The position numbers and the translations under genes were made by a program. From a virus (taxonomy: Duplodnaviria > Caudoviricetes), in the IMG/VR virus record IMGVR_UViG_2667527664_000002, positions 1 to 64,000 of that record: a DNA stretch of 64,000 bases; one strand, 5' to 3'. The notes beneath the pieces were generated by a model, which saw only the letters and a program-made list of their open reading frames with translations, did not search any database and was not told where the DNA came from. Positions 1-64,000 of the stretch are shown in pieces (position 1 is the first letter of the stretch; every line of letters starts with the position of its first letter).

Positions 1-192
1 CTAGAGGTATATACTTGCCAAAAATCCATCAGCAAAACCAATAAAAAAATGAATTCCCACTCCTATAAAAGCTAATATAATCCCTATTTTTTTAATTAAT
101 TTTAAATGAATAAAGTCCTTTTTAAAACCAATTAATAGAAAAATGATACCTAAAAAACTTATAAAACTTCCTATATTATATAAAATATCCAT
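1..192 (-). CDS. Small two-TM membrane protein (prophage accessory gene)
   Basis: 63 aa, two hydrophobic stretches, AGGAGTG RBS upstream. Confidence 0.65.
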   Translation of the reverse strand: MDILYNIGSFISFLGIIFLLIGFKKDFIHLKLIKKIGIILAFIGVGIHFFIGFADGFLASIYL

Positions 193-542
193 AGATTCAC
201 TCCTTATATTTTTAATGAACTCAAAGTTATTTTAACATATTAAATTAAAGTAACTTTAAAATTGAACTAAAATGCTTTTTTTTTGGAGTGAAATCGTAAA
301 TTTTGAATTATACTCTAACTAGTTAATAAAGTTAAATTTTAAGACTTATTAATCTTAGGCTAAATTTAATTGATCTATTACAATTTTATTTTATGATTAC
401 ATAGTATTACATTTTTACTATATTGCTCGGTAACTTTATTGCAATAACAATCATTTATTTTTAAAAATTATTTTAATATACTACTAATTATAATAATTTT
501 TCTCTAAAACACATTAAAAAGTAATTAAATTAGTAAATTTTT

Positions 543-607
543 AAGTACTAAAAAAAGACTAACTGAAATACTAGTTAATAGATTACAGTTAGTCTTTTTT
601 AGTACTT
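543..607. terminator. Long inverted repeat / bidirectional terminator-like hairpin
   Basis: aagtact-A7-gactaactg ... cagttagtc-T6-agtactt. Confidence 0.5.
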
Positions 608-842
608 TTGATATACAAAAATTTCAAAAACATTTAATAATAGTAGGATTAATATAATTATACCAAAAACTAAATAAATTAATAATTTTACTTTTAAATA
701 GTTATTATTAGTTATTTCTATGGAAAAGTAAAATTTCCATTACTACATGAAATAAACTATTTAATAAAATGTATTTAAGGATAACCAAATAATCTATCTA
801 AAAACTTTAGAAAATAATATTTAATTAGTTACATAAAAAGCA

Positions 843-894
843 AAAAGAGTATGTTTACTGAAATTTAATAATTTCAATAAACATACTCTTTTTT
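843..894. terminator. Bidirectional intrinsic terminator
   Basis: aaaaagagtatgttta...taaacatactcttttt, downstream of 946..1452. Confidence 0.65.
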
Positions 895-945
895 ATATAG
901 CAACTATATAAATTAAATTTTTAATTATAGTTAATTAAAATAATA

Positions 946-1452
946 TTAATAACCTGTTATATCAGCTAATTTATAAGATGATACCTGACCGTCTACATTC
1001 ATACCCATAGCTTTAAATTTCCAAGTTCCATCTTTTTCAAGATTATTTATATTAGCAAGTGCAGTTCCTACTTGATTTCCATCTGTATCATATAAATTAA
1101 ACGTTACTTGTACATAAGTACAGTCTCTTCCTGAGTTATTTTTTATTACTCCTGTAATATAATTTGCAAATTGATCTGAATTGCTATCTAGATCTCCTAC
1201 TATTTCAAACTTTTCTTTTTTAGGTGCAGGCTTTGACACACTTTTAGTTGATGTAGTACTAGTATTATTAGAGTTACTATCATCTCCCTTTCCTGCAACA
1301 TCTATTACTCCTACAACTATAAAGAATACCAATACAAAAAACCAACCTCTTTGATAGAAAGGTTTTTTATTTTTTGCACCACAACTTGGGCAAGATTTAG
1401 CATTTGATGCTATTTCATTTGAGCAAGTTCTACATTTTATCATCTTTGCCAT
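946..1452 (-). CDS. Zinc-ribbon + TM + FxLYD-domain membrane protein
   Basis: N-terminal CxxC...CPxCG, one TM helix, S/T linker, FNLYD motif in an Ig-like C-terminal domain; GGAGG RBS. Confidence 0.8.
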   Translation of the reverse strand: MAKMIKCRTCSNEIASNAKSCPSCGAKNKKPFYQRGWFFVLVFFIVVGVIDVAGKGDDSNSNNTSTTSTKSVSKPAPKKEKFEIVGDLDSNSDQFANYITGVIKNNSGRDCTYVQVTFNLYDTDGNQVGTALANINNLEKDGTWKFKAMGMNVDGQVSSYKLADITGY

Positions 1453-1511
1453 TTATAATTCCTCCAAAATGTATAATTTTTATTGACAAAATTATTATAC
1501 ACGAAGGTATA

Positions 1512-1528
1512 TGTCGAATTATGTCGTA
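1512..1528 (+). promoter_or_regulatory. Tandem Spo0A-box-like sites near the promoter of 946..1452
   Basis: TGTCGAA (1512-1518, matches TGNCGAA) and TGTCGTA (1522-1528), 10 bp apart; minus-strand TATAAT at 1494-1499. Confidence 0.45.
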
Positions 1529-1635
1529 ATTTGCTTAATTTGTAAATTTTTACCATTTTTTTTAAAATAGTAAAAAACTGCTTACGGTTTAGATAAAAAA
1601 ATAATATACCCTTATCTCTAAGCACATTTTTCAAA

Positions 1636-1799
1636 AATAAAAAGAGTACCTCTACCCATGAGATACTCTTTTTATTTTTGACGTTGTAGAAGTACTATTT
1701 AACTCTAAAGTTCCAACCTCATACCAATTCTTTTTGATATGCTATTTATAGTTATGGCTTACAACTATATGTAATATATGTGAAACTATCTAAATTGGT
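1636..1799 (-). ncRNA. Candidate sigma-K-driven small RNA (~130 nt)
   Basis: AC-N17-CATATATTA (1772-1799), 5' hairpin 1747-1769, terminator 1640-1675, no credible ORF. Confidence 0.35.
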
Positions 1800-2313
1800 T
1801 ACTGGTTAAATAAAACTAAGTATATTAAAACCAAAACCATATCTTTATTATACTCTATTTAGTAATCTTTTCCATAGCTTATATCGATTTTTTTTGATAT
1901 ATAGAATTTTTTTATAGTTCATCTGTTTTCTATAGATTTAATTTATGATTAAATTTATATTCTATCTTATTTTAAAAGAAAAAAGTACCTCTATTGAGAG
2001 GTACTTTTGCAAAAAAATAATGTTAGGTTTATCTTAATATTAGTTACAATTGCAACTAATTCGAGTTTAGCTATGTAATTTGAGGTTTAAAGAGTACTAA
2101 ATATTAGCACTCTTTAAAATTGATACTTAATACATTAATCATTTGAATCATGAACGAGTATAACGATATAATTTATTATATCTATATATATAATATAATT
2201 TTAAACTTCTTAATACAAGTCTTATATATCAATTTTATTTGATATATAATATAAAGTTTACGAAAAAATAAAAAGCACTCATCTATTTGAGTGCTTTATC
2301 TATATAAAATTAA

Positions 2314-2412
2314 TTACTGTTCATTTGCTTCCTTTAGTTCTTCATTTAATACCCCCGCACAAGTAGCTAATATAAAAGGTACTATCAATAATGTTCCTAA
2401 TACGATTGTCAT
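2314..2412 (-). CDS. Unannotated 32-aa membrane peptide MTIVLGTLLIVPFILATCAGVLNEELKEANEQ
   Basis: Manual translation; AGGGGATGG RBS; own terminator at 2271-2297; TM helix plus acidic tail. Confidence 0.6.
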   Translation of the reverse strand: MTIVLGTLLIVPFILATCAGVLNEELKEANEQ

Positions 2413-2644
2413 ATATAACCATCCCCTAGATTTATTTTACTTGATGAGTTTATTATACATGCTCAATCTTAAAAAAGCCTTGCGTCAACCTTAAACATTC
2501 CTTACATTTTTGATAGATATATAGAATAATTTATATATTATATTTTTTACCAAAATTTAACTATATATTAACATGCTCTTAACTCAATTTTTCCCAGTTT
2601 AGTTATAATAAGTGTAGACATTATACATAAAATGGAGGATACTT

Positions 2645-3166
2645 ATGAATTTTAAAAAACTTAAAAGCGGTATTGCATTATCATTAATTATAGCTACAGT
2701 TTCAATACCTTTTTCAAACTCAATTTTCGCATTAGAAATTACTAATTCTACTACACCAACTGAGTTTGTAGAAAATAAAAATATAGGTATAGATGAAGTT
2801 TCTGAGTTCTTTGAGTTAACAAATAATGAAAAAAATGAATTTAAAAAATCAATTGATGAGTATAAAAAAGAAGAACAATTACGTCAAGAACGTGAGTATA
2901 AAATCTATGGTAATCAATTTGGCAAATTAAGTTTATCAACGAAAGCGATGCGCAAAATATGGAGAAAGCTACCTTTTAAAGTAAGAAAAACAATAGTTCA
3001 ACATACAGGTCTTACTGGCGCTGCAGCAATACAAAGTATTGTTTCAACAGTAGATCATTTTACAGGATCAGTAGAAGATGGTGTTTATAAAGCTTGTAAA
3101 AAACTAGGCATGAACAATCACTATTCTTGGTGGGTTACAAAAACAATAACCCTATTTTTATTATAA
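2645..3166 (+). CDS. Secreted bacteriocin-like precursor (signal peptide, acidic pro-region, cationic Trp-rich C-terminal domain)
   Basis: GGAGG RBS; signal ending IFA; C-terminal domain clearly homologous to 42321..42797. Confidence 0.7.
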   Translation: MNFKKLKSGIALSLIIATVSIPFSNSIFALEITNSTTPTEFVENKNIGIDEVSEFFELTNNEKNEFKKSIDEYKKEEQLRQEREYKIYGNQFGKLSLSTKAMRKIWRKLPFKVRKTIVQHTGLTGAAAIQSIVSTVDHFTGSVEDGVYKACKKLGMNNHYSWWVTKTITLFLL

Positions 3167-3174
3167 AATATATT

Positions 3175-3324
3175 ATGATATTATCTATACTTTTAATTAT
3201 ATTTTCATTGATCCAAATTTTTAGACCATACAAAAACAAAAATATTATGTTTTATATAATATACATATTAATCATGATTATAAATATTATATCTATAATA
3301 GTTCATATATTACAATTTCTATAA
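3175..3324 (+). CDS. Small hydrophobic putative immunity protein (49 aa)
   Basis: Starts 8 nt after the precursor stop; two TM helices; same arrangement as 42807..43034. Confidence 0.55.
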   Translation: MILSILLIIFSLIQIFRPYKNKNIMFYIIYILIMIINIISIIVHILQFL

Positions 3325-3327
3325 AAA

Positions 3328-3479
3328 AGAAAACTAAATAAATCAAATCTAGATTTTGAAATGGCAATAGTTAATTAAGTGAGAGTGTTGATGCAAATGA
3401 CGCTCAAACTTTTAATAGAGTATTTTTATCTCCTTAGGGAGCTAAGTTTTAATCTTAGAGTTGATTTGTTTAGTTTTCT
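3328..3479. other. Structured element: 24-bp terminal inverted repeat enclosing internal hairpins
   Basis: agaaaactaaataaatcaaatcta / tagagttgatttgtttagttttct (22/24 match). Confidence 0.5.
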
Positions 3480-3591
3480 ATAATATATTTATACCTTATT
3501 TTTCATGTTGTAAACATTTTCTTGGAAATTTTAATATAAAAAGAGTATCATTAAACTAGATACTCTTTTTACATTAAAATTATAACTATAT

Positions 3592-4923
3592 TTATTCTAA
3601 AGAAAATTCTAACGTATTACATACAACAATATTACCTATATCAACACTTCTAGGATAATATCCAAATCCAATACCATTGAACTCATCATTTAGTATAGTT
3701 GCATTATATCCAACATCTTTTTTCACTTCATCAAACATAGCTTTGGCTAAAGTTTTTGGAGTATCTAATTTCGTTGGTACAACATCATAGTAAGCTACAG
3801 TCGAAAAATTAATTTCACTTGAACTTCCTCCATACTGTGGATATACATCGTTAGAGCCTTTATCATCATGATCTCTTTCTGAACTAAAGCCTAGTTTAGA
3901 CTTATACACAGACCACGAATCTGCTAGATTTGTTAAATTATCTTTTTCTATTAGTTTCTTCTTCCCATTTTCTTGTCTATAATCATTAAGTAACTTTAAA
4001 AATTCAGTTTTCGTAGCTTCTCTAAATTTTGAATCTTCTAACGTATAGTATAGAGGATTACTTGGTTTAGCCTCAACAAAAACAAGTGCATTCTTAATTG
4101 AAGTTCTACCTTGCTTATCTGTAGCCTTTATAGTTACTGCATACCCCCCAGCTTTATTTGTATCTACATTCCCACTTATTTGTATTTTGTCACTTGGTAT
4201 ATCTCCATCTTCTGGATCAGTTACTCTTATATTTAACATAGAGTAGTCAAATTTATCTCCTTCAGTTAACCAAACTGAATCGTAGCTTATTCTAGGAGGA
4301 TTATTTTTAGCTTCAGAGCTCTCTGGGTTATCAATTCTTGAAATCATTACTACAGATTCCGCTCTTGTTATATTATTAGTTGGATTTAATTCCCCTTTTG
4401 GATTACCTTTTATATATCCTGCTTCAATAGCTCCTTCTACATATGGTTTTGCCCAACTAGATATTTTCGTATTATCTATAAATTTTTGTATTTTATCATA
4501 TGTAAAATCTTTATTATTTTTTATACTTACAAGTATTTTTGATACTTCTTCTCTAGTTATTGGTTGATTTGGCTTAAACGTTCCATCTTCATAACCATTT
4601 ATATAACCAGCTTTCTTAGCCGAACATACATCATTATAAAACCAATCACTTTTGTTTACATCTCTAAAATTTATATTTTCCTTACTTTCGAATCCAAAAA
4701 ATCTGTTAACTATTTTTACAAATTCTGCTCTAGTTATAGAGTTATCAGGTTTAAATGTTCCATTTTCATATCCATTTACATACCCATTATTCACAAAACT
4801 TTGTATTTGCTTATTTGCCCAGTGATTATTTATATCACTTATGTTAGTTTGTGCATATGAAGTAACTGTCGTTACCCCTAATATTGTTGCTATAGCTATT
4901 GTGCTTATTATTTTCTTATGCAT
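3592..4923 (-). CDS. Cell-surface protein: signal peptide, 3x SLH, Ig-like (DUF5011-like) and CAP/SCP domains
   Basis: GYENGTFKPDNSITRAE SLH repeats; VTDPEDGD...VDTNKAGGY Ig motif; LLNDYRQENG...ILNDEFNGIGFG CAP motif. Confidence 0.85.
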   Translation of the reverse strand: MHKKIISTIAIATILGVTTVTSYAQTNISDINNHWANKQIQSFVNNGYVNGYENGTFKPDNSITRAEFVKIVNRFFGFESKENINFRDVNKSDWFYNDVCSAKKAGYINGYEDGTFKPNQPITREEVSKILVSIKNNKDFTYDKIQKFIDNTKISSWAKPYVEGAIEAGYIKGNPKGELNPTNNITRAESVVMISRIDNPESSEAKNNPPRISYDSVWLTEGDKFDYSMLNIRVTDPEDGDIPSDKIQISGNVDTNKAGGYAVTIKATDKQGRTSIKNALVFVEAKPSNPLYYTLEDSKFREATKTEFLKLLNDYRQENGKKKLIEKDNLTNLADSWSVYKSKLGFSSERDHDDKGSNDVYPQYGGSSSEINFSTVAYYDVVPTKLDTPKTLAKAMFDEVKKDVGYNATILNDEFNGIGFGYYPRSVDIGNIVVCNTLEFSLE

Positions 4924-5141
4924 ATTTTACCTCCAAATATTTTTACGAAGTAATTATACCATATATTTCCATAATTGTTAGATTTTAAACTTTTCTGTAA
5001 ATTTAGTTAAGTGAATAAAATAATAAAAAAGGAGTATCTGTTGACATCAGTACTCCTTTTTTATTATAGTTAATAGGCCTAGAAACTACTAAATTTTGAA
5101 ATGACAGTTAGTTTCTTCAATGAATTTCTTTAAGTGAAATA

Positions 5142-5924
5142 TTAAATTAATTTTAAGTATTTAGAATTTACATATCCAAGACCTTTATTACCTTTAAATC
5201 CTTCTATACTTACCCATCTATTTAGACAATATTGTAAATTCACTATATCTCCATATTTAACTTGTCCTATAATCTCATATTCTGTCCCTCTATACCATCT
5301 AACATTTAATACATCTGCAATTACTTTAGCTTTTCTTCCAGAATAATCACCATTTGTAAATCCTTCAGTATTAGTTTCAGTGTCAGTGTCCTTCCATTCA
5401 ACTGAATTGAATTTGCATATTCCTTTTGCTATAGCTTTAGCAAACTTATCTTTATTGTTCATTATTAAATTATAGTCTTCCTCATTAGTTATAAATCCTA
5501 ACTCAACTAAACATGCATCCATATTAGTTTCTCTTATAACATGTAAGTTCCCTTCTTTGACACCTCTATTTTTAGAGTATAATCCTTCTTTAATAATTTC
5601 AGAATGTATAGCATCAGCCAAAGCTCTATATTTGAATTTATAACAATAAGTTTCTAAACCTTGAGCATTGGGATTGTCTACACTATTACAATGTATAGAT
5701 ACAAATGAATTTACACCTAGGCTATTAGCTTTACTACTTCTTTCGCTTAGAGTTAAAAATATATCAGTATTTCTAGTATTTATATTTTTTATATCTTGTG
5801 TTTTTAAATAATCGCTTACTTTATTTGCAACTTCTAAAACTATATCTTTCTCTAAGCATCCAGCTATTCCTATAGCTCCTGAATCATGTCCTCCATGTCC
5901 TGCATCTGTCATATTTGTTCTCAT
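5142..5924 (-). CDS. Endolysin, N-acetylmuramoyl-L-alanine amidase (Amidase_3) with SH3b domain
   Basis: DAGHGGHD, FVSIHCN, LVELGFITN; C-terminal LNVR...GYVNSKYL. Confidence 0.9.
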   Translation of the reverse strand: MRTNMTDAGHGGHDSGAIGIAGCLEKDIVLEVANKVSDYLKTQDIKNINTRNTDIFLTLSERSSKANSLGVNSFVSIHCNSVDNPNAQGLETYCYKFKYRALADAIHSEIIKEGLYSKNRGVKEGNLHVIRETNMDACLVELGFITNEEDYNLIMNNKDKFAKAIAKGICKFNSVEWKDTDTETNTEGFTNGDYSGRKAKVIADVLNVRWYRGTEYEIIGQVKYGDIVNLQYCLNRWVSIEGFKGNKGLGYVNSKYLKLI

Positions 5925-6139
5925 AATAAAATCCTCCTAAAATTTATTTTCTTAATATGAAAGTAAAGAAAAAAGTAAATTGTTACTAGTTTTTTTACTT
6001 TTTTATTAATTATTTATTTTAAAAGACAATAAAAAAAGACTTCAAAGAGTCTAATTCACTGTATTTTTTTTAACTTAATTTTAAATTACTTTTAATTTTC
6101 GAATAATTTTTTTAACATTGTTTTTAAATTTTATATAAA

Positions 6140-6358
6140 TTATTTATTATCTTTTAAACCTTTTGTTGAAGGGTCTACAACTACACCTATAACTGCGGCT
6201 GCAACGGCAACAACTGCAACTGGATTAGCTAATATATCTAATAAGGAATTACCTAAAAGATTCCAACTTGTTAAAGTTTTAAAATCTACTCCAGCTGCAC
6301 TAAATATAACACCACCTAATCCTAGCCAAAAATATGGATTTTTTATTCTATTTTTCAT
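6140..6358 (-). CDS. Holin
   Basis: 72 aa, two TM helices, RIKNPYFW and GVVVDPSTKGLKD; upstream of endolysin. Confidence 0.85.
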   Translation of the reverse strand: MKNRIKNPYFWLGLGGVIFSAAGVDFKTLTSWNLLGNSLLDILANPVAVVAVAAAVIGVVVDPSTKGLKDNK

Positions 6359-6644
6359 TTAAACCATCTCCTTTTATTTTTAATGAATCTAACCTATGGT
6401 GTGCTGATTTTGTACTTTCCTCTACCTTTATAAGTCTTTCTACAACAGTGTTTATTTTTGTATCTTGAGCTTTTATATCAAGCCTTATGTCATCAACTCC
6501 TTTACTTATATAATCTAGCTTTGTAGCAACTACGGTTTTTTGAGATGCATCATTTTCTATGTCTTTTTCATTTTTCTTTTTATAGCTCATATAGCCTAAT
6601 ATAGCACCAGCTATAGTACATAAAAGTGTTATTTCAATATTCAT
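6348..6644 (-). CDS. Lysis-associated TM + coiled-coil protein (XhlA-like)
   Basis: N-terminal TM, VEESTKSAHHRLD motif; precedes holin; near-identical copy in prophage 2. Confidence 0.7.
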   Translation of the reverse strand: MNIEITLLCTIAGAILGYMSYKKKNEKDIENDASQKTVVATKLDYISKGVDDIRLDIKAQDTKINTVVERLIKVEESTKSAHHRLDSLKIKGDGLNEK

Positions 6645-6699
6645 AAGTCCTCCTTGCTTTTTAAAACAAAAAAGAGCCTAGTTTCCTAAGCTCTTAACT

Positions 6700-6870
6700 T
6701 TACAGTTTAGATTTTGGTGGTGTATAAACCCTGAGAGCAGGGTGTACCTTATCTTTGCTGTAACATTTACAGCTATATTTAAGAGAAAAACCTCCTCCAT
6801 TTAAATTTATTTTATAAATTGGTTTTCCGCACTTATTGCAAAAATCTATGATTTGATGTTTTATGTACAT
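6700..6870 (-). CDS. Unannotated 56-aa Cys-rich protein MYIKHQIIDFCNKCGKPIYK...YSCKCY...KSKL
   Basis: Manual translation; AGGAGGT RBS; CxxC...CxC; terminator-like hairpin at 6669-6694. Confidence 0.65.
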   Translation of the reverse strand: MYIKHQIIDFCNKCGKPIYKINLNGGGFSLKYSCKCYSKDKVHPALRVYTPPKSKL

Positions 6871-6996
6871 TTAGATGTACCTCCTATGTTTTAATTTTGA
6901 GCTTGTTTATTTACTTACTTAATAAAGCTCTTATATTTAATATATGCTTGTCTCAGATTTGTTGCAGTTTTTGCAATAATATTAAAAAAATATTTT

Positions 6997-9900
6997 CTAG
7001 CTAGATCTGTTAATATCTAATTGTTGTTCTAAACCTTCTATTTTTAATATAGCTAATTTTAAAGCTCCTTCTAAAACAGCCATTCTTGATCCCATATCAT
7101 AACTTAAATTTCCTTTTTCACTTCTTAATACAATCTCCTTACCAATTTTAGTAAATTCAACATCTTGAGCTATAAATCCATAAGTAGATTTACTATTACC
7201 AATATAATTAAATTTAGCAAGTTTTAAATCATTTTTTACGTAAGCATACATATCTGAAATAACAGTTGAATCTAAGTATTGTATATTTTCTTTTACCCTA
7301 CGGTCTGACATAACAGAAGGTGCATTTTGCATAAATACAGTTTTCCAAGGTCTATCTGATAATCCTAAATCTTGTGATGCTGCTTTATTAGGATAAAAAT
7401 GACCATGCCATCTATCCATAAATATTCTGTTATCTTCATATGATGTTCTAAAACATAAATCAGCATCATTATTCCCAGCTGAAATTACTGCTAATCTTCT
7501 TCCTTGTTCTCCCCACGATTCAAGTACTACCCCTTCATTATTCGTATCAAAATCAAGTATTGCTAATCTTTTCATAAAAGCATTTTTAAAAGGTAAATTT
7601 TTAGTACCTATATTATAAGTACTCCCTACATCACAAGTTAAACTATCCCTAAATTGTATTCCAGCAGACGCAGATAAAACTATTGTATTTTCTGCACTAA
7701 TCATTGTATCTCCATAAGGATAAAACTTTAGAGAACTCCAAACTCCAGTTCTATTATTTTTGTGAGATAGGATTAAGTTATCTCCATCGTGGAATAAAGC
7801 CCCATATCTACCATCTAACCCAGTTGAGGTGTCTGAATATCCATTCGCCCCCAAATAAACACATGGCAAATAATATCCAAATCGTCTTATAGTACCTATG
7901 TTAATAGTTCTTTTATGATTTCTATAAGTAGTGTAATTTTCTTGCTCTATCTTAATATAATTACCTTGAGAAATTCCTCCAGCACTAACAGCTCCTTGAA
8001 GGTCTATTTTACTTGCATCAATTCTAATTGCTTCGGCACTTTGATTTATACTAGAAACTACATAGCTAGTGCTAACCTTACCATTTAAATCATTTTTATA
8101 AGTGGTAGACTTAGTTACAGTAGATACTATAGAACTATCTGTAATCTTTTGTTCTGCTGTATTCACTCTAGTACTTAAGTTGCTAATTTGATCATGTAGG
8201 TTTACTGTAGTTGTTTCAACACTTGTAACTCTACTTGTTATAGAATTTAAATTAGTTTCTAAACTTGCAACTTTATTATTAGTTGTGGTTATTTCATATT
8301 CAAAATCTTCGGGAGCCTGAGTATAATCTGTATTTTTATTTCCAAATTCAAGCTTAGGATTTCCAATATAAGCTCTAGTAGCATTACATTGAATATACAA
8401 TCCAGAGTAGTTAATACTCTTAATAGGTTTATTTGGAATAGTTTGAGTATTAAACTTTCTACCTTTGAATTTAGTAGAAGAGTTAACATAGTTCCAACAT
8501 GATATATAAAAACTAGAGCCATCCTCAAAACTTATTCCCATCTCATAACCAAGCCTATTAGATTGTCCATCAATGGGTGTTAATCCCTCAAAATCAAAAT
8601 CTAAAGATATAGTTATTGTTTTTCCACTTAGTAAACCTTTATCAATTGTTAAGCTTCCAACTAATTTTAAACTAACAGTTGTTGAAGATAGAGAGTCCCT
8701 AGAATCTTTTAATAAATTCCTTCCTCCTATTTCTAAACCATTTATTTTAGCAGTAGCCGTAGTAGCTTTATTTAAAGCATCATTAGCGGTAGCAGTTACG
8801 GTAATTATATTTGTTTCTGTACTAGATACCCTAGTCGTTATACTATTTAAATTTCTTTCAACACTATTTACTTTAGTTTCAACACCATTTATTTTACCTG
8901 TAGCACTATTAATTTGTGTTGTATGGATTCCTATAGTTGATTTCATACTATCCACAGTAGCTACAGTACGGTTATAATCATCTTTAAGTAGTACTGTTTG
9001 TCCATCTTTTACTATCTGAGTATTATTTATAGCAGTACTTATTTGCCCTTGTATAACTCCTATAGTAGTAGAATGACTTTCTGTTAATGACTTACTTTCA
9101 TCAGACTGTGTTTTTAATTGATTAAAAGCTATGTCTAAAGTTTGCTTAGTTCCATCTATTTGTACCTTAGAACTTTTTATAATTGTAGATCCATTGTTTA
9201 TTTGAGTTACAACACTATTAATATTTAGCTTGTGACCATCTATATTAGCATTATCAGAAATCATATCATCTCTTATTATTTTATCTTTTATACCATTAGC
9301 CTTAAGACCAGTGGCATCAAACATTAAATTACCATTAGAATCCCAAATATACATATTATAGTCATTGCTAGCATCTTTACCTATTTGAACTCTTACTATA
9401 TTTGTATCTCTAATTTGAATAGTATTATCTGATATGAGTATATTTCCACTATCAGATGTAATTCTAAATTTATTAGTACTTATATCTCCTGCAGTTACCT
9501 TAGAAACATCTAAGCTATCTATCATTGCATTTTTTATAAATCCATTATCTATAGATAATTTATCTGATGTAATTCCTCCAGCTTGTATATTTTCAGAAGA
9601 TAAATTTCCATTTAAAAGAGTTTCAATTTTACCTACATTAGCTTCTAATACTTGTATAGTTGCATTTATAGCTTGTAATTGAGTAATACTAGCTTTATTA
9701 GATTGTAATTCATTTATTGATGCAGTGTGAGTTACAATTAATTTGTCTATTGAAGCTACGTTTGCTTCAAGAGTTCCTATTGTAGCTTCAACAGAATTAA
9801 GCCGACCTGTTATAGTTACATTATGAGCTTCTAAATTTGTTATTTTAGCATTAACCACAGTTAAGTCAGTAATTTTAGCTACATTTACTTCAAAATCAGA

Positions 9901-10971
9901 TATTTGATTTGTTTGTATACTATTTATAGTTGAACCATCTATAGTTCCATTATCAGTAGTAATATTATCTACTGTATCTAATGCTTCTTGAAATTCTGTT
10001 TGCCTTTCTTCAAAACTGAGTATTGTATTAGCAAGTTCTATAGTATCTAACTCATGTTCATCTGGGTGCTCTACAATTTTAACTATTCTTTGTTTATCTC
10101 TAAATTTATTATCTTTAGATATAAGAGTTATTGTATCTCCTAATTTATAATCTAATATATCTTTATAATCATCACTAATTTTAGCTAAGTTTATAATAGC
10201 AGCAGCATAAGCTCTATAAGGTTTAGATATTTCATCTAATTTAGCCTCTGCATCTTCTTTTAAATTTTCAACTATAGTATACCTTTCATCTTTCCAATAA
10301 ACAGTTTTAACCTTATTAGAGTATTGGTAGTTTTCTACATACTCCTTTCCATTATTAATATCTTTTATTCTAAGATTATCTTTTCCTATAGGTATAATTC
10401 TCGTGAAAAAATCGTATGAATTTCCTTGTATAGATAATTCTTTTAAATTTAAAGAATCAATAAAATAAGTTCCTTTATCTTTTCCTAAATGCTCATATAC
10501 ATCTATAGTTTTATTCAAAGTATTAAATACTAAATCACATCTATATGTTTTTTTGATTTCTCTAATTATTTCTAAACTGGAACAATTACTCATTCTAACA
10601 GTTCTTTGTTTATTTAAACTACATTTGCCTACAATCCAACCAGTTCCAGCTAATGCAAGAGCTAAAGCTTTATCAATAGGCTGTTCAACACTTTCATAAC
10701 GTTCAAATGGTTTACCCTCTAGATTTTCTAAATTTAGAACACATTTAAATTCAGTATAATCTCTTTGTACGTTTTTTTCTTTTACTACGAATTCATATTC
10801 TTTAGTCCTTATATAACATTCTTCTTCTATATCAAAATAGTAATTTGAAGTCTTTGGATATGAAAAAGAGAGTGTTTTATCACCACTCTCCAATATTTTT
10901 TCTATAGATAAATTTTTATAGTCTATTAATCCTGCTATTTTTTTCTTTTCTTTATTATATAAATGTATCAA
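6997..10971 (-). CDS. Tail spike/Tal with coiled-coil stalk and C-terminal peptidase S74 chaperone
   Basis: N-terminal prophage tail endopeptidase-like region (TRIIPIGKD), heptad repeats, SDRRVKENI...GFIAQDV. Confidence 0.85.
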   Translation of the reverse strand: MIHLYNKEKKKIAGLIDYKNLSIEKILESGDKTLSFSYPKTSNYYFDIEEECYIRTKEYEFVVKEKNVQRDYTEFKCVLNLENLEGKPFERYESVEQPIDKALALALAGTGWIVGKCSLNKQRTVRMSNCSSLEIIREIKKTYRCDLVFNTLNKTIDVYEHLGKDKGTYFIDSLNLKELSIQGNSYDFFTRIIPIGKDNLRIKDINNGKEYVENYQYSNKVKTVYWKDERYTIVENLKEDAEAKLDEISKPYRAYAAAIINLAKISDDYKDILDYKLGDTITLISKDNKFRDKQRIVKIVEHPDEHELDTIELANTILSFEERQTEFQEALDTVDNITTDNGTIDGSTINSIQTNQISDFEVNVAKITDLTVVNAKITNLEAHNVTITGRLNSVEATIGTLEANVASIDKLIVTHTASINELQSNKASITQLQAINATIQVLEANVGKIETLLNGNLSSENIQAGGITSDKLSIDNGFIKNAMIDSLDVSKVTAGDISTNKFRITSDSGNILISDNTIQIRDTNIVRVQIGKDASNDYNMYIWDSNGNLMFDATGLKANGIKDKIIRDDMISDNANIDGHKLNINSVVTQINNGSTIIKSSKVQIDGTKQTLDIAFNQLKTQSDESKSLTESHSTTIGVIQGQISTAINNTQIVKDGQTVLLKDDYNRTVATVDSMKSTIGIHTTQINSATGKINGVETKVNSVERNLNSITTRVSSTETNIITVTATANDALNKATTATAKINGLEIGGRNLLKDSRDSLSSTTVSLKLVGSLTIDKGLLSGKTITISLDFDFEGLTPIDGQSNRLGYEMGISFEDGSSFYISCWNYVNSSTKFKGRKFNTQTIPNKPIKSINYSGLYIQCNATRAYIGNPKLEFGNKNTDYTQAPEDFEYEITTTNNKVASLETNLNSITSRVTSVETTTVNLHDQISNLSTRVNTAEQKITDSSIVSTVTKSTTYKNDLNGKVSTSYVVSSINQSAEAIRIDASKIDLQGAVSAGGISQGNYIKIEQENYTTYRNHKRTINIGTIRRFGYYLPCVYLGANGYSDTSTGLDGRYGALFHDGDNLILSHKNNRTGVWSSLKFYPYGDTMISAENTIVLSASAGIQFRDSLTCDVGSTYNIGTKNLPFKNAFMKRLAILDFDTNNEGVVLESWGEQGRRLAVISAGNNDADLCFRTSYEDNRIFMDRWHGHFYPNKAASQDLGLSDRPWKTVFMQNAPSVMSDRRVKENIQYLDSTVISDMYAYVKNDLKLAKFNYIGNSKSTYGFIAQDVEFTKIGKEIVLRSEKGNLSYDMGSRMAVLEGALKLAILKIEGLEQQLDINRSS

Positions 10972-11009
10972 AAGAGGCTTCCCTCCTTTCTGTAAAACTT
11001 CAATTATAG

Positions 11010-11390
11010 CTATTCTTCTATCATATAATCTATTGCCATTAACTCAGCAGGAGTCATATTATATCCATTTAACTCTTCTAATTTAAACTTATGTATATCT
11101 ATTTCAACTTCTATATTTTGTAACTCCTCTATATCTTTATTCCATTTTTCTAAGTATATATCTTGGATTTTAATTTGATTATTTTCATCTATAACTGTTT
11201 TATCATTTTCATCCTTAACACTATATTTTTCTATTAACTTTTCTCTTTCATTATTGTATATTTCCAATTCTTTTTCTATTTTAGATATATTTTTAGCTAA
11301 AGCATAAGAAACTTTGATTGGTAATTCCTTATTAGATATTGCACCTATAGTCATAGCATCTTTTAATATTTTTTTATTAGTCAATTTCAT
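11010..11390 (-). CDS. Phage tail-associated hypothetical protein (DUF1617-like)
   Basis: LPIKVSYALAKN motif; position in tail module. Confidence 0.6.
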   Translation of the reverse strand: MKLTNKKILKDAMTIGAISNKELPIKVSYALAKNISKIEKELEIYNNEREKLIEKYSVKDENDKTVIDENNQIKIQDIYLEKWNKDIEELQNIEVEIDIHKFKLEELNGYNMTPAELMAIDYMIEE

Positions 11391-11392
11391 AA

Positions 11393-11656
11393 TTATTTAC
11401 CTACCTTTTCTGTTTTAACTTTATTTATATCTGTATATAATTTATCTTGTTCTTCATAAACTAAGTCTTCAAAAGTTCTCATATCTTTTCTTACTTCAGT
11501 TTTATTTTCATTGTATAATTCTTGATTTAATATAGTTTTATTTATATTTTCATTTCCTGATCCAGTAGTAGATAATGTAGCATACATATTAGCAATTATT
11601 GTATCCCCTATTCTACTTTCTCCATTTAAATTTATTGTTTTAGTTGTATTTAACAT
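11393..11656 (-). CDS. Phage hypothetical protein
   Basis: 87-aa ORF with RBS, tightly packed in the tail operon. Confidence 0.6.
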   Translation of the reverse strand: MLNTTKTINLNGESRIGDTIIANMYATLSTTGSGNENINKTILNQELYNENKTEVRKDMRTFEDLVYEEQDKLYTDINKVKTEKVGK

Positions 11657-11674
11657 TTTTTATTATCCTTTCTA

Positions 11675-12376
11675 TTATAAAAATCTTGGATTATATTTTA
11701 TTGTGATATTGCAAGTATCTTTATTTACTGTAATAGTATTTGTTCCAGGTACTAAAAAAGGAAACTCCCACATATCAGTATCATCAAATTTATTGATACC
11801 ATCTTGTTTAACAGTTCCCTTAATCCCATCTATAATTATTGTTTTATTACCTTTTAAATTTTTAACTATCAGAGGATCTTCGCTTAACCCAGTTATAGTT
11901 AAATCTATCATATCTATAATTGGAGTTATTTCTAATATACAAGGTACTTTAGTATTTCCTTTACCTAATATAGTTTTATTTTTAATTCTATTTATAGTTT
12001 CTATGACTTCTTCCTCTATGTTATATCCTATAAAACTTAACTGTAATCTCCCTCTTATTTGCCTCAAACTGGATTGATCTGAATTACCATTTAAAATACA
12101 TTTAAACTTTAATTTTCTATCCTTAAAATAAATTTCAAATGGTTTTATCATATTACTTAGCAAGTTACTTTTATCTAAATAATATTGTTTCCTATCTAAA
12201 GAGTTGATTAAAAGAGTAACAGTAATTAAATTTAACTCTACTTTAGAATTTAAGAAAAGAGGTAGCAATTTATTTTTACATTCAAAGTCTTTTAAATTAT
12301 TAATGCTAGAGTTTTGAATATTAACTTCTAAAACTCTAGCATTGTATTTATTTATATCTATATTGTTTATAAGCAT
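11675..12376 (-). CDS. Distal tail protein (Dit)
   Basis: Follows tape measure; C-terminal FPFLVPGTNTI. Confidence 0.8.
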   Translation of the reverse strand: MLINNIDINKYNARVLEVNIQNSSINNLKDFECKNKLLPLFLNSKVELNLITVTLLINSLDRKQYYLDKSNLLSNMIKPFEIYFKDRKLKFKCILNGNSDQSSLRQIRGRLQLSFIGYNIEEEVIETINRIKNKTILGKGNTKVPCILEITPIIDMIDLTITGLSEDPLIVKNLKGNKTIIIDGIKGTVKQDGINKFDDTDMWEFPFLVPGTNTITVNKDTCNITIKYNPRFL

Positions 12377-12379
12377 TTG

Positions 12380-15300
12380 TTACCTCCTTCTCATTGTATT
12401 TAAAGCAAGTCTATTTGAAACTCTTGGAACTACAACTCTATCTATTTCTTCTCCTGCAATACTAATAGGTATTATAATATCTCCACTAGAATCACCTTTA
12501 TTTTTCATCATAGAGTTTATAACCCCTTGAGCAGTTTGTCTTGCAGTTTCTAAAACCATTTGCTCACTTGATTCATGATTATATACCTTAGTTCCACTTG
12601 GTAAATCATATAACTCATATCCTCTTTCATGAAGATATGTTAAACCACCTTCAAAGTGTGATGTACCTGTCCAGTGTTCTCCAGGCTTTTTACCATGACT
12701 TTGGAAGAATGTATTTACAAAGAAGTTTTTAACTAGACTTCCCCATCCACTATTCCATGCATCTTTTAATTTATCCCACTTACTTTTAACTTTACCAGTT
12801 GTAGTATCTACATCTTTTGTAATATCTGAGTTCATAGAAGTTATTTCCTTAACTGCTTTATCCCTTGTTTCTTTAGCTGCACTTACAGTATCATCTCTTT
12901 GTTTCTTTGCATCTTCTATACATCTTTCAGCTTGTTCCTTAGTTAATGAATGGCTTTCATCTCGTTGTCTTATTAACTCAGCTATTCTGTCATCACATTC
13001 TTTATTAGCTGCCTCAATAGCTTTATCTCTAGAGTTATTTAATTCCTTTATATGCTTAGAAGCCATATCGGCAGTTATATTTTTATCATTATCTTTCATT
13101 CTTTCAAGAATTACCTTAGCTTCAACTTCATTATCAGATAAAGTTTTTATAGCAGTATTTTTCATTTCTTGTTTAATTTGCTTAATATCTTGTAACTCTT
13201 GATTACTAACTTGTCTATGCTCTTCAGCTGCTTTAGCATAAATAGCATTAATTTTATTTTGAGCTTCATCAACTTGTTGCTTTTCTTTAGTCCAATAACT
13301 TTTTGTTTTTTCTAGTGCATCCTTTTTTTCTTGATCTGTAAGGGCATTAGTTTTAGCAAAGAAATCTTTTTGACTTTTTAGATCTGCATCTCTTTTTTTA
13401 TCCATTCCAGCTTTAATTTTATTAGCCATATCTGTATAAATTTTTTGCATTTCTTGAGATTGTTGTTTTGTTAATCCTACACTTTTAGTTAATGTATCTT
13501 TAAAATCTTTTATAGTTTGGTCCTTTTGTTTTTCAGTTAATCCTTTAGTACCATTAACCATTGCAGTATATTGTTTTATTATTTCATCTTTATTCTTGCT
13601 AGTTAAAACTCCAGTATCAGATACTAGTTTTTTAAAGTCTACAGTCATTTTTTCTTTTTGTTCCTTAGATAGATTACTAGATTTCTTACTCATTTCTGTA
13701 AAGTTTTTAACTACAGTATCTTTTGCTTCTTTTGAGAATTTATCTGAATTCATTTTTAAATTCATCATAGATTCACTAGCTTTTTTATCTAATTCTAAGT
13801 AGGACTGAACATTATCTTTTGTCGCTTTAGATATTTTAATTACATTCTTTTCAGTAGCTTCTGCATAGTTACCAAATTTATCTCTACTATATTCAACTTT
13901 ATCTGCAAATAAATCTACTGCAGGTGTTGCACTTTTATTTAAGTGTTCAGCTACTTTATATCCTGCATATCCAACGGCAGCTACTGCAGCTACTCCTAAT
14001 GCAATTGGGCCTAGCGAACCTATAACAGTAGCACCAAAACCTCCGGCCGCAACTTCTGCTCCTGCTAATCCAGCACCTGCAGTTTCTGCTGCTGGAGCAA
14101 GTCCTAATAATATTTTTGAAAAATCACCAAATGTAGAAGCGGCTTTTAATGCTTTAAACTTTCCAACAGTTCCAATTAATCCACCTATACCACTAGATAC
14201 ATGACCTAAACCGCTTGTTATAGGACCCATTGCAATAGCAGCTAGCCCTGCTTTAACTATAAATTCTTGAGTGTGTGGACTTAAATTACTAAAGCTAGTT
14301 GCTAATTTAGTAACATCTTTAGCAACACTTGTTATAGCTGGAGCTAAAGCTTGGAAAGTTTTTATTGCTGCACCTTCTAGGGCACTTTTCATTTCTGCTA
14401 AACTACCTTTTGCATTTTCACTCATAGTTTTAGCCATTTTAGCAGTAGCACCTTCACTGTTGTCTATAGCATTTGATAATTTATTAAAATCTCCTTCACT
14501 AGCATTTATAATTGCAAGCCAACCAGACATTGCTTCTTTACCAAAGATAGTTGCAACGGCACTGGCTTGAGTAGCCTCATCTAAACCACCCATTTTTTCT
14601 CTAAGGTCAGACATTACTTCTCTAAAGCTTTTCATCTTACCGTCACTATTTTCTACAGATATTCCATACTTCTCCATCATTTCGGCCATACTATCCGTAG
14701 GCTTTACTAAGTTAGTTAATCCTGCTCTAAGTGCAGTACCAGCTTGACTTGCTTTAATACCACTATTAGCCATTAATCCTATAGCTAAAGAAGTATCTTG
14801 AACACTATATCCTAAAGCACCAGCTACAGGAGCGGCATATTTAAAAGTTTCTCCCATCATACCAACGTTAGTATTGGCATTAGATGAAGCAGCAGCTAAA
14901 ACGTCACTAAACATACCAGCATCTTTAGCTTTTAATCCAAATCCTGTTAATGCATCTGTAACAATATCAGAAGTTGACCCTAATTCTTCTCCAGAAGCAA
15001 TTGCTAAATTTAGTATAGGTTCTATACCTTCGAGCATATCACCAGTTTTCCAACCAGCCATTGCCATATACTCCATACCTTCTCCTGCTTCTGCAGCACT
15101 AAATTTAGTTTTAGCTCCCATTTCTTGAGCCTTATTTTCTAATTGTTTAAGGTCATCACCAGTAGCTCCAGAAATAGCTGCTACCTTATCCATTTGAGCC
15201 TCATATTCCATACCTACATGAGCGGCAGCTACTCCTATTCCTGTTAAAGGTAAACTAACATGAGTAGTAAGTTTTCCACCTATCTCTTGAGCTTTACTAC

Positions 15301-15901
15301 CTACTTTTTTAAAGTTATTTCCTAAGTCCTCAAGCCTTTTAGATGCATTACTTACACTATGAGTATTTTCTACTTCTCTATTGAATTTATTTATAGCAGA
15401 TTGAGCTTTATTTACTTCTTCTTCTGCTTTATTCATTTGAGTTTCATAGTTTTGTAATGTCTTAGCATTATTTTCTACAGCTCTATCTAGCTTATCATGT
15501 TCTTTTTGTAATTCTTCTAAAGCTTTTTCAGTTTCTTTAGCCTCTTTACTTTCTTTACCATAGTTTTTTATAGCATTTTCATGAGCTTTTTCAGCCTTAG
15601 AAAGAGACTTTGCTAATTCATCTCTTTTATGTATATTACCTTGTAATGTTTCAGTAGCATCTTTAATACTCTTTTTATAAGTTTCTAATTTCTTATTTTG
15701 TAAATCTAATTGTTTTTGTAATGAGCTTTGAACCCTATTTACACCTTCTGTAGATTTACCAAATGCCTCTAAACCACTTTGAGCTACTTTTAATTCACTC
15801 TTATTATTTTTAATTTCTGAATTTATACCTTTTAATGTACTGGAATATCCAGAATCATCAAGAATCATCTTTGCGGTTATTCGTTTTTCGGTATCACCCA
15901 T
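12380..15901 (-). CDS. Tail tape measure protein (TP901 family)
   Basis: 1173 aa; FSAAEAGEGMEYMAMAGW and GIKASQAGTALR core; helical. Confidence 0.92.
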   Translation of the reverse strand: MGDTEKRITAKMILDDSGYSSTLKGINSEIKNNKSELKVAQSGLEAFGKSTEGVNRVQSSLQKQLDLQNKKLETYKKSIKDATETLQGNIHKRDELAKSLSKAEKAHENAIKNYGKESKEAKETEKALEELQKEHDKLDRAVENNAKTLQNYETQMNKAEEEVNKAQSAINKFNREVENTHSVSNASKRLEDLGNNFKKVGSKAQEIGGKLTTHVSLPLTGIGVAAAHVGMEYEAQMDKVAAISGATGDDLKQLENKAQEMGAKTKFSAAEAGEGMEYMAMAGWKTGDMLEGIEPILNLAIASGEELGSTSDIVTDALTGFGLKAKDAGMFSDVLAAASSNANTNVGMMGETFKYAAPVAGALGYSVQDTSLAIGLMANSGIKASQAGTALRAGLTNLVKPTDSMAEMMEKYGISVENSDGKMKSFREVMSDLREKMGGLDEATQASAVATIFGKEAMSGWLAIINASEGDFNKLSNAIDNSEGATAKMAKTMSENAKGSLAEMKSALEGAAIKTFQALAPAITSVAKDVTKLATSFSNLSPHTQEFIVKAGLAAIAMGPITSGLGHVSSGIGGLIGTVGKFKALKAASTFGDFSKILLGLAPAAETAGAGLAGAEVAAGGFGATVIGSLGPIALGVAAVAAVGYAGYKVAEHLNKSATPAVDLFADKVEYSRDKFGNYAEATEKNVIKISKATKDNVQSYLELDKKASESMMNLKMNSDKFSKEAKDTVVKNFTEMSKKSSNLSKEQKEKMTVDFKKLVSDTGVLTSKNKDEIIKQYTAMVNGTKGLTEKQKDQTIKDFKDTLTKSVGLTKQQSQEMQKIYTDMANKIKAGMDKKRDADLKSQKDFFAKTNALTDQEKKDALEKTKSYWTKEKQQVDEAQNKINAIYAKAAEEHRQVSNQELQDIKQIKQEMKNTAIKTLSDNEVEAKVILERMKDNDKNITADMASKHIKELNNSRDKAIEAANKECDDRIAELIRQRDESHSLTKEQAERCIEDAKKQRDDTVSAAKETRDKAVKEITSMNSDITKDVDTTTGKVKSKWDKLKDAWNSGWGSLVKNFFVNTFFQSHGKKPGEHWTGTSHFEGGLTYLHERGYELYDLPSGTKVYNHESSEQMVLETARQTAQGVINSMMKNKGDSSGDIIIPISIAGEEIDRVVVPRVSNRLALNTMRRR

Positions 15902-15919
15902 TTACCCTCCTTTCTCTTT

Positions 15920-16138
15920 CTATAGGAAAGGTACTTCATCTATGCTAACAACTTTTTCAACATAACCATCATATGAAGCTTGTTGAGTTTGCTCTTCATA
16001 TGTTTTATTGAGTTCTCCGATTAACATAACAATTTCTTTGAATGTGCTATCGAAGAACTCTTGTCTTGTGAAATTTAGTTGTGTTTTTGCAATAAAAAAA
16101 AGCCTATTTATATCGAATGGCTTCTCATTTAAATCTAT
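15920..16138 (-). CDS. -1 frameshift extension of the tail assembly chaperone (gpGT-like)
   Basis: A9 slippery run (16138-16146) just before the TAG; open -1 frame IDLNEKPFDINRLFFIAKTQLNF...DEVPFL ends next to the tape measure start. Confidence 0.75.
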   Translation of the reverse strand: MDLNEKPFDINRLFFIAKTQLNFTRQEFFDSTFKEIVMLIGELNKTYEEQTQQASYDGYVEKVVSIDEVPFL

Positions 16139-16494
16139 TTTTTTTTATTATTTTCTGATTTATTTTCATCAGTGGTATCAGATGTTTTAACTCCTCTATA
16201 ATCAAAATATAAATCTGTTGCAAAAGCTACTATTTCATTTACAACTTGATCTGGAGTTAATTTTTCTTTTAATTCATCTATAGTTAATGGGGTTTCATTT
16301 TGTTCTTCATCAAGTCTTTTTGATATACAAGAACATACCATAACTTTTAAAGCATTGTTATATAAGTTTTTACCATACATAACCCCGTTTATGACATCTC
16401 CAAAGTTATCAAATCTTTCATCTATATCAAATATAGTCTTATTTGTCATTTCAAAAGCTAAGTTTTCATTACCTACTTTAAATTTTATTTTCAT
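16135..16494 (-). CDS. Tail assembly chaperone (gpG-like)
   Basis: Between major tail and tape measure; ends in a slippery A-run. Confidence 0.8.
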   Translation of the reverse strand: MKIKFKVGNENLAFEMTNKTIFDIDERFDNFGDVINGVMYGKNLYNNALKVMVCSCISKRLDEEQNETPLTIDELKEKLTPDQVVNEIVAFATDLYFDYRGVKTSDTTDENKSENNKKK

Positions 16495-16519
16495 TTAACT
16501 TCACTCCCTATTATTTATA

Positions 16520-17128
16520 TTAATGTTCAGAACTAACTTCATCTGTTTTTTCTTCAGGTATAGTAACTTTTTCAAAGAATTTACTTAAAAACTCTTTAGT
16601 TACATTAGGAGAATCACTACATACATTGTATTGCCATAATCCATTTATTAAAGGTCTAAAACTTGCTTCTATTTTCTTAGCTTGGAAGTTTGCTTTACCT
16701 TCCTTAGCTTTTAGATCTTCATCTGATAACCCAAATGTTCCAGCATATAATATCCCATATTTATCTATTCCTTGAGCCTTTTCTGCTTTATATAAAATAG
16801 CAAGTGTTGGAGCTATATCATTATCATTTTTTATTACTCCGCCTGTTTTAGCTAACTTGTGCCCCATAACGTAACAGTCATCTTCATCTTGTAAATCTGT
16901 TACATTTAAAGTTACTTTTACATCTTGTAAAGTTTGTTCCTCTAAAACTTTTCTTCCTTCATGGTAGTATGGATCACTATTTTGTTTTGGTTTTATTCCT
17001 ATTTGTTTAACCCCTTCTAAGTATCTAGGAGTATCAAAAGTTATATTCCCATCAGTTTCAGTTTTTAAGTGAGCTACATATAACTTACTTACGTTTACAA
17101 CTGGTAATATTTTTTGTGGTGCTGACAT
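16520..17128 (-). CDS. Major tail protein (phi13 family)
   Basis: Size, position, APTLAILYKAEK...YGILYAGTF motif. Confidence 0.8.
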   Translation of the reverse strand: MSAPQKILPVVNVSKLYVAHLKTETDGNITFDTPRYLEGVKQIGIKPKQNSDPYYHEGRKVLEEQTLQDVKVTLNVTDLQDEDDCYVMGHKLAKTGGVIKNDNDIAPTLAILYKAEKAQGIDKYGILYAGTFGLSDEDLKAKEGKANFQAKKIEASFRPLINGLWQYNVCSDSPNVTKEFLSKFFEKVTIPEEKTDEVSSEH

Positions 17129-17172
17129 TCTGCATCATTCCTTTCTTTTATAAATAAAGAAACTAGCTTAGA

Positions 17173-17556
17173 TTAGCTAGTTGGTAAATCAATATTAAAC
17201 CTTAAAGGTTTATGTTTTAATCCTGTTTTTTCTTCAAATAAATCTGGACTCCCTGGATTATATTCAAATCCAGCTTTAATAAATTTATTAATTATAATTG
17301 TTTCTAAGTTTGTATAATCTCCTAAACTAAAAATATCAATTTGGACTAAGTGATTTAAATAATCTATATTACCCTCACTATATTCACTTCCTCTAGATCT
17401 AATAACTTGATACTCTATATATGGAGGTTTAGGATTATTAGCATGAATAAAATATACTTTTTTATCACTTGTTAAATCTAATATATCTTTATCATTTAAA
17501 ACTTCTTTTAATTTCTTTTTTATAATCGAGGCATCTATTTTTATATTACTTTCCAA
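17173..17556 (-). CDS. Tail terminator/completion protein
   Basis: PYIEY...VQIDIFS pattern; position. Confidence 0.7.
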   Translation of the reverse strand: MESNIKIDASIIKKKLKEVLNDKDILDLTSDKKVYFIHANNPKPPYIEYQVIRSRGSEYSEGNIDYLNHLVQIDIFSLGDYTNLETIIINKFIKAGFEYNPGSPDLFEEKTGLKHKPLRFNIDLPTS

Positions 17557-17560
17557 AATA

Positions 17561-17923
17561 TCACCCCATCTTTCTAAATATCGTTTGAGCTACCTTTGAA
17601 ATAGCTTCCTCAGTATTTTCTTCAACACTTCTTTCAAAGTATCCTACATGAGCCTTTTGTTCACTTGTCCCATATTCTTGAAATATATCATAGAAGGCTT
17701 TACTTTTTGCAGTTCCTTCTGTTGCTAAAGCATTTTCTTTAACAGATACTTTAATCTCAGCAAGTTCTCCTGTTGGTCCTACTGGAGTATCATTTTCTAA
17801 CCCTTCTCCAATTATTTTTATACCTGACCTTACTGCTTGCCTTTTTATAACTGTATCTAAAGCCATATTTTTAACATATTCCTCAAACTCTTCAAATCCC
17901 TCAAGTTCTATAGTGCTTGACAT
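17561..17923 (-). CDS. HK97 gp10-family neck protein
   Basis: TPVGPTGEL, FQEYGTSEQKAH. Confidence 0.8.
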   Translation of the reverse strand: MSSTIELEGFEEFEEYVKNMALDTVIKRQAVRSGIKIIGEGLENDTPVGPTGELAEIKVSVKENALATEGTAKSKAFYDIFQEYGTSEQKAHVGYFERSVEENTEEAISKVAQTIFRKMG

Positions 17924-17977
17924 ATAAAACCTCCAAATAAAAAAAGAAAGCGAGATAGCTTCCTTTTTTATCTTTTA

Positions 17978-18787
17978 TTATTTTATTAAATTACCACTTA
18001 TTCTAGGCATTCCAGAATCATTTCTATCCATTACCTTCCCATACACCGTTATCGTTTTACCTTCTTCAATATCTTTTAACATTCCCTTATCTACTAATGA
18101 AATTTCATATACTCCATATCCATCGTCTTCTGCTACTTTTAAAGTAAATGTAGGGAAAACTGCATCTGGAATTATATTTGAAACTTCTCCAGTAGCAAAA
18201 ACAGATTTACCATACATTTGATTATCATTGATTTTAATAAAATCAGCTTTAACTGCTTCTTTCGCAATTTTTTTATTTAATTCATCTTGAGAAATTGAAT
18301 CTTCTTTAATTGGAATTTCAAATTCTACTTTTTGACCATATTGATCACTCTCAAATAGTATTTTAACTTCATCACTTTTATTTTTTAATCCATAATAAGC
18401 ATCTACTGTGCAATTTGCCCCCTTAGGTAGTTCTTTTGGTTTACCTTTTGGAAACATAGAGCTTCCATCAGCTGCTGAATTTTTTGAATCTAATACAGTT
18501 AAGTCTTGTCCATGTATATATAAATTTTTATCTTCTTTATTTAAATTATCATATGTATATGTAACTTCAATAATTTCTTGTGGATTATTAAACTCTTCTT
18601 TGTATTCAAAGTCATTAACTCTTTTTACTGAATCAATTGTTAATGAATACATATCTGTACCATTTTTATCCTTAACTATTACCTTTTCTCCTTGCTTGTA
18701 TACTTTAGTTTCTTCTTTCTTGTTTGAACATCCTACTAAAGCTATAATTGATATAATTATTAATGCTGAAATAAATATTTTTTTCAT
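17978..18787 (-). CDS. Lipoprotein moron inserted in the head-tail operon
   Basis: Lipobox LVGC; own TATAAT and GGAGG upstream; terminator at 17940-17968; Ig-like then OB-fold-like segments. Confidence 0.75.
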   Translation of the reverse strand: MKKIFISALIIISIIALVGCSNKKEETKVYKQGEKVIVKDKNGTDMYSLTIDSVKRVNDFEYKEEFNNPQEIIEVTYTYDNLNKEDKNLYIHGQDLTVLDSKNSAADGSSMFPKGKPKELPKGANCTVDAYYGLKNKSDEVKILFESDQYGQKVEFEIPIKEDSISQDELNKKIAKEAVKADFIKINDNQMYGKSVFATGEVSNIIPDAVFPTFTLKVAEDDGYGVYEISLVDKGMLKDIEEGKTITVYGKVMDRNDSGMPRISGNLIK

Positions 18788-18838
18788 GTCATAGCACCTC
18801 CAGTTTATATTATAACCTAAAAGGTAATATTTGGAAAT

Positions 18839-19186
18839 CTAACAATTTATTTTAGATTTAATATCTACAAATTCATGCCTATTTTCAAAGTCTAAAACAT
18901 CTAAAATATCATAATAAAAACCTTTATATTCTATTCTAAATATTTTACTTGCTCCTGGATCTAGTAACTCTTTTACCTTATTACAGTATCTAACTGTAAA
19001 TGTAACTATATTTTCACTATTATTTGCTTTAGCGGCTATATATTCTTTTCCAGATACGCTTTTATAGCCACTCCAACATTTATAATGTTCTTTCCAAACT
19101 TCTTCATCAAATCCATTTTCATTAGTTTCCTTTGAATCTGATAATTTTTCTATTTTTATTCTTTCTGTTAATCTACATTCAGCCAT
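18839..19186 (-). CDS. Head closure (head-tail adaptor) protein
   Basis: RIKIEK...SGKEY...FTVRY...RIEYKG pattern. Confidence 0.8.
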   Translation of the reverse strand: MAECRLTERIKIEKLSDSKETNENGFDEEVWKEHYKCWSGYKSVSGKEYIAAKANNSENIVTFTVRYCNKVKELLDPGASKIFRIEYKGFYYDILDVLDFENRHEFVDIKSKINC

Positions 19187-19462
19187 TTAATCACCATACT
19201 TTAACTGAGTCATAATAGTTTGTAGTGAAAATCTCACTCTTTTTTTCCTTTTTTCTTCTTCCATTAATCCTTTATCTTTGTACCATTCATTGACTAATAT
19301 TTTACAATATCTTTTAGCTCTTTTATTTTCGCTAGTAAATTCTTTTCCAGTAGCATCTTTTAGATATTCCTCAGCTGCATCTATACAGTCTTGAATTTCT
19401 TCATCGTCATCGTCAAAATCTACTTTTAAGAACTTTTTAGCCTCTTCTAAATTTAGAATCAT
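19187..19462 (-). CDS. Head-tail connector (gp6-like)
   Basis: LEEAKKFLKVDFDDDD...IDAAEEYL. Confidence 0.85.
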   Translation of the reverse strand: MILNLEEAKKFLKVDFDDDDEEIQDCIDAAEEYLKDATGKEFTSENKRAKRYCKILVNEWYKDKGLMEEEKRKKRVRFSLQTIMTQLKYGD

Positions 19463-19606
19463 TTAATCCCTCATTTCTTAAAAAATAGCTAAAAAAACGA
19501 CCTTTTTAAATCGATTCTAAGGTGTTTCAAAAACTTTAATAGACTAATAATACCTTGTAATTTCAACGTATTATTAGTCTGAAATATTTTTTACTTTAAT
19601 TTTTTA

Positions 19607-20761
19607 TTAATGCTCTGAACTTACTACACTTGTATCTATATATCCATTAACAATTGCAGCTTTATCTTTTATTGTTACATCTTCTCTTTCTATAGCTCTA
19701 AATAAAGTTAAATCTTCTTCAAATGCATTTAATTCTCCTATAGCTGCTGTATCAGACATTTTTATATTCATTAAAGCTCTATCCCAGAAAACTATACCTT
19801 CTTTTAAATCTCCTATTATAAAAGGTATTTTATTTCCTGTAGTAGATAAATCACTATTTGGACAAACTTCAACTGGTATAGTTAATGATCCAGCACATAA
19901 TTTAAGTGCCATAGGTTCTTTTGGATCTGGTTGTAAAATATATTTTCCATCTGAATCTTTTAGTGTATCTAAATATTGTAATCCATCATCATTTGTAATT
20001 ATTTTACTAGTTGGCTTAAAAGTAGCCCCTAAAGTAACATTTAAAGCCTTCTTAATATCATCTAATCCATTTAATTTTGTCTCATCTATTGTTTTTATTT
20101 GTTCTAATATTAATTTATTTTGAGTTACTCTTGATTCATCACCTATCCATTCTATTAAAGTATTAACTATATTTTGGTCTGAATCTGCAAGTAATTCATT
20201 CGTTACAGTAAAATATCCTGCATATTTTTCAATTTCATATTTTAATCTCTCAAATTGAGGTGTATTTTTTTCACCTATTTTACCTCCTTCACCTACTTTA
20301 ACAAATCCAGTTTGTTGAGATCTCTTTTTGAAAGTTCTTTGTCCTTTATCAGTAGTAACTTTTTCAACTGTTACTAAATCCTTTAAAGACTTTTTAGATT
20401 CTTTATATGTATTTATTTTAGTTAATATATCTTCTGGAACAGTATATCCACCCTCTGCTGGAGTTCCAACTGACATTTTATTATCTATTTTAAATCCATT
20501 TCTTGCAGCATTAGCAAATTCAACAATTGAATCTTTGTTTTCTGGAGTAACTTTTATCCCTTCTCCATCTTTAATTTTATTTTTTGCTTCTTCATTTTCT
20601 CCAGCTTCTAAATCATAAAGAAGGTCAAATTTATCACTTAAATTTTTCAATTCTTCTTTAGCCGCTTTCGCTTCCTCTAGTTTATTTTCATTAGCTAAAT
20701 TCTTTACTAATTCTTTTTGAGCTTTTATCTTATTCATTAATTCTAATAATTCTTTTGACAT
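19607..20761 (-). CDS. Major capsid protein (HK97 fold)
   Basis: N-terminal delta domain, GGYTVPED, VTNELLADS, LKDSDGKYILQP. Confidence 0.92.
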   Translation of the reverse strand: MSKELLELMNKIKAQKELVKNLANENKLEEAKAAKEELKNLSDKFDLLYDLEAGENEEAKNKIKDGEGIKVTPENKDSIVEFANAARNGFKIDNKMSVGTPAEGGYTVPEDILTKINTYKESKKSLKDLVTVEKVTTDKGQRTFKKRSQQTGFVKVGEGGKIGEKNTPQFERLKYEIEKYAGYFTVTNELLADSDQNIVNTLIEWIGDESRVTQNKLILEQIKTIDETKLNGLDDIKKALNVTLGATFKPTSKIITNDDGLQYLDTLKDSDGKYILQPDPKEPMALKLCAGSLTIPVEVCPNSDLSTTGNKIPFIIGDLKEGIVFWDRALMNIKMSDTAAIGELNAFEEDLTLFRAIEREDVTIKDKAAIVNGYIDTSVVSSEH

Positions 20762-20813
20762 TTTTATTCCTCACTTTTTTATATATTTTTGGATTTTGGC
20801 AATAAAAAAAGAT

Positions 20814-21659
20814 TTAGTATAAATCTAAATCATTTAATAAATCTTCCTTTTCTTTTTCAATTGTATTTTCTACTTTTTTATCATCTTCTTTTTGATTCTG
20901 TAGATGTAAAAGTACTTTATTTGCAATTTCTTCTATATCTAGGCTTTGATTTTCATCACTTTTTTTATTTTCTTTAAATAAGTTTTTAGGAGTATTTTTA
21001 TATTTATCTAAAAACTCTGATGAACAAGCTACTAATTCAAATTCATCCTCAACTTTTATATTAAATAGTTCCGCTGCACTTTCTCCAGTAAACCACTTTT
21101 CTTCATCCATTAAGGCCGACAATTCTTCTTTAGTAACTCCTTCTTTTGCATTTTCCATATAAATATTTAGTATGCTTTCTTTGCAACTATCCAATGTACT
21201 AGCAATTTTCCTTAGGTCTGATGCATTATATGAGTTCCATAGCATACATAAAGGATTATGAATCATAAAGCTAGCATATTTAGGTACTATAACTTCATCT
21301 CCTGCAAGTGCTATTACACTAGCTATACTTGCTGCTAATCCATCAACATGAACAGTCTTTTTACCTTTATGTCTCTTTAGCATACTATAAATTGCTATTC
21401 CACCAAATACAGATCCACCGCCAGAATTGATATATATATCTACATTTTGTGAATTCTCTAGTTCTTTTAGGAAGTCACTTACATCTTGAGGGCATTTATC
21501 TTCGTCTGCCCACCAGCTACTCCAACTGTCTGAAACTATATCTCCATAGAAATAAAGCTCTGCTTTTTCTTCTGTTTGATTTTTTATTTCTATCTTACCA
21601 ACATTTTTTAATTCTCCAGTTTTAGTATCTTTATTTTGTAAATTTAATATTTTATTCAC
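20814..21659 (-). CDS. ClpP-type head maturation protease
   Basis: INSGGGSV, DGLAASIASVI, FMIHNP. Confidence 0.92.
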   Translation of the reverse strand: MNKILNLQNKDTKTGELKNVGKIEIKNQTEEKAELYFYGDIVSDSWSSWWADEDKCPQDVSDFLKELENSQNVDIYINSGGGSVFGGIAIYSMLKRHKGKKTVHVDGLAASIASVIALAGDEVIVPKYASFMIHNPLCMLWNSYNASDLRKIASTLDSCKESILNIYMENAKEGVTKEELSALMDEEKWFTGESAAELFNIKVEDEFELVACSSEFLDKYKNTPKNLFKENKKSDENQSLDIEEIANKVLLHLQNQKEDDKKVENTIEKEKEDLLNDLDLY

Positions 21660-22914
21660 TGTTTTCGCCTCCTTTCGAATATTGCTTTCCTACATCTGTG
21701 ATAGGTATATAGTTACCATTACAAATTAATATGTCTCCACCTTCTATTGCTGGCATATCTAAAATATCTCTAGCATTATTTGGAGTGTATATAGCATTAT
21801 TTACAAAGGATGTTAAGCACTCTGCCTGTGTCTTTGCATCTGTTCGTAAAATAGCTTTTTCATTGAATTTATAATACTTATTTTCATTTTTCTCTTCATC
21901 ACTTAATAATTTGTAGCAAATTTCCTCTTCATATTGTTTCAATATAAATTGTTCTGTATCTACATAAAAGCTAAGTTGTTGCATCTCTCCACTTGAATAA
22001 CTAGATTTTTCATAGTTATTTATTTGGTTTGGCTTTATTCCAAATGCTCCTGCTATTTGAAGTGATGAAAATTTCTTTAATTCATAAAATTGGCTATCTG
22101 TTAGCTTTATATTTAAAGGTGTTATTTTCATACCTAATGGTATAGGAATTATTTTACCTGCATTGTCTGAACCATTAGCAAACCTTGAAATACCTTCTAT
22201 TAATTTATCTTCTTTTGACTTATCTAAATCACCTGTATATTCCAATGTAGCCTTTGCAGTAAGTCCTGTTTTGTAAAGGTTATTAATGAAGTTTTGACTT
22301 TCAACTCCACCCTCAAGTGTATATTTTAAAATTTTACTAACTGGCTCACCTAATATACCATCAAATGTAAATGAGGTTTTAAAGTGTAGCACTTCTTCAT
22401 TTTTAAATACAAATTGTTCTCCTGTGTATCTATCAGTATAGATATACCAAAGTGCATCCTTAATTCCAAAGATTCCTTTATTGTCCATAATAACTTGTAC
22501 ATCATTACTTGGCATAATCCATAAATCTTTTATTTCATATGTAGCTCCATATTTTTCACGCTTAAATTCTTTTCGTATATAAACATAAGCATTTCCAAAG
22601 TGATTTCTATTGTTCTCTACAGTTGCCCAAAATATGGAGGGTGTCATATAAGGGTTAGGTCTAACCTTTAATAAATTATATGCTTTATTTGGTGCTGCTC
22701 TTATTACACCTTTTTCTGTTTCTTGATACATTTTAATAGGCATTTTACCTAATGTCTCAGATAACATTTTTAAGCAAGTAAAATAAGTAACTTCACTTAA
22801 TATATTTTTATTTCTAGTTGTTATACCTAGCCACTCTAATAACTTTTCACTTCTCATATCAACAGTTTGTGGTTTAGGCATTATTAGATTTTTTAAACTT
22901 TTTATAAGGTTCAT
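21652..22914 (-). CDS. Portal protein (HK97 family)
   Basis: LLKVRPNPYMT, GNAYVYI, EEVLHFK, IAGAFGI. Confidence 0.92.
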   Translation of the reverse strand: MNLIKSLKNLIMPKPQTVDMRSEKLLEWLGITTRNKNILSEVTYFTCLKMLSETLGKMPIKMYQETEKGVIRAAPNKAYNLLKVRPNPYMTPSIFWATVENNRNHFGNAYVYIRKEFKREKYGATYEIKDLWIMPSNDVQVIMDNKGIFGIKDALWYIYTDRYTGEQFVFKNEEVLHFKTSFTFDGILGEPVSKILKYTLEGGVESQNFINNLYKTGLTAKATLEYTGDLDKSKEDKLIEGISRFANGSDNAGKIIPIPLGMKITPLNIKLTDSQFYELKKFSSLQIAGAFGIKPNQINNYEKSSYSSGEMQQLSFYVDTEQFILKQYEEEICYKLLSDEEKNENKYYKFNEKAILRTDAKTQAECLTSFVNNAIYTPNNARDILDMPAIEGGDILICNGNYIPITDVGKQYSKGGENSE

Positions 22915-22929
22915 TTTTACACCTCCCTT

Positions 22930-24651
22930 CTAATTCCATCCCATCATATCTAGATACTTATCAACTGATTCATTTACATTTACTAATCTTTCTTCTTTAA
23001 ATGCTAACTTATATGCATCTATAATAGAATCTATTGGGTCTATTCTTTTATTTCTTCTATCTTTATCTATCTTAATTTCTCCATTTGGATTAGATACAGT
23101 TTTTGCATTTAAGGCTGACCATGAAAGTAACTCATTTTCTTTGTTATACTCAATATTTTTCGCTCTAACCTCAAGTTCAAAGTCCTCAGTAGGATCATTA
23201 AGCCATTTGTGAGTTTGATAAATTTCTATACAATCAAATCCTAATTCTGATAAATCACTTAAAAAAGCATCTGCATTGTGGGGATCATAGCCTAACTGTT
23301 CAATTTTAAGGTCGTATTTTTCAATAAGATCATTTAAATATTTAATTATATATTTATAGTCAGTTTTAATACCTCCTAAAGTTTCTGTAACTGTCAATAA
23401 TTCATCTTTAATCCATAAATTATATGGTGCATCGTCACTTTTGATATGTTCCTCTACTTTCATTTTTGGTATAAAACTATGAGAATGAATATAATACTTC
23501 TTAACCCCATCAACATAATATACAAACACCAATGCTATTGAAGTTAAGTCTCCTCCGGAACTTAAGTCTAATCCTGCATAACATTTTTGACCCCTAAAAT
23601 CTTCTAGAGTTCTTTCACTTTCGCATTCCTTCCAAAACTTAGGCTTTATATATTGGTCATCTGTAAATTGAATCCATATATTTAACGCCTTTGTTAGAAA
23701 ATCTCTTAAATCATCTCCACCCATATCTCTTGCAGAATCTCCTACTCTTTTTAAATTTTCAAGATCTTCTGCATCTTTACATACTAGTGGATTAGCTTTT
23801 ATCCAATTTTTAGAGTTCCAAATATCATCTTCTTCATCCATTTCAGCTATATACACAAATTGAGCATCATTAGTAAATACATTTTCTAAAATGTTTTTAC
23901 AGTATTCATACAGCTTAAAACAAGGACAGTTTAATTCAAATCCAGCAGTAGTTATTACTGAAATTAAACACTGTTTCATTTTTCTTGTACCACCCTCAAG
24001 CAACTTATACATTTGATTGTTCTTATGGGCGTGATATTCATCGACTATACCCAGCAACGGTCTAAAACCATCTATTGATTTTGTATCTCTTCCTAATGCT
24101 CTTATTATAGAATTAGTATTTAAAGCTATTATTGTATTATCATGTTCCTTAACCTTAAAAAACTCTGATAGATCTTCATCAGAGTTAATAAACTTAATCA
24201 TTTCATTTAATACTATTTTAGCTTGATCTGATTTAGTAGCCGTACAATATAGTTGTCCATATTTATAACCACTAAAAGCCCCATAATATGTACCTAAAAT
24301 ACCATTTAAAAATGATTTTCCATTTTGTCTACCAAGCTGAACATACGATGTTCTAAATCTCCTATAGCTAGTATCTTTTGTAACCCATCCATTTAGGCAT
24401 CCTAATATGAATACTTGAAATCCTTCTAAATTTACAGGAATTTCTTCCTCTCCCTCTGCTATTATAAGTGTTTCTGCAAAATCTAAAATATCATTTGCCT
24501 TTTCTATATCAAACTCATACTTATATGAATCTAATTTAGACTTCTCTAAATCCTCTAAATGTCTTTTACATGCTAGGATTGCGGGTCTTCCAGCTATAAT
24601 TTTTCCTTCTACTACATCTACCGCATATTGAGTAACCCTATCTAAATTCAC
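22930..24651 (-). CDS. terL: Terminase large subunit
   Basis: GRQNGKS Walker A, IVDEYH Walker B, GLDLSSGGDLT, KRIDP. Confidence 0.95.
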   Translation of the reverse strand: MNLDRVTQYAVDVVEGKIIAGRPAILACKRHLEDLEKSKLDSYKYEFDIEKANDILDFAETLIIAEGEEEIPVNLEGFQVFILGCLNGWVTKDTSYRRFRTSYVQLGRQNGKSFLNGILGTYYGAFSGYKYGQLYCTATKSDQAKIVLNEMIKFINSDEDLSEFFKVKEHDNTIIALNTNSIIRALGRDTKSIDGFRPLLGIVDEYHAHKNNQMYKLLEGGTRKMKQCLISVITTAGFELNCPCFKLYEYCKNILENVFTNDAQFVYIAEMDEEDDIWNSKNWIKANPLVCKDAEDLENLKRVGDSARDMGGDDLRDFLTKALNIWIQFTDDQYIKPKFWKECESERTLEDFRGQKCYAGLDLSSGGDLTSIALVFVYYVDGVKKYYIHSHSFIPKMKVEEHIKSDDAPYNLWIKDELLTVTETLGGIKTDYKYIIKYLNDLIEKYDLKIEQLGYDPHNADAFLSDLSELGFDCIEIYQTHKWLNDPTEDFELEVRAKNIEYNKENELLSWSALNAKTVSNPNGEIKIDKDRRNKRIDPIDSIIDAYKLAFKEERLVNVNESVDKYLDMMGWN

Positions 24652-24664
24652 ATAAAATCACCCC

Positions 24665-25126
24665 CTATTTTGCAAACTTAGAAAACTTGTTTTTCTTTTC
24701 ATCTGTACTTGGTTTAGGTATAACCAATCTGCATCTGCTAGATATAGTTAACCCCATATCTGAAGCAAAGCTTCTGCATTGTTTAATATGTCTATCTTCA
24801 ATTATTGATAGTTTATTATATTCTTCAAAATCTTCCTGTGGATCTAATGAGTCTAATTTAAGAGCTACCTTTACATATCTACTATAAGCTTTTATATATG
24901 TAGCTAATGAGTTGCAATCTACATTACCCATTATGCCTATATCTTTTAGCTCTTTTGATATCTTTTTAAACTGTTTTTTCTCTTCTTTTGTTAAGTGATT
25001 AGGAGGTTTTATTTTATCTGAATTTGCTTTCACTTCTGTACTTTTTCTTTGCTCAATCTCAGCTTTTGTAAGGTGTTTCTTACCATTTGCTACTACTAAT
25101 TCAATTGGTTGTTTTTTGCCTGCCAC
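24665..25126 (-). CDS. terS: Terminase small subunit (P27 family)
   Basis: KPPNHL...MGLTISSR; upstream of TerL. Confidence 0.88.
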   Translation of the reverse strand: MAGKKQPIELVVANGKKHLTKAEIEQRKSTEVKANSDKIKPPNHLTKEEKKQFKKISKELKDIGIMGNVDCNSLATYIKAYSRYVKVALKLDSLDPQEDFEEYNKLSIIEDRHIKQCRSFASDMGLTISSRCRLVIPKPSTDEKKNKFSKFAK

Positions 25127-25154
25127 CTTATTTTCCCTCCTATCCTGTTCAAAT

Positions 25155-25240
25155 TTTTCAGTGGGGAGTTTCCGCGGAAAAAAACTGCAACCGTGGACTT
25201 AGGGCAAAAGCCAAAAACTTTTTGACTACCCCCCTACCCT
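25155..25240. other. Probable cos packaging region
   Basis: Locally GC-rich tract (ggggagtttccgcggaaa...accccccta) between HNH and terS, the usual cos position in HNH-TerS-TerL phages. Confidence 0.5.
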
Positions 25241-25654
25241 TTAGTAATTTTCTTTTATCAATTCTTTTAGTTCATTTTGCATCTTAACTTTAGATGCTTC
25301 TCCTTTATCGTACATTCTATGTACCTTGTTATGACACCTGTCTCATAAGCATATAAGGTTATTCATATTTAATCTCTTGCTCCAGCAATCTTTTAAAGTC
25401 TCTATATGATGTACTACATCACTTAAGTTATCATCACATAACTTACATATACCATCATCTCTTTGCCTTACAGAATCTCTAGTAAACTTCCATTCTTTAC
25501 TACAATAAAATTTCTGTTCTTTAAAATCTACTCTTCGCTTTCTATAATCCTTGTATACTTTCTGTTGTCTATTATTAAATTTAGCTTCACATTCAGAACA
25601 CATAGAAATTTCTTGGGGAATAATTTTCCCACATCTACAAAACTTCTTTAGCAT
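25241..25654 (-). pseudogene. Packaging HNH endonuclease interrupted by an in-frame TGA at a conserved Cys
   Basis: VHHIE...NNLICL[TGA 25343-25345]DRCHNKVH; frame continues to TAA at 25241. Confidence 0.8.
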
Positions 25655-25773
25655 ATCTAATTCCTCATTTATCAATTTTCAATTTAAACAATACTTTGTT
25701 TCATATCATCATCTAAATCATTTACTCCTACAAAATAAAAAAGAACCCTTTTAAAGAGTTCTTTTTTTGTTTA

Positions 25774-26454
25774 CTATTTTTTTATTGGTTCATTGAAAGA
25801 AGGTGGGTTAATATCCATCTTTGTATTATGATTGTTAGGTCCCGGACTAGATAAGTCAAAGTATAGTTTAGAATCTTCAGTAACTCCAAAGTCTCTATTT
25901 GAACCTGTATCTTTAATCTTATTTAATGCATCTCTAAATAAAGCATTATGAGCTTCTTCTCTGTTAAGTAAGAAGTCTATTGTTTCTCTTACGTATTTAT
26001 CTTCAATTTGTCTATATAAGTATTCATATACAACTTTTGCTCTTTGCTCTGATGCTATATTTGATAATAGATCTGCAACTAAGTCTCCTGTTACAGTAAC
26101 ATAATCAGCAGTCCAAGGTGCTCCTGAAGAGTTTATTAAAAATGGTGATAATCCACTTAATACATGAGTTTCTATTTCTCCAGAATCAACTGCTTGGTAG
26201 TCAACATCATGTCCATTTAATAAATTTATTGTTTGAGCAACCATTTCCATATGGCTAAGTTCTTCCGCTGCTATATCTAGAAATAAGTCTTTTATCTCTT
26301 TATCTTTTATTCTAAAACTTTGAGATAAATATTGCATTGCTGCTTTTAGCTCTCCATTTGCCCCTCCTAATTGTTCTTGCATTAAAACTGCATATTGAGG
26401 GTTTGGTCTTTCTACTTTTACTTCTCTAAACAATTTTTTATCGTGTTTAAACAT
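25774..26454 (-). CDS. Manganese catalase family protein
   Basis: QEQLGGANGEL, DIAAEELSHMEM, NIASEQRA, FLLNREEAH. Confidence 0.9.
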   Translation of the reverse strand: MFKHDKKLFREVKVERPNPQYAVLMQEQLGGANGELKAAMQYLSQSFRIKDKEIKDLFLDIAAEELSHMEMVAQTINLLNGHDVDYQAVDSGEIETHVLSGLSPFLINSSGAPWTADYVTVTGDLVADLLSNIASEQRAKVVYEYLYRQIEDKYVRETIDFLLNREEAHNALFRDALNKIKDTGSNRDFGVTEDSKLYFDLSSPGPNNHNTKMDINPPSFNEPIKK

Positions 26455-26485
26455 CAGCTATACCTCCAAAATTATAATTAGTAAT

Positions 26486-26515
26486 TATAATTTCCCTTAA
26501 GCTTTAGTAATATAC
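26486..26515 (-). promoter_or_regulatory. Sigma-F-like promoter of the Mn catalase gene
   Basis: GTATA-N15-GGAAATTATA. Confidence 0.45.
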
Positions 26516-26568
26516 AAATTTTTCTATAATTTATCATACTTTCAAGTTATTTATAAACCCTACCTTAT

Positions 26569-26710
26569 GAACATAACATATCTAATAGTGTGTTATATTC
26601 ATTTTATCAACTTATATACCCACTGTAGACTTAGTATTTACAATGATTTCAACCTTTATTTTTTCTAAGTAAAATAAACCAATATAACATTCTCTTTTTA
26701 TGTTATATTC
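26569..26710. repeat. Two related palindromic sites downstream of the tyrosine recombinase
   Basis: gaacataaca-N12-tgttatattc (26569-26600) and aatataaca-N11-tgttatattc (26681-26710). Confidence 0.5.
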
Positions 26711-26724
26711 TAGATAAAATTAAA

Positions 26725-27273
26725 TTAAAAATATCTAAAGCTCTTATAAGCTTTATTCATTCTGTCTTGGTCTATACCTATATAATGCAAGGTTACAGCT
26801 GGAGATGAATGATTAAATATCTTCTGAAGTAATGCTATATCTTTGGTTTGCTTATAGTAATGATATCCCCATGTTTTTCTCATACTATGAGTTCCTAAAC
26901 AAGGAACATCAAATAGTTCTCCCAACTCTTTTAAAATCACATATGCCCTTTCTCTAGAGATAGGCCTATTATAGTTTTTACGTGATTTAATTAAAAAATC
27001 ATCAGGATCCTTGTCCTCTACATAATCTTTAATTGCTCTTTTCAGTATTGGGTTTATCTCTATGAATTTTTGTTTCCCTGTTTTCTTTTCTCTTAAGACT
27101 ATTTGCCTTTTATCTTTTACATCATATATTCTAAACTTTAATATATCGGATACTCTAAGACCTGTATATATACCCATCATAAATAGAAGGTAGTCTCTTT
27201 CATTTGTCTTTTTTAAATATGAACACATATTTTCTAATGTATCTAAATTTCTAATAGGTTCTACATAGTTCAT
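26725..27273 (-). CDS. Small tyrosine recombinase (catalytic domain only)
   Basis: TGLRVSD, HSMRKTWGY, FNHSSPAVTLHY. Confidence 0.92.
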   Translation of the reverse strand: MNYVEPIRNLDTLENMCSYLKKTNERDYLLFMMGIYTGLRVSDILKFRIYDVKDKRQIVLREKKTGKQKFIEINPILKRAIKDYVEDKDPDDFLIKSRKNYNRPISRERAYVILKELGELFDVPCLGTHSMRKTWGYHYYKQTKDIALLQKIFNHSSPAVTLHYIGIDQDRMNKAYKSFRYF

Positions 27274-27447
27274 ATCTCACCACCCTAGATTTTATTTACC
27301 TAAAATACTATAAATAAAATAAAAAAGCCAGGTGAGAAAGTCCTGACTTTTTTGAACGTAATAAGTTGTTGCTAATAAATCTAATAAATGTAACTAGTTT
27401 ATACTCCATACCGCTACAGAGTGCTCTTAAGAGCCGTAAAGTTATAT

Positions 27448-27520
27448 TGGTGAGGGTTAAAAGGAATCGAACCTCTTATCTTCTAAATAAATAGCTATTT
27501 TGCCATTAAACTATATCCTC
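27448..27520 (-). pseudogene. Degenerate tRNA-like element
   Basis: TAGTTTAATGGCAAAA D-arm, AGAGG-TTCGATT-CCTTT T-arm, ACCA end; anticodon arm broken (6-nt loop, mismatches). Confidence 0.55.
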
Positions 27521-27656
27521 ACGTTGCTAGGGTAAGTTTATACCCTAGCTATTATATAAAGAGGGGGTTATTAGGAAATAAGCAATTGGGTTATTTTAAA
27601 TTTCCTATACTACTATATTACCACCTCTGAATGTATAAAAAATCTTTACTTTGTCG

Positions 27657-28160
27657 CTAAAATGTAGCCAAAGTGTTGGCTTTGCTATTATTTTCATTAA
27701 ATAATGGTAGTTCTTCATAATTTGGATACAACATACCCATAATTTTATAAACTAATCGCTCTCTTACTGTGTAGCAATGACTGCGATCCATGTGTAGCTT
27801 AAGGCTTATATATTTCATATTATTTTTATTTTTGCTATTATAAAATAATTCAAAGAAATTAGTTTCATTAACATCTAAGCAACTTAATGAGTTTTCTATT
27901 TTCGCTTTCTCTATTTCTTTTTCTAATTTACTTTGCATCAATTTATCTATTTTCTTCTCTTTATCTATAACCTCTTTTTCAACAATTCTAGAAATATTAT
28001 AAGTTTCACTTGTTCTTTCATCATAATTTATAGCTCCACAACCTCTATATCTCATTTTCTCTTTCTTTATATCTAATTCTATATTATTTATTTGAGCTTC
28101 TAGAAACTTATAATTATGCAATCTTAATTCTACTTTTTTAAATAATTCTTTTTTATCCAT
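27657..28160 (-). CDS. ArpU/RinA-like late transcriptional regulator
   Basis: Coiled coil then C-terminal sigma4-like HTH; position before the packaging module. Confidence 0.7.
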   Translation of the reverse strand: MDKKELFKKVELRLHNYKFLEAQINNIELDIKKEKMRYRGCGAINYDERTSETYNISRIVEKEVIDKEKKIDKLMQSKLEKEIEKAKIENSLSCLDVNETNFFELFYNSKNKNNMKYISLKLHMDRSHCYTVRERLVYKIMGMLYPNYEELPLFNENNSKANTLATF

Positions 28161-28184
28161 AGGCAGTCACTTCCCGTTTTTCTT

Positions 28185-28442
28185 TTAATCAATAATATCT
28201 TTCATTTCCTCTAGACATTTTTCACATATAAAAATATTTTTGATGTTTTTTAAATTCTCTTTTGATCCACATAAAATACACGAGTTATTATGTTTTTTAA
28301 GCTTAATAATTCCATTTTCACATAATATTTCAACCGGATCATTTTCATTTATATTTAACATTTTTCTAAATTCCTTTGGTATTACGATTCTTCCTAGTGA
28401 ATCGATATTTCTTACAATGCCTTTATTATTTTTGCCATTCAT
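28185..28442 (-). CDS. AbrB/SpoVT-family DNA-binding protein with C-terminal CxxC pair
   Basis: GIVRNIDSLGRIVIPKEFRK; CILCG...ICEKC. Confidence 0.88.
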   Translation of the reverse strand: MNGKNNKGIVRNIDSLGRIVIPKEFRKMLNINENDPVEILCENGIIKLKKHNNSCILCGSKENLKNIKNIFICEKCLEEMKDIID

Positions 28443-28823
28443 ACTATCACTCCTAACATATTTCTAACAATTTCTATCAATAAAACTACCTATATAAATA
28501 TATTTATCATATAAGGTAACCCTTGTATATCTATATGATTAATTATTATATACCCTTATTCTTAATTTTTACTTAATTAAAATAAATTTTATATAAACTT
28601 TCATAATAAATTTAAATTTTATATTTAAATTTACTGAGTTTTTGAATATTTTTTAATAAATAGACAAATAATAAAATTGACATTTGAAGATATCAATAGA
28701 TTTTACCCTTTAACAGTTTAAATGCAGTTTATTTAGACCATTTTCAAAATTTAACTCTCAATATCCAATTTCCAAAAGGACTAGTTAACTCTAGTCCTTT
28801 TTAACTCTAAATAAAAAATATTT

Positions 28824-28922
28824 TCAACTTATACCTATACTAGCAAATAGCTTAAAACAAATTAAAATTGTAATAGCTATAACTATAGCAATTAATATAA
28901 ATAGTTTGTCTCTATTTTTCAT
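28824..28922 (-). CDS. Unannotated 32-aa membrane peptide MKNRDKLFILIAIVIAITILICFKLFASIGIS
   Basis: Manual translation; GGTGGTGG RBS-like sequence; hairpin at 28775-28802 downstream. Confidence 0.45.
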   Translation of the reverse strand: MKNRDKLFILIAIVIAITILICFKLFASIGIS

Positions 28923-28965
28923 ATTTTCCACCACCTATAACTTATCTTTCTTTTAATCTATAAAT

Positions 28966-29196
28966 TTATTCATCCTTATTTCCACCTCTGATCCCCCAAG
29001 CACTCATTATTTTATCTGCACTTTCTGGAAACCTTAGCTTTCCATTGATCTCTTTACCACATATACATTGTGCCAGTGCCATATAATTTGGATATGTTTT
29101 ATAGTCACTTGCTTTAAAGAATGTTTCTTTTACACTGGGTATACTAAGTCCTATTTCAACATACTTTAACTCTGTTGATTTACTCATTTTTATCAC
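28966..29196 (-). CDS. Phage hypothetical protein
   Basis: Coupled to the upstream ORF in the early operon. Confidence 0.6.
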   Translation of the reverse strand: MIKMSKSTELKYVEIGLSIPSVKETFFKASDYKTYPNYMALAQCICGKEINGKLRFPESADKIMSAWGIRGGNKDE

Positions 29197-29725
29197 CCCT
29201 TATTTTATACTCAAGTTTATATCTCTTTCTAAAAAGTCTTTTAGCTTCTATTGCTTGATTTAAATTACCTCTGCTAGCATTTAAGTAATCACATGCTTTA
29301 TTAACACTATCAAACTCTATAGTCTCATTTTTCAATTTATCTATAACTATCAACGGCTTTCTTTCAACTTCTCTTATAGTTTCTAAAGCTTGTATCCTAA
29401 ATCTTTTTCTAAATAATCTATTGTGCTTTATATAAGTTGTTATATCTGCCCTTCTCATATCTAGAAATTTACAACAATCATCTAATCCATCAAACTCCAT
29501 TTCTTTCTCTTCTACTTCATCTACTACCTTAACTTTATAATTATAATTCTGTTTAGGTTTAATATTTCTATAATGTCCTCCCTTATCATCTTTAGGATCA
29601 TCAAGTACTATATGTTTAATAGCTTTTCCTATACTTAAACTTGGATTTAATATACAAGCTAATAAAGCAAGATAGTTATCTGTAAAATCAAAATCACAAG
29701 AATTAGAATATTTCACTCTAATCAC
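29180..29725 (-). CDS. Putative DNA-binding protein with two NUMOD1-like repeats
   Basis: Repeated EFDxxxxxCxxL...RLFRKR units. Confidence 0.6.
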   Translation of the reverse strand: MIRVKYSNSCDFDFTDNYLALLACILNPSLSIGKAIKHIVLDDPKDDKGGHYRNIKPKQNYNYKVKVVDEVEEKEMEFDGLDDCCKFLDMRRADITTYIKHNRLFRKRFRIQALETIREVERKPLIVIDKLKNETIEFDSVNKACDYLNASRGNLNQAIEAKRLFRKRYKLEYKIRGDKNE

Positions 29726-29856
29726 CCCTATTTAGTTTTTTTTGTTTTATATTTAAATCTATAAATAATAATCTAATTTCTTTCTTATTATTTAAAATAT
29801 GACATATTCTTAGTAATCCATTTTTTTATTTTAGATAAACTTTTATAATATATTCT

Positions 29857-29886
29857 GAATTTATAGTTTTTCCTCTACACATAATA
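29857..29886 (+). promoter_or_regulatory. Sigma-G-like promoter
   Basis: GAATT-N18-CATAATA upstream of AAGGAGG and ATG 29909. Confidence 0.4.
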
Positions 29887-29908
29887 ATTGTATAAAGGAG
29901 GTGAATAT

Positions 29909-30364
29909 ATGTTTATAAAGAAATTAAGCATTATATTTTCAATTGTATTAATTCTATTTACAATAAATATAAATACAACATATGCATTTAATTCTCTAGC
30001 TCCACATCCAATTCAAAACGAATATATTAAAGAATTAGAAATAATAGATAATTATATGTATTTATTGGTACAATCTGTTGCTACAAAAAAGATTGATCCT
30101 ACTAAAGCCAATAAAGATATTACATTTATAGAAACATTAATCGATAGTCTAACTAATAAAACTTCAATGCTTTCTAAAAAAGATAATGATGTTATCCTAT
30201 CTATGCAAGTCATATTAAACTATTACAAAATTTCTATAATAAATATAAAGGTTTATATAGATAAAAATGATGCTGATAGATTAATAGATTCTATAACTTC
30301 TTTTTCTTTAGGTTATAACTCTTCATCAACCTTAAGAGGTATTATAGGAAAAGCGAAACAATAA
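29909..30364 (+). CDS. Secreted helical hypothetical protein (moron, opposite strand to the early operon)
   Basis: AAGGAGG RBS; signal peptide ending TYA. Confidence 0.7.
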   Translation: MFIKKLSIIFSIVLILFTININTTYAFNSLAPHPIQNEYIKELEIIDNYMYLLVQSVATKKIDPTKANKDITFIETLIDSLTNKTSMLSKKDNDVILSMQVILNYYKISIINIKVYIDKNDADRLIDSITSFSLGYNSSSTLRGIIGKAKQ

Positions 30365-30437
30365 GTTCTCGCTTTTCTTATATAAATTACAAACTCATCT
30401 CTACTAGGTATTTTTTATCCTAACCTTAAAGATAAAC

Positions 30438-30569
30438 TTACCAAACTCTATATTCTCTTTTGAATACCTCTAAAGCTTCTAACCATGCTTCTTGTTCTGT
30501 TATACCTCTATCTTTTGCTATCTGCTTTGCTATGTCTCTAAGAATCTTAGCTGCTTCTATTATTCCCAT
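30438..30569 (-). CDS. Small phage hypothetical protein (43 aa)
   Basis: GGAGTG RBS before MGIIEAAK. Confidence 0.55.
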   Translation of the reverse strand: MGIIEAAKILRDIAKQIAKDRGITEQEAWLEALEVFKREYRVW

Positions 30570-30583
30570 AGTTTCTATCACTC

Positions 30584-31267
30584 CTAATTTCCTTTTTTTG
30601 AACTTAACTTGTCTTTGCATATTTTATGTATATACTTCCAATATCCCTCGCTGCCTTTTGGTGATTTAATTGTTCCATCTTCAACAGATATATCTACTGC
30701 TAAAACTATACTTTTTAGTTCACTATCAGATAATTTATACATACCTTTTATACTATTCAAATCTGTGGATAAATTTACACTATTTACTCTATCAATAGAT
30801 ATAGTATTAGGATATGGTAATAGGGTCTTTTGTTCGGGATTTAAATCCGTACCGTAAGGATTTATATCCGTACCCTCGGGATTTATTTCCGATAGCTTCG
30901 GATTTAAATCCGATGTCCTATAGTTAGTATCTATTAATAATTTATAGTTTCTACCTAGAGCATAATAAGAATATGTCCCTCCTATTTTTACTGTTTTATG
31001 TTTTAATATTCCTATCTTACACATTTTCTTTAGTCTTCTATAAACTGTATCTTTTTTCATCTTTGTAATAGGTATATCCTCTGTTACACCATCATACTTA
31101 ATCCAATAATACTTATCATCTGAAATGATCTTTGATATCATTCTTTCACTATCTTTAAATTTTACAAACCATTTTAGTATCAACAGATCTCTATCATCTA
31201 ATTCAAGTTCTATTGCTTTTTCTTGGCTAAATCCATGTATGCTATACTCCAAGAAACTCACCCCCAC
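30584..31267 (-). CDS. Replication initiator protein (N-terminal wHTH, internal iterons)
   Basis: YYWIKY...TVYRRLKKM wHTH; linker region encodes DNA repeats. Confidence 0.75.
   Translation of the reverse strand: MGVSFLEYSIHGFSQEKAIELELDDRDLLILKWFVKFKDSERMISKIISDDKYYWIKYDGVTEDIPITKMKKDTVYRRLKKMCKIGILKHKTVKIGGTYSYYALGRNYKLLIDTNYRTSDLNPKLSEINPEGTDINPYGTDLNPEQKTLLPYPNTISIDRVNSVNLSTDLNSIKGMYKLSDSELKSIVLAVDISVEDGTIKSPKGSEGYWKYIHKICKDKLSSKKGN
30837..30912. repeat. Four iterons (phage origin)
   Basis: GGATTTAWWTCCG at 30837, 30858, 30879 and 30900; exact 21-bp period. Confidence 0.85.
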
Positions 31268-31406
31268 TTTATTTAAATCTATTAATTTATAAGTTTTTAC
31301 TTGTAGTTATATCTATCTACATATATAATTAAATTGGAATTTTTTATTTGGGTCCTCCTGGACTCTTTTTTTATTTTTATTAAATTAATGTTATGAAATA
31401 CTGTGT

Positions 31407-31529
31407 TTAACAATCTTGCTTGTCCTCTTTTTGCTTATTATATGCTTTTAATTCATCAAATTTATTATCTAGTTCTTGTCCTAAATAACTATATTTTTTC
31501 ATAAAACTTTGAAGTATTTTTATACTCAT
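31407..31529 (-). CDS. Unannotated 40-aa early protein MSIKILQSFMKKYSY...
   Basis: Manual translation; AAGGAGTG RBS. Confidence 0.45.
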   Translation of the reverse strand: MSIKILQSFMKKYSYLGQELDNKFDELKAYNKQKEDKQDC

Positions 31530-31568
31530 TTAACTCACTCCTTGTACAAATTTTCATTGCCAAAGAGC

Positions 31569-31835
31569 CTAAGCTCCTTGTTTATCGTTATATTCTTTAA
31601 TCGCTATTTCTTTAGCTTCTTCATAACTCAAACCAGTTTCTTCTAACTCCTTTGTTCTAATCCATATTGGGTAAGCTATACTCAATGCTTCATCCCCATA
31701 TTTTTCTCTTTGTCTATCAAGTATCCATTTAGCTTTTCTTCTTTCTATTTCCTCAATCCAATATGGATCTTCTGGGTAAACTACCTCAACTTTTATTTCT
31801 CTGCTTTTTCTTGGTGCCATTGCAACCACCCCCAC
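31569..31835 (-). CDS. Early hypothetical protein; candidate recombination directionality factor
   Basis: Small beta-then-helix protein just downstream of cro and antirepressor; function inferred from position only. Confidence 0.5.
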   Translation of the reverse strand: MGVVAMAPRKSREIKVEVVYPEDPYWIEEIERRKAKWILDRQREKYGDEALSIAYPIWIRTKELEETGLSYEEAKEIAIKEYNDKQGA

Positions 31836-31871
31836 TAAATTTTATGTTTATTAAAAATTGTCCTATGCAAT

Positions 31872-32441
31872 TTATCTTGATTTACTAACTTCCAAATCCA
31901 CTTTTACAGTAACTTTTGATTTTTCAAGTTCTTCTCTTTGTTCTGCTATTACAATTGTTTTGATATAATTTCTCAATCTTAAAACCTCTAACTCTTCTTC
32001 TTTTTGCTTTAAAAGAATTTCTTTGCTTTCTAGAGTTTTATTTAAAATTTTTACAGCTTTTTCTAAGATTATTTTTTCATCGTCTTCGTTGGATATTGGA
32101 ATATATCCACCAGTAAGTCGTATCTGTTTTAATATTTTCTTAATTTCCTTTTTTAACTTCTTAGCGATAGGTTTTCTACTTTGCATTAAAACTTCATAAA
32201 GTCCATCTTCTGTTAAAAACCAACTTACCCTATTATTAATTGGGTTAGCTTTTTTAACTTTTTCTTCATCATCTACAACTCTTAACATAGCACTTACATC
32301 TCTGTTTCCTTTACTATCAAATCCATACTCTATCCAATTCGCTACATCCTTTGCTAAAAATAGTGGTGTTTCTATCTCACCAAAAGTTATTATATTTTTT
32401 TCTAAAACTTTTCTTTTATCTAAAATTTTTAGATTATTCAT
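31872..32441 (-). CDS. BRO-N family antirepressor
   Basis: PLFLAKDVA...FLTEDGLYEVLMQSRKPIAK; AAGGTGGAG RBS. Confidence 0.88.
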   Translation of the reverse strand: MNNLKILDKRKVLEKNIITFGEIETPLFLAKDVANWIEYGFDSKGNRDVSAMLRVVDDEEKVKKANPINNRVSWFLTEDGLYEVLMQSRKPIAKKLKKEIKKILKQIRLTGGYIPISNEDDEKIILEKAVKILNKTLESKEILLKQKEEELEVLRLRNYIKTIVIAEQREELEKSKVTVKVDLEVSKSR

Positions 32442-32460
32442 ATGCTCCACCTTTCCTAAA

Positions 32461-32783
32461 TGTACTATTAGTACATTAGTCATTTAAAAAAATATCCTCT
32501 ATTGTAGTATCAAAAATTTTAGCTATTTTAAATGCTATATCTAATGATGGAGTTCTCTCTCCTTTCTCTAAGAACGCTATATACCTTGGTGTTACACCTA
32601 ATAATTCTCCTAATTGAGTCTGAGTCATCTTATTTATATTCCTCAAATATTTTATTTTATTCAATCTCCCTTCTCCTTTTTAATAATTGTTTATGTACTA
32701 ATAGTACAGTACTTTTAGTACATAGTCAATAGATTTTATAGATTTTATACGATATAATTTATATTGTTAGAACTTTTAGTTCA
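32461..32783. promoter_or_regulatory. Four repressor-operator palindromes (GWACTWWTAGTWC)
   Basis: 32461-32475, 32694-32708, 32708-32722 and 32769-32783, around the divergent cro/cI promoters. Confidence 0.75.
32476..32664 (-). CDS. Cro-like XRE HTH regulator
   Basis: MTQTQLGELLGVT...LEKGERTPS; divergent from the repressor. Confidence 0.88.
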   Translation of the reverse strand: MNKIKYLRNINKMTQTQLGELLGVTPRYIAFLEKGERTPSLDIAFKIAKIFDTTIEDIFLND

Positions 32784-32830
32784 TACTTAATGTCATTACC
32801 AATTTTAGAATAGAGAGTAGGTCGTTTTAT

Positions 32831-33241
32831 ATGATAGGTAAAAGAATAAAAGAGCTTAGAGCTCAAAAAGATGTAACTCAGAAAGAGTTAGCTGACTTTA
32901 TTGGACTAACTCCTAAAATGATATCATTTTATGAAAAGGAAGAAAGATTTCCTCCTCATGATATAATATTGAAATTATCTGATTTCTTCGATGTATCAAC
33001 AGATTATTTACTTGGAAAATCCAATGTACGTGATATTAAATCTAATGATAATTTAATTGTTATAAAAGAAAATGAAAAAGATGTAGAAGAATTATTAGAA
33101 GAAACTATGTCTCAAATTTTGGATCAAAAAGGTCTTATGCTTAATGGTCAAATAGTTGATGATAACGATCTTGTTCTTTTAAGAAATGCAATTAGAAATG
33201 GAATTGAATTAGCTAAAACTATGCAAAAGTCTAAGAAATAA
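32831..33241 (+). CDS. CI/ImmR-like XRE repressor
   Basis: RIKELR...TQKELA...FDVSTDYLLG. Confidence 0.9.
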   Translation: MIGKRIKELRAQKDVTQKELADFIGLTPKMISFYEKEERFPPHDIILKLSDFFDVSTDYLLGKSNVRDIKSNDNLIVIKENEKDVEELLEETMSQILDQKGLMLNGQIVDDNDLVLLRNAIRNGIELAKTMQKSKK

Positions 33242-33244
33242 GGG

Positions 33245-33703
33245 GTGTTAAATTTGAGTAGTATTAAAAATACAGTAAATAATTTAGTAACTAAGTTTAA
33301 AACAAGAAATCCATTTGAGTTATGTGACTACTTAAACATCCCTATTCTTCATGAGCCTTTAGGCAATATTAAAGGCTTCTTTCAAAATACACTTAATACT
33401 CCTATAATTCATTTAAATTCTAATTTAGATGAACATGAGATTAAGTGTGTTATTTCTCATGAGCTTGGTCATGCAATTTTACATAAAGATCTTAATGTTT
33501 GCTTTTTAAAGCACTATACATTTTCAGTTACAGATAGATATGAAAATGAGGCAAATAAATTCACAGCGGAGTTATTGATAGATGATAATATGCTTATCGA
33601 TTTTATGGAGGTAAATAATATAATTACAATTGATGAATTAAGTAAATACTTTTGTGTTCCTAAGGAATTTATCATATATAAATTTAAAACATTTTCTATA
33701 TAA
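33245..33703 (+). CDS. ImmA/IrrE-family metallopeptidase (anti-repressor)
   Basis: HELGH...ENEANKFTAELL; follows the repressor. Confidence 0.9.
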   Translation: MLNLSSIKNTVNNLVTKFKTRNPFELCDYLNIPILHEPLGNIKGFFQNTLNTPIIHLNSNLDEHEIKCVISHELGHAILHKDLNVCFLKHYTFSVTDRYENEANKFTAELLIDDNMLIDFMEVNNIITIDELSKYFCVPKEFIIYKFKTFSI

Positions 33704-33750
33704 AATAAAGAAGTATTAATTTTTTTAATTAATACTTCTTTATTTTATAT
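33699..33750. terminator. Bidirectional terminator between convergent genes
   Basis: ataaaataaagaagtattaatt...aattaatacttctttattttat. Confidence 0.75.
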
Positions 33751-33772
33751 AGATATAGTTTATATTGATAAC

Positions 33773-34825
33773 TTATCTAACATATCCTAAGTTAGTATTT
33801 GTCTCTCTAATTACATGTTCTAATTGTTGATTACTAATTTGTAAAAATCCTGGATATGCATCTCTATCTAATCCAATCTTATTTATTAAATCATGTCTAG
33901 TCATTCTTTTAGTTAGAGCTATATTATATGTCATTTTTATAGTAAAAAATTCATATCTACTATCATATAAGTTTTTTAACTCTGAATCCGTAAATATACT
34001 ATAATTTTTACAATATCTTTTATAATCTTCAAATGATGCAAAACTCCTGTTAGCTCTCACCTCATCAACTACACAAACACTAGTAGCTACAGATCTATAC
34101 TCTGCTTGACCTTCAATATCTGTAGATCTGTATATTAAGATATTATCTCCTTTCTTTAAACGATTCACACCTTTCATTCTGCATATATATATTTTTTCAA
34201 TACTATTAGTATGTGATACATCTTCTACTATATCAATTGATTCTGTATTTAATCTAGAATCTGGAAATAATCTAGTGTGATATTTAGGATATATAGATAA
34301 TAAATAAGCATCTGAATTTTTATCTATAATAGGGTAATTTTTTCTACAATCACTATTTTTTTCGCTTAAGTCTTTTAATAAAACCAACTCACATCCATCA
34401 CTAGTCTTCTTTTTACCATATTTCTTAAATCCATATTTCTCATAAAGTTTAATCAACCCTTCATGTTTACTAAATACAGTTACATATATATTTTTTATGT
34501 TATTCTTAATAGCAAAGTCTAAAGCCTTCTTTATGAAACGTTCTCCTAGTCTAGTTCCATGAGCATCAATCTTCATGGTACCTATCTTTACTACTCTATC
34601 ATAATTTATAATAGGTTCAACATCTGTTATAGGTTCTTCCTCTATTTTAAGATATAAAAAACCTTCTATTTTTCCATTTATAGTCTGTATATATGCCTTT
34701 TCATTTTTTTCTGATTTTCCATTAAACCATCCTTCAAATTTTGTATAATCAGTTTTAAGAGAATCGAAGAATGGGTCATTTAAGTTTATATCTTTAAAAC
34801 TCTCATATAAAAATCTATATTTCAT
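33773..34825 (-). CDS. GNAT acetyltransferase fused to a C-terminal PUA-like (ASCH/EVE) domain
   Basis: KIGTMKI..HGTRLGE and LYEKYGF GNAT motifs; LLSIYPKYH...IEKIYI...GDNILIYR C-terminal domain. Confidence 0.8.
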   Translation of the reverse strand: MKYRFLYESFKDINLNDPFFDSLKTDYTKFEGWFNGKSEKNEKAYIQTINGKIEGFLYLKIEEEPITDVEPIINYDRVVKIGTMKIDAHGTRLGERFIKKALDFAIKNNIKNIYVTVFSKHEGLIKLYEKYGFKKYGKKKTSDGCELVLLKDLSEKNSDCRKNYPIIDKNSDAYLLSIYPKYHTRLFPDSRLNTESIDIVEDVSHTNSIEKIYICRMKGVNRLKKGDNILIYRSTDIEGQAEYRSVATSVCVVDEVRANRSFASFEDYKRYCKNYSIFTDSELKNLYDSRYEFFTIKMTYNIALTKRMTRHDLINKIGLDRDAYPGFLQISNQQLEHVIRETNTNLGYVR

Positions 34826-35348
34826 TTATTATCCCCTCTATTTCTGTATTTTTTTTATCTGAAGTAATATTTATAAATTTTATAGGAATCTTTAGTTCCA
34901 TTGCCACTTTTTTAGCATACTCTGTTTCTTCTTTTTGAAAAGACTCTATAAGTTCAATATTATATTCTATATCGTCTCTTTCCTTTAACCTATCAAAAAT
35001 ATTAGTTTCTTTATCAACAAGCACTATTATGTAATCTATTCCTATACCTTTATAGGTTTCTATAGGTATCCTTGATATTTGCTCATTATTATTTAATAAA
35101 CAAAAATGACCATCAAGCATATAAACTTTCTTTTCAATAAACGTTTTCTTTATAGATTCTATAAGTAATTCTTGATTTGAACTTATATTAGTGGTCCTCT
35201 TGTTCGTAAATATTTCACCTTTTAATTTAGATATCAGCTCACTAGATGAATAGAATGGAATATTATTTTTTGAAGATATTTCTCTTGCAAATGTAGACTT
35301 GCCTACACCATGAATTCCACCTATAAAAATGATTTTTCTTTCTTCCAC
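34815..35348 (-). CDS. P-loop nucleoside/nucleotide kinase (AAA_17/18-like)
   Basis: GGIHGVGKST Walker A, LDGHF, RLKERD lid; overlaps the GNAT start by 11 nt. Confidence 0.82.
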   Translation of the reverse strand: MEERKIIFIGGIHGVGKSTFAREISSKNNIPFYSSSELISKLKGEIFTNKRTTNISSNQELLIESIKKTFIEKKVYMLDGHFCLLNNNEQISRIPIETYKGIGIDYIIVLVDKETNIFDRLKERDDIEYNIELIESFQKEETEYAKKVAMELKIPIKFINITSDKKNTEIEGIINEI

Positions 35349-35489
35349 AAATTTCGCCCCCTTTCTCGCATTAATTATAACATCGATAATATATTTTATT
35401 CAATATGTTATAATTTTTTATTATAAATTCTAAAAGTTGAGTTATAATATATATTTAACTTGTATTTAATTATATAGGAGGATTTTTTT

Positions 35490-35837
35490 ATGAAACATAT
35501 TATGCATTTAAAAAATGATTATTTTAATTTGATAGATAAAAACCTTAAATCTATAGAGTTGAGAATTTATGATCAAAAAAGAAGATTAATATCCGTAGGA
35601 GATAATATAGAATTTGTAAACTCACTTGATGCAAAAACTTCTATATTAGTTGAAGTTACAAATATAGAAATTTTTAGATCATTTAAAGATCTTATTGAAC
35701 ATACAGATAAAAAACTTCTCGGATGGGCCCATCTATCCGAAGATACTATATTGGATAAATTGAGAGAGATATATTCTATCGATGATGAAAATAAATTTGG
35801 AGTGGTTAAAATAACATTTAAAAAAATAGAAAGATAA
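35490..35837 (+). CDS. ASCH domain protein
   Basis: MHL...YFNLI...KSIELR...VGDNIEF; AGGAGG RBS. Confidence 0.8.
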   Translation: MKHIMHLKNDYFNLIDKNLKSIELRIYDQKRRLISVGDNIEFVNSLDAKTSILVEVTNIEIFRSFKDLIEHTDKKLLGWAHLSEDTILDKLREIYSIDDENKFGVVKITFKKIER

Positions 35838-35850
35838 CTATAATATCTTT

Positions 35851-36261
35851 CTATTTTTTTAAACCATTTATTTTATTTACTTTCTCAAAATCTCTTAGAT
35901 AGCAAAACGATTGTGGAGCTTTAAAATTTTCAATAATAATACTAGGTTCAACTGGTTTATCATAAACAATTAAATCTTTTATTTCTAAAGCATATGCCTT
36001 GTCATGATTAGAAAAATACTTGTTAAAATATTTTTGTGATATTCCCGATTCTCTATATGTTTTTTCCCAGACATTTTCTAAATCTCCATGCACAACATCT
36101 TTAACTTTAAACTCACCTATAAACATACCTACAGGTTTTGTTGCGTATATAATAACCGATTCAATATTTTGTTTAAATATTTTCTTTCTATACTCATATT
36201 TTTTTTCACCCGAAACAATTTTTTCAACAAACTCAGGTTTTATAGATAATATAGCTTTCAT
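35851..36261 (-). CDS. ASCH/PUA domain protein (COG4933-like)
   Basis: LSIKPEF...GEKKYEYRK...IYATKP...APQSFCYL. Confidence 0.85.
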   Translation of the reverse strand: MKAILSIKPEFVEKIVSGEKKYEYRKKIFKQNIESVIIYATKPVGMFIGEFKVKDVVHGDLENVWEKTYRESGISQKYFNKYFSNHDKAYALEIKDLIVYDKPVEPSIIIENFKAPQSFCYLRDFEKVNKINGLKK

Positions 36262-36383
36262 TAATGCACCTCTATCACTGAATTTTAATTTATTTATCTT
36301 ACTTAAATAGTATAGAACATATTTTCGGTTTTTTCAATATATGCTATATTTTAAATTAGAAGTTAATATATTTTTATTGAGAG

Positions 36384-37985
36384 GTGATAATATTGATTGC
36401 TGCAATATATTCAAGAAAATCAAAATTTACTGGAAAAGGTGAATCTATAGAAAATCAAATACAACTTTGCATGGACTATGCTAAGAACCTAGGAATAAAT
36501 GAATTTTTAGTATACGAAGATGAAGGTTTTTCTGGTAAATCTATGGATAGACCAAAGTTTAAAGAAATGCTTAAAGATGCTAAAGATAAAAAGTTTGATT
36601 ATTTAATATGTTATAGGCTAGATAGAATATCCCGTAATGTTTCTGACTTCTCTACTCTTATAGAAGATCTAAATAAGCTTAATATATCTTTCGTATCAAT
36701 TAAAGAACAATTTGATACTAGTACTCCTATGGGACGTGCTATGATGTATATATCATCTGTATTCGCTCAGTTAGAACGAGAAACTATAGCTGAACGTGTT
36801 AGAGATAATATGTATGAGTTAGCTAGAACTGGAAGATGGCTAGGAGGTATGCCTCCATATGGTTTTATTAGTACTCAAATTAACTACTATGATGAAAATA
36901 TGAACCAAAGAAAAATGTATAAACTTAAAGTTGATGAGGATACAATAGAAATTGTTAAATTGATATTTGATAAATATTTAGAGCTTAGATCACTTTCAAA
37001 GCTTTATAAATATATGTATGAGAATGGGATTAAAGGAAGTCGTGGAGGTAACCTTGATCCTAGTGCCTTATCTTTAATCCTAAAAAATCCAGCATATGTT
37101 AAAGCTGATAAAAGTGTAGTTGATTATCTAAGAAAGTTTAATATAGATGTTATGGGAGATATAGACAATATACATGGTATCCTAACTTATGCTAAAAATA
37201 CAGATAGTCCTATAGCTGCTGTTGCTAAACATAAAGGTGTTATAGACTCGAATAAATGGATTGAAGCACAAAGGCTACTTAATGCAAATAAGGCTAAAGC
37301 TCCTAGAGCTGGAACTGGAAGTAAGGCATTATTATCAGGTCTTTTAAAATGTTCTAAGTGTGGCTCTAATATGAGAATTACTTATAAAAACTCTAAAAGC
37401 GGCACTATTTATTATTACATATGTGGAACAAAGAAATCTTTAGGAGTATCAGCTTGCGATTGTAGAAATATCAGATCTGATAAGGCTGAATCTAAAGTTA
37501 TAGATGAATTAAAAAATAAAAGTATTAAATCTATAATGTCAAGTTATAAAGATAGCAAGTTAGAAAACTCTAAGAATAGTAAAAATATAAAAACTGAGAT
37601 AAACTCAATAAATAATCAAATTAAAGAAAAGGAAACATACATTGATAATTTAGTTATGCAATTAGCCAAGGTTACCGAAAGCTCTGCATCTACTTTTATA
37701 ATCAATAAATTAGAATCTTTAAATAATGACTTATCTAATTTAAAATCACAATTAGAATCTTTAAATACTATGTCTATGGAAAATAAGCAAGTTGATATTA
37801 ATATAAATATGCTTATAGATAATTTAAATAAATTCAATAAAGAAATTGATACCTCTGACATCAATAAGAAGAGACTGTTACTATCTACAGTAGTAGATTA
37901 CATGACATGGGACTCTGATACAGACACAATAAAAGTAAACCTAATAGGTATCAATCCAAGCAATACTATAACTTCAGATAAATAG
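36384..37985 (+). CDS. Large serine recombinase (prophage 1 integrase)
   Basis: YSRKS catalytic Ser, DEGFSG...RP, YRLDRISR, recombinase domain, CSKCG Zn ribbon, coiled coil. Confidence 0.95.
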   Translation: MIILIAAIYSRKSKFTGKGESIENQIQLCMDYAKNLGINEFLVYEDEGFSGKSMDRPKFKEMLKDAKDKKFDYLICYRLDRISRNVSDFSTLIEDLNKLNISFVSIKEQFDTSTPMGRAMMYISSVFAQLERETIAERVRDNMYELARTGRWLGGMPPYGFISTQINYYDENMNQRKMYKLKVDEDTIEIVKLIFDKYLELRSLSKLYKYMYENGIKGSRGGNLDPSALSLILKNPAYVKADKSVVDYLRKFNIDVMGDIDNIHGILTYAKNTDSPIAAVAKHKGVIDSNKWIEAQRLLNANKAKAPRAGTGSKALLSGLLKCSKCGSNMRITYKNSKSGTIYYYICGTKKSLGVSACDCRNIRSDKAESKVIDELKNKSIKSIMSSYKDSKLENSKNSKNIKTEINSINNQIKEKETYIDNLVMQLAKVTESSASTFIINKLESLNNDLSNLKSQLESLNTMSMENKQVDININMLIDNLNKFNKEIDTSDINKKRLLLSTVVDYMTWDSDTDTIKVNLIGINPSNTITSDK

Positions 37986-37999
37986 GAACTTTAATACAT

Positions 38000-38191
38000 T
38001 TATCTGAAGCTATTTCTATGTCAGATAAGGTCGCAGTTTTATCCAAACGTCCTGCATCTATAAAAAGTATCTATAATATAGATTTAAAAATATCAGAAAC
38101 TAGAACTCCTATAATATCAAGAAGTGCTGAAAATTTTAAAGACTATTTTAATATCTTGTGGAAGGAGATTGATTCTAGTGAAACAAAATAA
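38000..38191 (+). pseudogene. Orphan 3' end of an ABC transporter ATP-binding gene (YtlC/TauB-like), split by prophage 1
   Basis: Manual translation LSEAISMSDKVAVLSKRPASIK...FKDYFNILWKEIDSSETK*, the segment that normally follows the H-loop (VTHD); no start codon or N-terminus; overlaps the permease start. Confidence 0.82.
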
Positions 38192-38981
38192 TGTATCACA
38201 AGGTCATAAACAATATTTAAAATTGCTAAAAAAAGAAAAGAATCTAATCTTTTTTTATCAAATATTTATATTGGTTGGATTTATAGCTCTTTGGGAATTA
38301 CTTGCTAGACTTAATATAATAGATGTATTTCTATTTAGCAAACCTAGTGATATTTACAATCTTTTTATAAAATATATTCAAAATGGAGAATTATTTAAGC
38401 ATATATTAATATCTAGCTATGAGACAATAGTTGGATTAGCAGTTGGTACAATTCTTGGAATATTAGTAGCTATAATGCTTTGGTGGTCAGAAAGATTGTC
38501 TAAAATACTTGATCCATTTTTGGTTGTACTAAATGCACTTCCTAAAACAGCATTAGCACCAATTTTAATAGTTTGGGCTGGAGCTGGTGTAAATGGAATA
38601 ATAGTTATAGCTATTACTATATCTGTTGTTGTTACTATATTATCCGCCTATAATTATTTTATAAGTGTTGATGAGGAAAAAGTCAAAATGCTTAAAAGTT
38701 TTGGAGCATCAAAACTTCAAATTCTTACAAAATTAATATTTCCTTCTAACATAGGAAATTTAATAAATTTAACTAAAATTAATATAGGTATGGCTTGGGT
38801 TGGCGTAATAGTAGGTGAATTCTTAGTATCTAGATATGGTCTTGGGTACTTAATAGTTTATGGTGGCCAAGTTTTCAAATTAGATTTAGTAATGATGGGA
38901 GTAATAGTATTAGCCCTTTGTGCTTTAATTATGTATCAAGTTTTAAATATAGCAGAAAAAATTTATAAAAGTAAAAGATAA
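38178..38981 (+). CDS. NitT/TauT-family ABC transporter permease (YtlD-like)
   Basis: LNALPKTALAPIL, EAA-like loop KSFGASK, GVIVGEFL; AAGGAG RBS before GTG 38178. Confidence 0.9.
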   Translation: MKQNNVSQGHKQYLKLLKKEKNLIFFYQIFILVGFIALWELLARLNIIDVFLFSKPSDIYNLFIKYIQNGELFKHILISSYETIVGLAVGTILGILVAIMLWWSERLSKILDPFLVVLNALPKTALAPILIVWAGAGVNGIIVIAITISVVVTILSAYNYFISVDEEKVKMLKSFGASKLQILTKLIFPSNIGNLINLTKINIGMAWVGVIVGEFLVSRYGLGYLIVYGGQVFKLDLVMMGVIVLALCALIMYQVLNIAEKIYKSKR

Positions 38982-38997
38982 AATTTAATATAAAAAC

Positions 38998-39048
38998 AAA
39001 ATAACTGAGTTCAAGTTTGTTATAAACAGGCTTGAGCTCAGTTATTTT
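38998..39048. terminator. Bidirectional terminator
   Basis: aaaataactgagttcaag...cttgagctcagttatttt. Confidence 0.75.
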
Positions 39049-39861
39049 TTATATATTACAATATCCTATTATTTCATAATCTGTTGGTATGTCATAATTT
39101 CTATTACCGTTTTCTAAAATCCATTTTAAATCAAACATAGTTGTATCAATTATTAATGAAAAGTATAGCATAACTATCCCTACATCAACTTTACCTTCAT
39201 ACTCACTTGCAAATTCATCTTTTCTTACTGCAAGAATCACTTTGCCTCCATCAATTATAAATCTCCAAGGTTGTCTATTTAATGTAGATGGTGCCATTCT
39301 AGCAAAACTAAATGCATCTAATAATCCTCTTTCTTCTAATAATTCTATGGTTGCATTTTCTCCCCATTTATCTAGATAAACTATCTTTTCTACTCCTAAT
39401 CTAGATGAATCACCAGTAGCTGATTTAGTTTTTACAGTATCTCCATAACCTAGTGCAATAATTGCTGTAACTTCCTTATCTGATAAAATTTCAAGCTTTT
39501 CTTTTATAAGTGAACTCTCTTTAAAGGTAACCCAACATGAGTCGATTCCTAAGTCCATGGCCTTTAGAGTTAAGTTTTCTCCTATATATCCTGAATTTTC
39601 TATGTATCCTTTATATGTATCAGATAAAATGATTACATAGTTTGGTGCTTCTATCATATGTCCATTATATCCTGCTATTTTATCAAGTTTTGGATATAAT
39701 TTATCTTTATTAAAAACTTTAACTTCAGTACTTATTTCTGGTACAAGTTTTTTAGACATATTTATATATTCTTCTATTATTCTGAAATCTGATTTTTTTA
39801 TTTCTTGATTTTTAAATTTCCTTACTGACCTTTTATTGGATATAAGATATTTGTAATTCAT
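39049..39861 (-). CDS. Nitroreductase family protein (host)
   Basis: KRSVRKF, GIDSCW, APSTLNRQPWRF. Confidence 0.88.
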   Translation of the reverse strand: MNYKYLISNKRSVRKFKNQEIKKSDFRIIEEYINMSKKLVPEISTEVKVFNKDKLYPKLDKIAGYNGHMIEAPNYVIILSDTYKGYIENSGYIGENLTLKAMDLGIDSCWVTFKESSLIKEKLEILSDKEVTAIIALGYGDTVKTKSATGDSSRLGVEKIVYLDKWGENATIELLEERGLLDAFSFARMAPSTLNRQPWRFIIDGGKVILAVRKDEFASEYEGKVDVGIVMLYFSLIIDTTMFDLKWILENGNRNYDIPTDYEIIGYCNI

Positions 39862-40032
39862 AATTTCCCCTCCCTAAAGTTATATTAAATTTTATTTTAT
39901 ATTTTTTATACCCAAAACCAACATAAAGCAAACATTTTCCCGGTAAATATAGTATTTTTACAAATATCTAAAATAGTTTTATCACCAATCAATTTATTTT
40001 TTAATAATATACATTATCTTTAATTTCAAGGG

Positions 40033-40590
40033 GTGATTTTTTTGCTAAAAAAATTAATAATATTAATAACTTTAATTACTAGCCTATCTTTGCTTCTCAT
40101 TGGATGTACTCCTAAATCTAAAAGTATTAAATCTAAAAATTTAACTAAGCTAACTGTTGCAGAGGTAACCCATTCGGTATTTTATGCTCCACAATATGCA
40201 GCTATAACTCAAGGTTTTTTTGAGGAAGAAGGTATTGAGTTAGACCTTATAAATACTCAGGGAGCAGATAAAACAATGGCTGCACTTCTTTCTGGAGAAG
40301 CAGATATAGGACTTATGGGACCAGAAGCATCTATTTATGTGTATAATAAAGGGAATTCAAATTATGCAGTAAATTTTGCGCAATTAACTCAAAAAGATGG
40401 AAGCTTTTTAGTTACTCGTGAAAATACTGATAGTTTTTCTTTTGAGGATTTAAAAGGTAAAGAGGTTTTAGGTGGTAGAAAAGGTGGGGTTCCTGAAATG
40501 ACATTAGAGTATGTTATGAAAAAAAATGGTCTAACTATAGGAACTGATACTCAAAACGATAAAGTAAACGTTAGAACCGATATTCAATAA
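40033..40590 (+). pseudogene. 5' part of a NitT/TauT (YtlA-like) ABC substrate-binding lipoprotein, truncated by prophage 2
   Basis: Lipobox LIGC; EVTHSVFYAPQY, GLMGPEAS, GGRKGGVPEM; stops at VRTDIQ after 185 aa (family members are roughly 330 aa), then phage-type accessory genes follow. Confidence 0.85.
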
Positions 40591-40700
40591 TCAGTTTTAT
40601 GATAGCAGTTAATATTTTTAATACATAAAAAATAAAAAGTAAGATAGTGTAAACAACTACCTTACTTTTTATTTTATCATAACATTTAATCAATATTAAA

Positions 40701-41225
40701 TTAAAGAAATATTTTATCTTCTTTAATAATTTCTTTTTCGTCTTCTTTAGGTAGTATTATTCTATTTAATTCTTCAACAAATGAAGTCCAATGTAAACTA
40801 GCTCCTACAATTTCAAAACTAAGTATTTTCAACTCATTATCTAAAGATTTATAGTTTATAATAATGTAATTTTTAGATTTAGTTTTAGACTTAGTTTTAG
40901 TCCCTATACCTGACATACCACCAACAATAGCACCTAAAGGACCTAATAGTACTCCCCCAATGGCAGCTCTTCCAATTACGCTTTTATCCTTTTCTTTTTC
41001 TAAAATTTCTTTCTCGCTAGCAACCGTAACCCCAACTAGTCGATCCATATCTATACTTACTTCTGGTAAATGTTTATGTACCCTAGGCCTAATTGTTAAA
41101 TAATTTGTATCGAGTTCTATGCTTAATGCAATAGCTGTTCCTTTAACATATCCAGGAATACCATCTATAAATGTTAAATTTACAGATCTATCTCCATTTT
41201 TATTCTTTTTTGTAAATATGCCCAT
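40701..41225 (-). CDS. Prophage accessory protein with a glycine-zipper membrane hairpin
   Basis: GRAAIGGVLLGPLGAIVGG motif; own promoter and terminator (40627-40676). Confidence 0.7.
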   Translation of the reverse strand: MGIFTKKNKNGDRSVNLTFIDGIPGYVKGTAIALSIELDTNYLTIRPRVHKHLPEVSIDMDRLVGVTVASEKEILEKEKDKSVIGRAAIGGVLLGPLGAIVGGMSGIGTKTKSKTKSKNYIIINYKSLDNELKILSFEIVGASLHWTSFVEELNRIILPKEDEKEIIKEDKIFL

Positions 41226-41452
41226 AGTATTCTCCTTAAGTATATTTTTTACTAAAATTATACATTATATCCCATATTTTTACAAATAACAGTATTAAAT
41301 TTGAATAATGAATAAAACAAATGAAATTCAATTGTATTTAATCCTATACATACAATCTATAAAACTCTTATTTACCTCAATTTAACATATTGGTATTTTT
41401 TGTAATAAAAATTTATGTTATTATAAATATAGAATTATATAGGAGGGATATT

Positions 41453-42031
41453 ATGAAAAAAGGGTTAATCGGTATATTAAGTAGTATTGTCATTTTAGGC
41501 TCTGGATTTTTTATAAGTAATATGAATACATCAAATAAAGATGTACATAAAAATGGAAAACCTAAACATGAAAAAGTATTAAAAGAAGAAAAGAATAAAA
41601 AAGAAGTTAAGAAAGACGATTCTAAAAAAATAGAAAAAGATAAAGATATTGTTGAAAAGACAACAGAAAATAATAAAAAAGATAATAAGTCCAACTCTAA
41701 AAATATAGAAAAAGACAAAGATATTGTTGAAAAGACAACAACAAATAGTAGAAATACAAATTCTGTAGAAATCAAAACAGAAACTTCTAAAAATAAAAAA
41801 CCTGTAGAAACACCACAAGCTGAAGTAAAACATAAAGTTATAGAAAGTACAAATATAGAAAAAAATATAAACCAATCGGATGATAAAAACATTCAAAAAC
41901 ATGCTGAAACATCACTAGAAAAAACAATTCCTCAAGAAGAAAACATCCCTTGTGATAATTTTGATACACCTGAATTTGATAATCATGTCGTAGACGTAAG
42001 TAATGATATAGGAACACACCCATCACACTAA
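41453..42031 (+). CDS. Membrane-anchored/secreted low-complexity K/E/N-rich protein
   Basis: AGGAGG RBS before ATG 41453; N-terminal hydrophobic helix; internal 36-bp duplication (41630-41665, 41705-41740). Confidence 0.7.
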   Translation: MKKGLIGILSSIVILGSGFFISNMNTSNKDVHKNGKPKHEKVLKEEKNKKEVKKDDSKKIEKDKDIVEKTTENNKKDNKSNSKNIEKDKDIVEKTTTNSRNTNSVEIKTETSKNKKPVETPQAEVKHKVIESTNIEKNINQSDDKNIQKHAETSLEKTIPQEENIPCDNFDTPEFDNHVVDVSNDIGTHPSH

Positions 42032-42320
42032 GGACCTAGATTTCAATTAAAAAATAAAAGCAACAATACAAATAATTGTAGTATAGTTGCTTTTTATTAA
42101 TACGAGTCGTAGGTAAATTAAATCACATACAACGAGATTAATATTATTATATCAATAATTTTACTTACAAATAATTAGTATACGAACTCTATAAATATAA
42201 TCATTTTTTCTTACTATTTTTATTTTTCAAAAACTTCCATATATTACAAAAAATTTACACAAAAATAGTTTATTTTAATGTAATATTAAAATACATATTA
42301 AAACTAAAGGGGTGTTTTGA

Positions 42321-42797
42321 ATGAGTATTATGAAAAACGTTAGAAAAACTTTTGTTTTAGCATTGGTAGGTATCACGATATCTACACCTATTCTAGGAAC
42401 TGTATATGCAGCAGAAGAATCAATTAATAGTTCAAATATAGTTCAAAAACAATCAACTACAGATTTAGATGAAATTTCGAATTACTTTGGTTTGACGTAT
42501 AAAGAAAAAAGACAATTAAGTCAAGCTATAAATGATTACAAATTAGAAACTGAAAATACGATACAACCTAGAGGTAAAATAAGTTGGATATCAAAAGCAG
42601 TTAGAAAAATCTGGAGAAAATTACCCTTTAAAGTAAGACAAACTATAACTGCATATGTAGGATTAGAATCGTTTTTAAATGCTATAGACCACTATACAGG
42701 TACAGTAGAAAATGTAATATATAAAGCTTGTAAAAAAGTAGGGATGAACAATGATGTTGCTTGGTGGGTAACAAAAACAATTACTTTGTTTATATAG
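42321..42797 (+). CDS. Secreted bacteriocin-like precursor, homolog of 2645..3166
   Basis: Signal ending VYA; QPRGK junction; shared RKIWRKLPFKVR, YKACKK and WWVTKTITLF blocks. Confidence 0.72.
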   Translation: MSIMKNVRKTFVLALVGITISTPILGTVYAAEESINSSNIVQKQSTTDLDEISNYFGLTYKEKRQLSQAINDYKLETENTIQPRGKISWISKAVRKIWRKLPFKVRQTITAYVGLESFLNAIDHYTGTVENVIYKACKKVGMNNDVAWWVTKTITLFI

Positions 42798-42806
42798 GGT
42801 AACAAT

Positions 42807-43034
42807 ATGATAATAAATATTATTTTAATAATAGTTAGTATAATAAATATAGTTTTAAATTTTGAAGAAAAAAAAGATAATAATACATATGTTGCATATG
42901 GATCATTATTAATAATAAATACCTTACTTTTATTTAAAGTAAAAAATATTATATTAAATATAATACTTTTAATATTTATTATAGTGTTTTTAATTACAAT
43001 AATTAAAGCTTTGATAAATAGAAGAAAGAAATAA
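42807..43034 (+). CDS. Small three-TM putative immunity protein
   Basis: Directly downstream of the precursor; hydrophobic with a basic tail; terminator at 43047-43112. Confidence 0.6.
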   Translation: MIINIILIIVSIINIVLNFEEKKDNNTYVAYGSLLIINTLLLFKVKNIILNIILLIFIIVFLITIIKALINRRKK

Positions 43035-43392
43035 GGATAAACATTAAAAAATAAAAGGCAAAATTCCTATTCATCATCGTATGATCTATAGGAATTTTGC
43101 CTTTTATTTTTAATAAGCTAAAGAATTTAAAAATTTAGTAAATATATTGATATATAAGCATAAAAGATGGAGTTTCATGCCGTTTTTTATAAACCCTTGT
43201 ATTTCCAATGATTTTCAATGATATATATACTCTATGTCAGTCATTTGACAGTACACAAAAGTTATCAACAGAAATTACATGACTTATCAACATATTTTTT
43301 AAAGTTATTAACAATTATATAGATAGTAAAAGTATGCTCCTAAGGAGTGTATTTTTTTGGAAAAAATAAGAAAAAGTTTATGAAAAGTATCG

Positions 43393-43418
43393 ATTATATC
43401 ACGTATACGTGATATAAT
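43393..43418. promoter_or_regulatory. Perfect 26-bp palindromic operator overlapping a -10 box
   Basis: ATTATATCACGTA/TACGTGATATAAT; TATAAT at 43413-43418. Confidence 0.75.
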
Positions 43419-43443
43419 ATAAATATAGAAAGGAGGTAAGGAA

Positions 43444-43554
43444 ATGGTCAAAAAAATAAAAGAGTTCACGAAAGTGATTAAAGCACTTACGGAACTCGCA
43501 CTTGAAATAGGAACTCTAGTAGCAATCATCAAAATGATACTAGAAAGCCTATAA
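43444..43554 (+). CDS. Unannotated 36-aa amphipathic peptide MVKKIKEFTKVIKALTELALEIGTLVAIIKMILESL
   Basis: Manual translation; AAAGGAGGT RBS; GC-rich hairpin after the stop (43559-43587). Confidence 0.75.
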   Translation: MVKKIKEFTKVIKALTELALEIGTLVAIIKMILESL

Positions 43555-43602
43555 AACATAAGGGTGGTGTTCCTACCACCACCCTTACTTTTATAATAAT
43601 AC

Positions 43603-43737
43603 ATGACCATTTTAATTACAATGAAAAATAATAAAAAAGAATTAGTAAAAAGTGTAATTGGTTTAACTTTAGCTTTAATTAAATTTATAGGAGCTATAGC
43701 TCTTGTAGTATTAGCATTAAAATATTTATTTTCATAG
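43603..43737 (+). CDS. Unannotated 38-44-aa membrane peptide (MTILIT)MKNNKKELVKSVIGLTLALIKFIGAIALVVLALKYLFS
   Basis: Manual translation; TATAAT at 43592-43597 lies 5 nt before ATG 43603 (leaderless geometry); stop overlaps the next RBS. Confidence 0.6.
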   Translation: MTILITMKNNKKELVKSVIGLTLALIKFIGAIALVVLALKYLFS

Positions 43738-43748
43738 GAGGGAAAACT

Positions 43749-43937
43749 ATGTGTAGCTTTAAAGGATTATATTCATTTGCAGAGGCAACTAAATTATGGG
43801 GGTTAAAAGATTCTACACTAAGAAAGGCAGTTGAAACTGGAAAATTAATAGCTGATGAAGATTGTAAAAAGTTTGGTAGAGATTGGGTTGTAAAAGAAAG
43901 TGCAATGGTTAGAGAATATGGAGAAAAAAAGGAATAA
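43749..43937 (+). CDS. Small excisionase/MerR-like HTH DNA-binding protein
   Basis: SFAEATKLWGL..STLRK...KKFGRDWVV; GGAGG RBS. Confidence 0.8.
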   Translation: MCSFKGLYSFAEATKLWGLKDSTLRKAVETGKLIADEDCKKFGRDWVVKESAMVREYGEKKE

Positions 43938-43946
43938 AGTAAGCAA

Positions 43947-44242
43947 TAAAAAAAGGAGTACCAGTTGGTTTTGGTACTCCCTAATGGAAATTGTATGCCA
44001 TATTTTTTATTTTTTAATAACTTTTATTGTATTCTATTCATAGAGGTATCATATATACCAGTATACTATTGAAAATCTGTAATCCAAGTAAGCCTTCTAT
44101 CTTCTATGTGGAGAGCACACTTTAAGGGATAATAATTAAAAAGGACTATAACCCATTTAGTTCCTTATATATTAACCGAAATTTCTGCTCATTCATTAAT
44201 TATTATCCCTACATTATATATATGAATGTTTTACAACTTTGT
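43947..44242 (-). ncRNA. Candidate sigma-K-driven structured RNA (~265 nt)
   Basis: AC-N16-CATATATA (44217-44242); perfect 15-bp stem 44125-44139/44196-44210; terminator 43947-43981. Confidence 0.4.
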
Positions 44243-44254
44243 TATATATTTTTA

Positions 44255-45133
44255 TTATTTTTTTATAACTTGTACTTGTATTCCTTCCATAGGTTTACCA
44301 TATATACCTGCATAATCATTTAAATCTATAACCCAAGGAAGCCATCTACTTCCAACGTATGCTCTATATTGAATACTATAGTTATCTAATCCAATTAATT
44401 GCATTTCTAAAGCATCTATATTTTTACTTAATATACCAGCATAATCCTGTCTATCAGTAACCCAAGGAAGCCATTTACCATCTATTGTATGAACTCTGTA
44501 TCTTATAGAACCTTTACTTAAATTAGCATACACCCCTTGCATGGGTTTACCATATATACCAGCATAATCTTCTAAATTAACTACATTAGGAAGCCATTTA
44601 CCTTTTGCATAGACTTGATAAGTTACATCAATATCTGTATTTATAGTGACACTTTCAGAGCTTCCAACTAATCTATTTTTAAAATTCCACCATCTAGCCC
44701 AATTATTATCATGAAAAGCAGATGGACAATCTTTTCTAGATGCATCATAGTGTCTTACAACATGATCTGAATCTATACCATATTTATTCATAAGATGTTT
44801 TGTTAACACTAAAGTATTTTCTACTGTTTTTTCTGAGATTCTTCCGTTATCAGTCCCACACATTTCTATAGCTATAGAATTTCTATTATTTATACCATAT
44901 CTATTATTACCATCTCCACAATGCCAAGCACCGTTATATTCTTCTACCACTTGATATATTTCATTATCATCTACAAAATAATGTGCTGATGCATTTCTAT
45001 TACCTCCATAGAAATAATCAGCATTATTCTTTGCAGTGTCGTTTATGTTGCCAGTATAATGTATTACAATATACTCTACGTTATTTCCTTCATAGTGATT
45101 ATATGGACTTATTTTTCTTTTTATATTTAACAT
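44255..45133 (-). CDS. Endolysin, Amidase_2 with C-terminal cell-wall-binding repeats
   Basis: IVIHYTG, ASAHYFVD, AWHCGD, RHYDASRKDCP; 3x WLPxV...DYAGI repeats. Confidence 0.92.
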   Translation of the reverse strand: MLNIKRKISPYNHYEGNNVEYIVIHYTGNINDTAKNNADYFYGGNRNASAHYFVDDNEIYQVVEEYNGAWHCGDGNNRYGINNRNSIAIEMCGTDNGRISEKTVENTLVLTKHLMNKYGIDSDHVVRHYDASRKDCPSAFHDNNWARWWNFKNRLVGSSESVTINTDIDVTYQVYAKGKWLPNVVNLEDYAGIYGKPMQGVYANLSKGSIRYRVHTIDGKWLPWVTDRQDYAGILSKNIDALEMQLIGLDNYSIQYRAYVGSRWLPWVIDLNDYAGIYGKPMEGIQVQVIKK

Positions 45134-45309
45134 CTTGATACCTCCAAAATTTATATTTGTATATTTTAAAAGGCAATAAAAAAAGACTTCAAAGAGTCTA
45201 ATTAACCGCCTTTTGTTTAACTTGATTTAAAATTATTATTAATTTATATATAATTTACAAATAATTTATATATAAATTTTGTAAACTTTATTATTAAATT
45301 TTTTATAAA

Positions 45310-45528
45310 TTATTTATTATCTTTTAAGCCTTTTGTTGAAGGGTCTACAACTACACCAACTAATGCTGCTATAACAGCTACAACAGCAACTGGATTAGCT
45401 AATATACTCAACAAAGCTTCTCCTAATAAGTTCCAACTTGTTAAAGTTTTAAAATCAATTCCAGCTGATGAAAATATAACTCCACCTAAACCTAACCAAA
45501 AATATGGATTTTTTAATCTACTTTTCAT
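45310..45528 (-). CDS. Holin (near-identical to 6140..6358)
   Basis: RLKNPYFW...GVVVDPSTKGLKDNK. Confidence 0.85.
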   Translation of the reverse strand: MKSRLKNPYFWLGLGGVIFSSAGIDFKTLTSWNLLGEALLSILANPVAVVAVIAALVGVVVDPSTKGLKDNK

Positions 45529-45817
45529 ATATAATCTCTCCTTTTGTTTTTTCTATTGTATCTATTCTGTGATGTGCTGATTTAGTGCTTTCTTCAACTT
45601 TTATAAGCCTTTCTATGACATTACTTATTTTTGTATCTTGAGCTTTTATATCAAGCCTTATATCATCAACTCCTTTACTTATGTAATCTAACTTTGTAGC
45701 AACTACTGTTTTTTGTGATGCATCATCTTCTATATCTTTTTCATTCTTCTTTTTATAACTCATATAGCCTAGCATGGCACCAGCTATAGTACAGAGCAAA
45801 GTAATCTCTATGTTCAT
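45518..45817 (-). CDS. Lysis-associated XhlA-like protein (near-identical to 6348..6644)
   Basis: GGAGG before ATG 45817; VEESTKSAHHRID. Confidence 0.7.
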   Translation of the reverse strand: MNIEITLLCTIAGAMLGYMSYKKKNEKDIEDDASQKTVVATKLDYISKGVDDIRLDIKAQDTKISNVIERLIKVEESTKSAHHRIDTIEKTKGEIIYEK

Positions 45818-45872
45818 ATATCCTCCTAAAAATTGCATAAAAATAGAACTATCTTTTATAGTCCTTCATTAT

Positions 45873-46058
45873 TTATTGTCTATCTTCAGTTATCTTTATC
45901 GGTAAATTACTAGTAGGCTTGTCATAATCTTCGCCAGTTATTTCTTTAAACTGTTCTTTTGATATTCTTTCAGCTTCAACAAATAACCTAACATCATCAA
46001 CCTTATATATTTTTAAATCAAAATATTTCTTTGCCATTTCAAAATACCATTTATCCAT
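45873..46058 (-). CDS. xkdX: XkdX family protein
   Basis: FVEAERISKEQFKEITGEDY. Confidence 0.8.
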   Translation of the reverse strand: MDKWYFEMAKKYFDLKIYKVDDVRLFVEAERISKEQFKEITGEDYDKPTSNLPIKITEDRQ

Positions 46059-46554
46059 TTAAATTACCTCCTAATGATTTTAATATTAGATTAGCAACAT
46101 CTTTTTCTATGCCTTTAACTTGTATATCTTTATTAACTAAATTTAAAGTTGTTTGAGCCATATTAGTATTTAAATTATTTATTTCAATATCTTTGTTAAT
46201 TGATTTTAAAGTTGCTTGTGCTAAGTTTATATTTAATTCTTTAATTTGAATATCTTTTTCTAGACTTTCTTTTATTAAAAATGCATTTTGTTTTTCTAAT
46301 AAATCAGTTCTAGTTTGTTTTGGCTTCTTATATTCAAAAGGAATTATTTCAAATATATCTTTATCTTCAATTGTATAAAGTTCTTTTAGTTCGAAGTTTT
46401 CTTTTAATTTAAAATCATTTGTTAAAGACCTTAGATATTCCCATAATTGTTGATTAATCATTATATTAGGGCTATGAACAATTTCATTATATTCATCTAA
46501 ATAGAATCCATTAAAAGTAAAACTATCTTCTTTATAATGTAAATAAATTTTCAC
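46051..46554 (-). CDS. Tail-fibre-associated coiled-coil protein
   Basis: Repeated KDIxI...AQxTL units; GGAGG before GTG 46554; between fibre and XkdX. Confidence 0.6.
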   Translation of the reverse strand: MKIYLHYKEDSFTFNGFYLDEYNEIVHSPNIMINQQLWEYLRSLTNDFKLKENFELKELYTIEDKDIFEIIPFEYKKPKQTRTDLLEKQNAFLIKESLEKDIQIKELNINLAQATLKSINKDIEINNLNTNMAQTTLNLVNKDIQVKGIEKDVANLILKSLGGNLNG

Positions 46555-46565
46555 TTTAGAACCTC

Positions 46566-49241
46566 CTATCTTCCAATTGCAATCCATTGAATTCTTACAT
46601 CTTTACCATTTTCATTTTTACTCTCAAAGTCTAAAGCTTCTGCATATGCACGTGTTAAGTTATCACCTACTACACTTCCTGTTGCTTCACAATATCCTCC
46701 GTAATTATTTGATGCTACATTACCTGTACAGTGTGCATATTCAGAAAATGCTATAGGATAGTATAAATACCCCTTAGCCCTATAACCGTCAAATCTTATT
46801 AATGTGCTTCCCCATTGTATTATTGTTCCATTAGGGAATTTTTGATAACCATTAGACTGACCATTCTTACCTTCAAAATCTGCATTAGTTGGTGTTTTTT
46901 TCCAATCCCACCAATTACCTGAATAGTTTTTCAATCTAGTATAAACTTCCCCATTAACATTAGTAAATCTTTGCATTAGTTCAGTATCATTAGTATGAAA
47001 TACTTCTAATGCTCCATATATATTTCCACTGTACGGAGCATTTGGAATAGAACTTCCTTCTTTAAAAACATAATATCGACCTTCTTCTAAAGATGTATTA
47101 AAATCTGTAACACTTCCTACATTTTTTAAATCATATCTTTCATCGTGATTATGAGATATAAAATCAAACATAAGCTTTAATAAAGTATCATCAACATTTT
47201 CAATTTTTTCAGTTATTGAGTTATCTGAAGATACAAAAGAAGAAGGAATATAATATTCTACTCCTGGATCTATTGCACCACTATTTATTGACAGTAAAGT
47301 TTGAGGATTAAAAGATATAGTCGATATATCTAAGCATTCATAAATTTCCTCTTGTTGTAATTGATAAACAACTGTAATCGGATTATTATGGAGCCAATTT
47401 TTCAATGTAGATATATCTGAACACTTATCTTTTTTTAATCTTATATAAATTCTAGAATTAGTTATTGAACCACTAATACTTTCTTTATTGTTAGAATCTC
47501 CCCAGGCATCTCCAATATAACTTAAATTATTTGCTAAAAGATTTGTTAATCCAATTTTTTTGCCAGGAACATCTATATTAGCTCTTATATATCCAACAGG
47601 TCTATCAACTTCAATAGACCAATTCTCATCACTTGAGCCATCAAAGGTTATTACTGATATTAATTTATGTAATAAATATTTATTACAATACTTTTCTACT
47701 ACTGAATCTTTTACACTTCCTAAACTTCTTAAAATAGGTTTTTTCCATATCTTAGATTTAGAATCATAATATAAAAGGTTTCTTTTACTTTCTTCGTGAC
47801 GTAGATAGCTAGGAGTTTTTTTATTAATACTAAGTTCTATATTTCTAACCTTGATATGATTATTATCAACCTTTACGAATTCGCATCCTTTGAAAAAGGT
47901 AGTATTTAAATAACCTATTTGTTCAACAGGAATTAAAACCTTATCGTCTTTAACATCTCCATTTATTCCTATCAAAAATTTCCAATTGCTTAAATCAAAT
48001 TTAGATAAGTCTAAAACCATATTCGGAGTCATATCTGTTATTTGCTGATAGTTATCGTTAACAAATCCCATATATAAACTACAATTATTATTACCTGTTG
48101 TCCTGAAATGGTAATATCCATCAGCTTCAAGTTTAGAACTTAATAATTTTTCATCAAATAAATTTAAATTACTACTCTTTAATGATATATTGTCTACTCC
48201 ATCTCCAACCGATTTAAGGCCTTCAAAATAATCATTTATTTTCTCATTTCCTTCAACTAGAACAATCTTTACATTTTTTACATCATCCAAAGTAAACTTT
48301 TGATCTCCGTTTGGATATAGATGAAGAAATGAATTTCCTATCTCCGATAGAGATGTAAAAGTACCTTCTGGACTTTTAGTTATTTTTGGAGCTGTTAAAT
48401 GAAACCAATGAGAATTACATTTTTGAGGTAATCCAAATAATTTATAACTATAATTTGTATTAGGATTTATTGGTAAATCACTTAAGTAAATTGAATAATA
48501 AGCATTTACCCCTAAGTTTTCTCCACTTCCTCCTAACACCCATTTAGAAGGATTCAAAGGTATTATATTAAATAATGTTTTACCAGTTAACTTTAAATTT
48601 TGTATATATCCATTTGAACTATCTGTTATAACATTATTTCCAGTTACCTTTTTACCACCGTTAGAAACTATATTATTGGCTTGCTCTAAAACTCTTTCTA
48701 GTTCTTTTACATTAATTTTAGCTTCTGTATTTTGGCCTTCTAATTTATCTTTATTTGCTACTAAATCCTCTAACGGAGCAAGTTCTTTCTTAAATTTATC
48801 TAGTTCTTTTTTAGCTTGGCCAACATATCTATCAAGCTTTTCTAAAGTACATATATCTGTAATAGATTCTATAGCCTTATCAGACCCTACTTTTTCTCTT
48901 ACTTCAAATAAAAATGTAGCTGTTGTTACTTGTCCAGTAGATGATTTTAATTCTAATTCAGCATAAGTTAATCCACTTGCTGTTAATGCTTGATTTTTTA
49001 CATTTATTTTAACTTCATCATCTTGAATAGTTATATTATCTTCTTGATATACTATAGTTCCATCTGATTTCTTTACGAACATTTTAATTTTTTCGCCCTC
49101 AAAATGATAAGGAAGTCCATTTTTATATAAAGATGCATAAAAAATAGCAGTGTCATACTGCTTTAATCTAAATTTAGGTATATGGTCTTCTCTTTCTATA
49201 TCTAACTTAAAATGAAAGTTATTTACTGCCAATACTATCAC
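46566..49241 (-). CDS. BppU-family baseplate upper protein / tail fibre (receptor binding)
   Basis: N-terminal KQYDT...VKKSDGT BppU-like region; C-terminal GYQKFPNGTIIQWG fibre motif. Confidence 0.8.
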   Translation of the reverse strand: MIVLAVNNFHFKLDIEREDHIPKFRLKQYDTAIFYASLYKNGLPYHFEGEKIKMFVKKSDGTIVYQEDNITIQDDEVKINVKNQALTASGLTYAELELKSSTGQVTTATFLFEVREKVGSDKAIESITDICTLEKLDRYVGQAKKELDKFKKELAPLEDLVANKDKLEGQNTEAKINVKELERVLEQANNIVSNGGKKVTGNNVITDSSNGYIQNLKLTGKTLFNIIPLNPSKWVLGGSGENLGVNAYYSIYLSDLPINPNTNYSYKLFGLPQKCNSHWFHLTAPKITKSPEGTFTSLSEIGNSFLHLYPNGDQKFTLDDVKNVKIVLVEGNEKINDYFEGLKSVGDGVDNISLKSSNLNLFDEKLLSSKLEADGYYHFRTTGNNNCSLYMGFVNDNYQQITDMTPNMVLDLSKFDLSNWKFLIGINGDVKDDKVLIPVEQIGYLNTTFFKGCEFVKVDNNHIKVRNIELSINKKTPSYLRHEESKRNLLYYDSKSKIWKKPILRSLGSVKDSVVEKYCNKYLLHKLISVITFDGSSDENWSIEVDRPVGYIRANIDVPGKKIGLTNLLANNLSYIGDAWGDSNNKESISGSITNSRIYIRLKKDKCSDISTLKNWLHNNPITVVYQLQQEEIYECLDISTISFNPQTLLSINSGAIDPGVEYYIPSSFVSSDNSITEKIENVDDTLLKLMFDFISHNHDERYDLKNVGSVTDFNTSLEEGRYYVFKEGSSIPNAPYSGNIYGALEVFHTNDTELMQRFTNVNGEVYTRLKNYSGNWWDWKKTPTNADFEGKNGQSNGYQKFPNGTIIQWGSTLIRFDGYRAKGYLYYPIAFSEYAHCTGNVASNNYGGYCEATGSVVGDNLTRAYAEALDFESKNENGKDVRIQWIAIGR

Positions 49242-51861
49242 CTTCTTTTTCTGTATATAATCTCCAATACTCTTTATTTTCGATAATATTATTATTTAAA
49301 TCATTTTCTTTTAAAGCATCTAGAAATACTTCTTTATTTCTTTCTTCTTCAAATCCTTGTCTTTTAGCTGTTACAACATATTTAAAGGTAAAATCTTTTC
49401 TATCTGATTCAACTATAAAATAATCTTTTGTTTGTTCTTTTATTCTGTAATCTCCCCAGCCTTGCTTTATTATTTCAACTGTATAATCTAAATCAAGATT
49501 AACACTATCTTTAAATATATTATCTAATAGAACTACTCTTTCATATGTAACTTTATTATTATTATGTTTAACTTCATCTACAGTTAATAAATGCATACCT
49601 CTATCTGTTAAATAACTTTCGCAATCCTCTACACTATAGAATAATCTTTCTCCATAATGTTTAGTTTTTTGAACACAGTTTTTATTTCCATTTACAGTAA
49701 AGTCTCCATTAACATGTATTCCATTATCTGCATAAAACTTCAATTTAGAAACTAGATTATTAGTTGTTGAAGTAAATAAGGCATCATTACCATTTTTCCA
49801 AAAACTAAATCCATTTTCTGTAGAAAATGATGCATATATTTGAGAACCATCCCATAATTTACAATGACCACTTTTAAAAGATGCATATTTATAATCACGT
49901 CCAGCAAAATAAGTTTCATAAGGACTTGAATTAAAATATGCGGCATCAGTATTTAAATCATATAGCCAAAAACTTTCATTTCCTAATTTCATTTTCCATT
50001 TAAGATTACTTCCAATAACTCCCCAGTAATTAGTTGCTTTATTTATAAAATTATTACCATCAGTAGATCTATATATTTCATTTAAACCATCTTTATCTAA
50101 AACTAACCCCCATCCATTCATACACATTTTTTCATAAACCATAATAGGATAGGGAGCATTTCCTGTTAAATTATATTTATCGAATTTTATATAAAAAGGA
50201 TATGAATTAGAAGTATTTTTATCTTCGTAAGCTATTCCAGAATAACCATCTGTTGAATTCGATAAAATTATTCCTGGAATTTCAGTACCTGTTATTCTTC
50301 CTGAAAAAATTTCTCCTATATGTTTACCTATTCCATCCCAATCATAAAACTTAAGCATATTGCCTGCTAATTCCACAGCTTTAATTCCATTTTTTAAAAA
50401 CTTAACTCCATTTGTACCAGATAAATCAATTTGTAAGCTTCCATCCCTATTTTGAATCATTATTGTACTAAGTATACCAGTTGCTATTAAACTAGCGTTT
50501 ATAACTCCATTGATTGTAAATCCATAACTATATTTTCCGTAATATCCAGTTTGGCTAAATGCAAGGCCATTTTTATTAAGTTTTACAACATTTTGAGCTA
50601 AATTTAAATCCTTATTATCAGCTACTATAATTTCATTTTGTCTAGGAATCACATAACTGTCTTTAATTCCTGAGTTTATCATACTTTGGATAATATCTTG
50701 TACGTTATTATTTTTAGTATCTTTTATTATAGAGTTTAGCTCTGCTAATATATCCGAAGTAGTTATAGACTTTTGACTTATATCTGTATTTGATAATTCA
50801 ATTTCTATAGTTCTTTGTCTTAAAACATCATATTTCTTTCTAATACATCTAACATTAACATGTACTTTATGTTTTTCTTCATAAACATTGACTGTATCAC
50901 CTAAATAGACTCTTTCAGCTTGAACATAGTTTTTATATTCCTCTGTATATTCAAGTTGTACAAAATTAATTTTATACGATGCCCTTAATTCATCTATATG
51001 CTTTTGTGTAAACTCTAACTTTGCTAGTCTCTTAAGTTCTTCTTGTGCTTCTTTAAGTGTTTTAAATCCTTCATCAGGATTTTTTTCGTCTCTTACTTTC
51101 ACAGATTCATATTTAATTTCTTTTGTCTTAACAGCACTATATTTCTTTATAAGAGGACTATCTATATATCCATCTATAGTTATACCATCAAATCCAGTTG
51201 GCTTAATTCTAGTACATACATTATCTATATCTGTTTTAGCTTCAAATCCAGTTAGATTTTTTCTAGAACGTATTTGAACACCTCTATCTGCTCCTATTCT
51301 TTTATTTAAAGAAACAGTATAACCTCTTCTTAACGTTTCTCCACCCCATCTATTTATAAAAGATTGATCACAATCATATATAGCTTGATATACATTCATT
51401 TTCATATAATAAGCTGTATTAATCTTTTCTATATCTGAAAAGAGTTGTATATCTTTCTTACCTATTGATTTTTGTCTTAATATTGATAATGCACCTTGCC
51501 CACTAGTATCTGTTGGTCTAGTATCCTCAATCCACATATCAAGCATTTCAGATATTGTAATTTGTCTAGCAAATACTTTTACGTCTCTACTACTTCTATT
51601 TACTTTAGCTATTCTAAAATATTCATTTCCATAGTCTAACTGTACCTTAATAATAGCTTCCTCAATTAAAGATTCATGAAGTCCTTCTTTATCTATCAAA
51701 GAAACTAAATCTAAATAATACTCACCAGTTAAAAGATGTTCATCTGTTTTAGCCTCTATTATTATATTATCAAGTATCTTATCCCCATTTGAATAAATAA
51801 CTTCATCTGGATTTGCATTTTGATTAAAGATACATACTTTTACTATTTTTCTATTACTCAT
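49219..51861 (-). CDS. Tail spike/Tal (prophage endopeptidase-type)
   Basis: SFINRWGGE, GADRGVQIRSRKNL, TRIKPTG; AGGAG before ATG 51861. Confidence 0.82.
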   Translation of the reverse strand: MSNRKIVKVCIFNQNANPDEVIYSNGDKILDNIIIEAKTDEHLLTGEYYLDLVSLIDKEGLHESLIEEAIIKVQLDYGNEYFRIAKVNRSSRDVKVFARQITISEMLDMWIEDTRPTDTSGQGALSILRQKSIGKKDIQLFSDIEKINTAYYMKMNVYQAIYDCDQSFINRWGGETLRRGYTVSLNKRIGADRGVQIRSRKNLTGFEAKTDIDNVCTRIKPTGFDGITIDGYIDSPLIKKYSAVKTKEIKYESVKVRDEKNPDEGFKTLKEAQEELKRLAKLEFTQKHIDELRASYKINFVQLEYTEEYKNYVQAERVYLGDTVNVYEEKHKVHVNVRCIRKKYDVLRQRTIEIELSNTDISQKSITTSDILAELNSIIKDTKNNNVQDIIQSMINSGIKDSYVIPRQNEIIVADNKDLNLAQNVVKLNKNGLAFSQTGYYGKYSYGFTINGVINASLIATGILSTIMIQNRDGSLQIDLSGTNGVKFLKNGIKAVELAGNMLKFYDWDGIGKHIGEIFSGRITGTEIPGIILSNSTDGYSGIAYEDKNTSNSYPFYIKFDKYNLTGNAPYPIMVYEKMCMNGWGLVLDKDGLNEIYRSTDGNNFINKATNYWGVIGSNLKWKMKLGNESFWLYDLNTDAAYFNSSPYETYFAGRDYKYASFKSGHCKLWDGSQIYASFSTENGFSFWKNGNDALFTSTTNNLVSKLKFYADNGIHVNGDFTVNGNKNCVQKTKHYGERLFYSVEDCESYLTDRGMHLLTVDEVKHNNNKVTYERVVLLDNIFKDSVNLDLDYTVEIIKQGWGDYRIKEQTKDYFIVESDRKDFTFKYVVTAKRQGFEEERNKEVFLDALKENDLNNNIIENKEYWRLYTEKEGDSIGSK

Positions 51862-51874
51862 AATATATATACTC

Positions 51875-52603
51875 CTATTTAAATGCTGTCCTTGGTAGTA
51901 TCTCAATTTTAGATACATTACCTACCCAACTAATTTTATTATTACCTCTTGTTAATACAAGGAAATGTCCTATCATATCTCTATTTTTACTTAATCTATC
52001 TTTATCTGTGCATTCTAAAAGCTTACTATCTAACTCCACATAATCATTAATATTATTGATTATAATAGTATTTGAGTTTATAGTAAGTTGTACATTACCT
52101 TGACCGAATATTTTTATATTGCATTCTCCTGGTACTGTTCCTAAGTAGAATATATTAGCTCCTGAATTTAAAACTATAGTGGTTTCATTTGCTAAATATC
52201 TAAACGGATCACATATAAATTCTATTTCTATTGAACACATATGCATTGTAGGCTCTGTCTTTTTAGAAAGACTTTTTATTAGATATTTAAAGTTACAGTT
52301 TGTAAAACAAATTAGTTCTTTACCTATAGAATTATCAATCCATTCTTCAACATCAAATATTCTACTATAAAAGCTTTCAAGAGATTCCTTGGATCTACGT
52401 TTTAAATCAAATCCAAAACGTAACTTTCTATCTTGATAAGTACCTTTTCTTTCTGTTAGTGTTCCACTTCTACCTTCTACTGGAGTATGTTCTACATCTT
52501 CATTTATACTTTCTATATCCATTAAATACATATTTAACCCTAAGCTATAGAAAGAGTTTATACCATCTATTTGAATATATGCTTTAATAAGTATCACCCC
52601 CAT
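51875..52603 (-). CDS. Distal tail protein (Dit)
   Basis: VEGRSGTL, FICDPFRY, LTRGNNKISW. Confidence 0.82.
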   Translation of the reverse strand: MGVILIKAYIQIDGINSFYSLGLNMYLMDIESINEDVEHTPVEGRSGTLTERKGTYQDRKLRFGFDLKRRSKESLESFYSRIFDVEEWIDNSIGKELICFTNCNFKYLIKSLSKKTEPTMHMCSIEIEFICDPFRYLANETTIVLNSGANIFYLGTVPGECNIKIFGQGNVQLTINSNTIIINNINDYVELDSKLLECTDKDRLSKNRDMIGHFLVLTRGNNKISWVGNVSKIEILPRTAFK

Positions 52604-52620
52604 AATATAAAAAGGATTCC

Positions 52621-55512
52621 TTAATATGCAAATTTAGGATTCCTTTGTTCATTCCTATCTAAAGAATTTTTTATTAATTCAGCTTTAGAGTAAAGAAGTT
52701 CTTCACTATCTAAATAAATCTTTGGATCAAGAGATTTTAAAGTTTTATTCAAAGATGAAATTACTCCTGAAACATCTGATTGATTATTTTTATCATTATT
52801 TTTTTCTATAATGTCAAAATTACTCTTTGATAAAATGGAACTTCCTAAAGAAATAGATTCATATTGTACTTTAGCTTTCATATCAGAAACAAGTCCATGT
52901 ACTTTACCTTTAAACTTTTCTTGCATCTTAGGGAATTGTTTAGACATACCAACTTCAGTACCCTCTACAGTATATTTACCTATAGGAATCATTTTTCTAG
53001 CTGGAGAATGGATTCCTAAAGCCGATTTTGCACCATCAACTATTCCACCAAAAAAATCATGAATTTTACTTTTAAACCATCCTGCTGCTCCTGTTATTCC
53101 ATTCCATACACCATGTACTATATTTCTACCAATAGAAATCATCTTTCCAGGTATAGATTTAACAGTATCAACAACAGCATGTACTAATCTTAAAGCTGCA
53201 TTTTTTCCAGTATTCCAGAGGTTGCTTCCCCAAGCTGCTACTTTAGATATAGCATTACAAAGCCAAGTCCATATTTTACCTGGTAGCTGACATATATAGT
53301 TTATGCAATCTGAAACAAATTGACTAGCTATAGCTTTAACCCTAGCCCACATTTGAGACCCCCAAGCAGAAACTTTATTTATTGTTATACATAGCCAAGT
53401 CCATATTTTACCTGGTAATTGACATATATAATTTATACAATCTGAAATAAATTGACTAGCTATAGTTGTAGCTTTGTTCCACATCTCAGAACCCCAAGCA
53501 GCAACTTTATTTATTGAATCACACAACCAAGTCCATATTTTACCTGGAAGTTCTGAGAACCATGTTCCTACATTGTTAATCCAAATTGGTACATTAGTCA
53601 TTAAATAATTCCAGACTCCAACTCCCCACATAATAATTTTAGTTACTACAAAACCTAAAGCAAAACCTATTTTATATGGTAACTCATTAAACCAATTAAA
53701 AATATTAGTAATCCATGAAGGAATCGTTACTACAAAAAAATTCCATACATTAGTACCCCATGTTTGTATTGTAAGTAATGCATTAGTTGCAAAGTTAATT
53801 ACAGAAGTTTTCATATTATTAAAACCATTTACAAAAAACATCTTTATATTGTTTACTAAGTTATTTATAAAATTTCTAAAACCATCACAGTGCTTATAAG
53901 CTAACATAAAAGCCCCAGCAAATGGATTAACTATAAATAATAATATTTCTTTCCAATCAGATTTAAAAAAATTAATTATGCTATTAAATGCATTTGGTAT
54001 TGTATCAGTAAAAAATGTACATATTGAATTCCAGGCTGTAATACAAGCATTCTTTACAGCATCCCATAATCCAATCCAAAAGTTTCTAAAGCTTTCAGAT
54101 GTATTCCAAAAATAAATAAAAGCTGCTACTAAAGCTCCTATTGCCATAACTAATAAACCTATAGGGTTCATTGCCATTACAGCATTCCAAGCCTCTTGTG
54201 CTAAAGCAGCTAAAGTAACTTTTCCAGTAAGTAAAGCAACAACTGTTTCTCCTAGAGTCAACATTCCATTAAATGCTCCTTGTGCTATAGTAGCTCCTTC
54301 AGCATTCATTGAAAATAAAGCTATTGCTAATTGAGCTTCTTGAAATGCAGAAACAATACCTTTTACGATCATAAAACCTTTAAATGCTAATACAGCTCCA
54401 CCAATGGTTGTTGCTAAAAATAAAATAGGTCCAATGTTAGATGCTATCCATCCACCAAAATTTAAAAGAGCTGGTATAACGACAGTAGTTAATACATTAG
54501 CTATACTTGTAAAAAAATCTACTAAAGGTTTTAACTGTGGGAACATAGTGCTTATTGCATTTCCTATACCTTCTTTACCAACTAATGTAGTAAACTCTTC
54601 TAGTTTAGGCATTAATCCTTGTAAATTATCTTTCATTTTATCAAATATAGGCTTAGCTAATGCTCCAGCTAACATTGTCAAGTTATCCTCTAATGTTGAC
54701 ATCATACCTGAAAAAGTTTTTGATTGATTCTCCATAGCTCCAGTTGTATGACTTGCAATACTATCTATTGCTTTATTATAAACTTCAGATGTGACTTTAC
54801 CCTCACTGGCTAGTTTTTTAACCTGTGAAACAGGAACTCCCATAACTTCACCTAATGCCTTAAATATTGGAATACCTCTATCTTGAAGTATATTTAAATC
54901 TTCAGTATATGCAACTTGTGCTTGTTGAACTTGAGAATACTGTCTAACCATTTCTTTTAAACTATCTTCCTGTATACCAAAAGCTGAACCCATATTGCCA
55001 AACTTAGTTAATTGATCAAACAGTGCTTTCCCATGAAATCCAGCATTGGTTAATTGTTTGGCCATTGCATCGACTCCCATTTTACTAAAAGGAGTTTCAG
55101 CTGCATATTTTTCAATATCTTTCATCATCTGAGATGCTTTTGATTGACTTCCTAAAATAGTAGCCCATGCAACTTGTGCTTGTTCTGACATAGCATTATA
55201 ACTAATTCCAGTTTTAACAACTTCAGTAGCATAATCTTTAACTTTATCTAATATAAATAAGCCACCTAGAGCAGTTGCACATTTTTTTGCAATAGATGAT
55301 ATAGAATTTATATTTCCTCTTACTTCATTTGTTCCTCGTCTACTACTACCTTCTATTTCACTCCAAGCTCTTTTCCAAGCTTGAGAAGAACTCATTCCAG
55401 CTCTTTTATATTCATTAGCTAATCTATTAGCTTCTTGATATAGTTCTCTAGTTCCTCTTCTTGCTCCAGAACTATCTATCCTGGTATCAATTACAATAGT
55501 TCCATCTGACAT
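52621..55512 (-). CDS. Tape measure protein
   Basis: AAETPF tape-measure domain; Trp-periodic repeats; LGIHSPAR. Confidence 0.92.
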   Translation of the reverse strand: MSDGTIVIDTRIDSSGARRGTRELYQEANRLANEYKRAGMSSSQAWKRAWSEIEGSSRRGTNEVRGNINSISSIAKKCATALGGLFILDKVKDYATEVVKTGISYNAMSEQAQVAWATILGSQSKASQMMKDIEKYAAETPFSKMGVDAMAKQLTNAGFHGKALFDQLTKFGNMGSAFGIQEDSLKEMVRQYSQVQQAQVAYTEDLNILQDRGIPIFKALGEVMGVPVSQVKKLASEGKVTSEVYNKAIDSIASHTTGAMENQSKTFSGMMSTLEDNLTMLAGALAKPIFDKMKDNLQGLMPKLEEFTTLVGKEGIGNAISTMFPQLKPLVDFFTSIANVLTTVVIPALLNFGGWIASNIGPILFLATTIGGAVLAFKGFMIVKGIVSAFQEAQLAIALFSMNAEGATIAQGAFNGMLTLGETVVALLTGKVTLAALAQEAWNAVMAMNPIGLLVMAIGALVAAFIYFWNTSESFRNFWIGLWDAVKNACITAWNSICTFFTDTIPNAFNSIINFFKSDWKEILLFIVNPFAGAFMLAYKHCDGFRNFINNLVNNIKMFFVNGFNNMKTSVINFATNALLTIQTWGTNVWNFFVVTIPSWITNIFNWFNELPYKIGFALGFVVTKIIMWGVGVWNYLMTNVPIWINNVGTWFSELPGKIWTWLCDSINKVAAWGSEMWNKATTIASQFISDCINYICQLPGKIWTWLCITINKVSAWGSQMWARVKAIASQFVSDCINYICQLPGKIWTWLCNAISKVAAWGSNLWNTGKNAALRLVHAVVDTVKSIPGKMISIGRNIVHGVWNGITGAAGWFKSKIHDFFGGIVDGAKSALGIHSPARKMIPIGKYTVEGTEVGMSKQFPKMQEKFKGKVHGLVSDMKAKVQYESISLGSSILSKSNFDIIEKNNDKNNQSDVSGVISSLNKTLKSLDPKIYLDSEELLYSKAELIKNSLDRNEQRNPKFAY
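53230..53560 (-). repeat. 132-bp (44-aa) tandem repeats within the tape measure gene
   Basis: ccaagtccatattttacctgg (LPGKIWTWLC) at 53263, 53395 and 53527. Confidence 0.8.
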
Positions 55513-55563
55513 ATATCACCCTCCTTTCATTTGAATTTAGGTATAAAAAAGTACCTACTATTT

Positions 55564-56184
55564 TTAAGTAAGTACATCAAGATCTAATACTCCATCCCCC
55601 ATTAATATTTTAGCAATTTCATCTTCTTTTTCTTTTTGCTCTTTATCTATATACTCAGGAAGTTTATATATTTGTTTCATCTTTTTATAAAATGCTTTTT
55701 CTTCTTTATCCTTTATTTTAGATAAATCAGATGCTCTATATTTCATTATTTCACAAATCTTATTATCTTCTTTTAAAGATTCAAACATTGCTTTAAATTT
55801 CCACCAATGTAAATCGTTTATATCTTGTAAATCTATATTATACTGGCTTAAAAAAGCACTATAGATATAACTATCATCATATTCATAAGAGTATACTCTC
55901 TCTACCTTAGAATGGCTATTTTCAGCATTTTCATCTTTATTCTCAGTTTCTTTGCCGCAACTATAAAACCATAATATTTTATGTATAGCGTCTTCAAAGT
56001 ATCTTTCTGGTGGTATTGAAGGATAATACAATTCTAAAGCTTGAATACATTTAAATTCATCAGAAATAGAATCATCATACATCAATAATTCAAATAAAAT
56101 AGATGTACGAAAATCTGAATTAATTTTGTACATCTTCTTTCCTATTTCTACTTTTGTAGGTAGTAAATCAATAAGTATATTCAT
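55564..56184 (-). CDS. Gp15-family (A118-like) tail assembly protein
   Basis: INSDFR, YIYSAFLSQYNIDL, LHWWKF. Confidence 0.85.
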   Translation of the reverse strand: MNILIDLLPTKVEIGKKMYKINSDFRTSILFELLMYDDSISDEFKCIQALELYYPSIPPERYFEDAIHKILWFYSCGKETENKDENAENSHSKVERVYSYEYDDSYIYSAFLSQYNIDLQDINDLHWWKFKAMFESLKEDNKICEIMKYRASDLSKIKDKEEKAFYKKMKQIYKLPEYIDKEQKEKEDEIAKILMGDGVLDLDVLT

Positions 56185-56594
56185 TATTTTTTATTATACT
56201 TTTTATTATAAATTTTCTTATTTTGATGATTTTGATGTCTTTTAGCAACTCTATTTGAAGAATATTTATTTATAGATTGTTGAAATTCTTTTTCTACATT
56301 TTCATCTTCTTTACTTATACCTATGGCTAACTCTTCAAATGCTTTCATAGCTAATTTAAGATTTCTTTTACCCTTAAATATCCTTTCACTTGCACTTTTA
56401 CCTAAAATATTATCCATACATTCCGAAACTATAATTATAGTTTCTCTTATAGCCTCTATCCTAGTTACATTATTGCTTAATTTGTTAAGTTTTTCAGGAA
56501 CTTTTTTCATTTCCTTTTCTATAGTTTCAGATACATCTAAATCCATTGTATCTAATTCAAACTCTTCACCTAAAATCTTTATCATTACATACAC
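56184..56594 (-). CDS. Tail assembly chaperone
   Basis: Position between major tail and Gp15; helical. Confidence 0.65.
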   Translation of the reverse strand: MYVMIKILGEEFELDTMDLDVSETIEKEMKKVPEKLNKLSNNVTRIEAIRETIIIVSECMDNILGKSASERIFKGKRNLKLAMKAFEELAIGISKEDENVEKEFQQSINKYSSNRVAKRHQNHQNKKIYNKKYNKK

Positions 56595-56602
56595 CCCTTT
56601 AA

Positions 56603-57088
56603 TTATTCTGTTTTAGCTTCAAACCCTTCTGTAAAGGTCTTAGTAGATGTATCAAAAGTTCCTACTACTAAGTCTCCCATACCTAGTAATTTCCCTTTAG
56701 CACTCATTTCATTGTCTTTAGCTTCAAAATCGTCTATAGATACAGCTACCTTAAACTTTCTTGCTCTAAATCCATTCTCGGCTTTTGCAGGCTTATCTAA
56801 ATCTACCTTTATATATTCTGTTTCAGCATCTGCTCCAATTTTTTGAAGTTCTCCAATGTTACATATAAAATCTATGGCTTTTTCATCTCTTATCTGGTCT
56901 GTTTCAAAACCAAATTCAGTTTCATATCCTGTTATACTTGTTGTTACTGATTGTTCATTTATATATTGTTTGCTTTTTGTTTTAGCACTTGGACTTTCAT
57001 TTAACTCCGTAAATCCTACACCCATAAAAACAAACTCCTTACCAACCTTTAAATAGTCAGCTACTGTTTTTCTCTTTCTTACAGCCAT
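56603..57088 (-). CDS. Major tail tube protein
   Basis: GFTELNESPSA...QYIN...TGY motif; position. Confidence 0.75.
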   Translation of the reverse strand: MAVRKRKTVADYLKVGKEFVFMGVGFTELNESPSAKTKSKQYINEQSVTTSITGYETEFGFETDQIRDEKAIDFICNIGELQKIGADAETEYIKVDLDKPAKAENGFRARKFKVAVSIDDFEAKDNEMSAKGKLLGMGDLVVGTFDTSTKTFTEGFEAKTE

Positions 57089-57093
57089 TTTAT

Positions 57094-57522
57094 CTACTTC
57101 CCTTCCATATAAATTAATTTCATTTGTATTTGATATTGAGCTTTGTCAATATCTGTTTGAAAGGCATATCCATTGCTTGTTAGTTCTATTGATAAAGCCT
57201 CTTTATTATCTAAAATAGGTAAATTACCTTCATCGTTGTTTTGTTCAATCCACTCTGCAAATTTTTCATAAAAATTAATATTTTCCAAGTTATTAAATAT
57301 ATCTTCACCATAACTTTCCCTACTTGCAAATATAAATTGTTCTTGTCTTTTACTAGATCCATCAACATACTTTTTTATAATAGGGTTACACGGAACTTTT
57401 TCTATAGAATATGTAGTTGCTTCTGAATCTAAATAGTCAACTCCTATTCTTACAGCTCCATTAAACTCTTCTAAAAAAGGACATTTTTTTATAAATTTTC
57501 TTATGCTCTCTATAATAGTCAT
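57094..57522 (-). CDS. Tail terminator-like protein
   Basis: Position; KAQYQIQMKLIY C-terminus. Confidence 0.65.
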   Translation of the reverse strand: MTIIESIRKFIKKCPFLEEFNGAVRIGVDYLDSEATTYSIEKVPCNPIIKKYVDGSSKRQEQFIFASRESYGEDIFNNLENINFYEKFAEWIEQNNDEGNLPILDNKEALSIELTSNGYAFQTDIDKAQYQIQMKLIYMEGK

Positions 57523-57882
57523 TTATTTAGCTTTACCTCCTACAAATGAAGCAACAGACTTTACAATTTCCGGACCTTTATCTGCCCACATTCTTTCAAT
57601 CCATCTCTTACCTCTCATACCACCTTTATTCGTACCTTGTTTTCCATTTCCTGAGTTGTTGTAGTACTGTTTACGAGCATAAGGAGCTTTATATTTAATT
57701 TTTCCATTTGAAATTTCTACCTGGATATCTTTTAATGCCCCTGTTTTAAATGGTACGTAAGGATTAGCCATTCTAGCTACTTCATTAGTTAAAAATCCCT
57801 GGGCCTTTCCTCTTTCCTCAAGGTTTCGTTTAGCTAAAATCTTTTCTATTCCATCCATCTTAAAAATAACATTAAGTGGCAT
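57523..57882 (-). CDS. Minor capsid/neck protein
   Basis: PYVPFKTGAL, APYARKQYY, WIERM. Confidence 0.78.
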   Translation of the reverse strand: MPLNVIFKMDGIEKILAKRNLEERGKAQGFLTNEVARMANPYVPFKTGALKDIQVEISNGKIKYKAPYARKQYYNNSGNGKQGTNKGGMRGKRWIERMWADKGPEIVKSVASFVGGKAK

Positions 57883-58307
57883 TACTTAGCACCTACTTCC
57901 CAATGTTGTAAATATTCACTTCCAAAATCATTTTTTATCACACTTACTATAGTTCCAACTGTATAAAGACGTTCTAAATCTTTAAATTGCTTATCTCTTT
58001 CATATGAAGAAAGTTTAAAATCAACTATATCTTTTACTATAAAATCACCTTTTTTTAATGTGTAAAATTTATTAGCTTCTTTAATATCCAATTTAATAAA
58101 TTCTCCAGGAGAGATATATTTTTTATCTTCTGTATTAACTGTAAATGGTATGAAACAAGTTATTTTATCAGCGCTTAATAAACCTTTATCACCTACTGTA
58201 ACAGCTTGCTCCCCTTGCCATTCAATATCATATAAATAAGTTCGTATATACTCTGTACGCTCCGTTTCCGGATTATATATACTATTAAATAAAGTCATAT
58301 TAGCCAT
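57882..58307 (-). CDS. Head-tail joining protein
   Basis: Position; GDFIVK...HWEVGAK. Confidence 0.65.
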   Translation of the reverse strand: MANMTLFNSIYNPETERTEYIRTYLYDIEWQGEQAVTVGDKGLLSADKITCFIPFTVNTEDKKYISPGEFIKLDIKEANKFYTLKKGDFIVKDIVDFKLSSYERDKQFKDLERLYTVGTIVSVIKNDFGSEYLQHWEVGAK

Positions 58308-58309
58308 AT

Positions 58310-58651
58310 TTACACACCTCTATAAAGTAAATCATTTGGTAAATATATGCTTATTTCTTTATAAAGATTTTCTTTGAAATTCTTTACCAATTCTTCAGAG
58401 TAAGAAACACTATGTTTACCTACACTTTCACTTGATTTAAAGCTTATTTCATCATCATATTTTTTAAATTTATCTAGAGATATACATATAGCCATTTTTA
58501 TATCATCATTTAAGTTATTTTCATTGATTCTGTTAAAGGTTATAGTATCTATAAATTTTCTAGCTTTAAATTCATATAAAGAAAAGTCCTTGGAAGATAA
58601 TTTTCCTCCAAAGACTTCACTATAAAACTTATAATCTATATATTTATCCAT
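58310..58651 (-). CDS. Head-tail connector protein
   Basis: IDTITFNR, SESVGKHSVSY, LLYRGV. Confidence 0.8.
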   Translation of the reverse strand: MDKYIDYKFYSEVFGGKLSSKDFSLYEFKARKFIDTITFNRINENNLNDDIKMAICISLDKFKKYDDEISFKSSESVGKHSVSYSEELVKNFKENLYKEISIYLPNDLLYRGV

Positions 58652-58655
58652 ACTA

Positions 58656-59744
58656 CTATCCTCTAGTTATTACTCTAGCTATAGGAACTAATCTATGATC
58701 TATATATTCCTTTGTCTTTCCTTGATTATTACATAATTCCCAGTTTGCTCCCATTTCTAATTCTTCATCTGTTGGTGATAAACTAGCCATAGATGCTTTA
58801 GTAAATGATATTCCAAAAGGAGATAATACTTTTCTTTGTCTACTGTATAAAGTAGTCTCTCCACCATTTGTTTTAGGATCTCTTGCCATTTCATTAGGTA
58901 CTTTAGCTCCACAGTCTGTAAATTCAAATGCACCATCACCTAATACATAAGTAGTATACTTATTATAAGCTGGTACATAGTCTGACTGTCCTTCAGTTCC
59001 TTTAGCTTCTACATGTTCCACTGGCATATTATCGTCTATAAGAACAACTCTACCATTTAAAGTACCTAAAGTTAAATCTCTTTCTATACCTTGTCCATCA
59101 GTATACTTCATATATGATATTAATTTTAAATTCTCTAAATTAGTTGATACGGCTGAATGCATTATTGATATAGAGAACTTAGCTTTATTGTCTCCTAAAG
59201 CCTTTTGGATTGCTGTATTTAAAGTAGTTGCAGTAAATACTTGCTCTTCTTTATTTTTAGATGCTGTTATATCATAAGTATGTTCATTTACAAACTTTAA
59301 GTTTTCCTTACCTGTCATACTAAAGATACCTTTTAATATTGATAATAATGTAGCTTGATCTACATCATCCCAGTATTCAGCAACTTGATCTCCTACTTGC
59401 TCCATAAAATCTTTACCTCCAGTTATATCATAACTAAAGTCAGTTTCTACCCAAGCAGCCTGTCTGCCTACTACAACTCTACTATGACTAAAAGTTTTTA
59501 ACTTTTGTGCTTCTGCTGATGTTTTTCCATCATAGTTTTGTGCTTTTCCTCCTATTCTTCCAGTTATAGGTATAGTTGCATAGTTTCCACCTACTTGTGC
59601 ACTAAATAAATTAGCTATATCTTGTCTTTGTCTTATAGCTTTACTCTTTATAAGCTCATTTCTATTTAGGTTAGGTACGGTACCCATGTATTGGCCAAAT
59701 ACCTCACCGTTAAATATTTTTTCATCAAAACTTGGCATTGTCAT
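58656..59744 (-). CDS. Major capsid protein
   Basis: 362 aa after the scaffold; FNGEVF, MHSAV, GRVVLIDD. Confidence 0.85.
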   Translation of the reverse strand: MTMPSFDEKIFNGEVFGQYMGTVPNLNRNELIKSKAIRQRQDIANLFSAQVGGNYATIPITGRIGGKAQNYDGKTSAEAQKLKTFSHSRVVVGRQAAWVETDFSYDITGGKDFMEQVGDQVAEYWDDVDQATLLSILKGIFSMTGKENLKFVNEHTYDITASKNKEEQVFTATTLNTAIQKALGDNKAKFSISIMHSAVSTNLENLKLISYMKYTDGQGIERDLTLGTLNGRVVLIDDNMPVEHVEAKGTEGQSDYVPAYNKYTTYVLGDGAFEFTDCGAKVPNEMARDPKTNGGETTLYSRQRKVLSPFGISFTKASMASLSPTDEELEMGANWELCNNQGKTKEYIDHRLVPIARVITRG

Positions 59745-59776
59745 TCCTTCTTTCTTTTATTATTTTTTATTTATAT

Positions 59777-60385
59777 TTATTTAAAGCTAATTTCCATATT
59801 TGGATTAGCATTTTTAGCTTGCATTAACTCAGATAAACTTTGTTTACCATTTCCACTACCATTACCATTTATTTTCTTAGTGAATTGAATTTGATTACCT
59901 GGATCATTATTTTCTTCCGCCTTAAATAAAAAGCTTTTATTTTCTTTTAATCCACTTATTTGTTCATCTAAGCCTGTAACCTTTCCATCCTCAGATAAAA
60001 TAAGCTTAGATTTATCTATTAATCCAGCTACTAAATCAATATCTTGTGCTGAATCAGTTATAGCTAATTTAATAGCGTTAGTTAATTTTAAATCTTTAAG
60101 CTCTGCTTGATATTCTTCATCTTTCTTTTTATTATCATTTTGTAATTGTTCAATTTGCTGCTTTAAAGTAGCATTATCTCCAGCTGATTTCTTTAAAGTT
60201 TCTAATTGTGTATCTCTATCTTTAACATCTGTTTCAAGTTGTTTTTTAGCTTGCTTAACTTCATCAAATTTAGTCTTTTCAACATATTTAGAACTATCAA
60301 CTAAATCTATATCCTTATATTTACTTTTTATATCTTCAGATAACGTATTGTAGTTATCTCCTAATATTTCACTTAACTTTGCCAT
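59777..60385 (-). CDS. Capsid scaffolding protein (GP20 family)
   Basis: DRDTQLETLKK coiled coil; GLDEQISGLKENKSFLF. Confidence 0.85.
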   Translation of the reverse strand: MAKLSEILGDNYNTLSEDIKSKYKDIDLVDSSKYVEKTKFDEVKQAKKQLETDVKDRDTQLETLKKSAGDNATLKQQIEQLQNDNKKKDEEYQAELKDLKLTNAIKLAITDSAQDIDLVAGLIDKSKLILSEDGKVTGLDEQISGLKENKSFLFKAEENNDPGNQIQFTKKINGNGSGNGKQSLSELMQAKNANPNMEISFK

Positions 60386-60441
60386 CTATAGTCATTCCTT
60401 TCTTAATTAATTTTTTGCATAATAAAAGCACCTACTATTTT

Positions 60442-60801
60442 TTAATTAGTAAGTGCTTCTATATTATCTTTTATAAGTTGAATGTCTTTCTCTATCTGAT
60501 TTTTATCTTCTGTGTTTAAAAATAAATTATCGTATTTATTACTTTCTATGTCTTTAATCGCATTTTCAACATCTTTTAATATCTTATGTTTGTACTTATT
60601 TTCTGTTAAAAATATTCCTACTGGAATTAATGTCACAGTTTTTTCAAATTCATTTTCTTCAAATATTCCTTCTGATTCATGCATAAAATAAGCAACAGCT
60701 TGATTTATAGGTAAATTATATCTATCTTTATTCCTATTTAATGTATCTAGGGTTGCCCCTTTTATGTCTTCATATGAATCTTCTAATTGTATATAACCCA
60801 A
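60442..60801 (-). CDS. Putative immunity protein for the upstream toxin (Imm3-like, helical, acidic)
   Basis: 119 aa, 5 nt downstream of the toxin-fused minor capsid gene; not part of the core head gene set. Confidence 0.65.
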   Translation of the reverse strand: MGYIQLEDSYEDIKGATLDTLNRNKDRYNLPINQAVAYFMHESEGIFEENEFEKTVTLIPVGIFLTENKYKHKILKDVENAIKDIESNKYDNLFLNTEDKNQIEKDIQLIKDNIEALTN

Positions 60802-60806
60802 TTAAA

Positions 60807-62660
60807 TCACTTCCTTTTTCTCCAGTTAAAACCTTCTTTTCCTGAAATAATGTTTACTTTTGTATTAGGATATTTTTCTTTAAATTGTTTTAATACACCC
60901 CTACAACTTTCGCACATATCAAGTTCGGATAATATTGTTATCTCACCATCAAAATCTTTTGACACCTTAGAGTTAATGTATTCAAACATTTTTGCTTCAG
61001 TACAATACTCTCTAGGAATTTCATTTATAACTAATGTTTTAAATGCTCTATTTTCCATATGTAAAATAAAATCATCTTTATTACCTTTTATAGAGTCGTA
61101 CTCTATATCTAGAGTATCATTTACTGAACTATGTGCAAAATATTGTTTATTTTCAAATTCCATAATAGCAAAATTTCCACCAGAACTTAATTTTTTAATG
61201 TTCTTTCTATTTTTACCGGTAAAATTACTATAGTCAAATCTTGTTTTCTTAGCTGTAAAAGCCTTTTTATCTAACTCATAAATTTTTTCTGGTGATATAT
61301 ATCCATAATCTATTTTATATGAACTAACAAGTTCTAGTTTCTCCTTAAGAGAGTTAAACTCTGTATGCTTATTATACATTATATCCTTAAATTCTTCTAA
61401 TGTTTTTGGTGCTAAAGATCCTAATCCATCTTTAAATTTATTAAATTCTTGTTGATCATATTTTTTCTTAGCCCAAACAGCCTTTTGAGATATACTTTTA
61501 TTGAATTTATATACTTGAAGTCTATCCTTTTCTATAGGTATATTAGCAGCCTTACTAAATTCTCTATAATACTTTTCCTGTTGCTTAAGTTTAATACTAG
61601 TATTAGTAAACTCCTCTGTAAGTCCAGCAGCCTTATATCCTATTAATTGAGTTTTAGTTTTTCTTATATTTCTTTCAATAAGTCTTTGATGCTGACTTGC
61701 TTCATAATAAGTATATTCTGTACCATTATAAGTAAATGGCGGTGGATCTATATTCTCTAAATCTTCATCTGTATAGGCTCTTTTACTTATTCCTGGAATA
61801 AAAGGGTAGAAACTATGTCTACAGTTCCATCCTCCAAGTCCTGGACCTGTACCATAGCCTGTACTTTCTATAAAAGGAGGATATTCTTTACTTTTTCCAC
61901 TATAACAAAATACTTTACCTTGCCATAGTGCATGACTTGGTCTTGCTCCAATGTGTGCTGTAGTTTCTACAAAGTCATTTCCAGTCTCTTTCATTCCTTC
62001 TAAAGTTAACTTTTGTGACATTTGATTAGACCCAGTTAAAACAGCCCTTCTAACAGCAACATCTATTCTATTTGCAACTCCACCTTCATAATCAACACTT
62101 CTTATACCACTTTCACATAATCTATTTACAGCTTGTTTAATAGCTGTATTATAATTTGTTGATCCTGATTTAATTTGCATAACAGATAAATCCATTGCAT
62201 CATGATAGTATTTAGCTATAGGTTTATATACTACTTTTCCATTAACTTTCTGTGCAAATCCCATAGATTGAGTTAAGTTATATAGATCTCCGGAAGTTTG
62301 TTTGATAGCAGATTCTATTATATTGGCCAATGCTACATTTTCAGTTACTTTAACAGTATTTAATCCAGCAGCACTATATAATTCATTTTCTTTTGCAATA
62401 GAATATATACTAATATCATTAAAGATTTCATTTACCTTTTCTTCAGTCATATCTGATATTTCTTTAATCTTTTCTTTTATAAGATTAAGCGATATACCTA
62501 TCTCATTTGCTCTTATAGTCTCTAGTTTAGCACTATCTGTTAAATTACCAACCTTAGCAATCCTTCTAGCTATATCAGCGATTATAAAATCTTCTAACTC
62601 TTGGTATAAGTTAATAAAACTTTCAGGTATAGACTTTAATTCTTCTGGAGTTAATGCCAT
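60807..62660 (-). CDS. Minor capsid (MuF-type) protein fused to a C-terminal deaminase-like toxin domain
   Basis: HIGARPSHALWQG and GWNCRHSF minor-capsid motifs; C-terminal YFAHS...REYCTEAK...ITILSELDMCESC..V..QF...YP. Confidence 0.82.
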   Translation of the reverse strand: MALTPEELKSIPESFINLYQELEDFIIADIARRIAKVGNLTDSAKLETIRANEIGISLNLIKEKIKEISDMTEEKVNEIFNDISIYSIAKENELYSAAGLNTVKVTENVALANIIESAIKQTSGDLYNLTQSMGFAQKVNGKVVYKPIAKYYHDAMDLSVMQIKSGSTNYNTAIKQAVNRLCESGIRSVDYEGGVANRIDVAVRRAVLTGSNQMSQKLTLEGMKETGNDFVETTAHIGARPSHALWQGKVFCYSGKSKEYPPFIESTGYGTGPGLGGWNCRHSFYPFIPGISKRAYTDEDLENIDPPPFTYNGTEYTYYEASQHQRLIERNIRKTKTQLIGYKAAGLTEEFTNTSIKLKQQEKYYREFSKAANIPIEKDRLQVYKFNKSISQKAVWAKKKYDQQEFNKFKDGLGSLAPKTLEEFKDIMYNKHTEFNSLKEKLELVSSYKIDYGYISPEKIYELDKKAFTAKKTRFDYSNFTGKNRKNIKKLSSGGNFAIMEFENKQYFAHSSVNDTLDIEYDSIKGNKDDFILHMENRAFKTLVINEIPREYCTEAKMFEYINSKVSKDFDGEITILSELDMCESCRGVLKQFKEKYPNTKVNIISGKEGFNWRKRK

Positions 62661-62661
62661 A

Positions 62662-63990
62662 CTATTCCTCTAGATCATCGAAAGGAGATTTAGTCTTTAT
62701 GCTATCTTCAACATTAGGCATCATTTTTAGTGCTTCTTCTTCAGATACTCCATATTTCTTAGCTAAATATATCTCAGGTCTTAATATACCAGCTGCAACA
62801 TCATTTCGCATTGATTCTAATTCACTATCTTTATCAAGTACAAGTGAATCATCCCAATCAAAACTAACATCTTTATCTATATCTATAGGACTTACATTTA
62901 ACTTATATAAAGTTGCTAAATCATTCATACTCACTATTAAGTCTTTAAGAGCTTTTTCTAGAGATTTCTGTATATCTTTAACAGTTGAATAACTTCTTTG
63001 CCTAGATGTCTTTATCTCTGTTGCTGTCTTAGATACATCATTAATATCACTTAAAGTCCCATAAGCAAGTCCACAGTTAAACTCAACTTTTCTTAATATA
63101 TTATTAAGTCCATTAAATAAATTACTATCCCTTATATCGGGGCTAAATGTATCTAAATTTCTTTTTCCTTCTCTGTCTTCCCAAGGAAATATTCTATATA
63201 ATCTTTCTTTACCTTTTGGGAGTTCATATGTACCATCTTCTTTTCTTACAAATAAGCTTTCAGATGCATTTATAGCTATTTCTGTTGCTTCATATTCCCA
63301 TAATATCCGAGAATATTGTTTATCTGCTTCCTTTATTAAATCACTGGCTTTAGCATAACATGATACACCTAAAGGACTATTAACATCTATAGCATTAGCC
63401 TGTGGTATCTTAAAATAACTAAATAAAGGTCTTGTGATATTATTTATTGTTATCTCTTCTTGTAATTGACTCCATTCTGGAACACTTGCTAATATAGTTC
63501 TTTTCCCTAGACTATTGTCTTTTACAAGGTTACTTTTTACATATGCTATGTTCTTTATAGTGTAATTACCTTCTTTAAAATCATGATACTCTAATCTAGT
63601 ATACTTTTTATCACCAATAATTTTATACTCTAAAAAAACTGCTGCTGTAATTTCTCCTATAGCATTATATGAAATAGGTAAAAAGTTATCTTGGTGAATA
63701 AGATCTATCTCTATATTTTTTCCATTAAAATAGGGCTTAAATATTAATCCACCTTTAGCACATGCATATTCTGTATTAATCCTTAATACATCTATTAGCT
63801 CTTGATAGATTTCATTTAAACCCTCATTATTATTTATTTTACTTTTAAATTCTATAGTAGCCAGTCTTGCTAACTCATTAGCTATAGCTCCAGGAATACC
63901 TAATGGAACTACTTCATTATTAATCCAAGGGGGACTATTATTATACATATTGCTCCATAAGTTAATCGCATTGGCCATATTATCATTCAT
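62662..63990 (-). CDS. Portal protein (SPP1/A118 type); 5' end probably beyond the window
   Basis: SPLGVS, CGLAYGT, KTATEI, FDWDDS; frame stays open to the window edge. Confidence 0.88.
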   Translation of the reverse strand: MNDNMANAINLWSNMYNNSPPWINNEVVPLGIPGAIANELARLATIEFKSKINNNEGLNEIYQELIDVLRINTEYACAKGGLIFKPYFNGKNIEIDLIHQDNFLPISYNAIGEITAAVFLEYKIIGDKKYTRLEYHDFKEGNYTIKNIAYVKSNLVKDNSLGKRTILASVPEWSQLQEEITINNITRPLFSYFKIPQANAIDVNSPLGVSCYAKASDLIKEADKQYSRILWEYEATEIAINASESLFVRKEDGTYELPKGKERLYRIFPWEDREGKRNLDTFSPDIRDSNLFNGLNNILRKVEFNCGLAYGTLSDINDVSKTATEIKTSRQRSYSTVKDIQKSLEKALKDLIVSMNDLATLYKLNVSPIDIDKDVSFDWDDSLVLDKDSELESMRNDVAAGILRPEIYLAKKYGVSEEEALKMMPNVEDSIKTKSPFDDLEE

Positions 63991-64000
63991 TGCAATTTCT

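Follow-up and report, generated by a model that had tools for sequence, protein, structure and literature searches.

TacT, AtaT, KacT and ItaT combine a GNAT toxin with a small neutralizing partner on mobile DNA, the toxins acetylating aminoacyl-tRNA by N-alpha-acetyltransferase chemistry and the antitoxins carrying an RHH or HTH DNA-binding domain. Such GNAT-type toxin–antitoxin (TA) systems are cited, via Yeo 2018, in the accessible portion of Bell, Wolf & Koonin 2020 (BMC Biol, PMC7641849), which also describes, crediting Iyer et al. 2013, operons encoding (PIN)-GNAT-EVE and ASCH proteins with or without an AAA_17 protein. In the literature searched, the term "GNAT-EVE" occurs only in that article and its preprint. 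A homologous pair is annotated as GevT toxin and GevA antitoxin in Escherichia phage PhiR47_2, and these toxin and antitoxin names stem from a single GenBank annotation (PV340567.1); no microbiology paper on "GevT" was found in the literature searched, and the PhiR47 paper concerns another system and does not mention Gev. Literature mentions of the PADLOC candidate PDC-M11 are of the survey type, as judged by listing alone. The main text of Rousset et al. 2022 contains neither GNAT, ASCH nor acetyltransferase, and its supplementary hotspot-cargo tables might list the pair. We found no experimental paper on the GNAT-EVE/ASCH pair in the literature searched, and no phenotype, toxicity or substrate of the pair is reported in the literature accessible. 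This agrees with the original prediction, made from the sequence alone, that such neighborhoods have been noted computationally and are experimentally uncharacterized, though the GenBank record does name GevT and GevA.

Individual ASCH proteins have been studied biochemically. ZmASCH (ZMO0922, PDB 5GUQ) is an ssRNA-specific, Mg-dependent ribonuclease with cleft residues Tyr47, Lys53 and Ser128, and it cleaves preferentially at pyrimidine–adenine steps (Kim et al. 2017, PMC5615036). Of the neighboring loci, ZMO0921 is listed only as a "hypothetical protein," and no entry for ZMO0923 turned up. YqfB is an E. coli ASCH protein with N4-acetylcytidine amidohydrolase activity, in which a K-x-x-T-x-R motif supplies the Thr24 nucleophile, a Lys base and an Arg oxyanion hole; the T24A variant is inactive (Stanislauskiene et al. 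2020, PMC6972931).

We analyzed a 64,000-nucleotide stretch of viral DNA (IMGVR_UViG_2667527664_000002:1-64000, hereafter the window) and find that a Paraclostridium sordellii prophage carries a four-gene GNAT-EVE/ASCH cassette. The cassette occupies positions 33773-36261, between immA (33245..33703; Peptidase_M78, E 9e-21) and a serine recombinase (integrase) gene (36384..37985; Resolvase, E 1e-40). Three genes lie on the minus strand: a GNAT acetyltransferase with a C-terminal EVE/PUA-like domain (GNAT-X, here the GNAT-EVE protein; GevT-like, PDC-M11A; 33773..34825, 350 aa), a P-loop NMP-kinase-like protein (Pfam AAA_17; 34815..35348, 177 aa) and ASCH-136, of the ZmASCH type (GevA-like, PDC-M11B; 35851..36261, 136 aa). 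The second ASCH gene, ASCH-115 (PH0355/PF0455 type; 35490..35837, 115 aa), is on the plus strand. An ORF and Pfam check of the window bore out the predicted placement of all four genes in the immA–integrase slot, as well as the predicted 11-nt overlap of the kinase stop with the GNAT start (34815-34825) and the convergence of the two ASCH genes, which have 13 nt between them and one hairpin common to both. ASCH-136 is separated from the GNAT gene by 1.0 kb and two genes. A 57-aa ORF at 38018-38191 had suggested that the prophage interrupts an ABC-ATPase gene, an idea dropped since the ORF has no Pfam match.

The layout is that of a self-contained "moron" at the lysogeny end of the prophage, equipped with promoter-like sites and with a hairpin on either side. 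An AT-rich hairpin between the GNAT and immA stops (33700..33748; dG -21 kcal/mol, z -7.8, with 0/200 shuffles as stable) is likely a bidirectional terminator, and the same is likely of the hairpin with flanking A and T runs between the convergent ASCH genes (35816..35864; dG -21 on the minus and -18.5 on the plus strand, z -9.2 and -8.6). Promoter-like sites on the minus strand lie upstream of the kinase–GNAT pair (35374..35403; TTGAAT, 18 nt, TATAAT with TG; 10/12 consensus) and upstream of ASCH-136 (36309..36337; TTGAAA, 17 nt, TATACT; 10/12 consensus). Such sites are not enriched in the region (40 vs 33.0 +/- 5.6 in shuffles), and we regard these two as weak candidate promoters. ASCH-136 thus organized would belong to a transcription unit separate from that of the GNAT gene, one of three predicted for the cassette. 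Among type II TA pairs an antitoxin transcribed apart from its toxin would be unusual, and this placement of the presumed antitoxin speaks against a TA reading.

The cassette is a member of the known GNAT-EVE/ASCH kind rather than a new system, in a rearranged four-gene layout. Like the operons in the accessible portion of Bell et al. 2020 (PMC7641849), it is carried by a prophage and joins a GNAT whose C-terminus is PUA-like (EVE in that paper's terms) to an ASCH partner and a P-loop protein of the AAA_17 family. Unlike them, it has a rearranged gene order, an ASCH partner in its own transcription unit, and a PH0355-type second ASCH protein encoded as a separate gene, a feature not noticed in the accessible portion of that article. 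It resembles GevT/GevA of PhiR47_2 in that the pairs are homologous (E 2e-36 for the ASCH partner) and both are located in a prophage immunity region, whereas the E. coli form is a minimal overlapping two-gene pair without kinase or second ASCH. With genes A and B both matched by PADLOC models, the cassette reads as a four-gene clostridial version of PDC-M11, in agreement with its original description as a candidate defense or TA system.

The GNAT-EVE protein divides into a GNAT domain (residues ~1-155; Pfam GNAT, E 6e-7) and an EVE/PUA-like beta-barrel (~165-350). All PDC-M11A models matched it (6/6), PDLC04419 with E 1.2e-138 (residues 7-345 on positions 14-351 of 357), and it shares 45% identity over 98% of its length with the GevT-annotated gene of PV340567.1; NCBIfam gave sub-threshold matches only. 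Invariant parts of the protein include the G90/G94 region of GNAT motif A and a loop in the C-terminal part at residues 202-211. Foldseek searches with its AlphaFold model (pLDDT 88) returned GNATs, plus ZmASCH chains at TMt 0.70-0.74 for the C-terminus. Pfam EVE, on the other hand, was reached by only 2/30 family members (best E 7.7e-4) and not by the window protein. Membership of the C-terminus in the PUA-like superfamily is therefore certain, while the EVE label is taken from Bell et al. 2020 and rests on that paper. The prediction of a PUA-like GNAT C-terminus, and with it of three PUA-fold domains in the cassette, is thereby upheld. A profile comparison of this C-terminus with the ASCH-136 family gave 9.6% probability, and close kinship is not claimed. 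Both partners can also form one polypeptide: natural fusions include ThsB-like TIR-GNAT-EVE, PIN-GNAT-EVE and PIN-GNAT-EVE-ASCH proteins, of which the last unites the pair. The TIR and PIN fusions of GNAT-EVE are new here.

The closest PDB sequence match of the GNAT domain is the spermidine acetyltransferase PaiA (E 2.5e-5, family profile), which is also its best fold match. The match to the curated PaiA model is weak, at 27 bits where the cut-off is 250. VIA aligned GNAT residues 2-155 with Naa60 (Z 15.3); in the wide VIA search the listed matches were taken up by the GNAT domain and were uninformative on the C-terminal half. A tRNA-acetylating GNAT or TA toxin is named in 0/9 PDB matches of the family profile (E<=10), an absence that does not exclude relatedness. 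Like TacT, AtaT, KacT and ItaT, the window GNAT has a small partner on mobile DNA and a fold nearest to N-alpha-acetyltransferases. It differs from these toxins in carrying a fused PUA-like domain and in having an ASCH protein, not an RHH/HTH antitoxin, as its partner.

ASCH-136 matches the PADLOC PDC-M11B model PDLC04425 (E 2.2e-46) and, by sequence, is a full-length homologue of the ssRNA ribonuclease ZmASCH, an assignment new here (E 3.7e-17 over residues 2-127 in a single-sequence search of the PDB; E 4.2e-23 with the family profile). Pfam shows no second domain in its 136 aa. Residues K20, E23, R25, Y39, Q117 and S118 are invariant among 37 family sequences, and they include the equivalents of ZmASCH Tyr47 (Y39), Gln127 and Ser128 (S118). 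Unlike ZmASCH, the window protein does not keep the Lys53 equivalent, the position being Gly/Met (PVGM), although a Lys is found one position away in most of the family. A predicted ribonuclease activity of ASCH-136 would be in line with the ZmASCH homology.

The remaining two proteins are accessories. The kinase (Pfam AAA_17, E 2.3e-14) has, in its structure model (pLDDT 92.5), an NMP-kinase fold, an assignment also new here, with archaeal-type adenylate kinases at the top of the Foldseek matches (E 5e-11, TMq 0.76-0.79). Its Walker A (GxHGVGK[ST]), LDGH and RD motifs are invariant among 16 sequences, and it has a weak PADLOC match to VakA (E 1e-6). ASCH-115 (Pfam ASCH, E 4.5e-6) matches PH0355/PF0455 (E 1.9e-10 for PDB 2z0t, and 3.8e-9) and phrog_19935, "RNA-binding protein" (4e-21), so that the two ASCH genes are indeed of different subtypes, ZmASCH in one case and PH0355 in the other. 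It had been read as a later insertion, which is partly wrong, for it is not a one-off insertion: within the clostridial clade of the window, 5/6 loci have ASCH-115, arranged in four different ways, and its type is fused to the GNAT-EVE N-terminus in 14/150 representative relatives. It is a retained clostridial accessory, new here. A kinase–GNAT-EVE fusion was found in 0/150 representatives.

Across 81 loci encoding a relative of the GNAT-EVE protein, a relative of ASCH-136 is present in all (81/81), a kinase relative in 28/81 and an ASCH-115 relative in 5/81, a grouping of cassette families far beyond chance. The expected co-occurrence of the four genes in other genomes was complete for ASCH-136, the obligate partner of the GNAT-EVE protein, and partial for the kinase, a frequent accessory, and for ASCH-115. 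In 52/81 loci the ASCH-136 relative is the sole conserved neighbor, directly downstream of the GNAT gene, and the only families recurring within +/-4 kb of GNAT-EVE loci are those of the cassette. The cassette's gene order (ASCH, then the opposite-strand second ASCH, the kinase and the GNAT) occurs in 1/81 loci, the window's own. One of 80 genome loci (L038, from a MAG) has its ASCH-136 gene split over two frames beside an intact GNAT gene, which reflects either a sequencing error or a dispensable partner. Representative relatives number 1460 at 50% clustering. Identity is ~50% between members from at least 10 phyla, whose labels are dispersed over the tree, and 275/5426 complete E. coli genomes have the E. 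coli allele. These data show that the GNAT-EVE gene is obligately paired with a ZmASCH-type ASCH gene and that the pair is horizontally mobile.

We also show that temperate phages carry the pair in known defense or exclusion slots. In lambdoid phage PhiR47_2 it lies directly after cI, which we take to be the rexAB-equivalent position of lambda, and in SopEPhi it lies between gpA and gpQ. The gpA–gpQ interval of P2 is a published defense hotspot. These homologues and the defense-gene flanks agree with the suggestion that the cassette occupies a defense-prone lysogeny position. Elsewhere, the nearest flanking ORFs include type III/IV restriction enzymes, Avs1a, LmuA, NsnC, TIR-TM, DRT and MADS, in a raw listing that leaves out 7 near-duplicate loci and is uncorrected for defense-gene density, and many other flanking genes are ordinary housekeeping genes. 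In both Lj965 and L055, phage tRNA genes directly precede the pair.

We consider it fairly probable that the cassette is a lysogen-expressed, TA-like or abortive-infection defense moron that acts on RNA and protects the lysogen from other phages. This reading draws on PDC-M11 membership, obligate pairing, mobility, defense context, the TIR and PIN fusions, the link to RNA and the moron layout. The GNAT domain would use acetyl-CoA to acetylate a conserved cellular substrate, most likely RNA-linked (aminoacyl-tRNA or another RNA) and chosen by the EVE/PUA-like domain, and this acetylation would stop growth upon phage infection. ASCH-136 would restrain the enzyme, whether through direct binding or through processing of the RNA substrate or product, and RNA processing would match the ssRNA ribonuclease activity of ZmASCH. 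The kinase and second ASCH may modulate the system and would not be essential.

Some observations run against a defense or TA role: there are no reports of toxicity or a phenotype, PaiA is nearest to the GNAT sequence with no tRNA-acetylating toxin named in the 9 PDB matches, and the partner gene is split in L038. The lack of enrichment of promoter-like sites and the many housekeeping neighbors likewise do not favor defense.

The functional scheme originally proposed was one of writing, erasing and salvage, in which GNAT-EVE acetylates a base (e.g., cytosine N4 in DNA or RNA), ASCH erases or reads the mark and the kinase salvages the nucleoside. For DNA-base acetylation, the accessible portion of Bell et al. 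2020 (PMC7641849) refers to Iyer et al. 2013, YqfB offers a precedent for an ASCH protein hydrolyzing N4-acetylcytidine (PMC6972931), and the cassette has three domains of a PUA-like fold that often binds modified bases. The NMP-kinase fold, with a PHROGs family called thymidylate kinase as the kinase's nearest, would suit nucleoside salvage, and the invariant K-x-x-E-x-R of the ASCH-136 family makes an enzymatic role plausible. Both window ASCH proteins share the ASCH superfamily with YqfB and keep the Lys and Arg of its motif (K20-K-Y-E23-Y-R25 in ASCH-136, with E23 invariant, n=37; K-S-I-E-L-R in ASCH-115), but Glu replaces the essential Thr24 in both, in a motif-level match with no computed alignment. 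No YqfB-named chain is among the PDB sequence matches of either protein (E<=1 for single sequences, E<=10 for the profile), and the nearest characterized relative of ASCH-136 is an RNase. The kinase is moreover missing from 53/81 loci, which rules out salvage as a core step. The YqfB-style version is not supported by these comparisons, and we judge the scheme as a whole unlikely.

A plain addiction module, in which post-segregational killing by the pair would keep the prophage or island stable without any role against other phages, would account for the strict pairing in 81/81 loci, for the toxin/antitoxin annotation and for the constant location on mobile or variable DNA. It would not predict the use by phages of slots for exclusion genes (the rexAB-equivalent position and the P2 gpA–gpQ hotspot), the TIR and PIN fusions or the defense-gene neighbors, and we give it a small chance. 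Many TA systems both stabilize and defend, and addiction therefore overlaps with the TA-like defense that we prefer.

Within TA-like defense, a more specific and quite doubtful possibility is a damage-and-repair cycle on the tRNA 3′ end, with an antitoxin that is a repair nuclease, not a binder. Classical PUA domains dock the tRNA acceptor end. The EVE/PUA-like domain would likewise dock the acceptor end of a charged tRNA, the GNAT would N-acetylate the aminoacyl group and so block translation during infection, and ASCH-136 would clip the terminal C-A bond, removing the blocked A76, after which the host CCA-adding enzyme would restore the tRNA; the kinase and second ASCH may take care of the freed nucleotide or adjust the cycle. 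The C-A clipping is proposed because of the preference of ZmASCH for pyrimidine–adenine, and a tRNA-centered conflict would suit the upstream phage tRNA genes of Lj965 and L055.

Counter-defense, in which a phage GNAT-EVE protein protects the phage against host restriction, perhaps via modified nucleic acid or host toxicity, is suggested in the accessible portion of Bell et al. 2020 (PMC7641849), and the gene is indeed carried by phages, in 16 records. By organism name, however, these are lambdoid, P2-like or prophage-titled with three exceptions (an Enterococcus phage fragment, an uncultured "Bacteriophage sp." and Methanothermobacter phage psiM100), and the pair occupies cargo or accessory positions in 3/3 phage regions examined. 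Most family members reside in bacterial chromosomes next to defense genes, and PADLOC lists the pair as a host-defense candidate. We hold a counter-defense role to be very improbable. Least credible is a small-molecule acetyltransferase (e.g., a PaiA-like polyamine enzyme) that works in host physiology, not in conflict, together with accessory RNA-binding proteins. PaiA as the best sequence and fold match argues for this reading, but weakly at 27 bits, and it does not account for the TIR/PIN fusions, the mobile setting, the ASCH protein as obligate partner or the PUA-like domain joined to the GNAT.

GNAT-EVE/ASCH is thus a widespread pair found in classic phage exclusion slots, for which no mechanism or phenotype was found in the literature searched. 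It offers practical handles in the solved and characterized ZmASCH, the NMP-kinase assignment and an E. coli allele suited to genetics, and the natural TIR, PIN and ASCH fusions indicate which parts act together. If it is a true defense system, the known anti-phage chemistries would gain a modification that depends on acetyl-CoA and is directed by a PUA-like reader.

The four-gene cassette sits at the lysogeny end of a prophage, with an XRE repressor/ImmA pair on one side and a large serine recombinase on the other; the prophage includes an endolysin at about 5.1 kb, followed by tail and terminase genes, and we judged its host to be Paraclostridium sordellii from the cluster-member names of two flanking proteins. 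The original prediction placed four ORFs here, and all four were found exactly at those positions. The minus strand encodes a 350-aa GNAT protein (33773..34825), a 177-aa P-loop protein, the kinase (34815..35348), and a 136-aa ASCH protein (ASCH-136; 35851..36261); the plus strand encodes a 115-aa ASCH protein (ASCH-115; 35490..35837). There is an 11 nt overlap between the stop of the P-loop gene and the start of the GNAT gene. Because strong hairpins bracket the cassette (z -7.8 and about -9) and promoter-like sites (not enriched over shuffles) precede ASCH-136 and the kinase, the arrangement suggests three predicted transcription units insulated from the adjacent phage genes, the usual form of a moron. 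Directly past the integrase is a 57-aa ORF (38018-38191) with no Pfam match; it overlaps in part with the beginning of an ABC-type permease-like ORF (38124-38981) and might be what is left of a gene at the attachment site. A second phage-like block, on the minus strand, follows the first prophage downstream (46000-64000) and combines ORFs as long as 891-963 aa with numerous small ones; an N-acetylmuramoyl-L-alanine amidase gene (44255-45133) separates the two. The viral record, 79,910 bases in length, is classified as a provirus.

Since a catalogue entry and computational descriptions of this system already exist, the locus is a new member of it, with a rearranged four-gene layout. Searches of the PADLOC library decisively identified the GNAT protein as PDC-M11A (E 1.2e-138) and ASCH-136 as PDC-M11B (E 2.2e-46); the kinase gave a weak VakA match (1e-6) and ASCH-115 no match in that library. 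The PDC-M11A model also matches in a Bacillus subtilis control genome, so a homologue may be present in this genetically tractable species. The sections of Bell, Wolf & Koonin 2020 (PMC7641849) that treat the same gene set describe a fused GNAT-EVE protein that often begins with a PIN domain (PIN-less forms being common among prophages) and whose gene almost always adjoins an ASCH gene and often an AAA_17 gene; they predict a toxin-antitoxin system, state that experimental characterization was lacking as of that paper, and credit the first description and the base-acetylation idea to Iyer et al. 2013. In a GenBank entry from 2025 for the lambdoid E. coli phage PhiR47_2 the homologous pair is annotated as "GevT toxin" and "GevA antitoxin"; our literature search found no paper supporting that name, nor any experimental study of the pair under other terms.

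The GNAT-EVE family is both large and mobile, with 2529 matches in a 90%-clustered collection, 1460 representatives at 50% clustering, and ~50% identity across Bacillota, Pseudomonadota, Bacteroidota, and others. Of 310 pattern matches in species-representative genomes, 272 were confirmed as relatives, and the best 80 of these 272 plus the window's own viral record gave 81 loci. The proposed gene association recurs in this set, most strictly for ASCH-136, with relatives at 81/81 loci, followed by the kinase at 28/81 (27 at E ≤ 1e-5) and ASCH-115 at 5/81. When all ORFs within ±4 kb were clustered, no other family occurred in more than seven loci, antisense shadows of system genes excepted. Writing T for GNAT-EVE, A for ASCH-136, K for kinase, and A2 for ASCH-115, with arrows for strand, the prevailing order is T> A> (52/81), followed by K> T> A> (14), K< T> A> and T> A> K> (4 each), and T> A2> K< A< (2); T> A> K<, A> K> T>, T> A> A2>, T> A2> A<, and the window's own A> A2< K> T> occur once each.

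This distribution bears on two parts of the original prediction. The plus-strand ASCH had been taken for a later insertion, but in a quick maximum-likelihood tree of GNAT-EVE proteins all five second-ASCH loci, in four different arrangements, fall in the window's six-member clostridial clade (SH-aLRT 98), where only L002 lacks it; the second ASCH is thus a retained accessory of this clade, not a private insertion. The kinase had been proposed as a salvage step, yet its absence from 53/81 loci (best 80 of 272 plus the window) means that it cannot be a core step, and its presence requires at least ten changes on the same tree. Its model is of high confidence (pLDDT 92.5), with archaeal-type adenylate kinases as top structural matches (E 5e-11, TMq 0.76-0.79) and invariant Walker A, LDGH, and RD motifs.

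Within the GNAT-EVE protein, Pfam GNAT covers residues 17-148 only, and in an AlphaFold model that drew on 30 relatives (pLDDT 88, pTM 0.86) another domain starts near residue 165. Since this domain matches the Zymomonas mobilis ASCH protein (Foldseek TMt 0.70-0.74) and 2/30 relatives reach Pfam EVE, the cassette holds, as predicted, three PUA-like domains within 2.5 kb. A C-terminal loop (residues 191-206) is poorly modeled yet contains invariant L192, E195, D202, and S204, which suggests a substrate-induced element. The GNAT domain is structurally closest to N-alpha-acetyltransferases (Z 15.3 to Naa60) and by sequence to PaiA. Split forms seem to exist in phages, as the PHROGs families phrog_30943 and phrog_13728 each match one half only, one (profile length 193 aa, E 1e-64) the PUA-like half at the C-terminus and the other (144 aa, E 6e-29) the GNAT half.

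ASCH-136 is homologous over nearly its full length to ZmASCH (ZMO0922; E 3.7e-17, family profile E 4.2e-23), an ssRNA-specific, Mg-dependent ribonuclease that prefers the pyrimidine-adenine bond, with contributions from Tyr47, Lys53, and Ser128 (Kim et al. 2017, PMC5615036). Equivalents of Tyr47, Gln127, and Ser128 and a K-x-x-E-x-R motif are invariant across 37 family members; Lys53 is not conserved in the window's protein. ASCH-115 resembles the uncharacterized Pyrococcus proteins PH0355 and PF0455 and a PHROG labeled RNA-binding. The suggestion that an ASCH protein acts as a YqfB-style eraser is weakened, because both window proteins carry Glu at the motif position of the YqfB nucleophile Thr24 (T24A is inactive; Stanislauskiene et al. 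2020, PMC6972931) and no YqfB-named chain appears among their PDB sequence matches.

Fusions found among the best 150 of the 1460 GNAT-EVE representatives tie both ASCH types physically to the core in some lineages: 14/150 carry an N-terminal ASCH-115-homologous domain (E 1e-10 to 9e-5) and 1/150 a C-terminal ASCH-136-homologous domain, and none is fused to the kinase. These proteins include ASCH(115-type)-PIN-GNAT-EVE (P0189), PIN-GNAT-EVE (P0175), PIN-GNAT-EVE-ASCH (P0176; PDC-M11B match 7e-40), and TIR-GNAT-EVE (P0125; ThsB-like TIR, 7.5e-53), and the core thereby also recruits domains with effector roles in known defense systems.

In phage PhiR47_2 the GevT/GevA pair directly follows cI, the position of rexAB in lambda. 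SopEPhi carries the pair with gpA on one side and the portal gene on the other, at a locus defined as a P2-like phage defense hotspot by Rousset et al. 2022, whose main text makes no mention of the pair. The closest flanking ORFs (136 ORFs of ≥150 aa, taken at 73 loci after seven near-duplicate loci were dropped) matched 74 PADLOC models at E ≤ 1e-10, a count of models rather than of distinct ORFs, with no baseline, and hence qualitative support; the matches included type III and IV restriction enzymes, Avs1a, LmuA, NsnC, TIR-TM, DRT, four MADS mad2 proteins, and several PDC candidates. Pfam matches in the flanks comprised integrases, transposases, and ImmA-like peptidases as well as housekeeping families. 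In Lactobacillus prophage Lj965 (L085:3286-5381) four phage tRNA genes (Ser, Glu, Tyr, Phe) lie immediately upstream of the pair, and at L055:127-2456 tRNA-Tyr and tRNA-Ser are 116-209 nt upstream of kinase-GNAT-ASCH genes. Of the 80 genome loci, three have tRNA genes no more than 500 nt from the system; a 15-tRNA array lies 3-5.5 kb away at L060. This proximity could reflect a tRNA-related function or just phage/island architecture. The lambdoid allele (L082) occurs once per genome at ≥99% identity in 275/5426 complete E. coli genomes, always chromosomally; among the 12 rows listed, the pair is annotated "hypothetical protein" and "ASCH domain-containing protein" in 11 and "N-acetyltransferase" and "hypothetical protein" in one.

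The observation behind the original prediction is thus confirmed, and its general defense or toxin-antitoxin interpretation is reasonable. Strict pairing, frequent translational coupling at other loci, natural fusion of the partners, TIR/PIN fusions, and exclusion-slot positions in phages support a toxin-antitoxin-like defense reading. Against it, we found no published phenotype, sequence searches against the PDB detected no relationship between the GNAT domain and known GNAT toxins, the presumed antitoxin ASCH-136 is in a separate predicted transcription unit in the window, and a Methylomicrobium MAG has an ASCH-136 homologue split over two overlapping frames (L038:7004-7428; a frameshift or an assembly error) beside an intact GNAT-EVE gene. 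The interest of the system lies in its mechanism: GNAT-EVE/ASCH is most likely a toxin-antitoxin-like defense module, in which the GNAT-EVE protein would be an active, potentially toxic enzyme that its ASCH partner would restrain or reverse, and the relationship of ASCH-136 to ZmASCH together with the PUA-like fold suggests that it may act on RNA.

Follow-up and report, generated by a model that had tools for sequence, protein, structure and literature searches.

The window (the whole stretch of 64,000 nucleotides analysed here, corresponding to positions 1 to 64,000 of IMG/VR record IMGVR_UViG_2667527664_000002) contains a 2.6-kb island of host DNA flanked by two complete, unrelated siphophage prophages. 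Within the island lie the 3′ piece of a ytlC-like ABC ATPase gene (38000..38191, + strand), which encodes the post-H-loop residues and is start-less at its 5′ end; an intact ytlD-like ABC permease gene (38124..38981, +; Pfam BPD_transp_1), which overlaps the ATPase tail frame and corresponds to CD1904 of Clostridioides difficile; a nitroreductase-like gene (39049..39861, −; Pfam TM1586_NiRdase), convergent and placed between the permease gene and the next one; and the 5′ piece of a ytlA-like gene for an NMT1/THI5-like substrate-binding protein (SBP; 40033..40590, +; Pfam NMT1). The likely start of the SBP gene is a TTG at 40042, while the stop codon that follows ...VRTDIQ is supplied by the phage arm. 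The nitroreductase-like gene was missed in the preliminary description of this DNA; it is a bystander, whose presence at this place varies among relatives.

By tblastn, the ATPase tail frame (38000-38188, stop at 38191) corresponds to residues 188-250 of the intact 250-aa ATPase of a relative (L006; 84% identity, E 5.6e-31), the gene being cut right behind the H-loop (VTHD|I). The SBP frame corresponds to residues 21-187 of a 345-aa relative (tblastn, E 4.7e-91) and is cut at VRTDIQ|FNV, where intact relatives read on as FNVLSGAF. Host homology, according to blastn, sets in at window 37996-38018 in all eleven relatives compared, and at 37998 in eight of them. The permease shares 85-89% amino acid identity with Paraclostridium relatives. 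The preliminary description had proposed that each prophage splits a gene of the same transporter, and this was confirmed, including both cut genes and the tail frame 14 bp after the stop codon of the large serine recombinase (LSR) of prophage 1. The anatomy as a whole, two LSR prophages splitting one transporter, is close to certain.

The island is the remainder of one ABC importer locus of the NitT/TauT type (YtlACD-like) from a host of the Paraclostridium group. An NMT1/THI5-like SBP, a BPD_transp_1 permease and a cognate ATPase were found together at one locus (Pfam, NCBIfam), and one SBP homolog is annotated as “NitT/TauT family transport system substrate-binding protein”. In two relatives (L003 and L007) the nitroreductase-like gene is absent and the SBP gene directly follows the permease gene, which shows that ATPase, permease and SBP belong to one transporter locus. 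The likeness to YtlA, YtlC and YtlD of Bacillus subtilis is indirect: it derives from the ytlC annotation in C. difficile and from the reported presence of ytlA/C/D in Epulopiscium (PMC3416734). Epulonipiscium homologs show 67-69% identity with the window permease. As to the substrate, NCBIfam yielded only sub-threshold SsuA/Sao-type matches for the SBP, the best 120 homologs carry generic names throughout and the ESM Atlas returned generic NMT1 clusters; Rfam detected nothing near the transporter in L006 and L007, a glycine riboswitch and a group II intron being located elsewhere. A point against a sporulation role is that transporter homologs are also present where record titles hint at organisms that do not form spores, among them Acholeplasmatales and Staphylococcaceae MAGs.

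Prophages, recombinases and attachment sites

Prophage 1 is of the siphovirus type and at least 38 kb long (1..37999, −); the record starts too late to include its left end and attL. Cargo genes and lysin are located on the left, the lysogeny module and the LSR on the right. PHROGs matches comprise the structural genes (small and large terminase, portal, protease, major head protein, connectors, major tail protein, tape measure and Dit), as well as an endolysin, a repressor with ImmA and an anti-repressor. Its recombinase, LSR-1 (36384..37985, +; 533 aa), carries the resolvase catalytic domain (PF00239, Resolvase), the recombinase domain (PF07508, Recombinase) and the zinc ribbon (PF13408, Zn_ribbon_recom) of large serine recombinases. 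Prophage 2, also of the siphovirus type, is about 39.3 kb long and extends from 40589 through the window end at 64000 on to contig position 79910 (−). According to PHROGs it encodes an endolysin, a tail fibre, tape measure, major head protein, scaffold, portal and terminase, in addition to RecE/RecT, a DnaD-like protein, RusA, a repressor with ImmA and an LSR. The latter, LSR-2 (509 aa; PHROGs), lies outside the window at contig 78381-79910, where it ends the record. Both LSRs match the PHROG integrase family phrog_95, and the catalytic-serine motif AIYSRKS is invariant in the LSR alignment (A1). LSR-1 and LSR-2 are 24% identical, and the two prophages have just five short DNA patches in common. 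No close relative was found among deposited phages: the best match to LSR-1 was Terrisporobacter phage TPELB_ph1 (48%), and the best match to the LSR-2 homolog of L086 was TVCOM_ph1 (51%).

One junction per phage is visible in the window. The attR of prophage 1 (37986..38002, +) consists of the phage arm ...GGAACTTTAATACATT followed by host sequence from about 38001, and its crossover is probably the TA at 38001-38002. A contig from run X14 with an intact ATPase gene reads ...TTAGTTACCCATGATA|TATCTGAAG over this site. In relatives, the attP arms for the ATPase site form an imperfect palindrome, GTTGCACTTT...AAAGTGCAAC. The attL of prophage 2 (40585..40620, +) has the core CAA(T) at 40585-40588, followed by the phage arm TAATCAGTTTTATGATAGCAGTT; this arm type recurs at the attL of three relatives (L083, L084 and L085), and the mirror arm AACTGTTATCATGAAACTGATAACCAA is present at the attR of L086 and L088. 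Combining attL and attR of L083-L088 and of the window gives the SBP-site attP as AACTGTTATCATGAAACTGATAACCAA|TAATCAGTATTATGATAACAGTT, with core CAA. Past 40588, an X14 contig reads TTAACGTCATGAGTGGTGCATTTGCTGGAG, the intact SBP gene. Short attB and attP sites, with an imperfectly palindromic attP centred on a small core common to both and without long direct repeats, as expected of LSR elements, were found.

The record is 79,910 bp long, starting within the cargo of prophage 1 and ending at the LSR-2 stop codon, and tblastn with full ATPase and SBP sequences showed that the missing ATPase 5′ part and SBP 3′ part are absent from this contig. The attL of prophage 1 and the attR of prophage 2 therefore fall outside the record, and rejoining is demonstrated only via relatives and contigs of other strains. 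There, the earlier expectation that rejoining restores both frames held in silico, with attL and attR of relatives as well as with intact-junction contigs. The two SBP halves sit on a single contig in G003, at a distance of 41.5 kb, and likewise in G002, at 19.4 kb, and attB, attL and attR could be aligned. Intact ATPase and SBP junctions also exist on public contigs of near-identical host DNA. From run X4, one contig reproduces the window's whole arrangement, with about 98% identity over 37400-41200, and contigs of X1 and X2 cover 37400-40588 and 40560-41200. The contigs of run X14, which represents one RNA library, contain the intact ATPase form together with attR, and an intact SBP gene; they leave parts of the locus, in the permease region, without cover. 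The two ATPase forms of X14 may come from two strains.

Recurrent use of both sites in Peptostreptococcaceae

The preliminary suggestion that the locus is at minimum an integration hotspot was upheld and could be extended, as both sites have been hit repeatedly across the family. Among 112 family genomes, the ATPase match consisted of the 5′ part alone, ending after VTHDI, in 22, and the SBP gene was found as two halves in 14. Homologs of LSR-1 (53-67% identity) directly precede the ATPase tail and permease in 11 of the 30 loci fetched, while homologs of LSR-2 (79% and 70% identity) directly precede the SBP 3′ half in L086 and L088. The LSR of the C. difficile SBP island is 56% identical to LSR-2, versus 23% to LSR-1. 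In these relatives each site pairs with one LSR lineage, a pairing that is conserved in Peptostreptococcaceae, and the cargo is interchangeable: phages, the eut operon, a prfC mini-element and an exporter island were found at the two sites.

Both genes are split, as in the window, in six Clostridioides-type genomes (G010-G015). Co-occupancy is clustered phylogenetically (one Clostridioides clade, G092 and the species of the window) and is statistically not beyond chance. Many relatives are unoccupied at the sites. Also counting against programmed rejoining, the permease of G015 is frameshifted, and in four genomes a full-length ATPase copy is present beside the truncated one. No paper was found on an LSR element in a ytlC-like ATPase or SBP gene, or on eut as an LSR island, in a search that covered few subscription journals; ethanolamine is not mentioned in PMC3158075.

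The evolution of the split pieces was analysed as median dN/dS among eight genomes, with dS up to 0.4-0.8. Values were 0.036 for the ATPase 5′ part, about 0 for the start-less tail, 0.040 for the permease, 0.086 and 0.048 for the SBP halves and 0.151 for the LSR. All transporter pieces, also the two that lack a start codon (ATPase tail and SBP 3′ half), thus range between 0 and 0.09 and are without stops; for the 56-codon ATPase tail, dN was about 0 at dS of 0.06-0.41. The divergence of the LSR correlates with that of the permease (r = 0.91, reached by 6 of 5000 permutations), from which it follows that the island is old and vertically inherited. That selection still strongly purifies pieces separated so long ago represents independent evolutionary evidence for continued use of the split genes.

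Probable sporulation control and a candidate excision factor

The preliminary description had likened the transporter to YtlA/C/D, taken to be expressed late in the mother cell, and for the B. subtilis and C. difficile genes this agrees with published reports (PMC3416734, PMC3789822). PMC3416734 places the B. subtilis genes ytlA/C/D under sigma-K, and for C. difficile 630 a sigK dependence is reported of CD1927 (“ytlC”), CD1904 and CD1891, with mapped sigma-K promoters for CD1927 and CD1891 (PMC3789822). The mapped promoter strings were found verbatim upstream of the corresponding gene pieces in the fetched loci, and the ATPase promoter block is visible upstream in most of 56 relatives, as judged by eye and not counted. 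For CD1904 no promoter of its own is listed in the available part of the same paper (PMC3789822), and between it and the CD1927 promoter lie 18 kb of eut genes in the opposite orientation; its sigma-K dependence would fit co-transcription after excision. The recombinase CD1905 adjoins eutG in this strain.

In the window, a sigma-K-type promoter-like motif, AC-N17-AATAATATA (39984..40011, +), is situated 31 nt upstream of the SBP start, in position and build like the mapped CD1891 promoter (PMC3789822). A sigma-factor call from the motif alone was rejected, as AC-N17-AATANTATA has three matches in the window against 1.29 expected; not being above chance by itself, the motif counts only via its homology to mapped promoters. 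Mother-cell expression of the interrupted genes is accordingly documented in papers for the C. difficile orthologs, and is represented in the window by a promoter-like motif at the homologous place.

A small ORF of 88 aa (31569..31835, −), located inside the early region of prophage 1, is proposed as candidate recombination directionality factor (RDF). It is homologous to an ORF of 56-58 aa in Clostridioides-type islands (38% identity, E 1.9e-6; alignment A2). In every one of the eight islands that ORF diverges from the LSR, at a distance of about 290-380 nt on its upstream side, and G018 has a relative. The family co-occurs with the LSR-1 lineage, and the 88-aa ORF has no PHROG match. Directly upstream of it, a promoter-like block CATAGGACAA-N11-CATA (31843..31867, −) has one match in the window and none in 100 shuffles, and the same block, AGGACAA-N11-CATA (ATA/ATC-N17/18-CATA), is kept upstream of the homologous small ORF in the eight islands. 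Following the reported rule of −35 ATA and −10 CATA (PMC3789822), the block could be read as ATA-N17-CATAAAAT, of the mother-cell sigma-E type; as a short AT-rich motif, it is a lead.

Proposed programmed excision and alternative explanations

As the ATPase and the SBP are truncated in the lysogen, the importer should be off. The explanation that we propose, with a probability of roughly 0.5, is that this importer has a late mother-cell function, restored only by excision of both elements. LSR-1 targets the codons right behind the ATPase H-loop, and LSR-2 targets a site midway through the SBP gene. In both elements the LSR gene closes the right end and is separated from the 3′ gene piece by a few bases. 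If the transporter is needed late in the mother cell, its loss in vegetative cells would cost little. During sporulation, LSR and a small directionality factor would excise each element in the terminal mother cell, so that the importer would be back only once both genes are rebuilt, a logical AND, while the germ-line copy in the spore would stay lysogenic. This two-step excision, raised in the preliminary description, has indirect support from the purifying selection acting on the split pieces, from the recurrence of the double split in six Clostridioides-type genomes and from the conserved small ORF beside the LSR. Developmental rejoining is fairly probable in the Clostridioides islands. For the two phages of the window, which would have a double role in lytic induction and developmental excision like SPbeta at spsM, it comes a little under an even chance. 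Put forward more tentatively is a broader reading, in which two LSR lineages use a late sigma-K importer as landing pad throughout the family and a programmed excision of both elements in the sporulating mother cell rebuilds it, the elements being full phages in the window.

LSR phages commonly integrate inside genes, and as the two prophages have the look of complete, inducible phages, the arrangement may be lysogeny of the ordinary kind at two preferred attB sites, with conserved coding sequence serving the phages for landing. The importer would then be knocked out until prophage loss or induction, without a developmental programme, and a second hit in an already dead system would cost nothing. 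Ordinary lysogeny is a serious possibility, if somewhat under even odds: it is in line with the completeness of both prophages, with sites that are taken by many different elements and unoccupied in many relatives, with a co-occupancy not beyond chance given shared ancestry, and with the finding of no sporulation-linked excision product among the contigs examined. It does not sit easily with the Clostridioides-type islands, whose split is old (r = 0.91), yet whose pieces evolve at dN/dS 0-0.09 without stops, unlike a dead system, and are transcribed from sigma-K promoters in C. difficile (PMC3789822).

Two further explanations have far less in their favour. Truncated proteins might still work, making the importer independent of excision. 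As the ATPase is cut just after VTHD, every catalytic motif (Walker A, signature, Walker B, D-loop and H-loop) is retained in its 5′ piece, and this piece is under purifying selection. However, strong purifying selection acts on the 56-codon tail without start codon as well, which needs translation within the joined gene; moreover, the SBP is cut at residue 187 of 345 and lacks the second lobe, and the element-encoded C-terminal tails vary between elements, making functional truncated proteins quite unlikely. Least probable, to the point of being negligible, is an artefact of assembly or provirus calling, in which no real genome would carry prophages and island side by side. As a provirus cut-out, the record does end precisely on a stop codon, but the contig from the independent run X4 bridges 37400-41200, X1 and X2 contigs cover the same stretch, and the junctions are exactly at att sites used in other genomes.

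Developmental rejoining through LSR elements is known for a few sporulation genes, sigK, spsM, gerE and yabG among them. In B. subtilis, SPbeta interrupts spsM and encodes the LSR SprA and the RDF SprB; its precise excision is reported to rebuild spsM, with timing set by sporulation-specific expression of the small RDF (PMC4191935, PMC5499854). Like the window phages, SPbeta is a complete temperate LSR phage that splits a late mother-cell gene. It differs in that its target is a polysaccharide-synthesis gene, whereas the window has an ABC importer, two unrelated phages in two genes of one system, and an RDF that is a candidate only. In C. difficile, skinCd interrupts sigK and relies on the LSR CD1231 and the RDF CD1234, a small gene whose control by sigma-E/SpoIIID is reported to limit excision to the mother cell (PMC5025042). 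The Clostridioides islands described here occur in the same bacterial family, the LSR is likewise immediately upstream of the 3′ gene piece, and they carry a conserved small ORF preceded by a block of the CATA type. In skinCd, however, sigK itself is interrupted, while here the targets of sigma-K are, the cargo includes the whole eut operon, and excision is a proposal. In Bacillus cereus ATCC 10987, gerE is interrupted by gin, an element with GirC and GirX that is reported to be excised during sporulation (PMC5595907). It is a non-phage LSR element in a sporulation gene, so phages and non-viral islands can share this strategy; unlike the present case, with one LSR lineage per site and very diverse cargo, gin has three recombinases and a single target.

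PhiS63 of Clostridium perfringens is described, in the title of a reference within PMC5595907, as a functional sigK-intervening phage. Among the deposited-phage matches listed, its LSR has 42% identity over the full length to the LSR-2 homolog of L086; its attB is sigK and not the SBP gene, and 42% does not make it part of the same specificity group. Active lysogeny, as in the comK prophage of Listeria, is a reversible prophage switch on a host gene. The comK prophage uses a different integrase type and responds to an infection cue, whereas in the window one system is subject to two switches, for which sporulation is the likely cue.

Even without a developmental role, the sites represent two well-defined, reusable LSR/attB pairs. 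What is new is a target system with two separate, lineage-specific sites, used by phages and metabolic islands alike. Facts on C. difficile 630 that have been published without comment, namely the three sigma-K “fragment” genes, CD1905 beside eutG and a sigma-K-dependent permease for which no separate promoter is listed, become a sharp and cheap test of programmed excision. If programmed excision is true, skin would be joined by the eut island and the exporter/ECF-sigma island as a second and a third developmental DNA rearrangement in C. difficile, and the mother cell would discard the eut operon late in sporulation. A two-input switch would then couple the carriage of prophages and islands to a late spore function, and the position of the eut operon would gain a developmental meaning.

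Anatomy of the split importer and in silico rejoining of its halves

The 79,910-bp provirus record, of which the window forms the first 64 kb, carries two complete prophages on either side of an ABC importer. Prophage 1 (1 to ~38000; siphovirus-type according to PHROGs) ends with a large serine recombinase (LSR-1, 36384-37985, Pfam), and 14 bp past its stop opens a frame without a start codon at its 5' end (38000-38191), the 3' piece of an ATPase gene matching residues 188-250 of an intact relative (84% identity, E 5.6e-31). This piece overlaps an intact permease gene (38124-38981), which has a convergent nitroreductase-like gene at its 3' side (39049-39861). Next comes the 5' part of an NMT1-type substrate-binding protein (SBP) gene (40033/40042-40590), which stops at ...VRTDIQ and whose match to a 345-aa relative is confined to residues 21-187. 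Prophage 2 extends from 40589 to the contig end, where the stop codon of its recombinase (LSR-2, 509 aa) is the exact last position of the record. The two recombinases are 24% identical, and the prophages have only five short patches of DNA in common. ORFs, Pfam, PHROGs and residue ranges agree with the preliminary description of ATPase and SBP genes split beside two prophages, and both this anatomy and the status of the region as a hotspot are solid.

Some further prophage genes deserve mention. In prophage 1, a 182-aa ORF (26725-27273, minus strand) matching tyrosine-integrase PHROGs (phrog_216, E 6e-65) is short, near the late-gene regulator and far from the att end; it is a second recombinase-like gene, possibly truncated. 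In prophage 2, a 673-aa protein encoded between terminase and late regulator (contig 66474-68492, L142:6474-8492, minus strand), with phrog_18297 (function unassigned) as sole match and a P-loop-like motif GMGKST seen by eye, may serve in defence or exclusion. The left-end cargo of both prophages (window 946-1452, 2645-3166, 3592-4923, 42321-42797) includes a zinc-ribbon protein resembling Sie, a protein that combines an SLH domain with Ig-like and CAP domains, and two paralogs, one per phage, each with a hydrophobic N-terminal stretch and both with the C-terminal block ...RKIWRKLPFKVR...WWVTKTITLF.

Since the missing ATPase and SBP halves are absent from the 79,910-bp record, rejoining was checked on the DNA of relatives. 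Paraclostridium-group genomes match the permease at 85-89% amino acid identity, and homology to 11 relatives begins within window 37996-38018 (exactly at 37998 in eight). Among five Paraclostridium-group loci with ORFs read, the ATPase gene is whole in all and the SBP gene in two (L006, L007), the other three (L002, L003, L005) being cut at an identical ...NVRTD[IV]Q. Where the SBP halves lie on a single contig, 41.5 kb (G003) or 19.4 kb (G002) separates them. Alignment of attB, attL and attR at the SBP site gave a deduced attP that is an imperfect palindrome with core CAA; joining the relatives' halves at this core in silico restores ...VRTDVQ followed by FNVLSGAF, and the window junction (40585-40620) is of identical type to the relatives' SBP att junctions.

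Contigs from public sequencing runs confirmed both the window arrangement and the two intact sites. A single contig of run X4 crosses 37400-41200 (~98% identity), and contigs of X1 and X2 extend over 37400-40588 and 40560-41200. In X14, an RNA library, one contig passes 40588 into intact SBP sequence and another has the intact ATPase junction, ...GTTACCCATGATA joined to TATCTGAAG, encoding VTHDISEA. The same run contains an LSR-1/attR contig (depth 58.8) beside the intact ATPase contig (depth 43.8), the two converging at 38001-38035 (window 37400-38035), which reflects either a strain mix or a population in which some cells have undergone excision. Together with the relatives' att alignments, these contigs establish on DNA of other strains that rejoining restores both frames, as the preliminary description had proposed to check in silico.

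Recurrent integration sites and their cargo

In a survey of 112 Peptostreptococcaceae genomes, the ATPase match consisted of the 5' part only, ending a few codons after VTHDI, in at least 22 (best 150 matches listed), one of which (G086) may represent a contig break. LSR-1 homologs were present in 29 genomes; at 11 of 30 fetched loci the recombinase is followed directly by ATPase tail and permease, always with 53-67% LSR identity. No tail was found in the short fetched flank of six other loci at 53-66% identity (L119 ends at most 10 nt and L113 at most ~70 nt from the recombinase match), nor in any of the 13 loci below 52%. The SBP gene occurs as two halves in 14 of the 112 genomes, broken at residue ~186/179, and LSR-2 homologs (79%, 70% and 56% identity) directly precede the 3' half. 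Among the matches listed, both genes are split as in the window in six Clostridioides-type genomes (G010-G015) and the ATPase gene alone in G009 and G016. Both sites are recurrent targets, with one LSR lineage per site, and the hotspot suggested earlier extends well beyond this record.

Cargo at the two sites varies widely and includes 19-54-kb elements, some of them prophages. Six Clostridioides-type genomes carry an ~18.5-kb island with an ethanolamine (eut) operon, and the C. difficile SBP gene contains an island of 8.8 kb that encodes an ABC-2 exporter, a sigma factor of ECF type, PadR-/AraC-type regulators and an LSR. In G013 and G015, the ATPase gene contains a 4.3-kb mini-element (L165, G013:C1:2579500-2587000, positions 1286-5617) in which a prfC-like gene accompanies an LSR and a 58-aa ORF. 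This prfC-like gene (peptide chain release factor 3) is the sole sizeable cargo, and a very similar one lies between permease and nitroreductase gene in P. bifermentans (L002:11188-12789).

Four genomes (G092, G074, G075, G078) have, among the matches listed, a full-length ATPase copy besides the 5'-only one. The order is truncated 5' copy, attL-like junction, 6-20-kb element and full-length gene, and the 5' regions of both copies are near-identical. No LSR was present among the ORFs read between the copies in L104 (G092:C1:640000-659999) and L106 (G078:C5:1070000-1089000), the latter element containing masked or withheld N runs at ~5750-7170 and 10540-11060. These double copies could be a post-duplication remnant or an element bringing a replacement 5' part.

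Links to sporulation and a candidate excision helper

The preliminary description regarded B. subtilis ytlA/C/D as late mother-cell expressed, and a table in PMC3416734 places all three under sigma-K. In C. difficile 630, the transporter pieces are among the sigma-K-controlled genes reported in PMC3789822, as are feoA/feoB (CD1518-CD1517). Mapped promoter strings given in its supplement occur verbatim in the fetched loci, where they precede the ATPase 5' part (CD1927) and the SBP gene. By eye, uncounted, the promoter block of the ATPase gene (GGTACAAA ... TAATAnnATAA) was seen in most of 56 relatives' upstream regions. The window has AC-N17-AATAATATA at 39984-40011, built as in the mapped promoters and 31 nt before the SBP start, a motif of no statistical weight alone. 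The C. difficile permease is sigK-dependent in the same source, which lists no separate promoter for it, and lies ~18 kb from the CD1927 promoter with oppositely oriented eut genes in between, as would be expected of co-transcription after excision. Passages of PMC3789822 raise rearrangement for sigK only and leave split genes without comment. Recombinase CD1905, one of seven cloned in PMC2784873, adjoins eutG judging from gene order, eutP being CD1909.

In each of the eight Clostridioides-type ATPase islands, a divergent ORF of 56-58 aa precedes the LSR by ~290-380 nt; it has homologs in G018 and in prophage 1 (31569-31835, 88 aa, E 1.9e-6). All these ORFs are preceded by a block AGGACAA-N11-CATA, which is readable as a promoter of mother-cell type (-35 ATA or ATC, -10 CATA) by the rule given in PMC3789822. 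By analogy with CD1234 of skinCd (PMC5025042) and SprB of SPbeta (PMC5595907), we propose the small ORF as a candidate directionality factor.

Selection and competing explanations

Pairwise dN/dS (Nei-Gojobori) was calculated among the eight Clostridioides-type genomes (G009-G016), between which dS goes up to ~0.4 (ATPase pieces), 0.5 (permease) and 0.8 (SBP 3' half, LSR). Medians were 0.036 (ATPase 5' part), about 0 (start-less tail, 56 codons), 0.040 (permease), 0.086 (SBP 5' half), 0.048 (SBP 3' half) and 0.151 (LSR). No piece contains an internal stop; the sole broken one is the G015 permease, in two frames (L110 3243-4090) through either a frameshift or a sequencing error. LSR divergence follows permease divergence (r = 0.91, reached by 6 of 5000 permutations), indicating that the element has been inherited with its host since the Clostridioides-type lineages split. 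Such long and strong purifying selection on pieces untranslatable alone argues that the split genes are regularly rejoined and used. If the truncated ATPase and SBP proteins sufficed without rejoining, the constraint on the start-less tail and the SBP 3' half would be left unexplained.

The mechanism with the best support has LSRs integrating site-specifically into two genes of an importer that belongs to the sigma-K regulon, each element being able to excise precisely and reversibly. Systems of this kind are already known (skin, SPbeta, gin, yin); our literature search returned no description of this target, of paired sites, of interchange between phage and metabolic-island cargo at such sites, or of the C. 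difficile eut operon inside such an element. Rejoining as a developmental step in the mother cell is probable for the Clostridioides islands (roughly 0.6). The main rival, plain lysogeny at favoured sites, is a serious possibility, clearly below an even chance. For the two phages of the window, developmental rejoining is plausible, falling just short of even odds; should both excise in this way, the importer would be a two-input switch.
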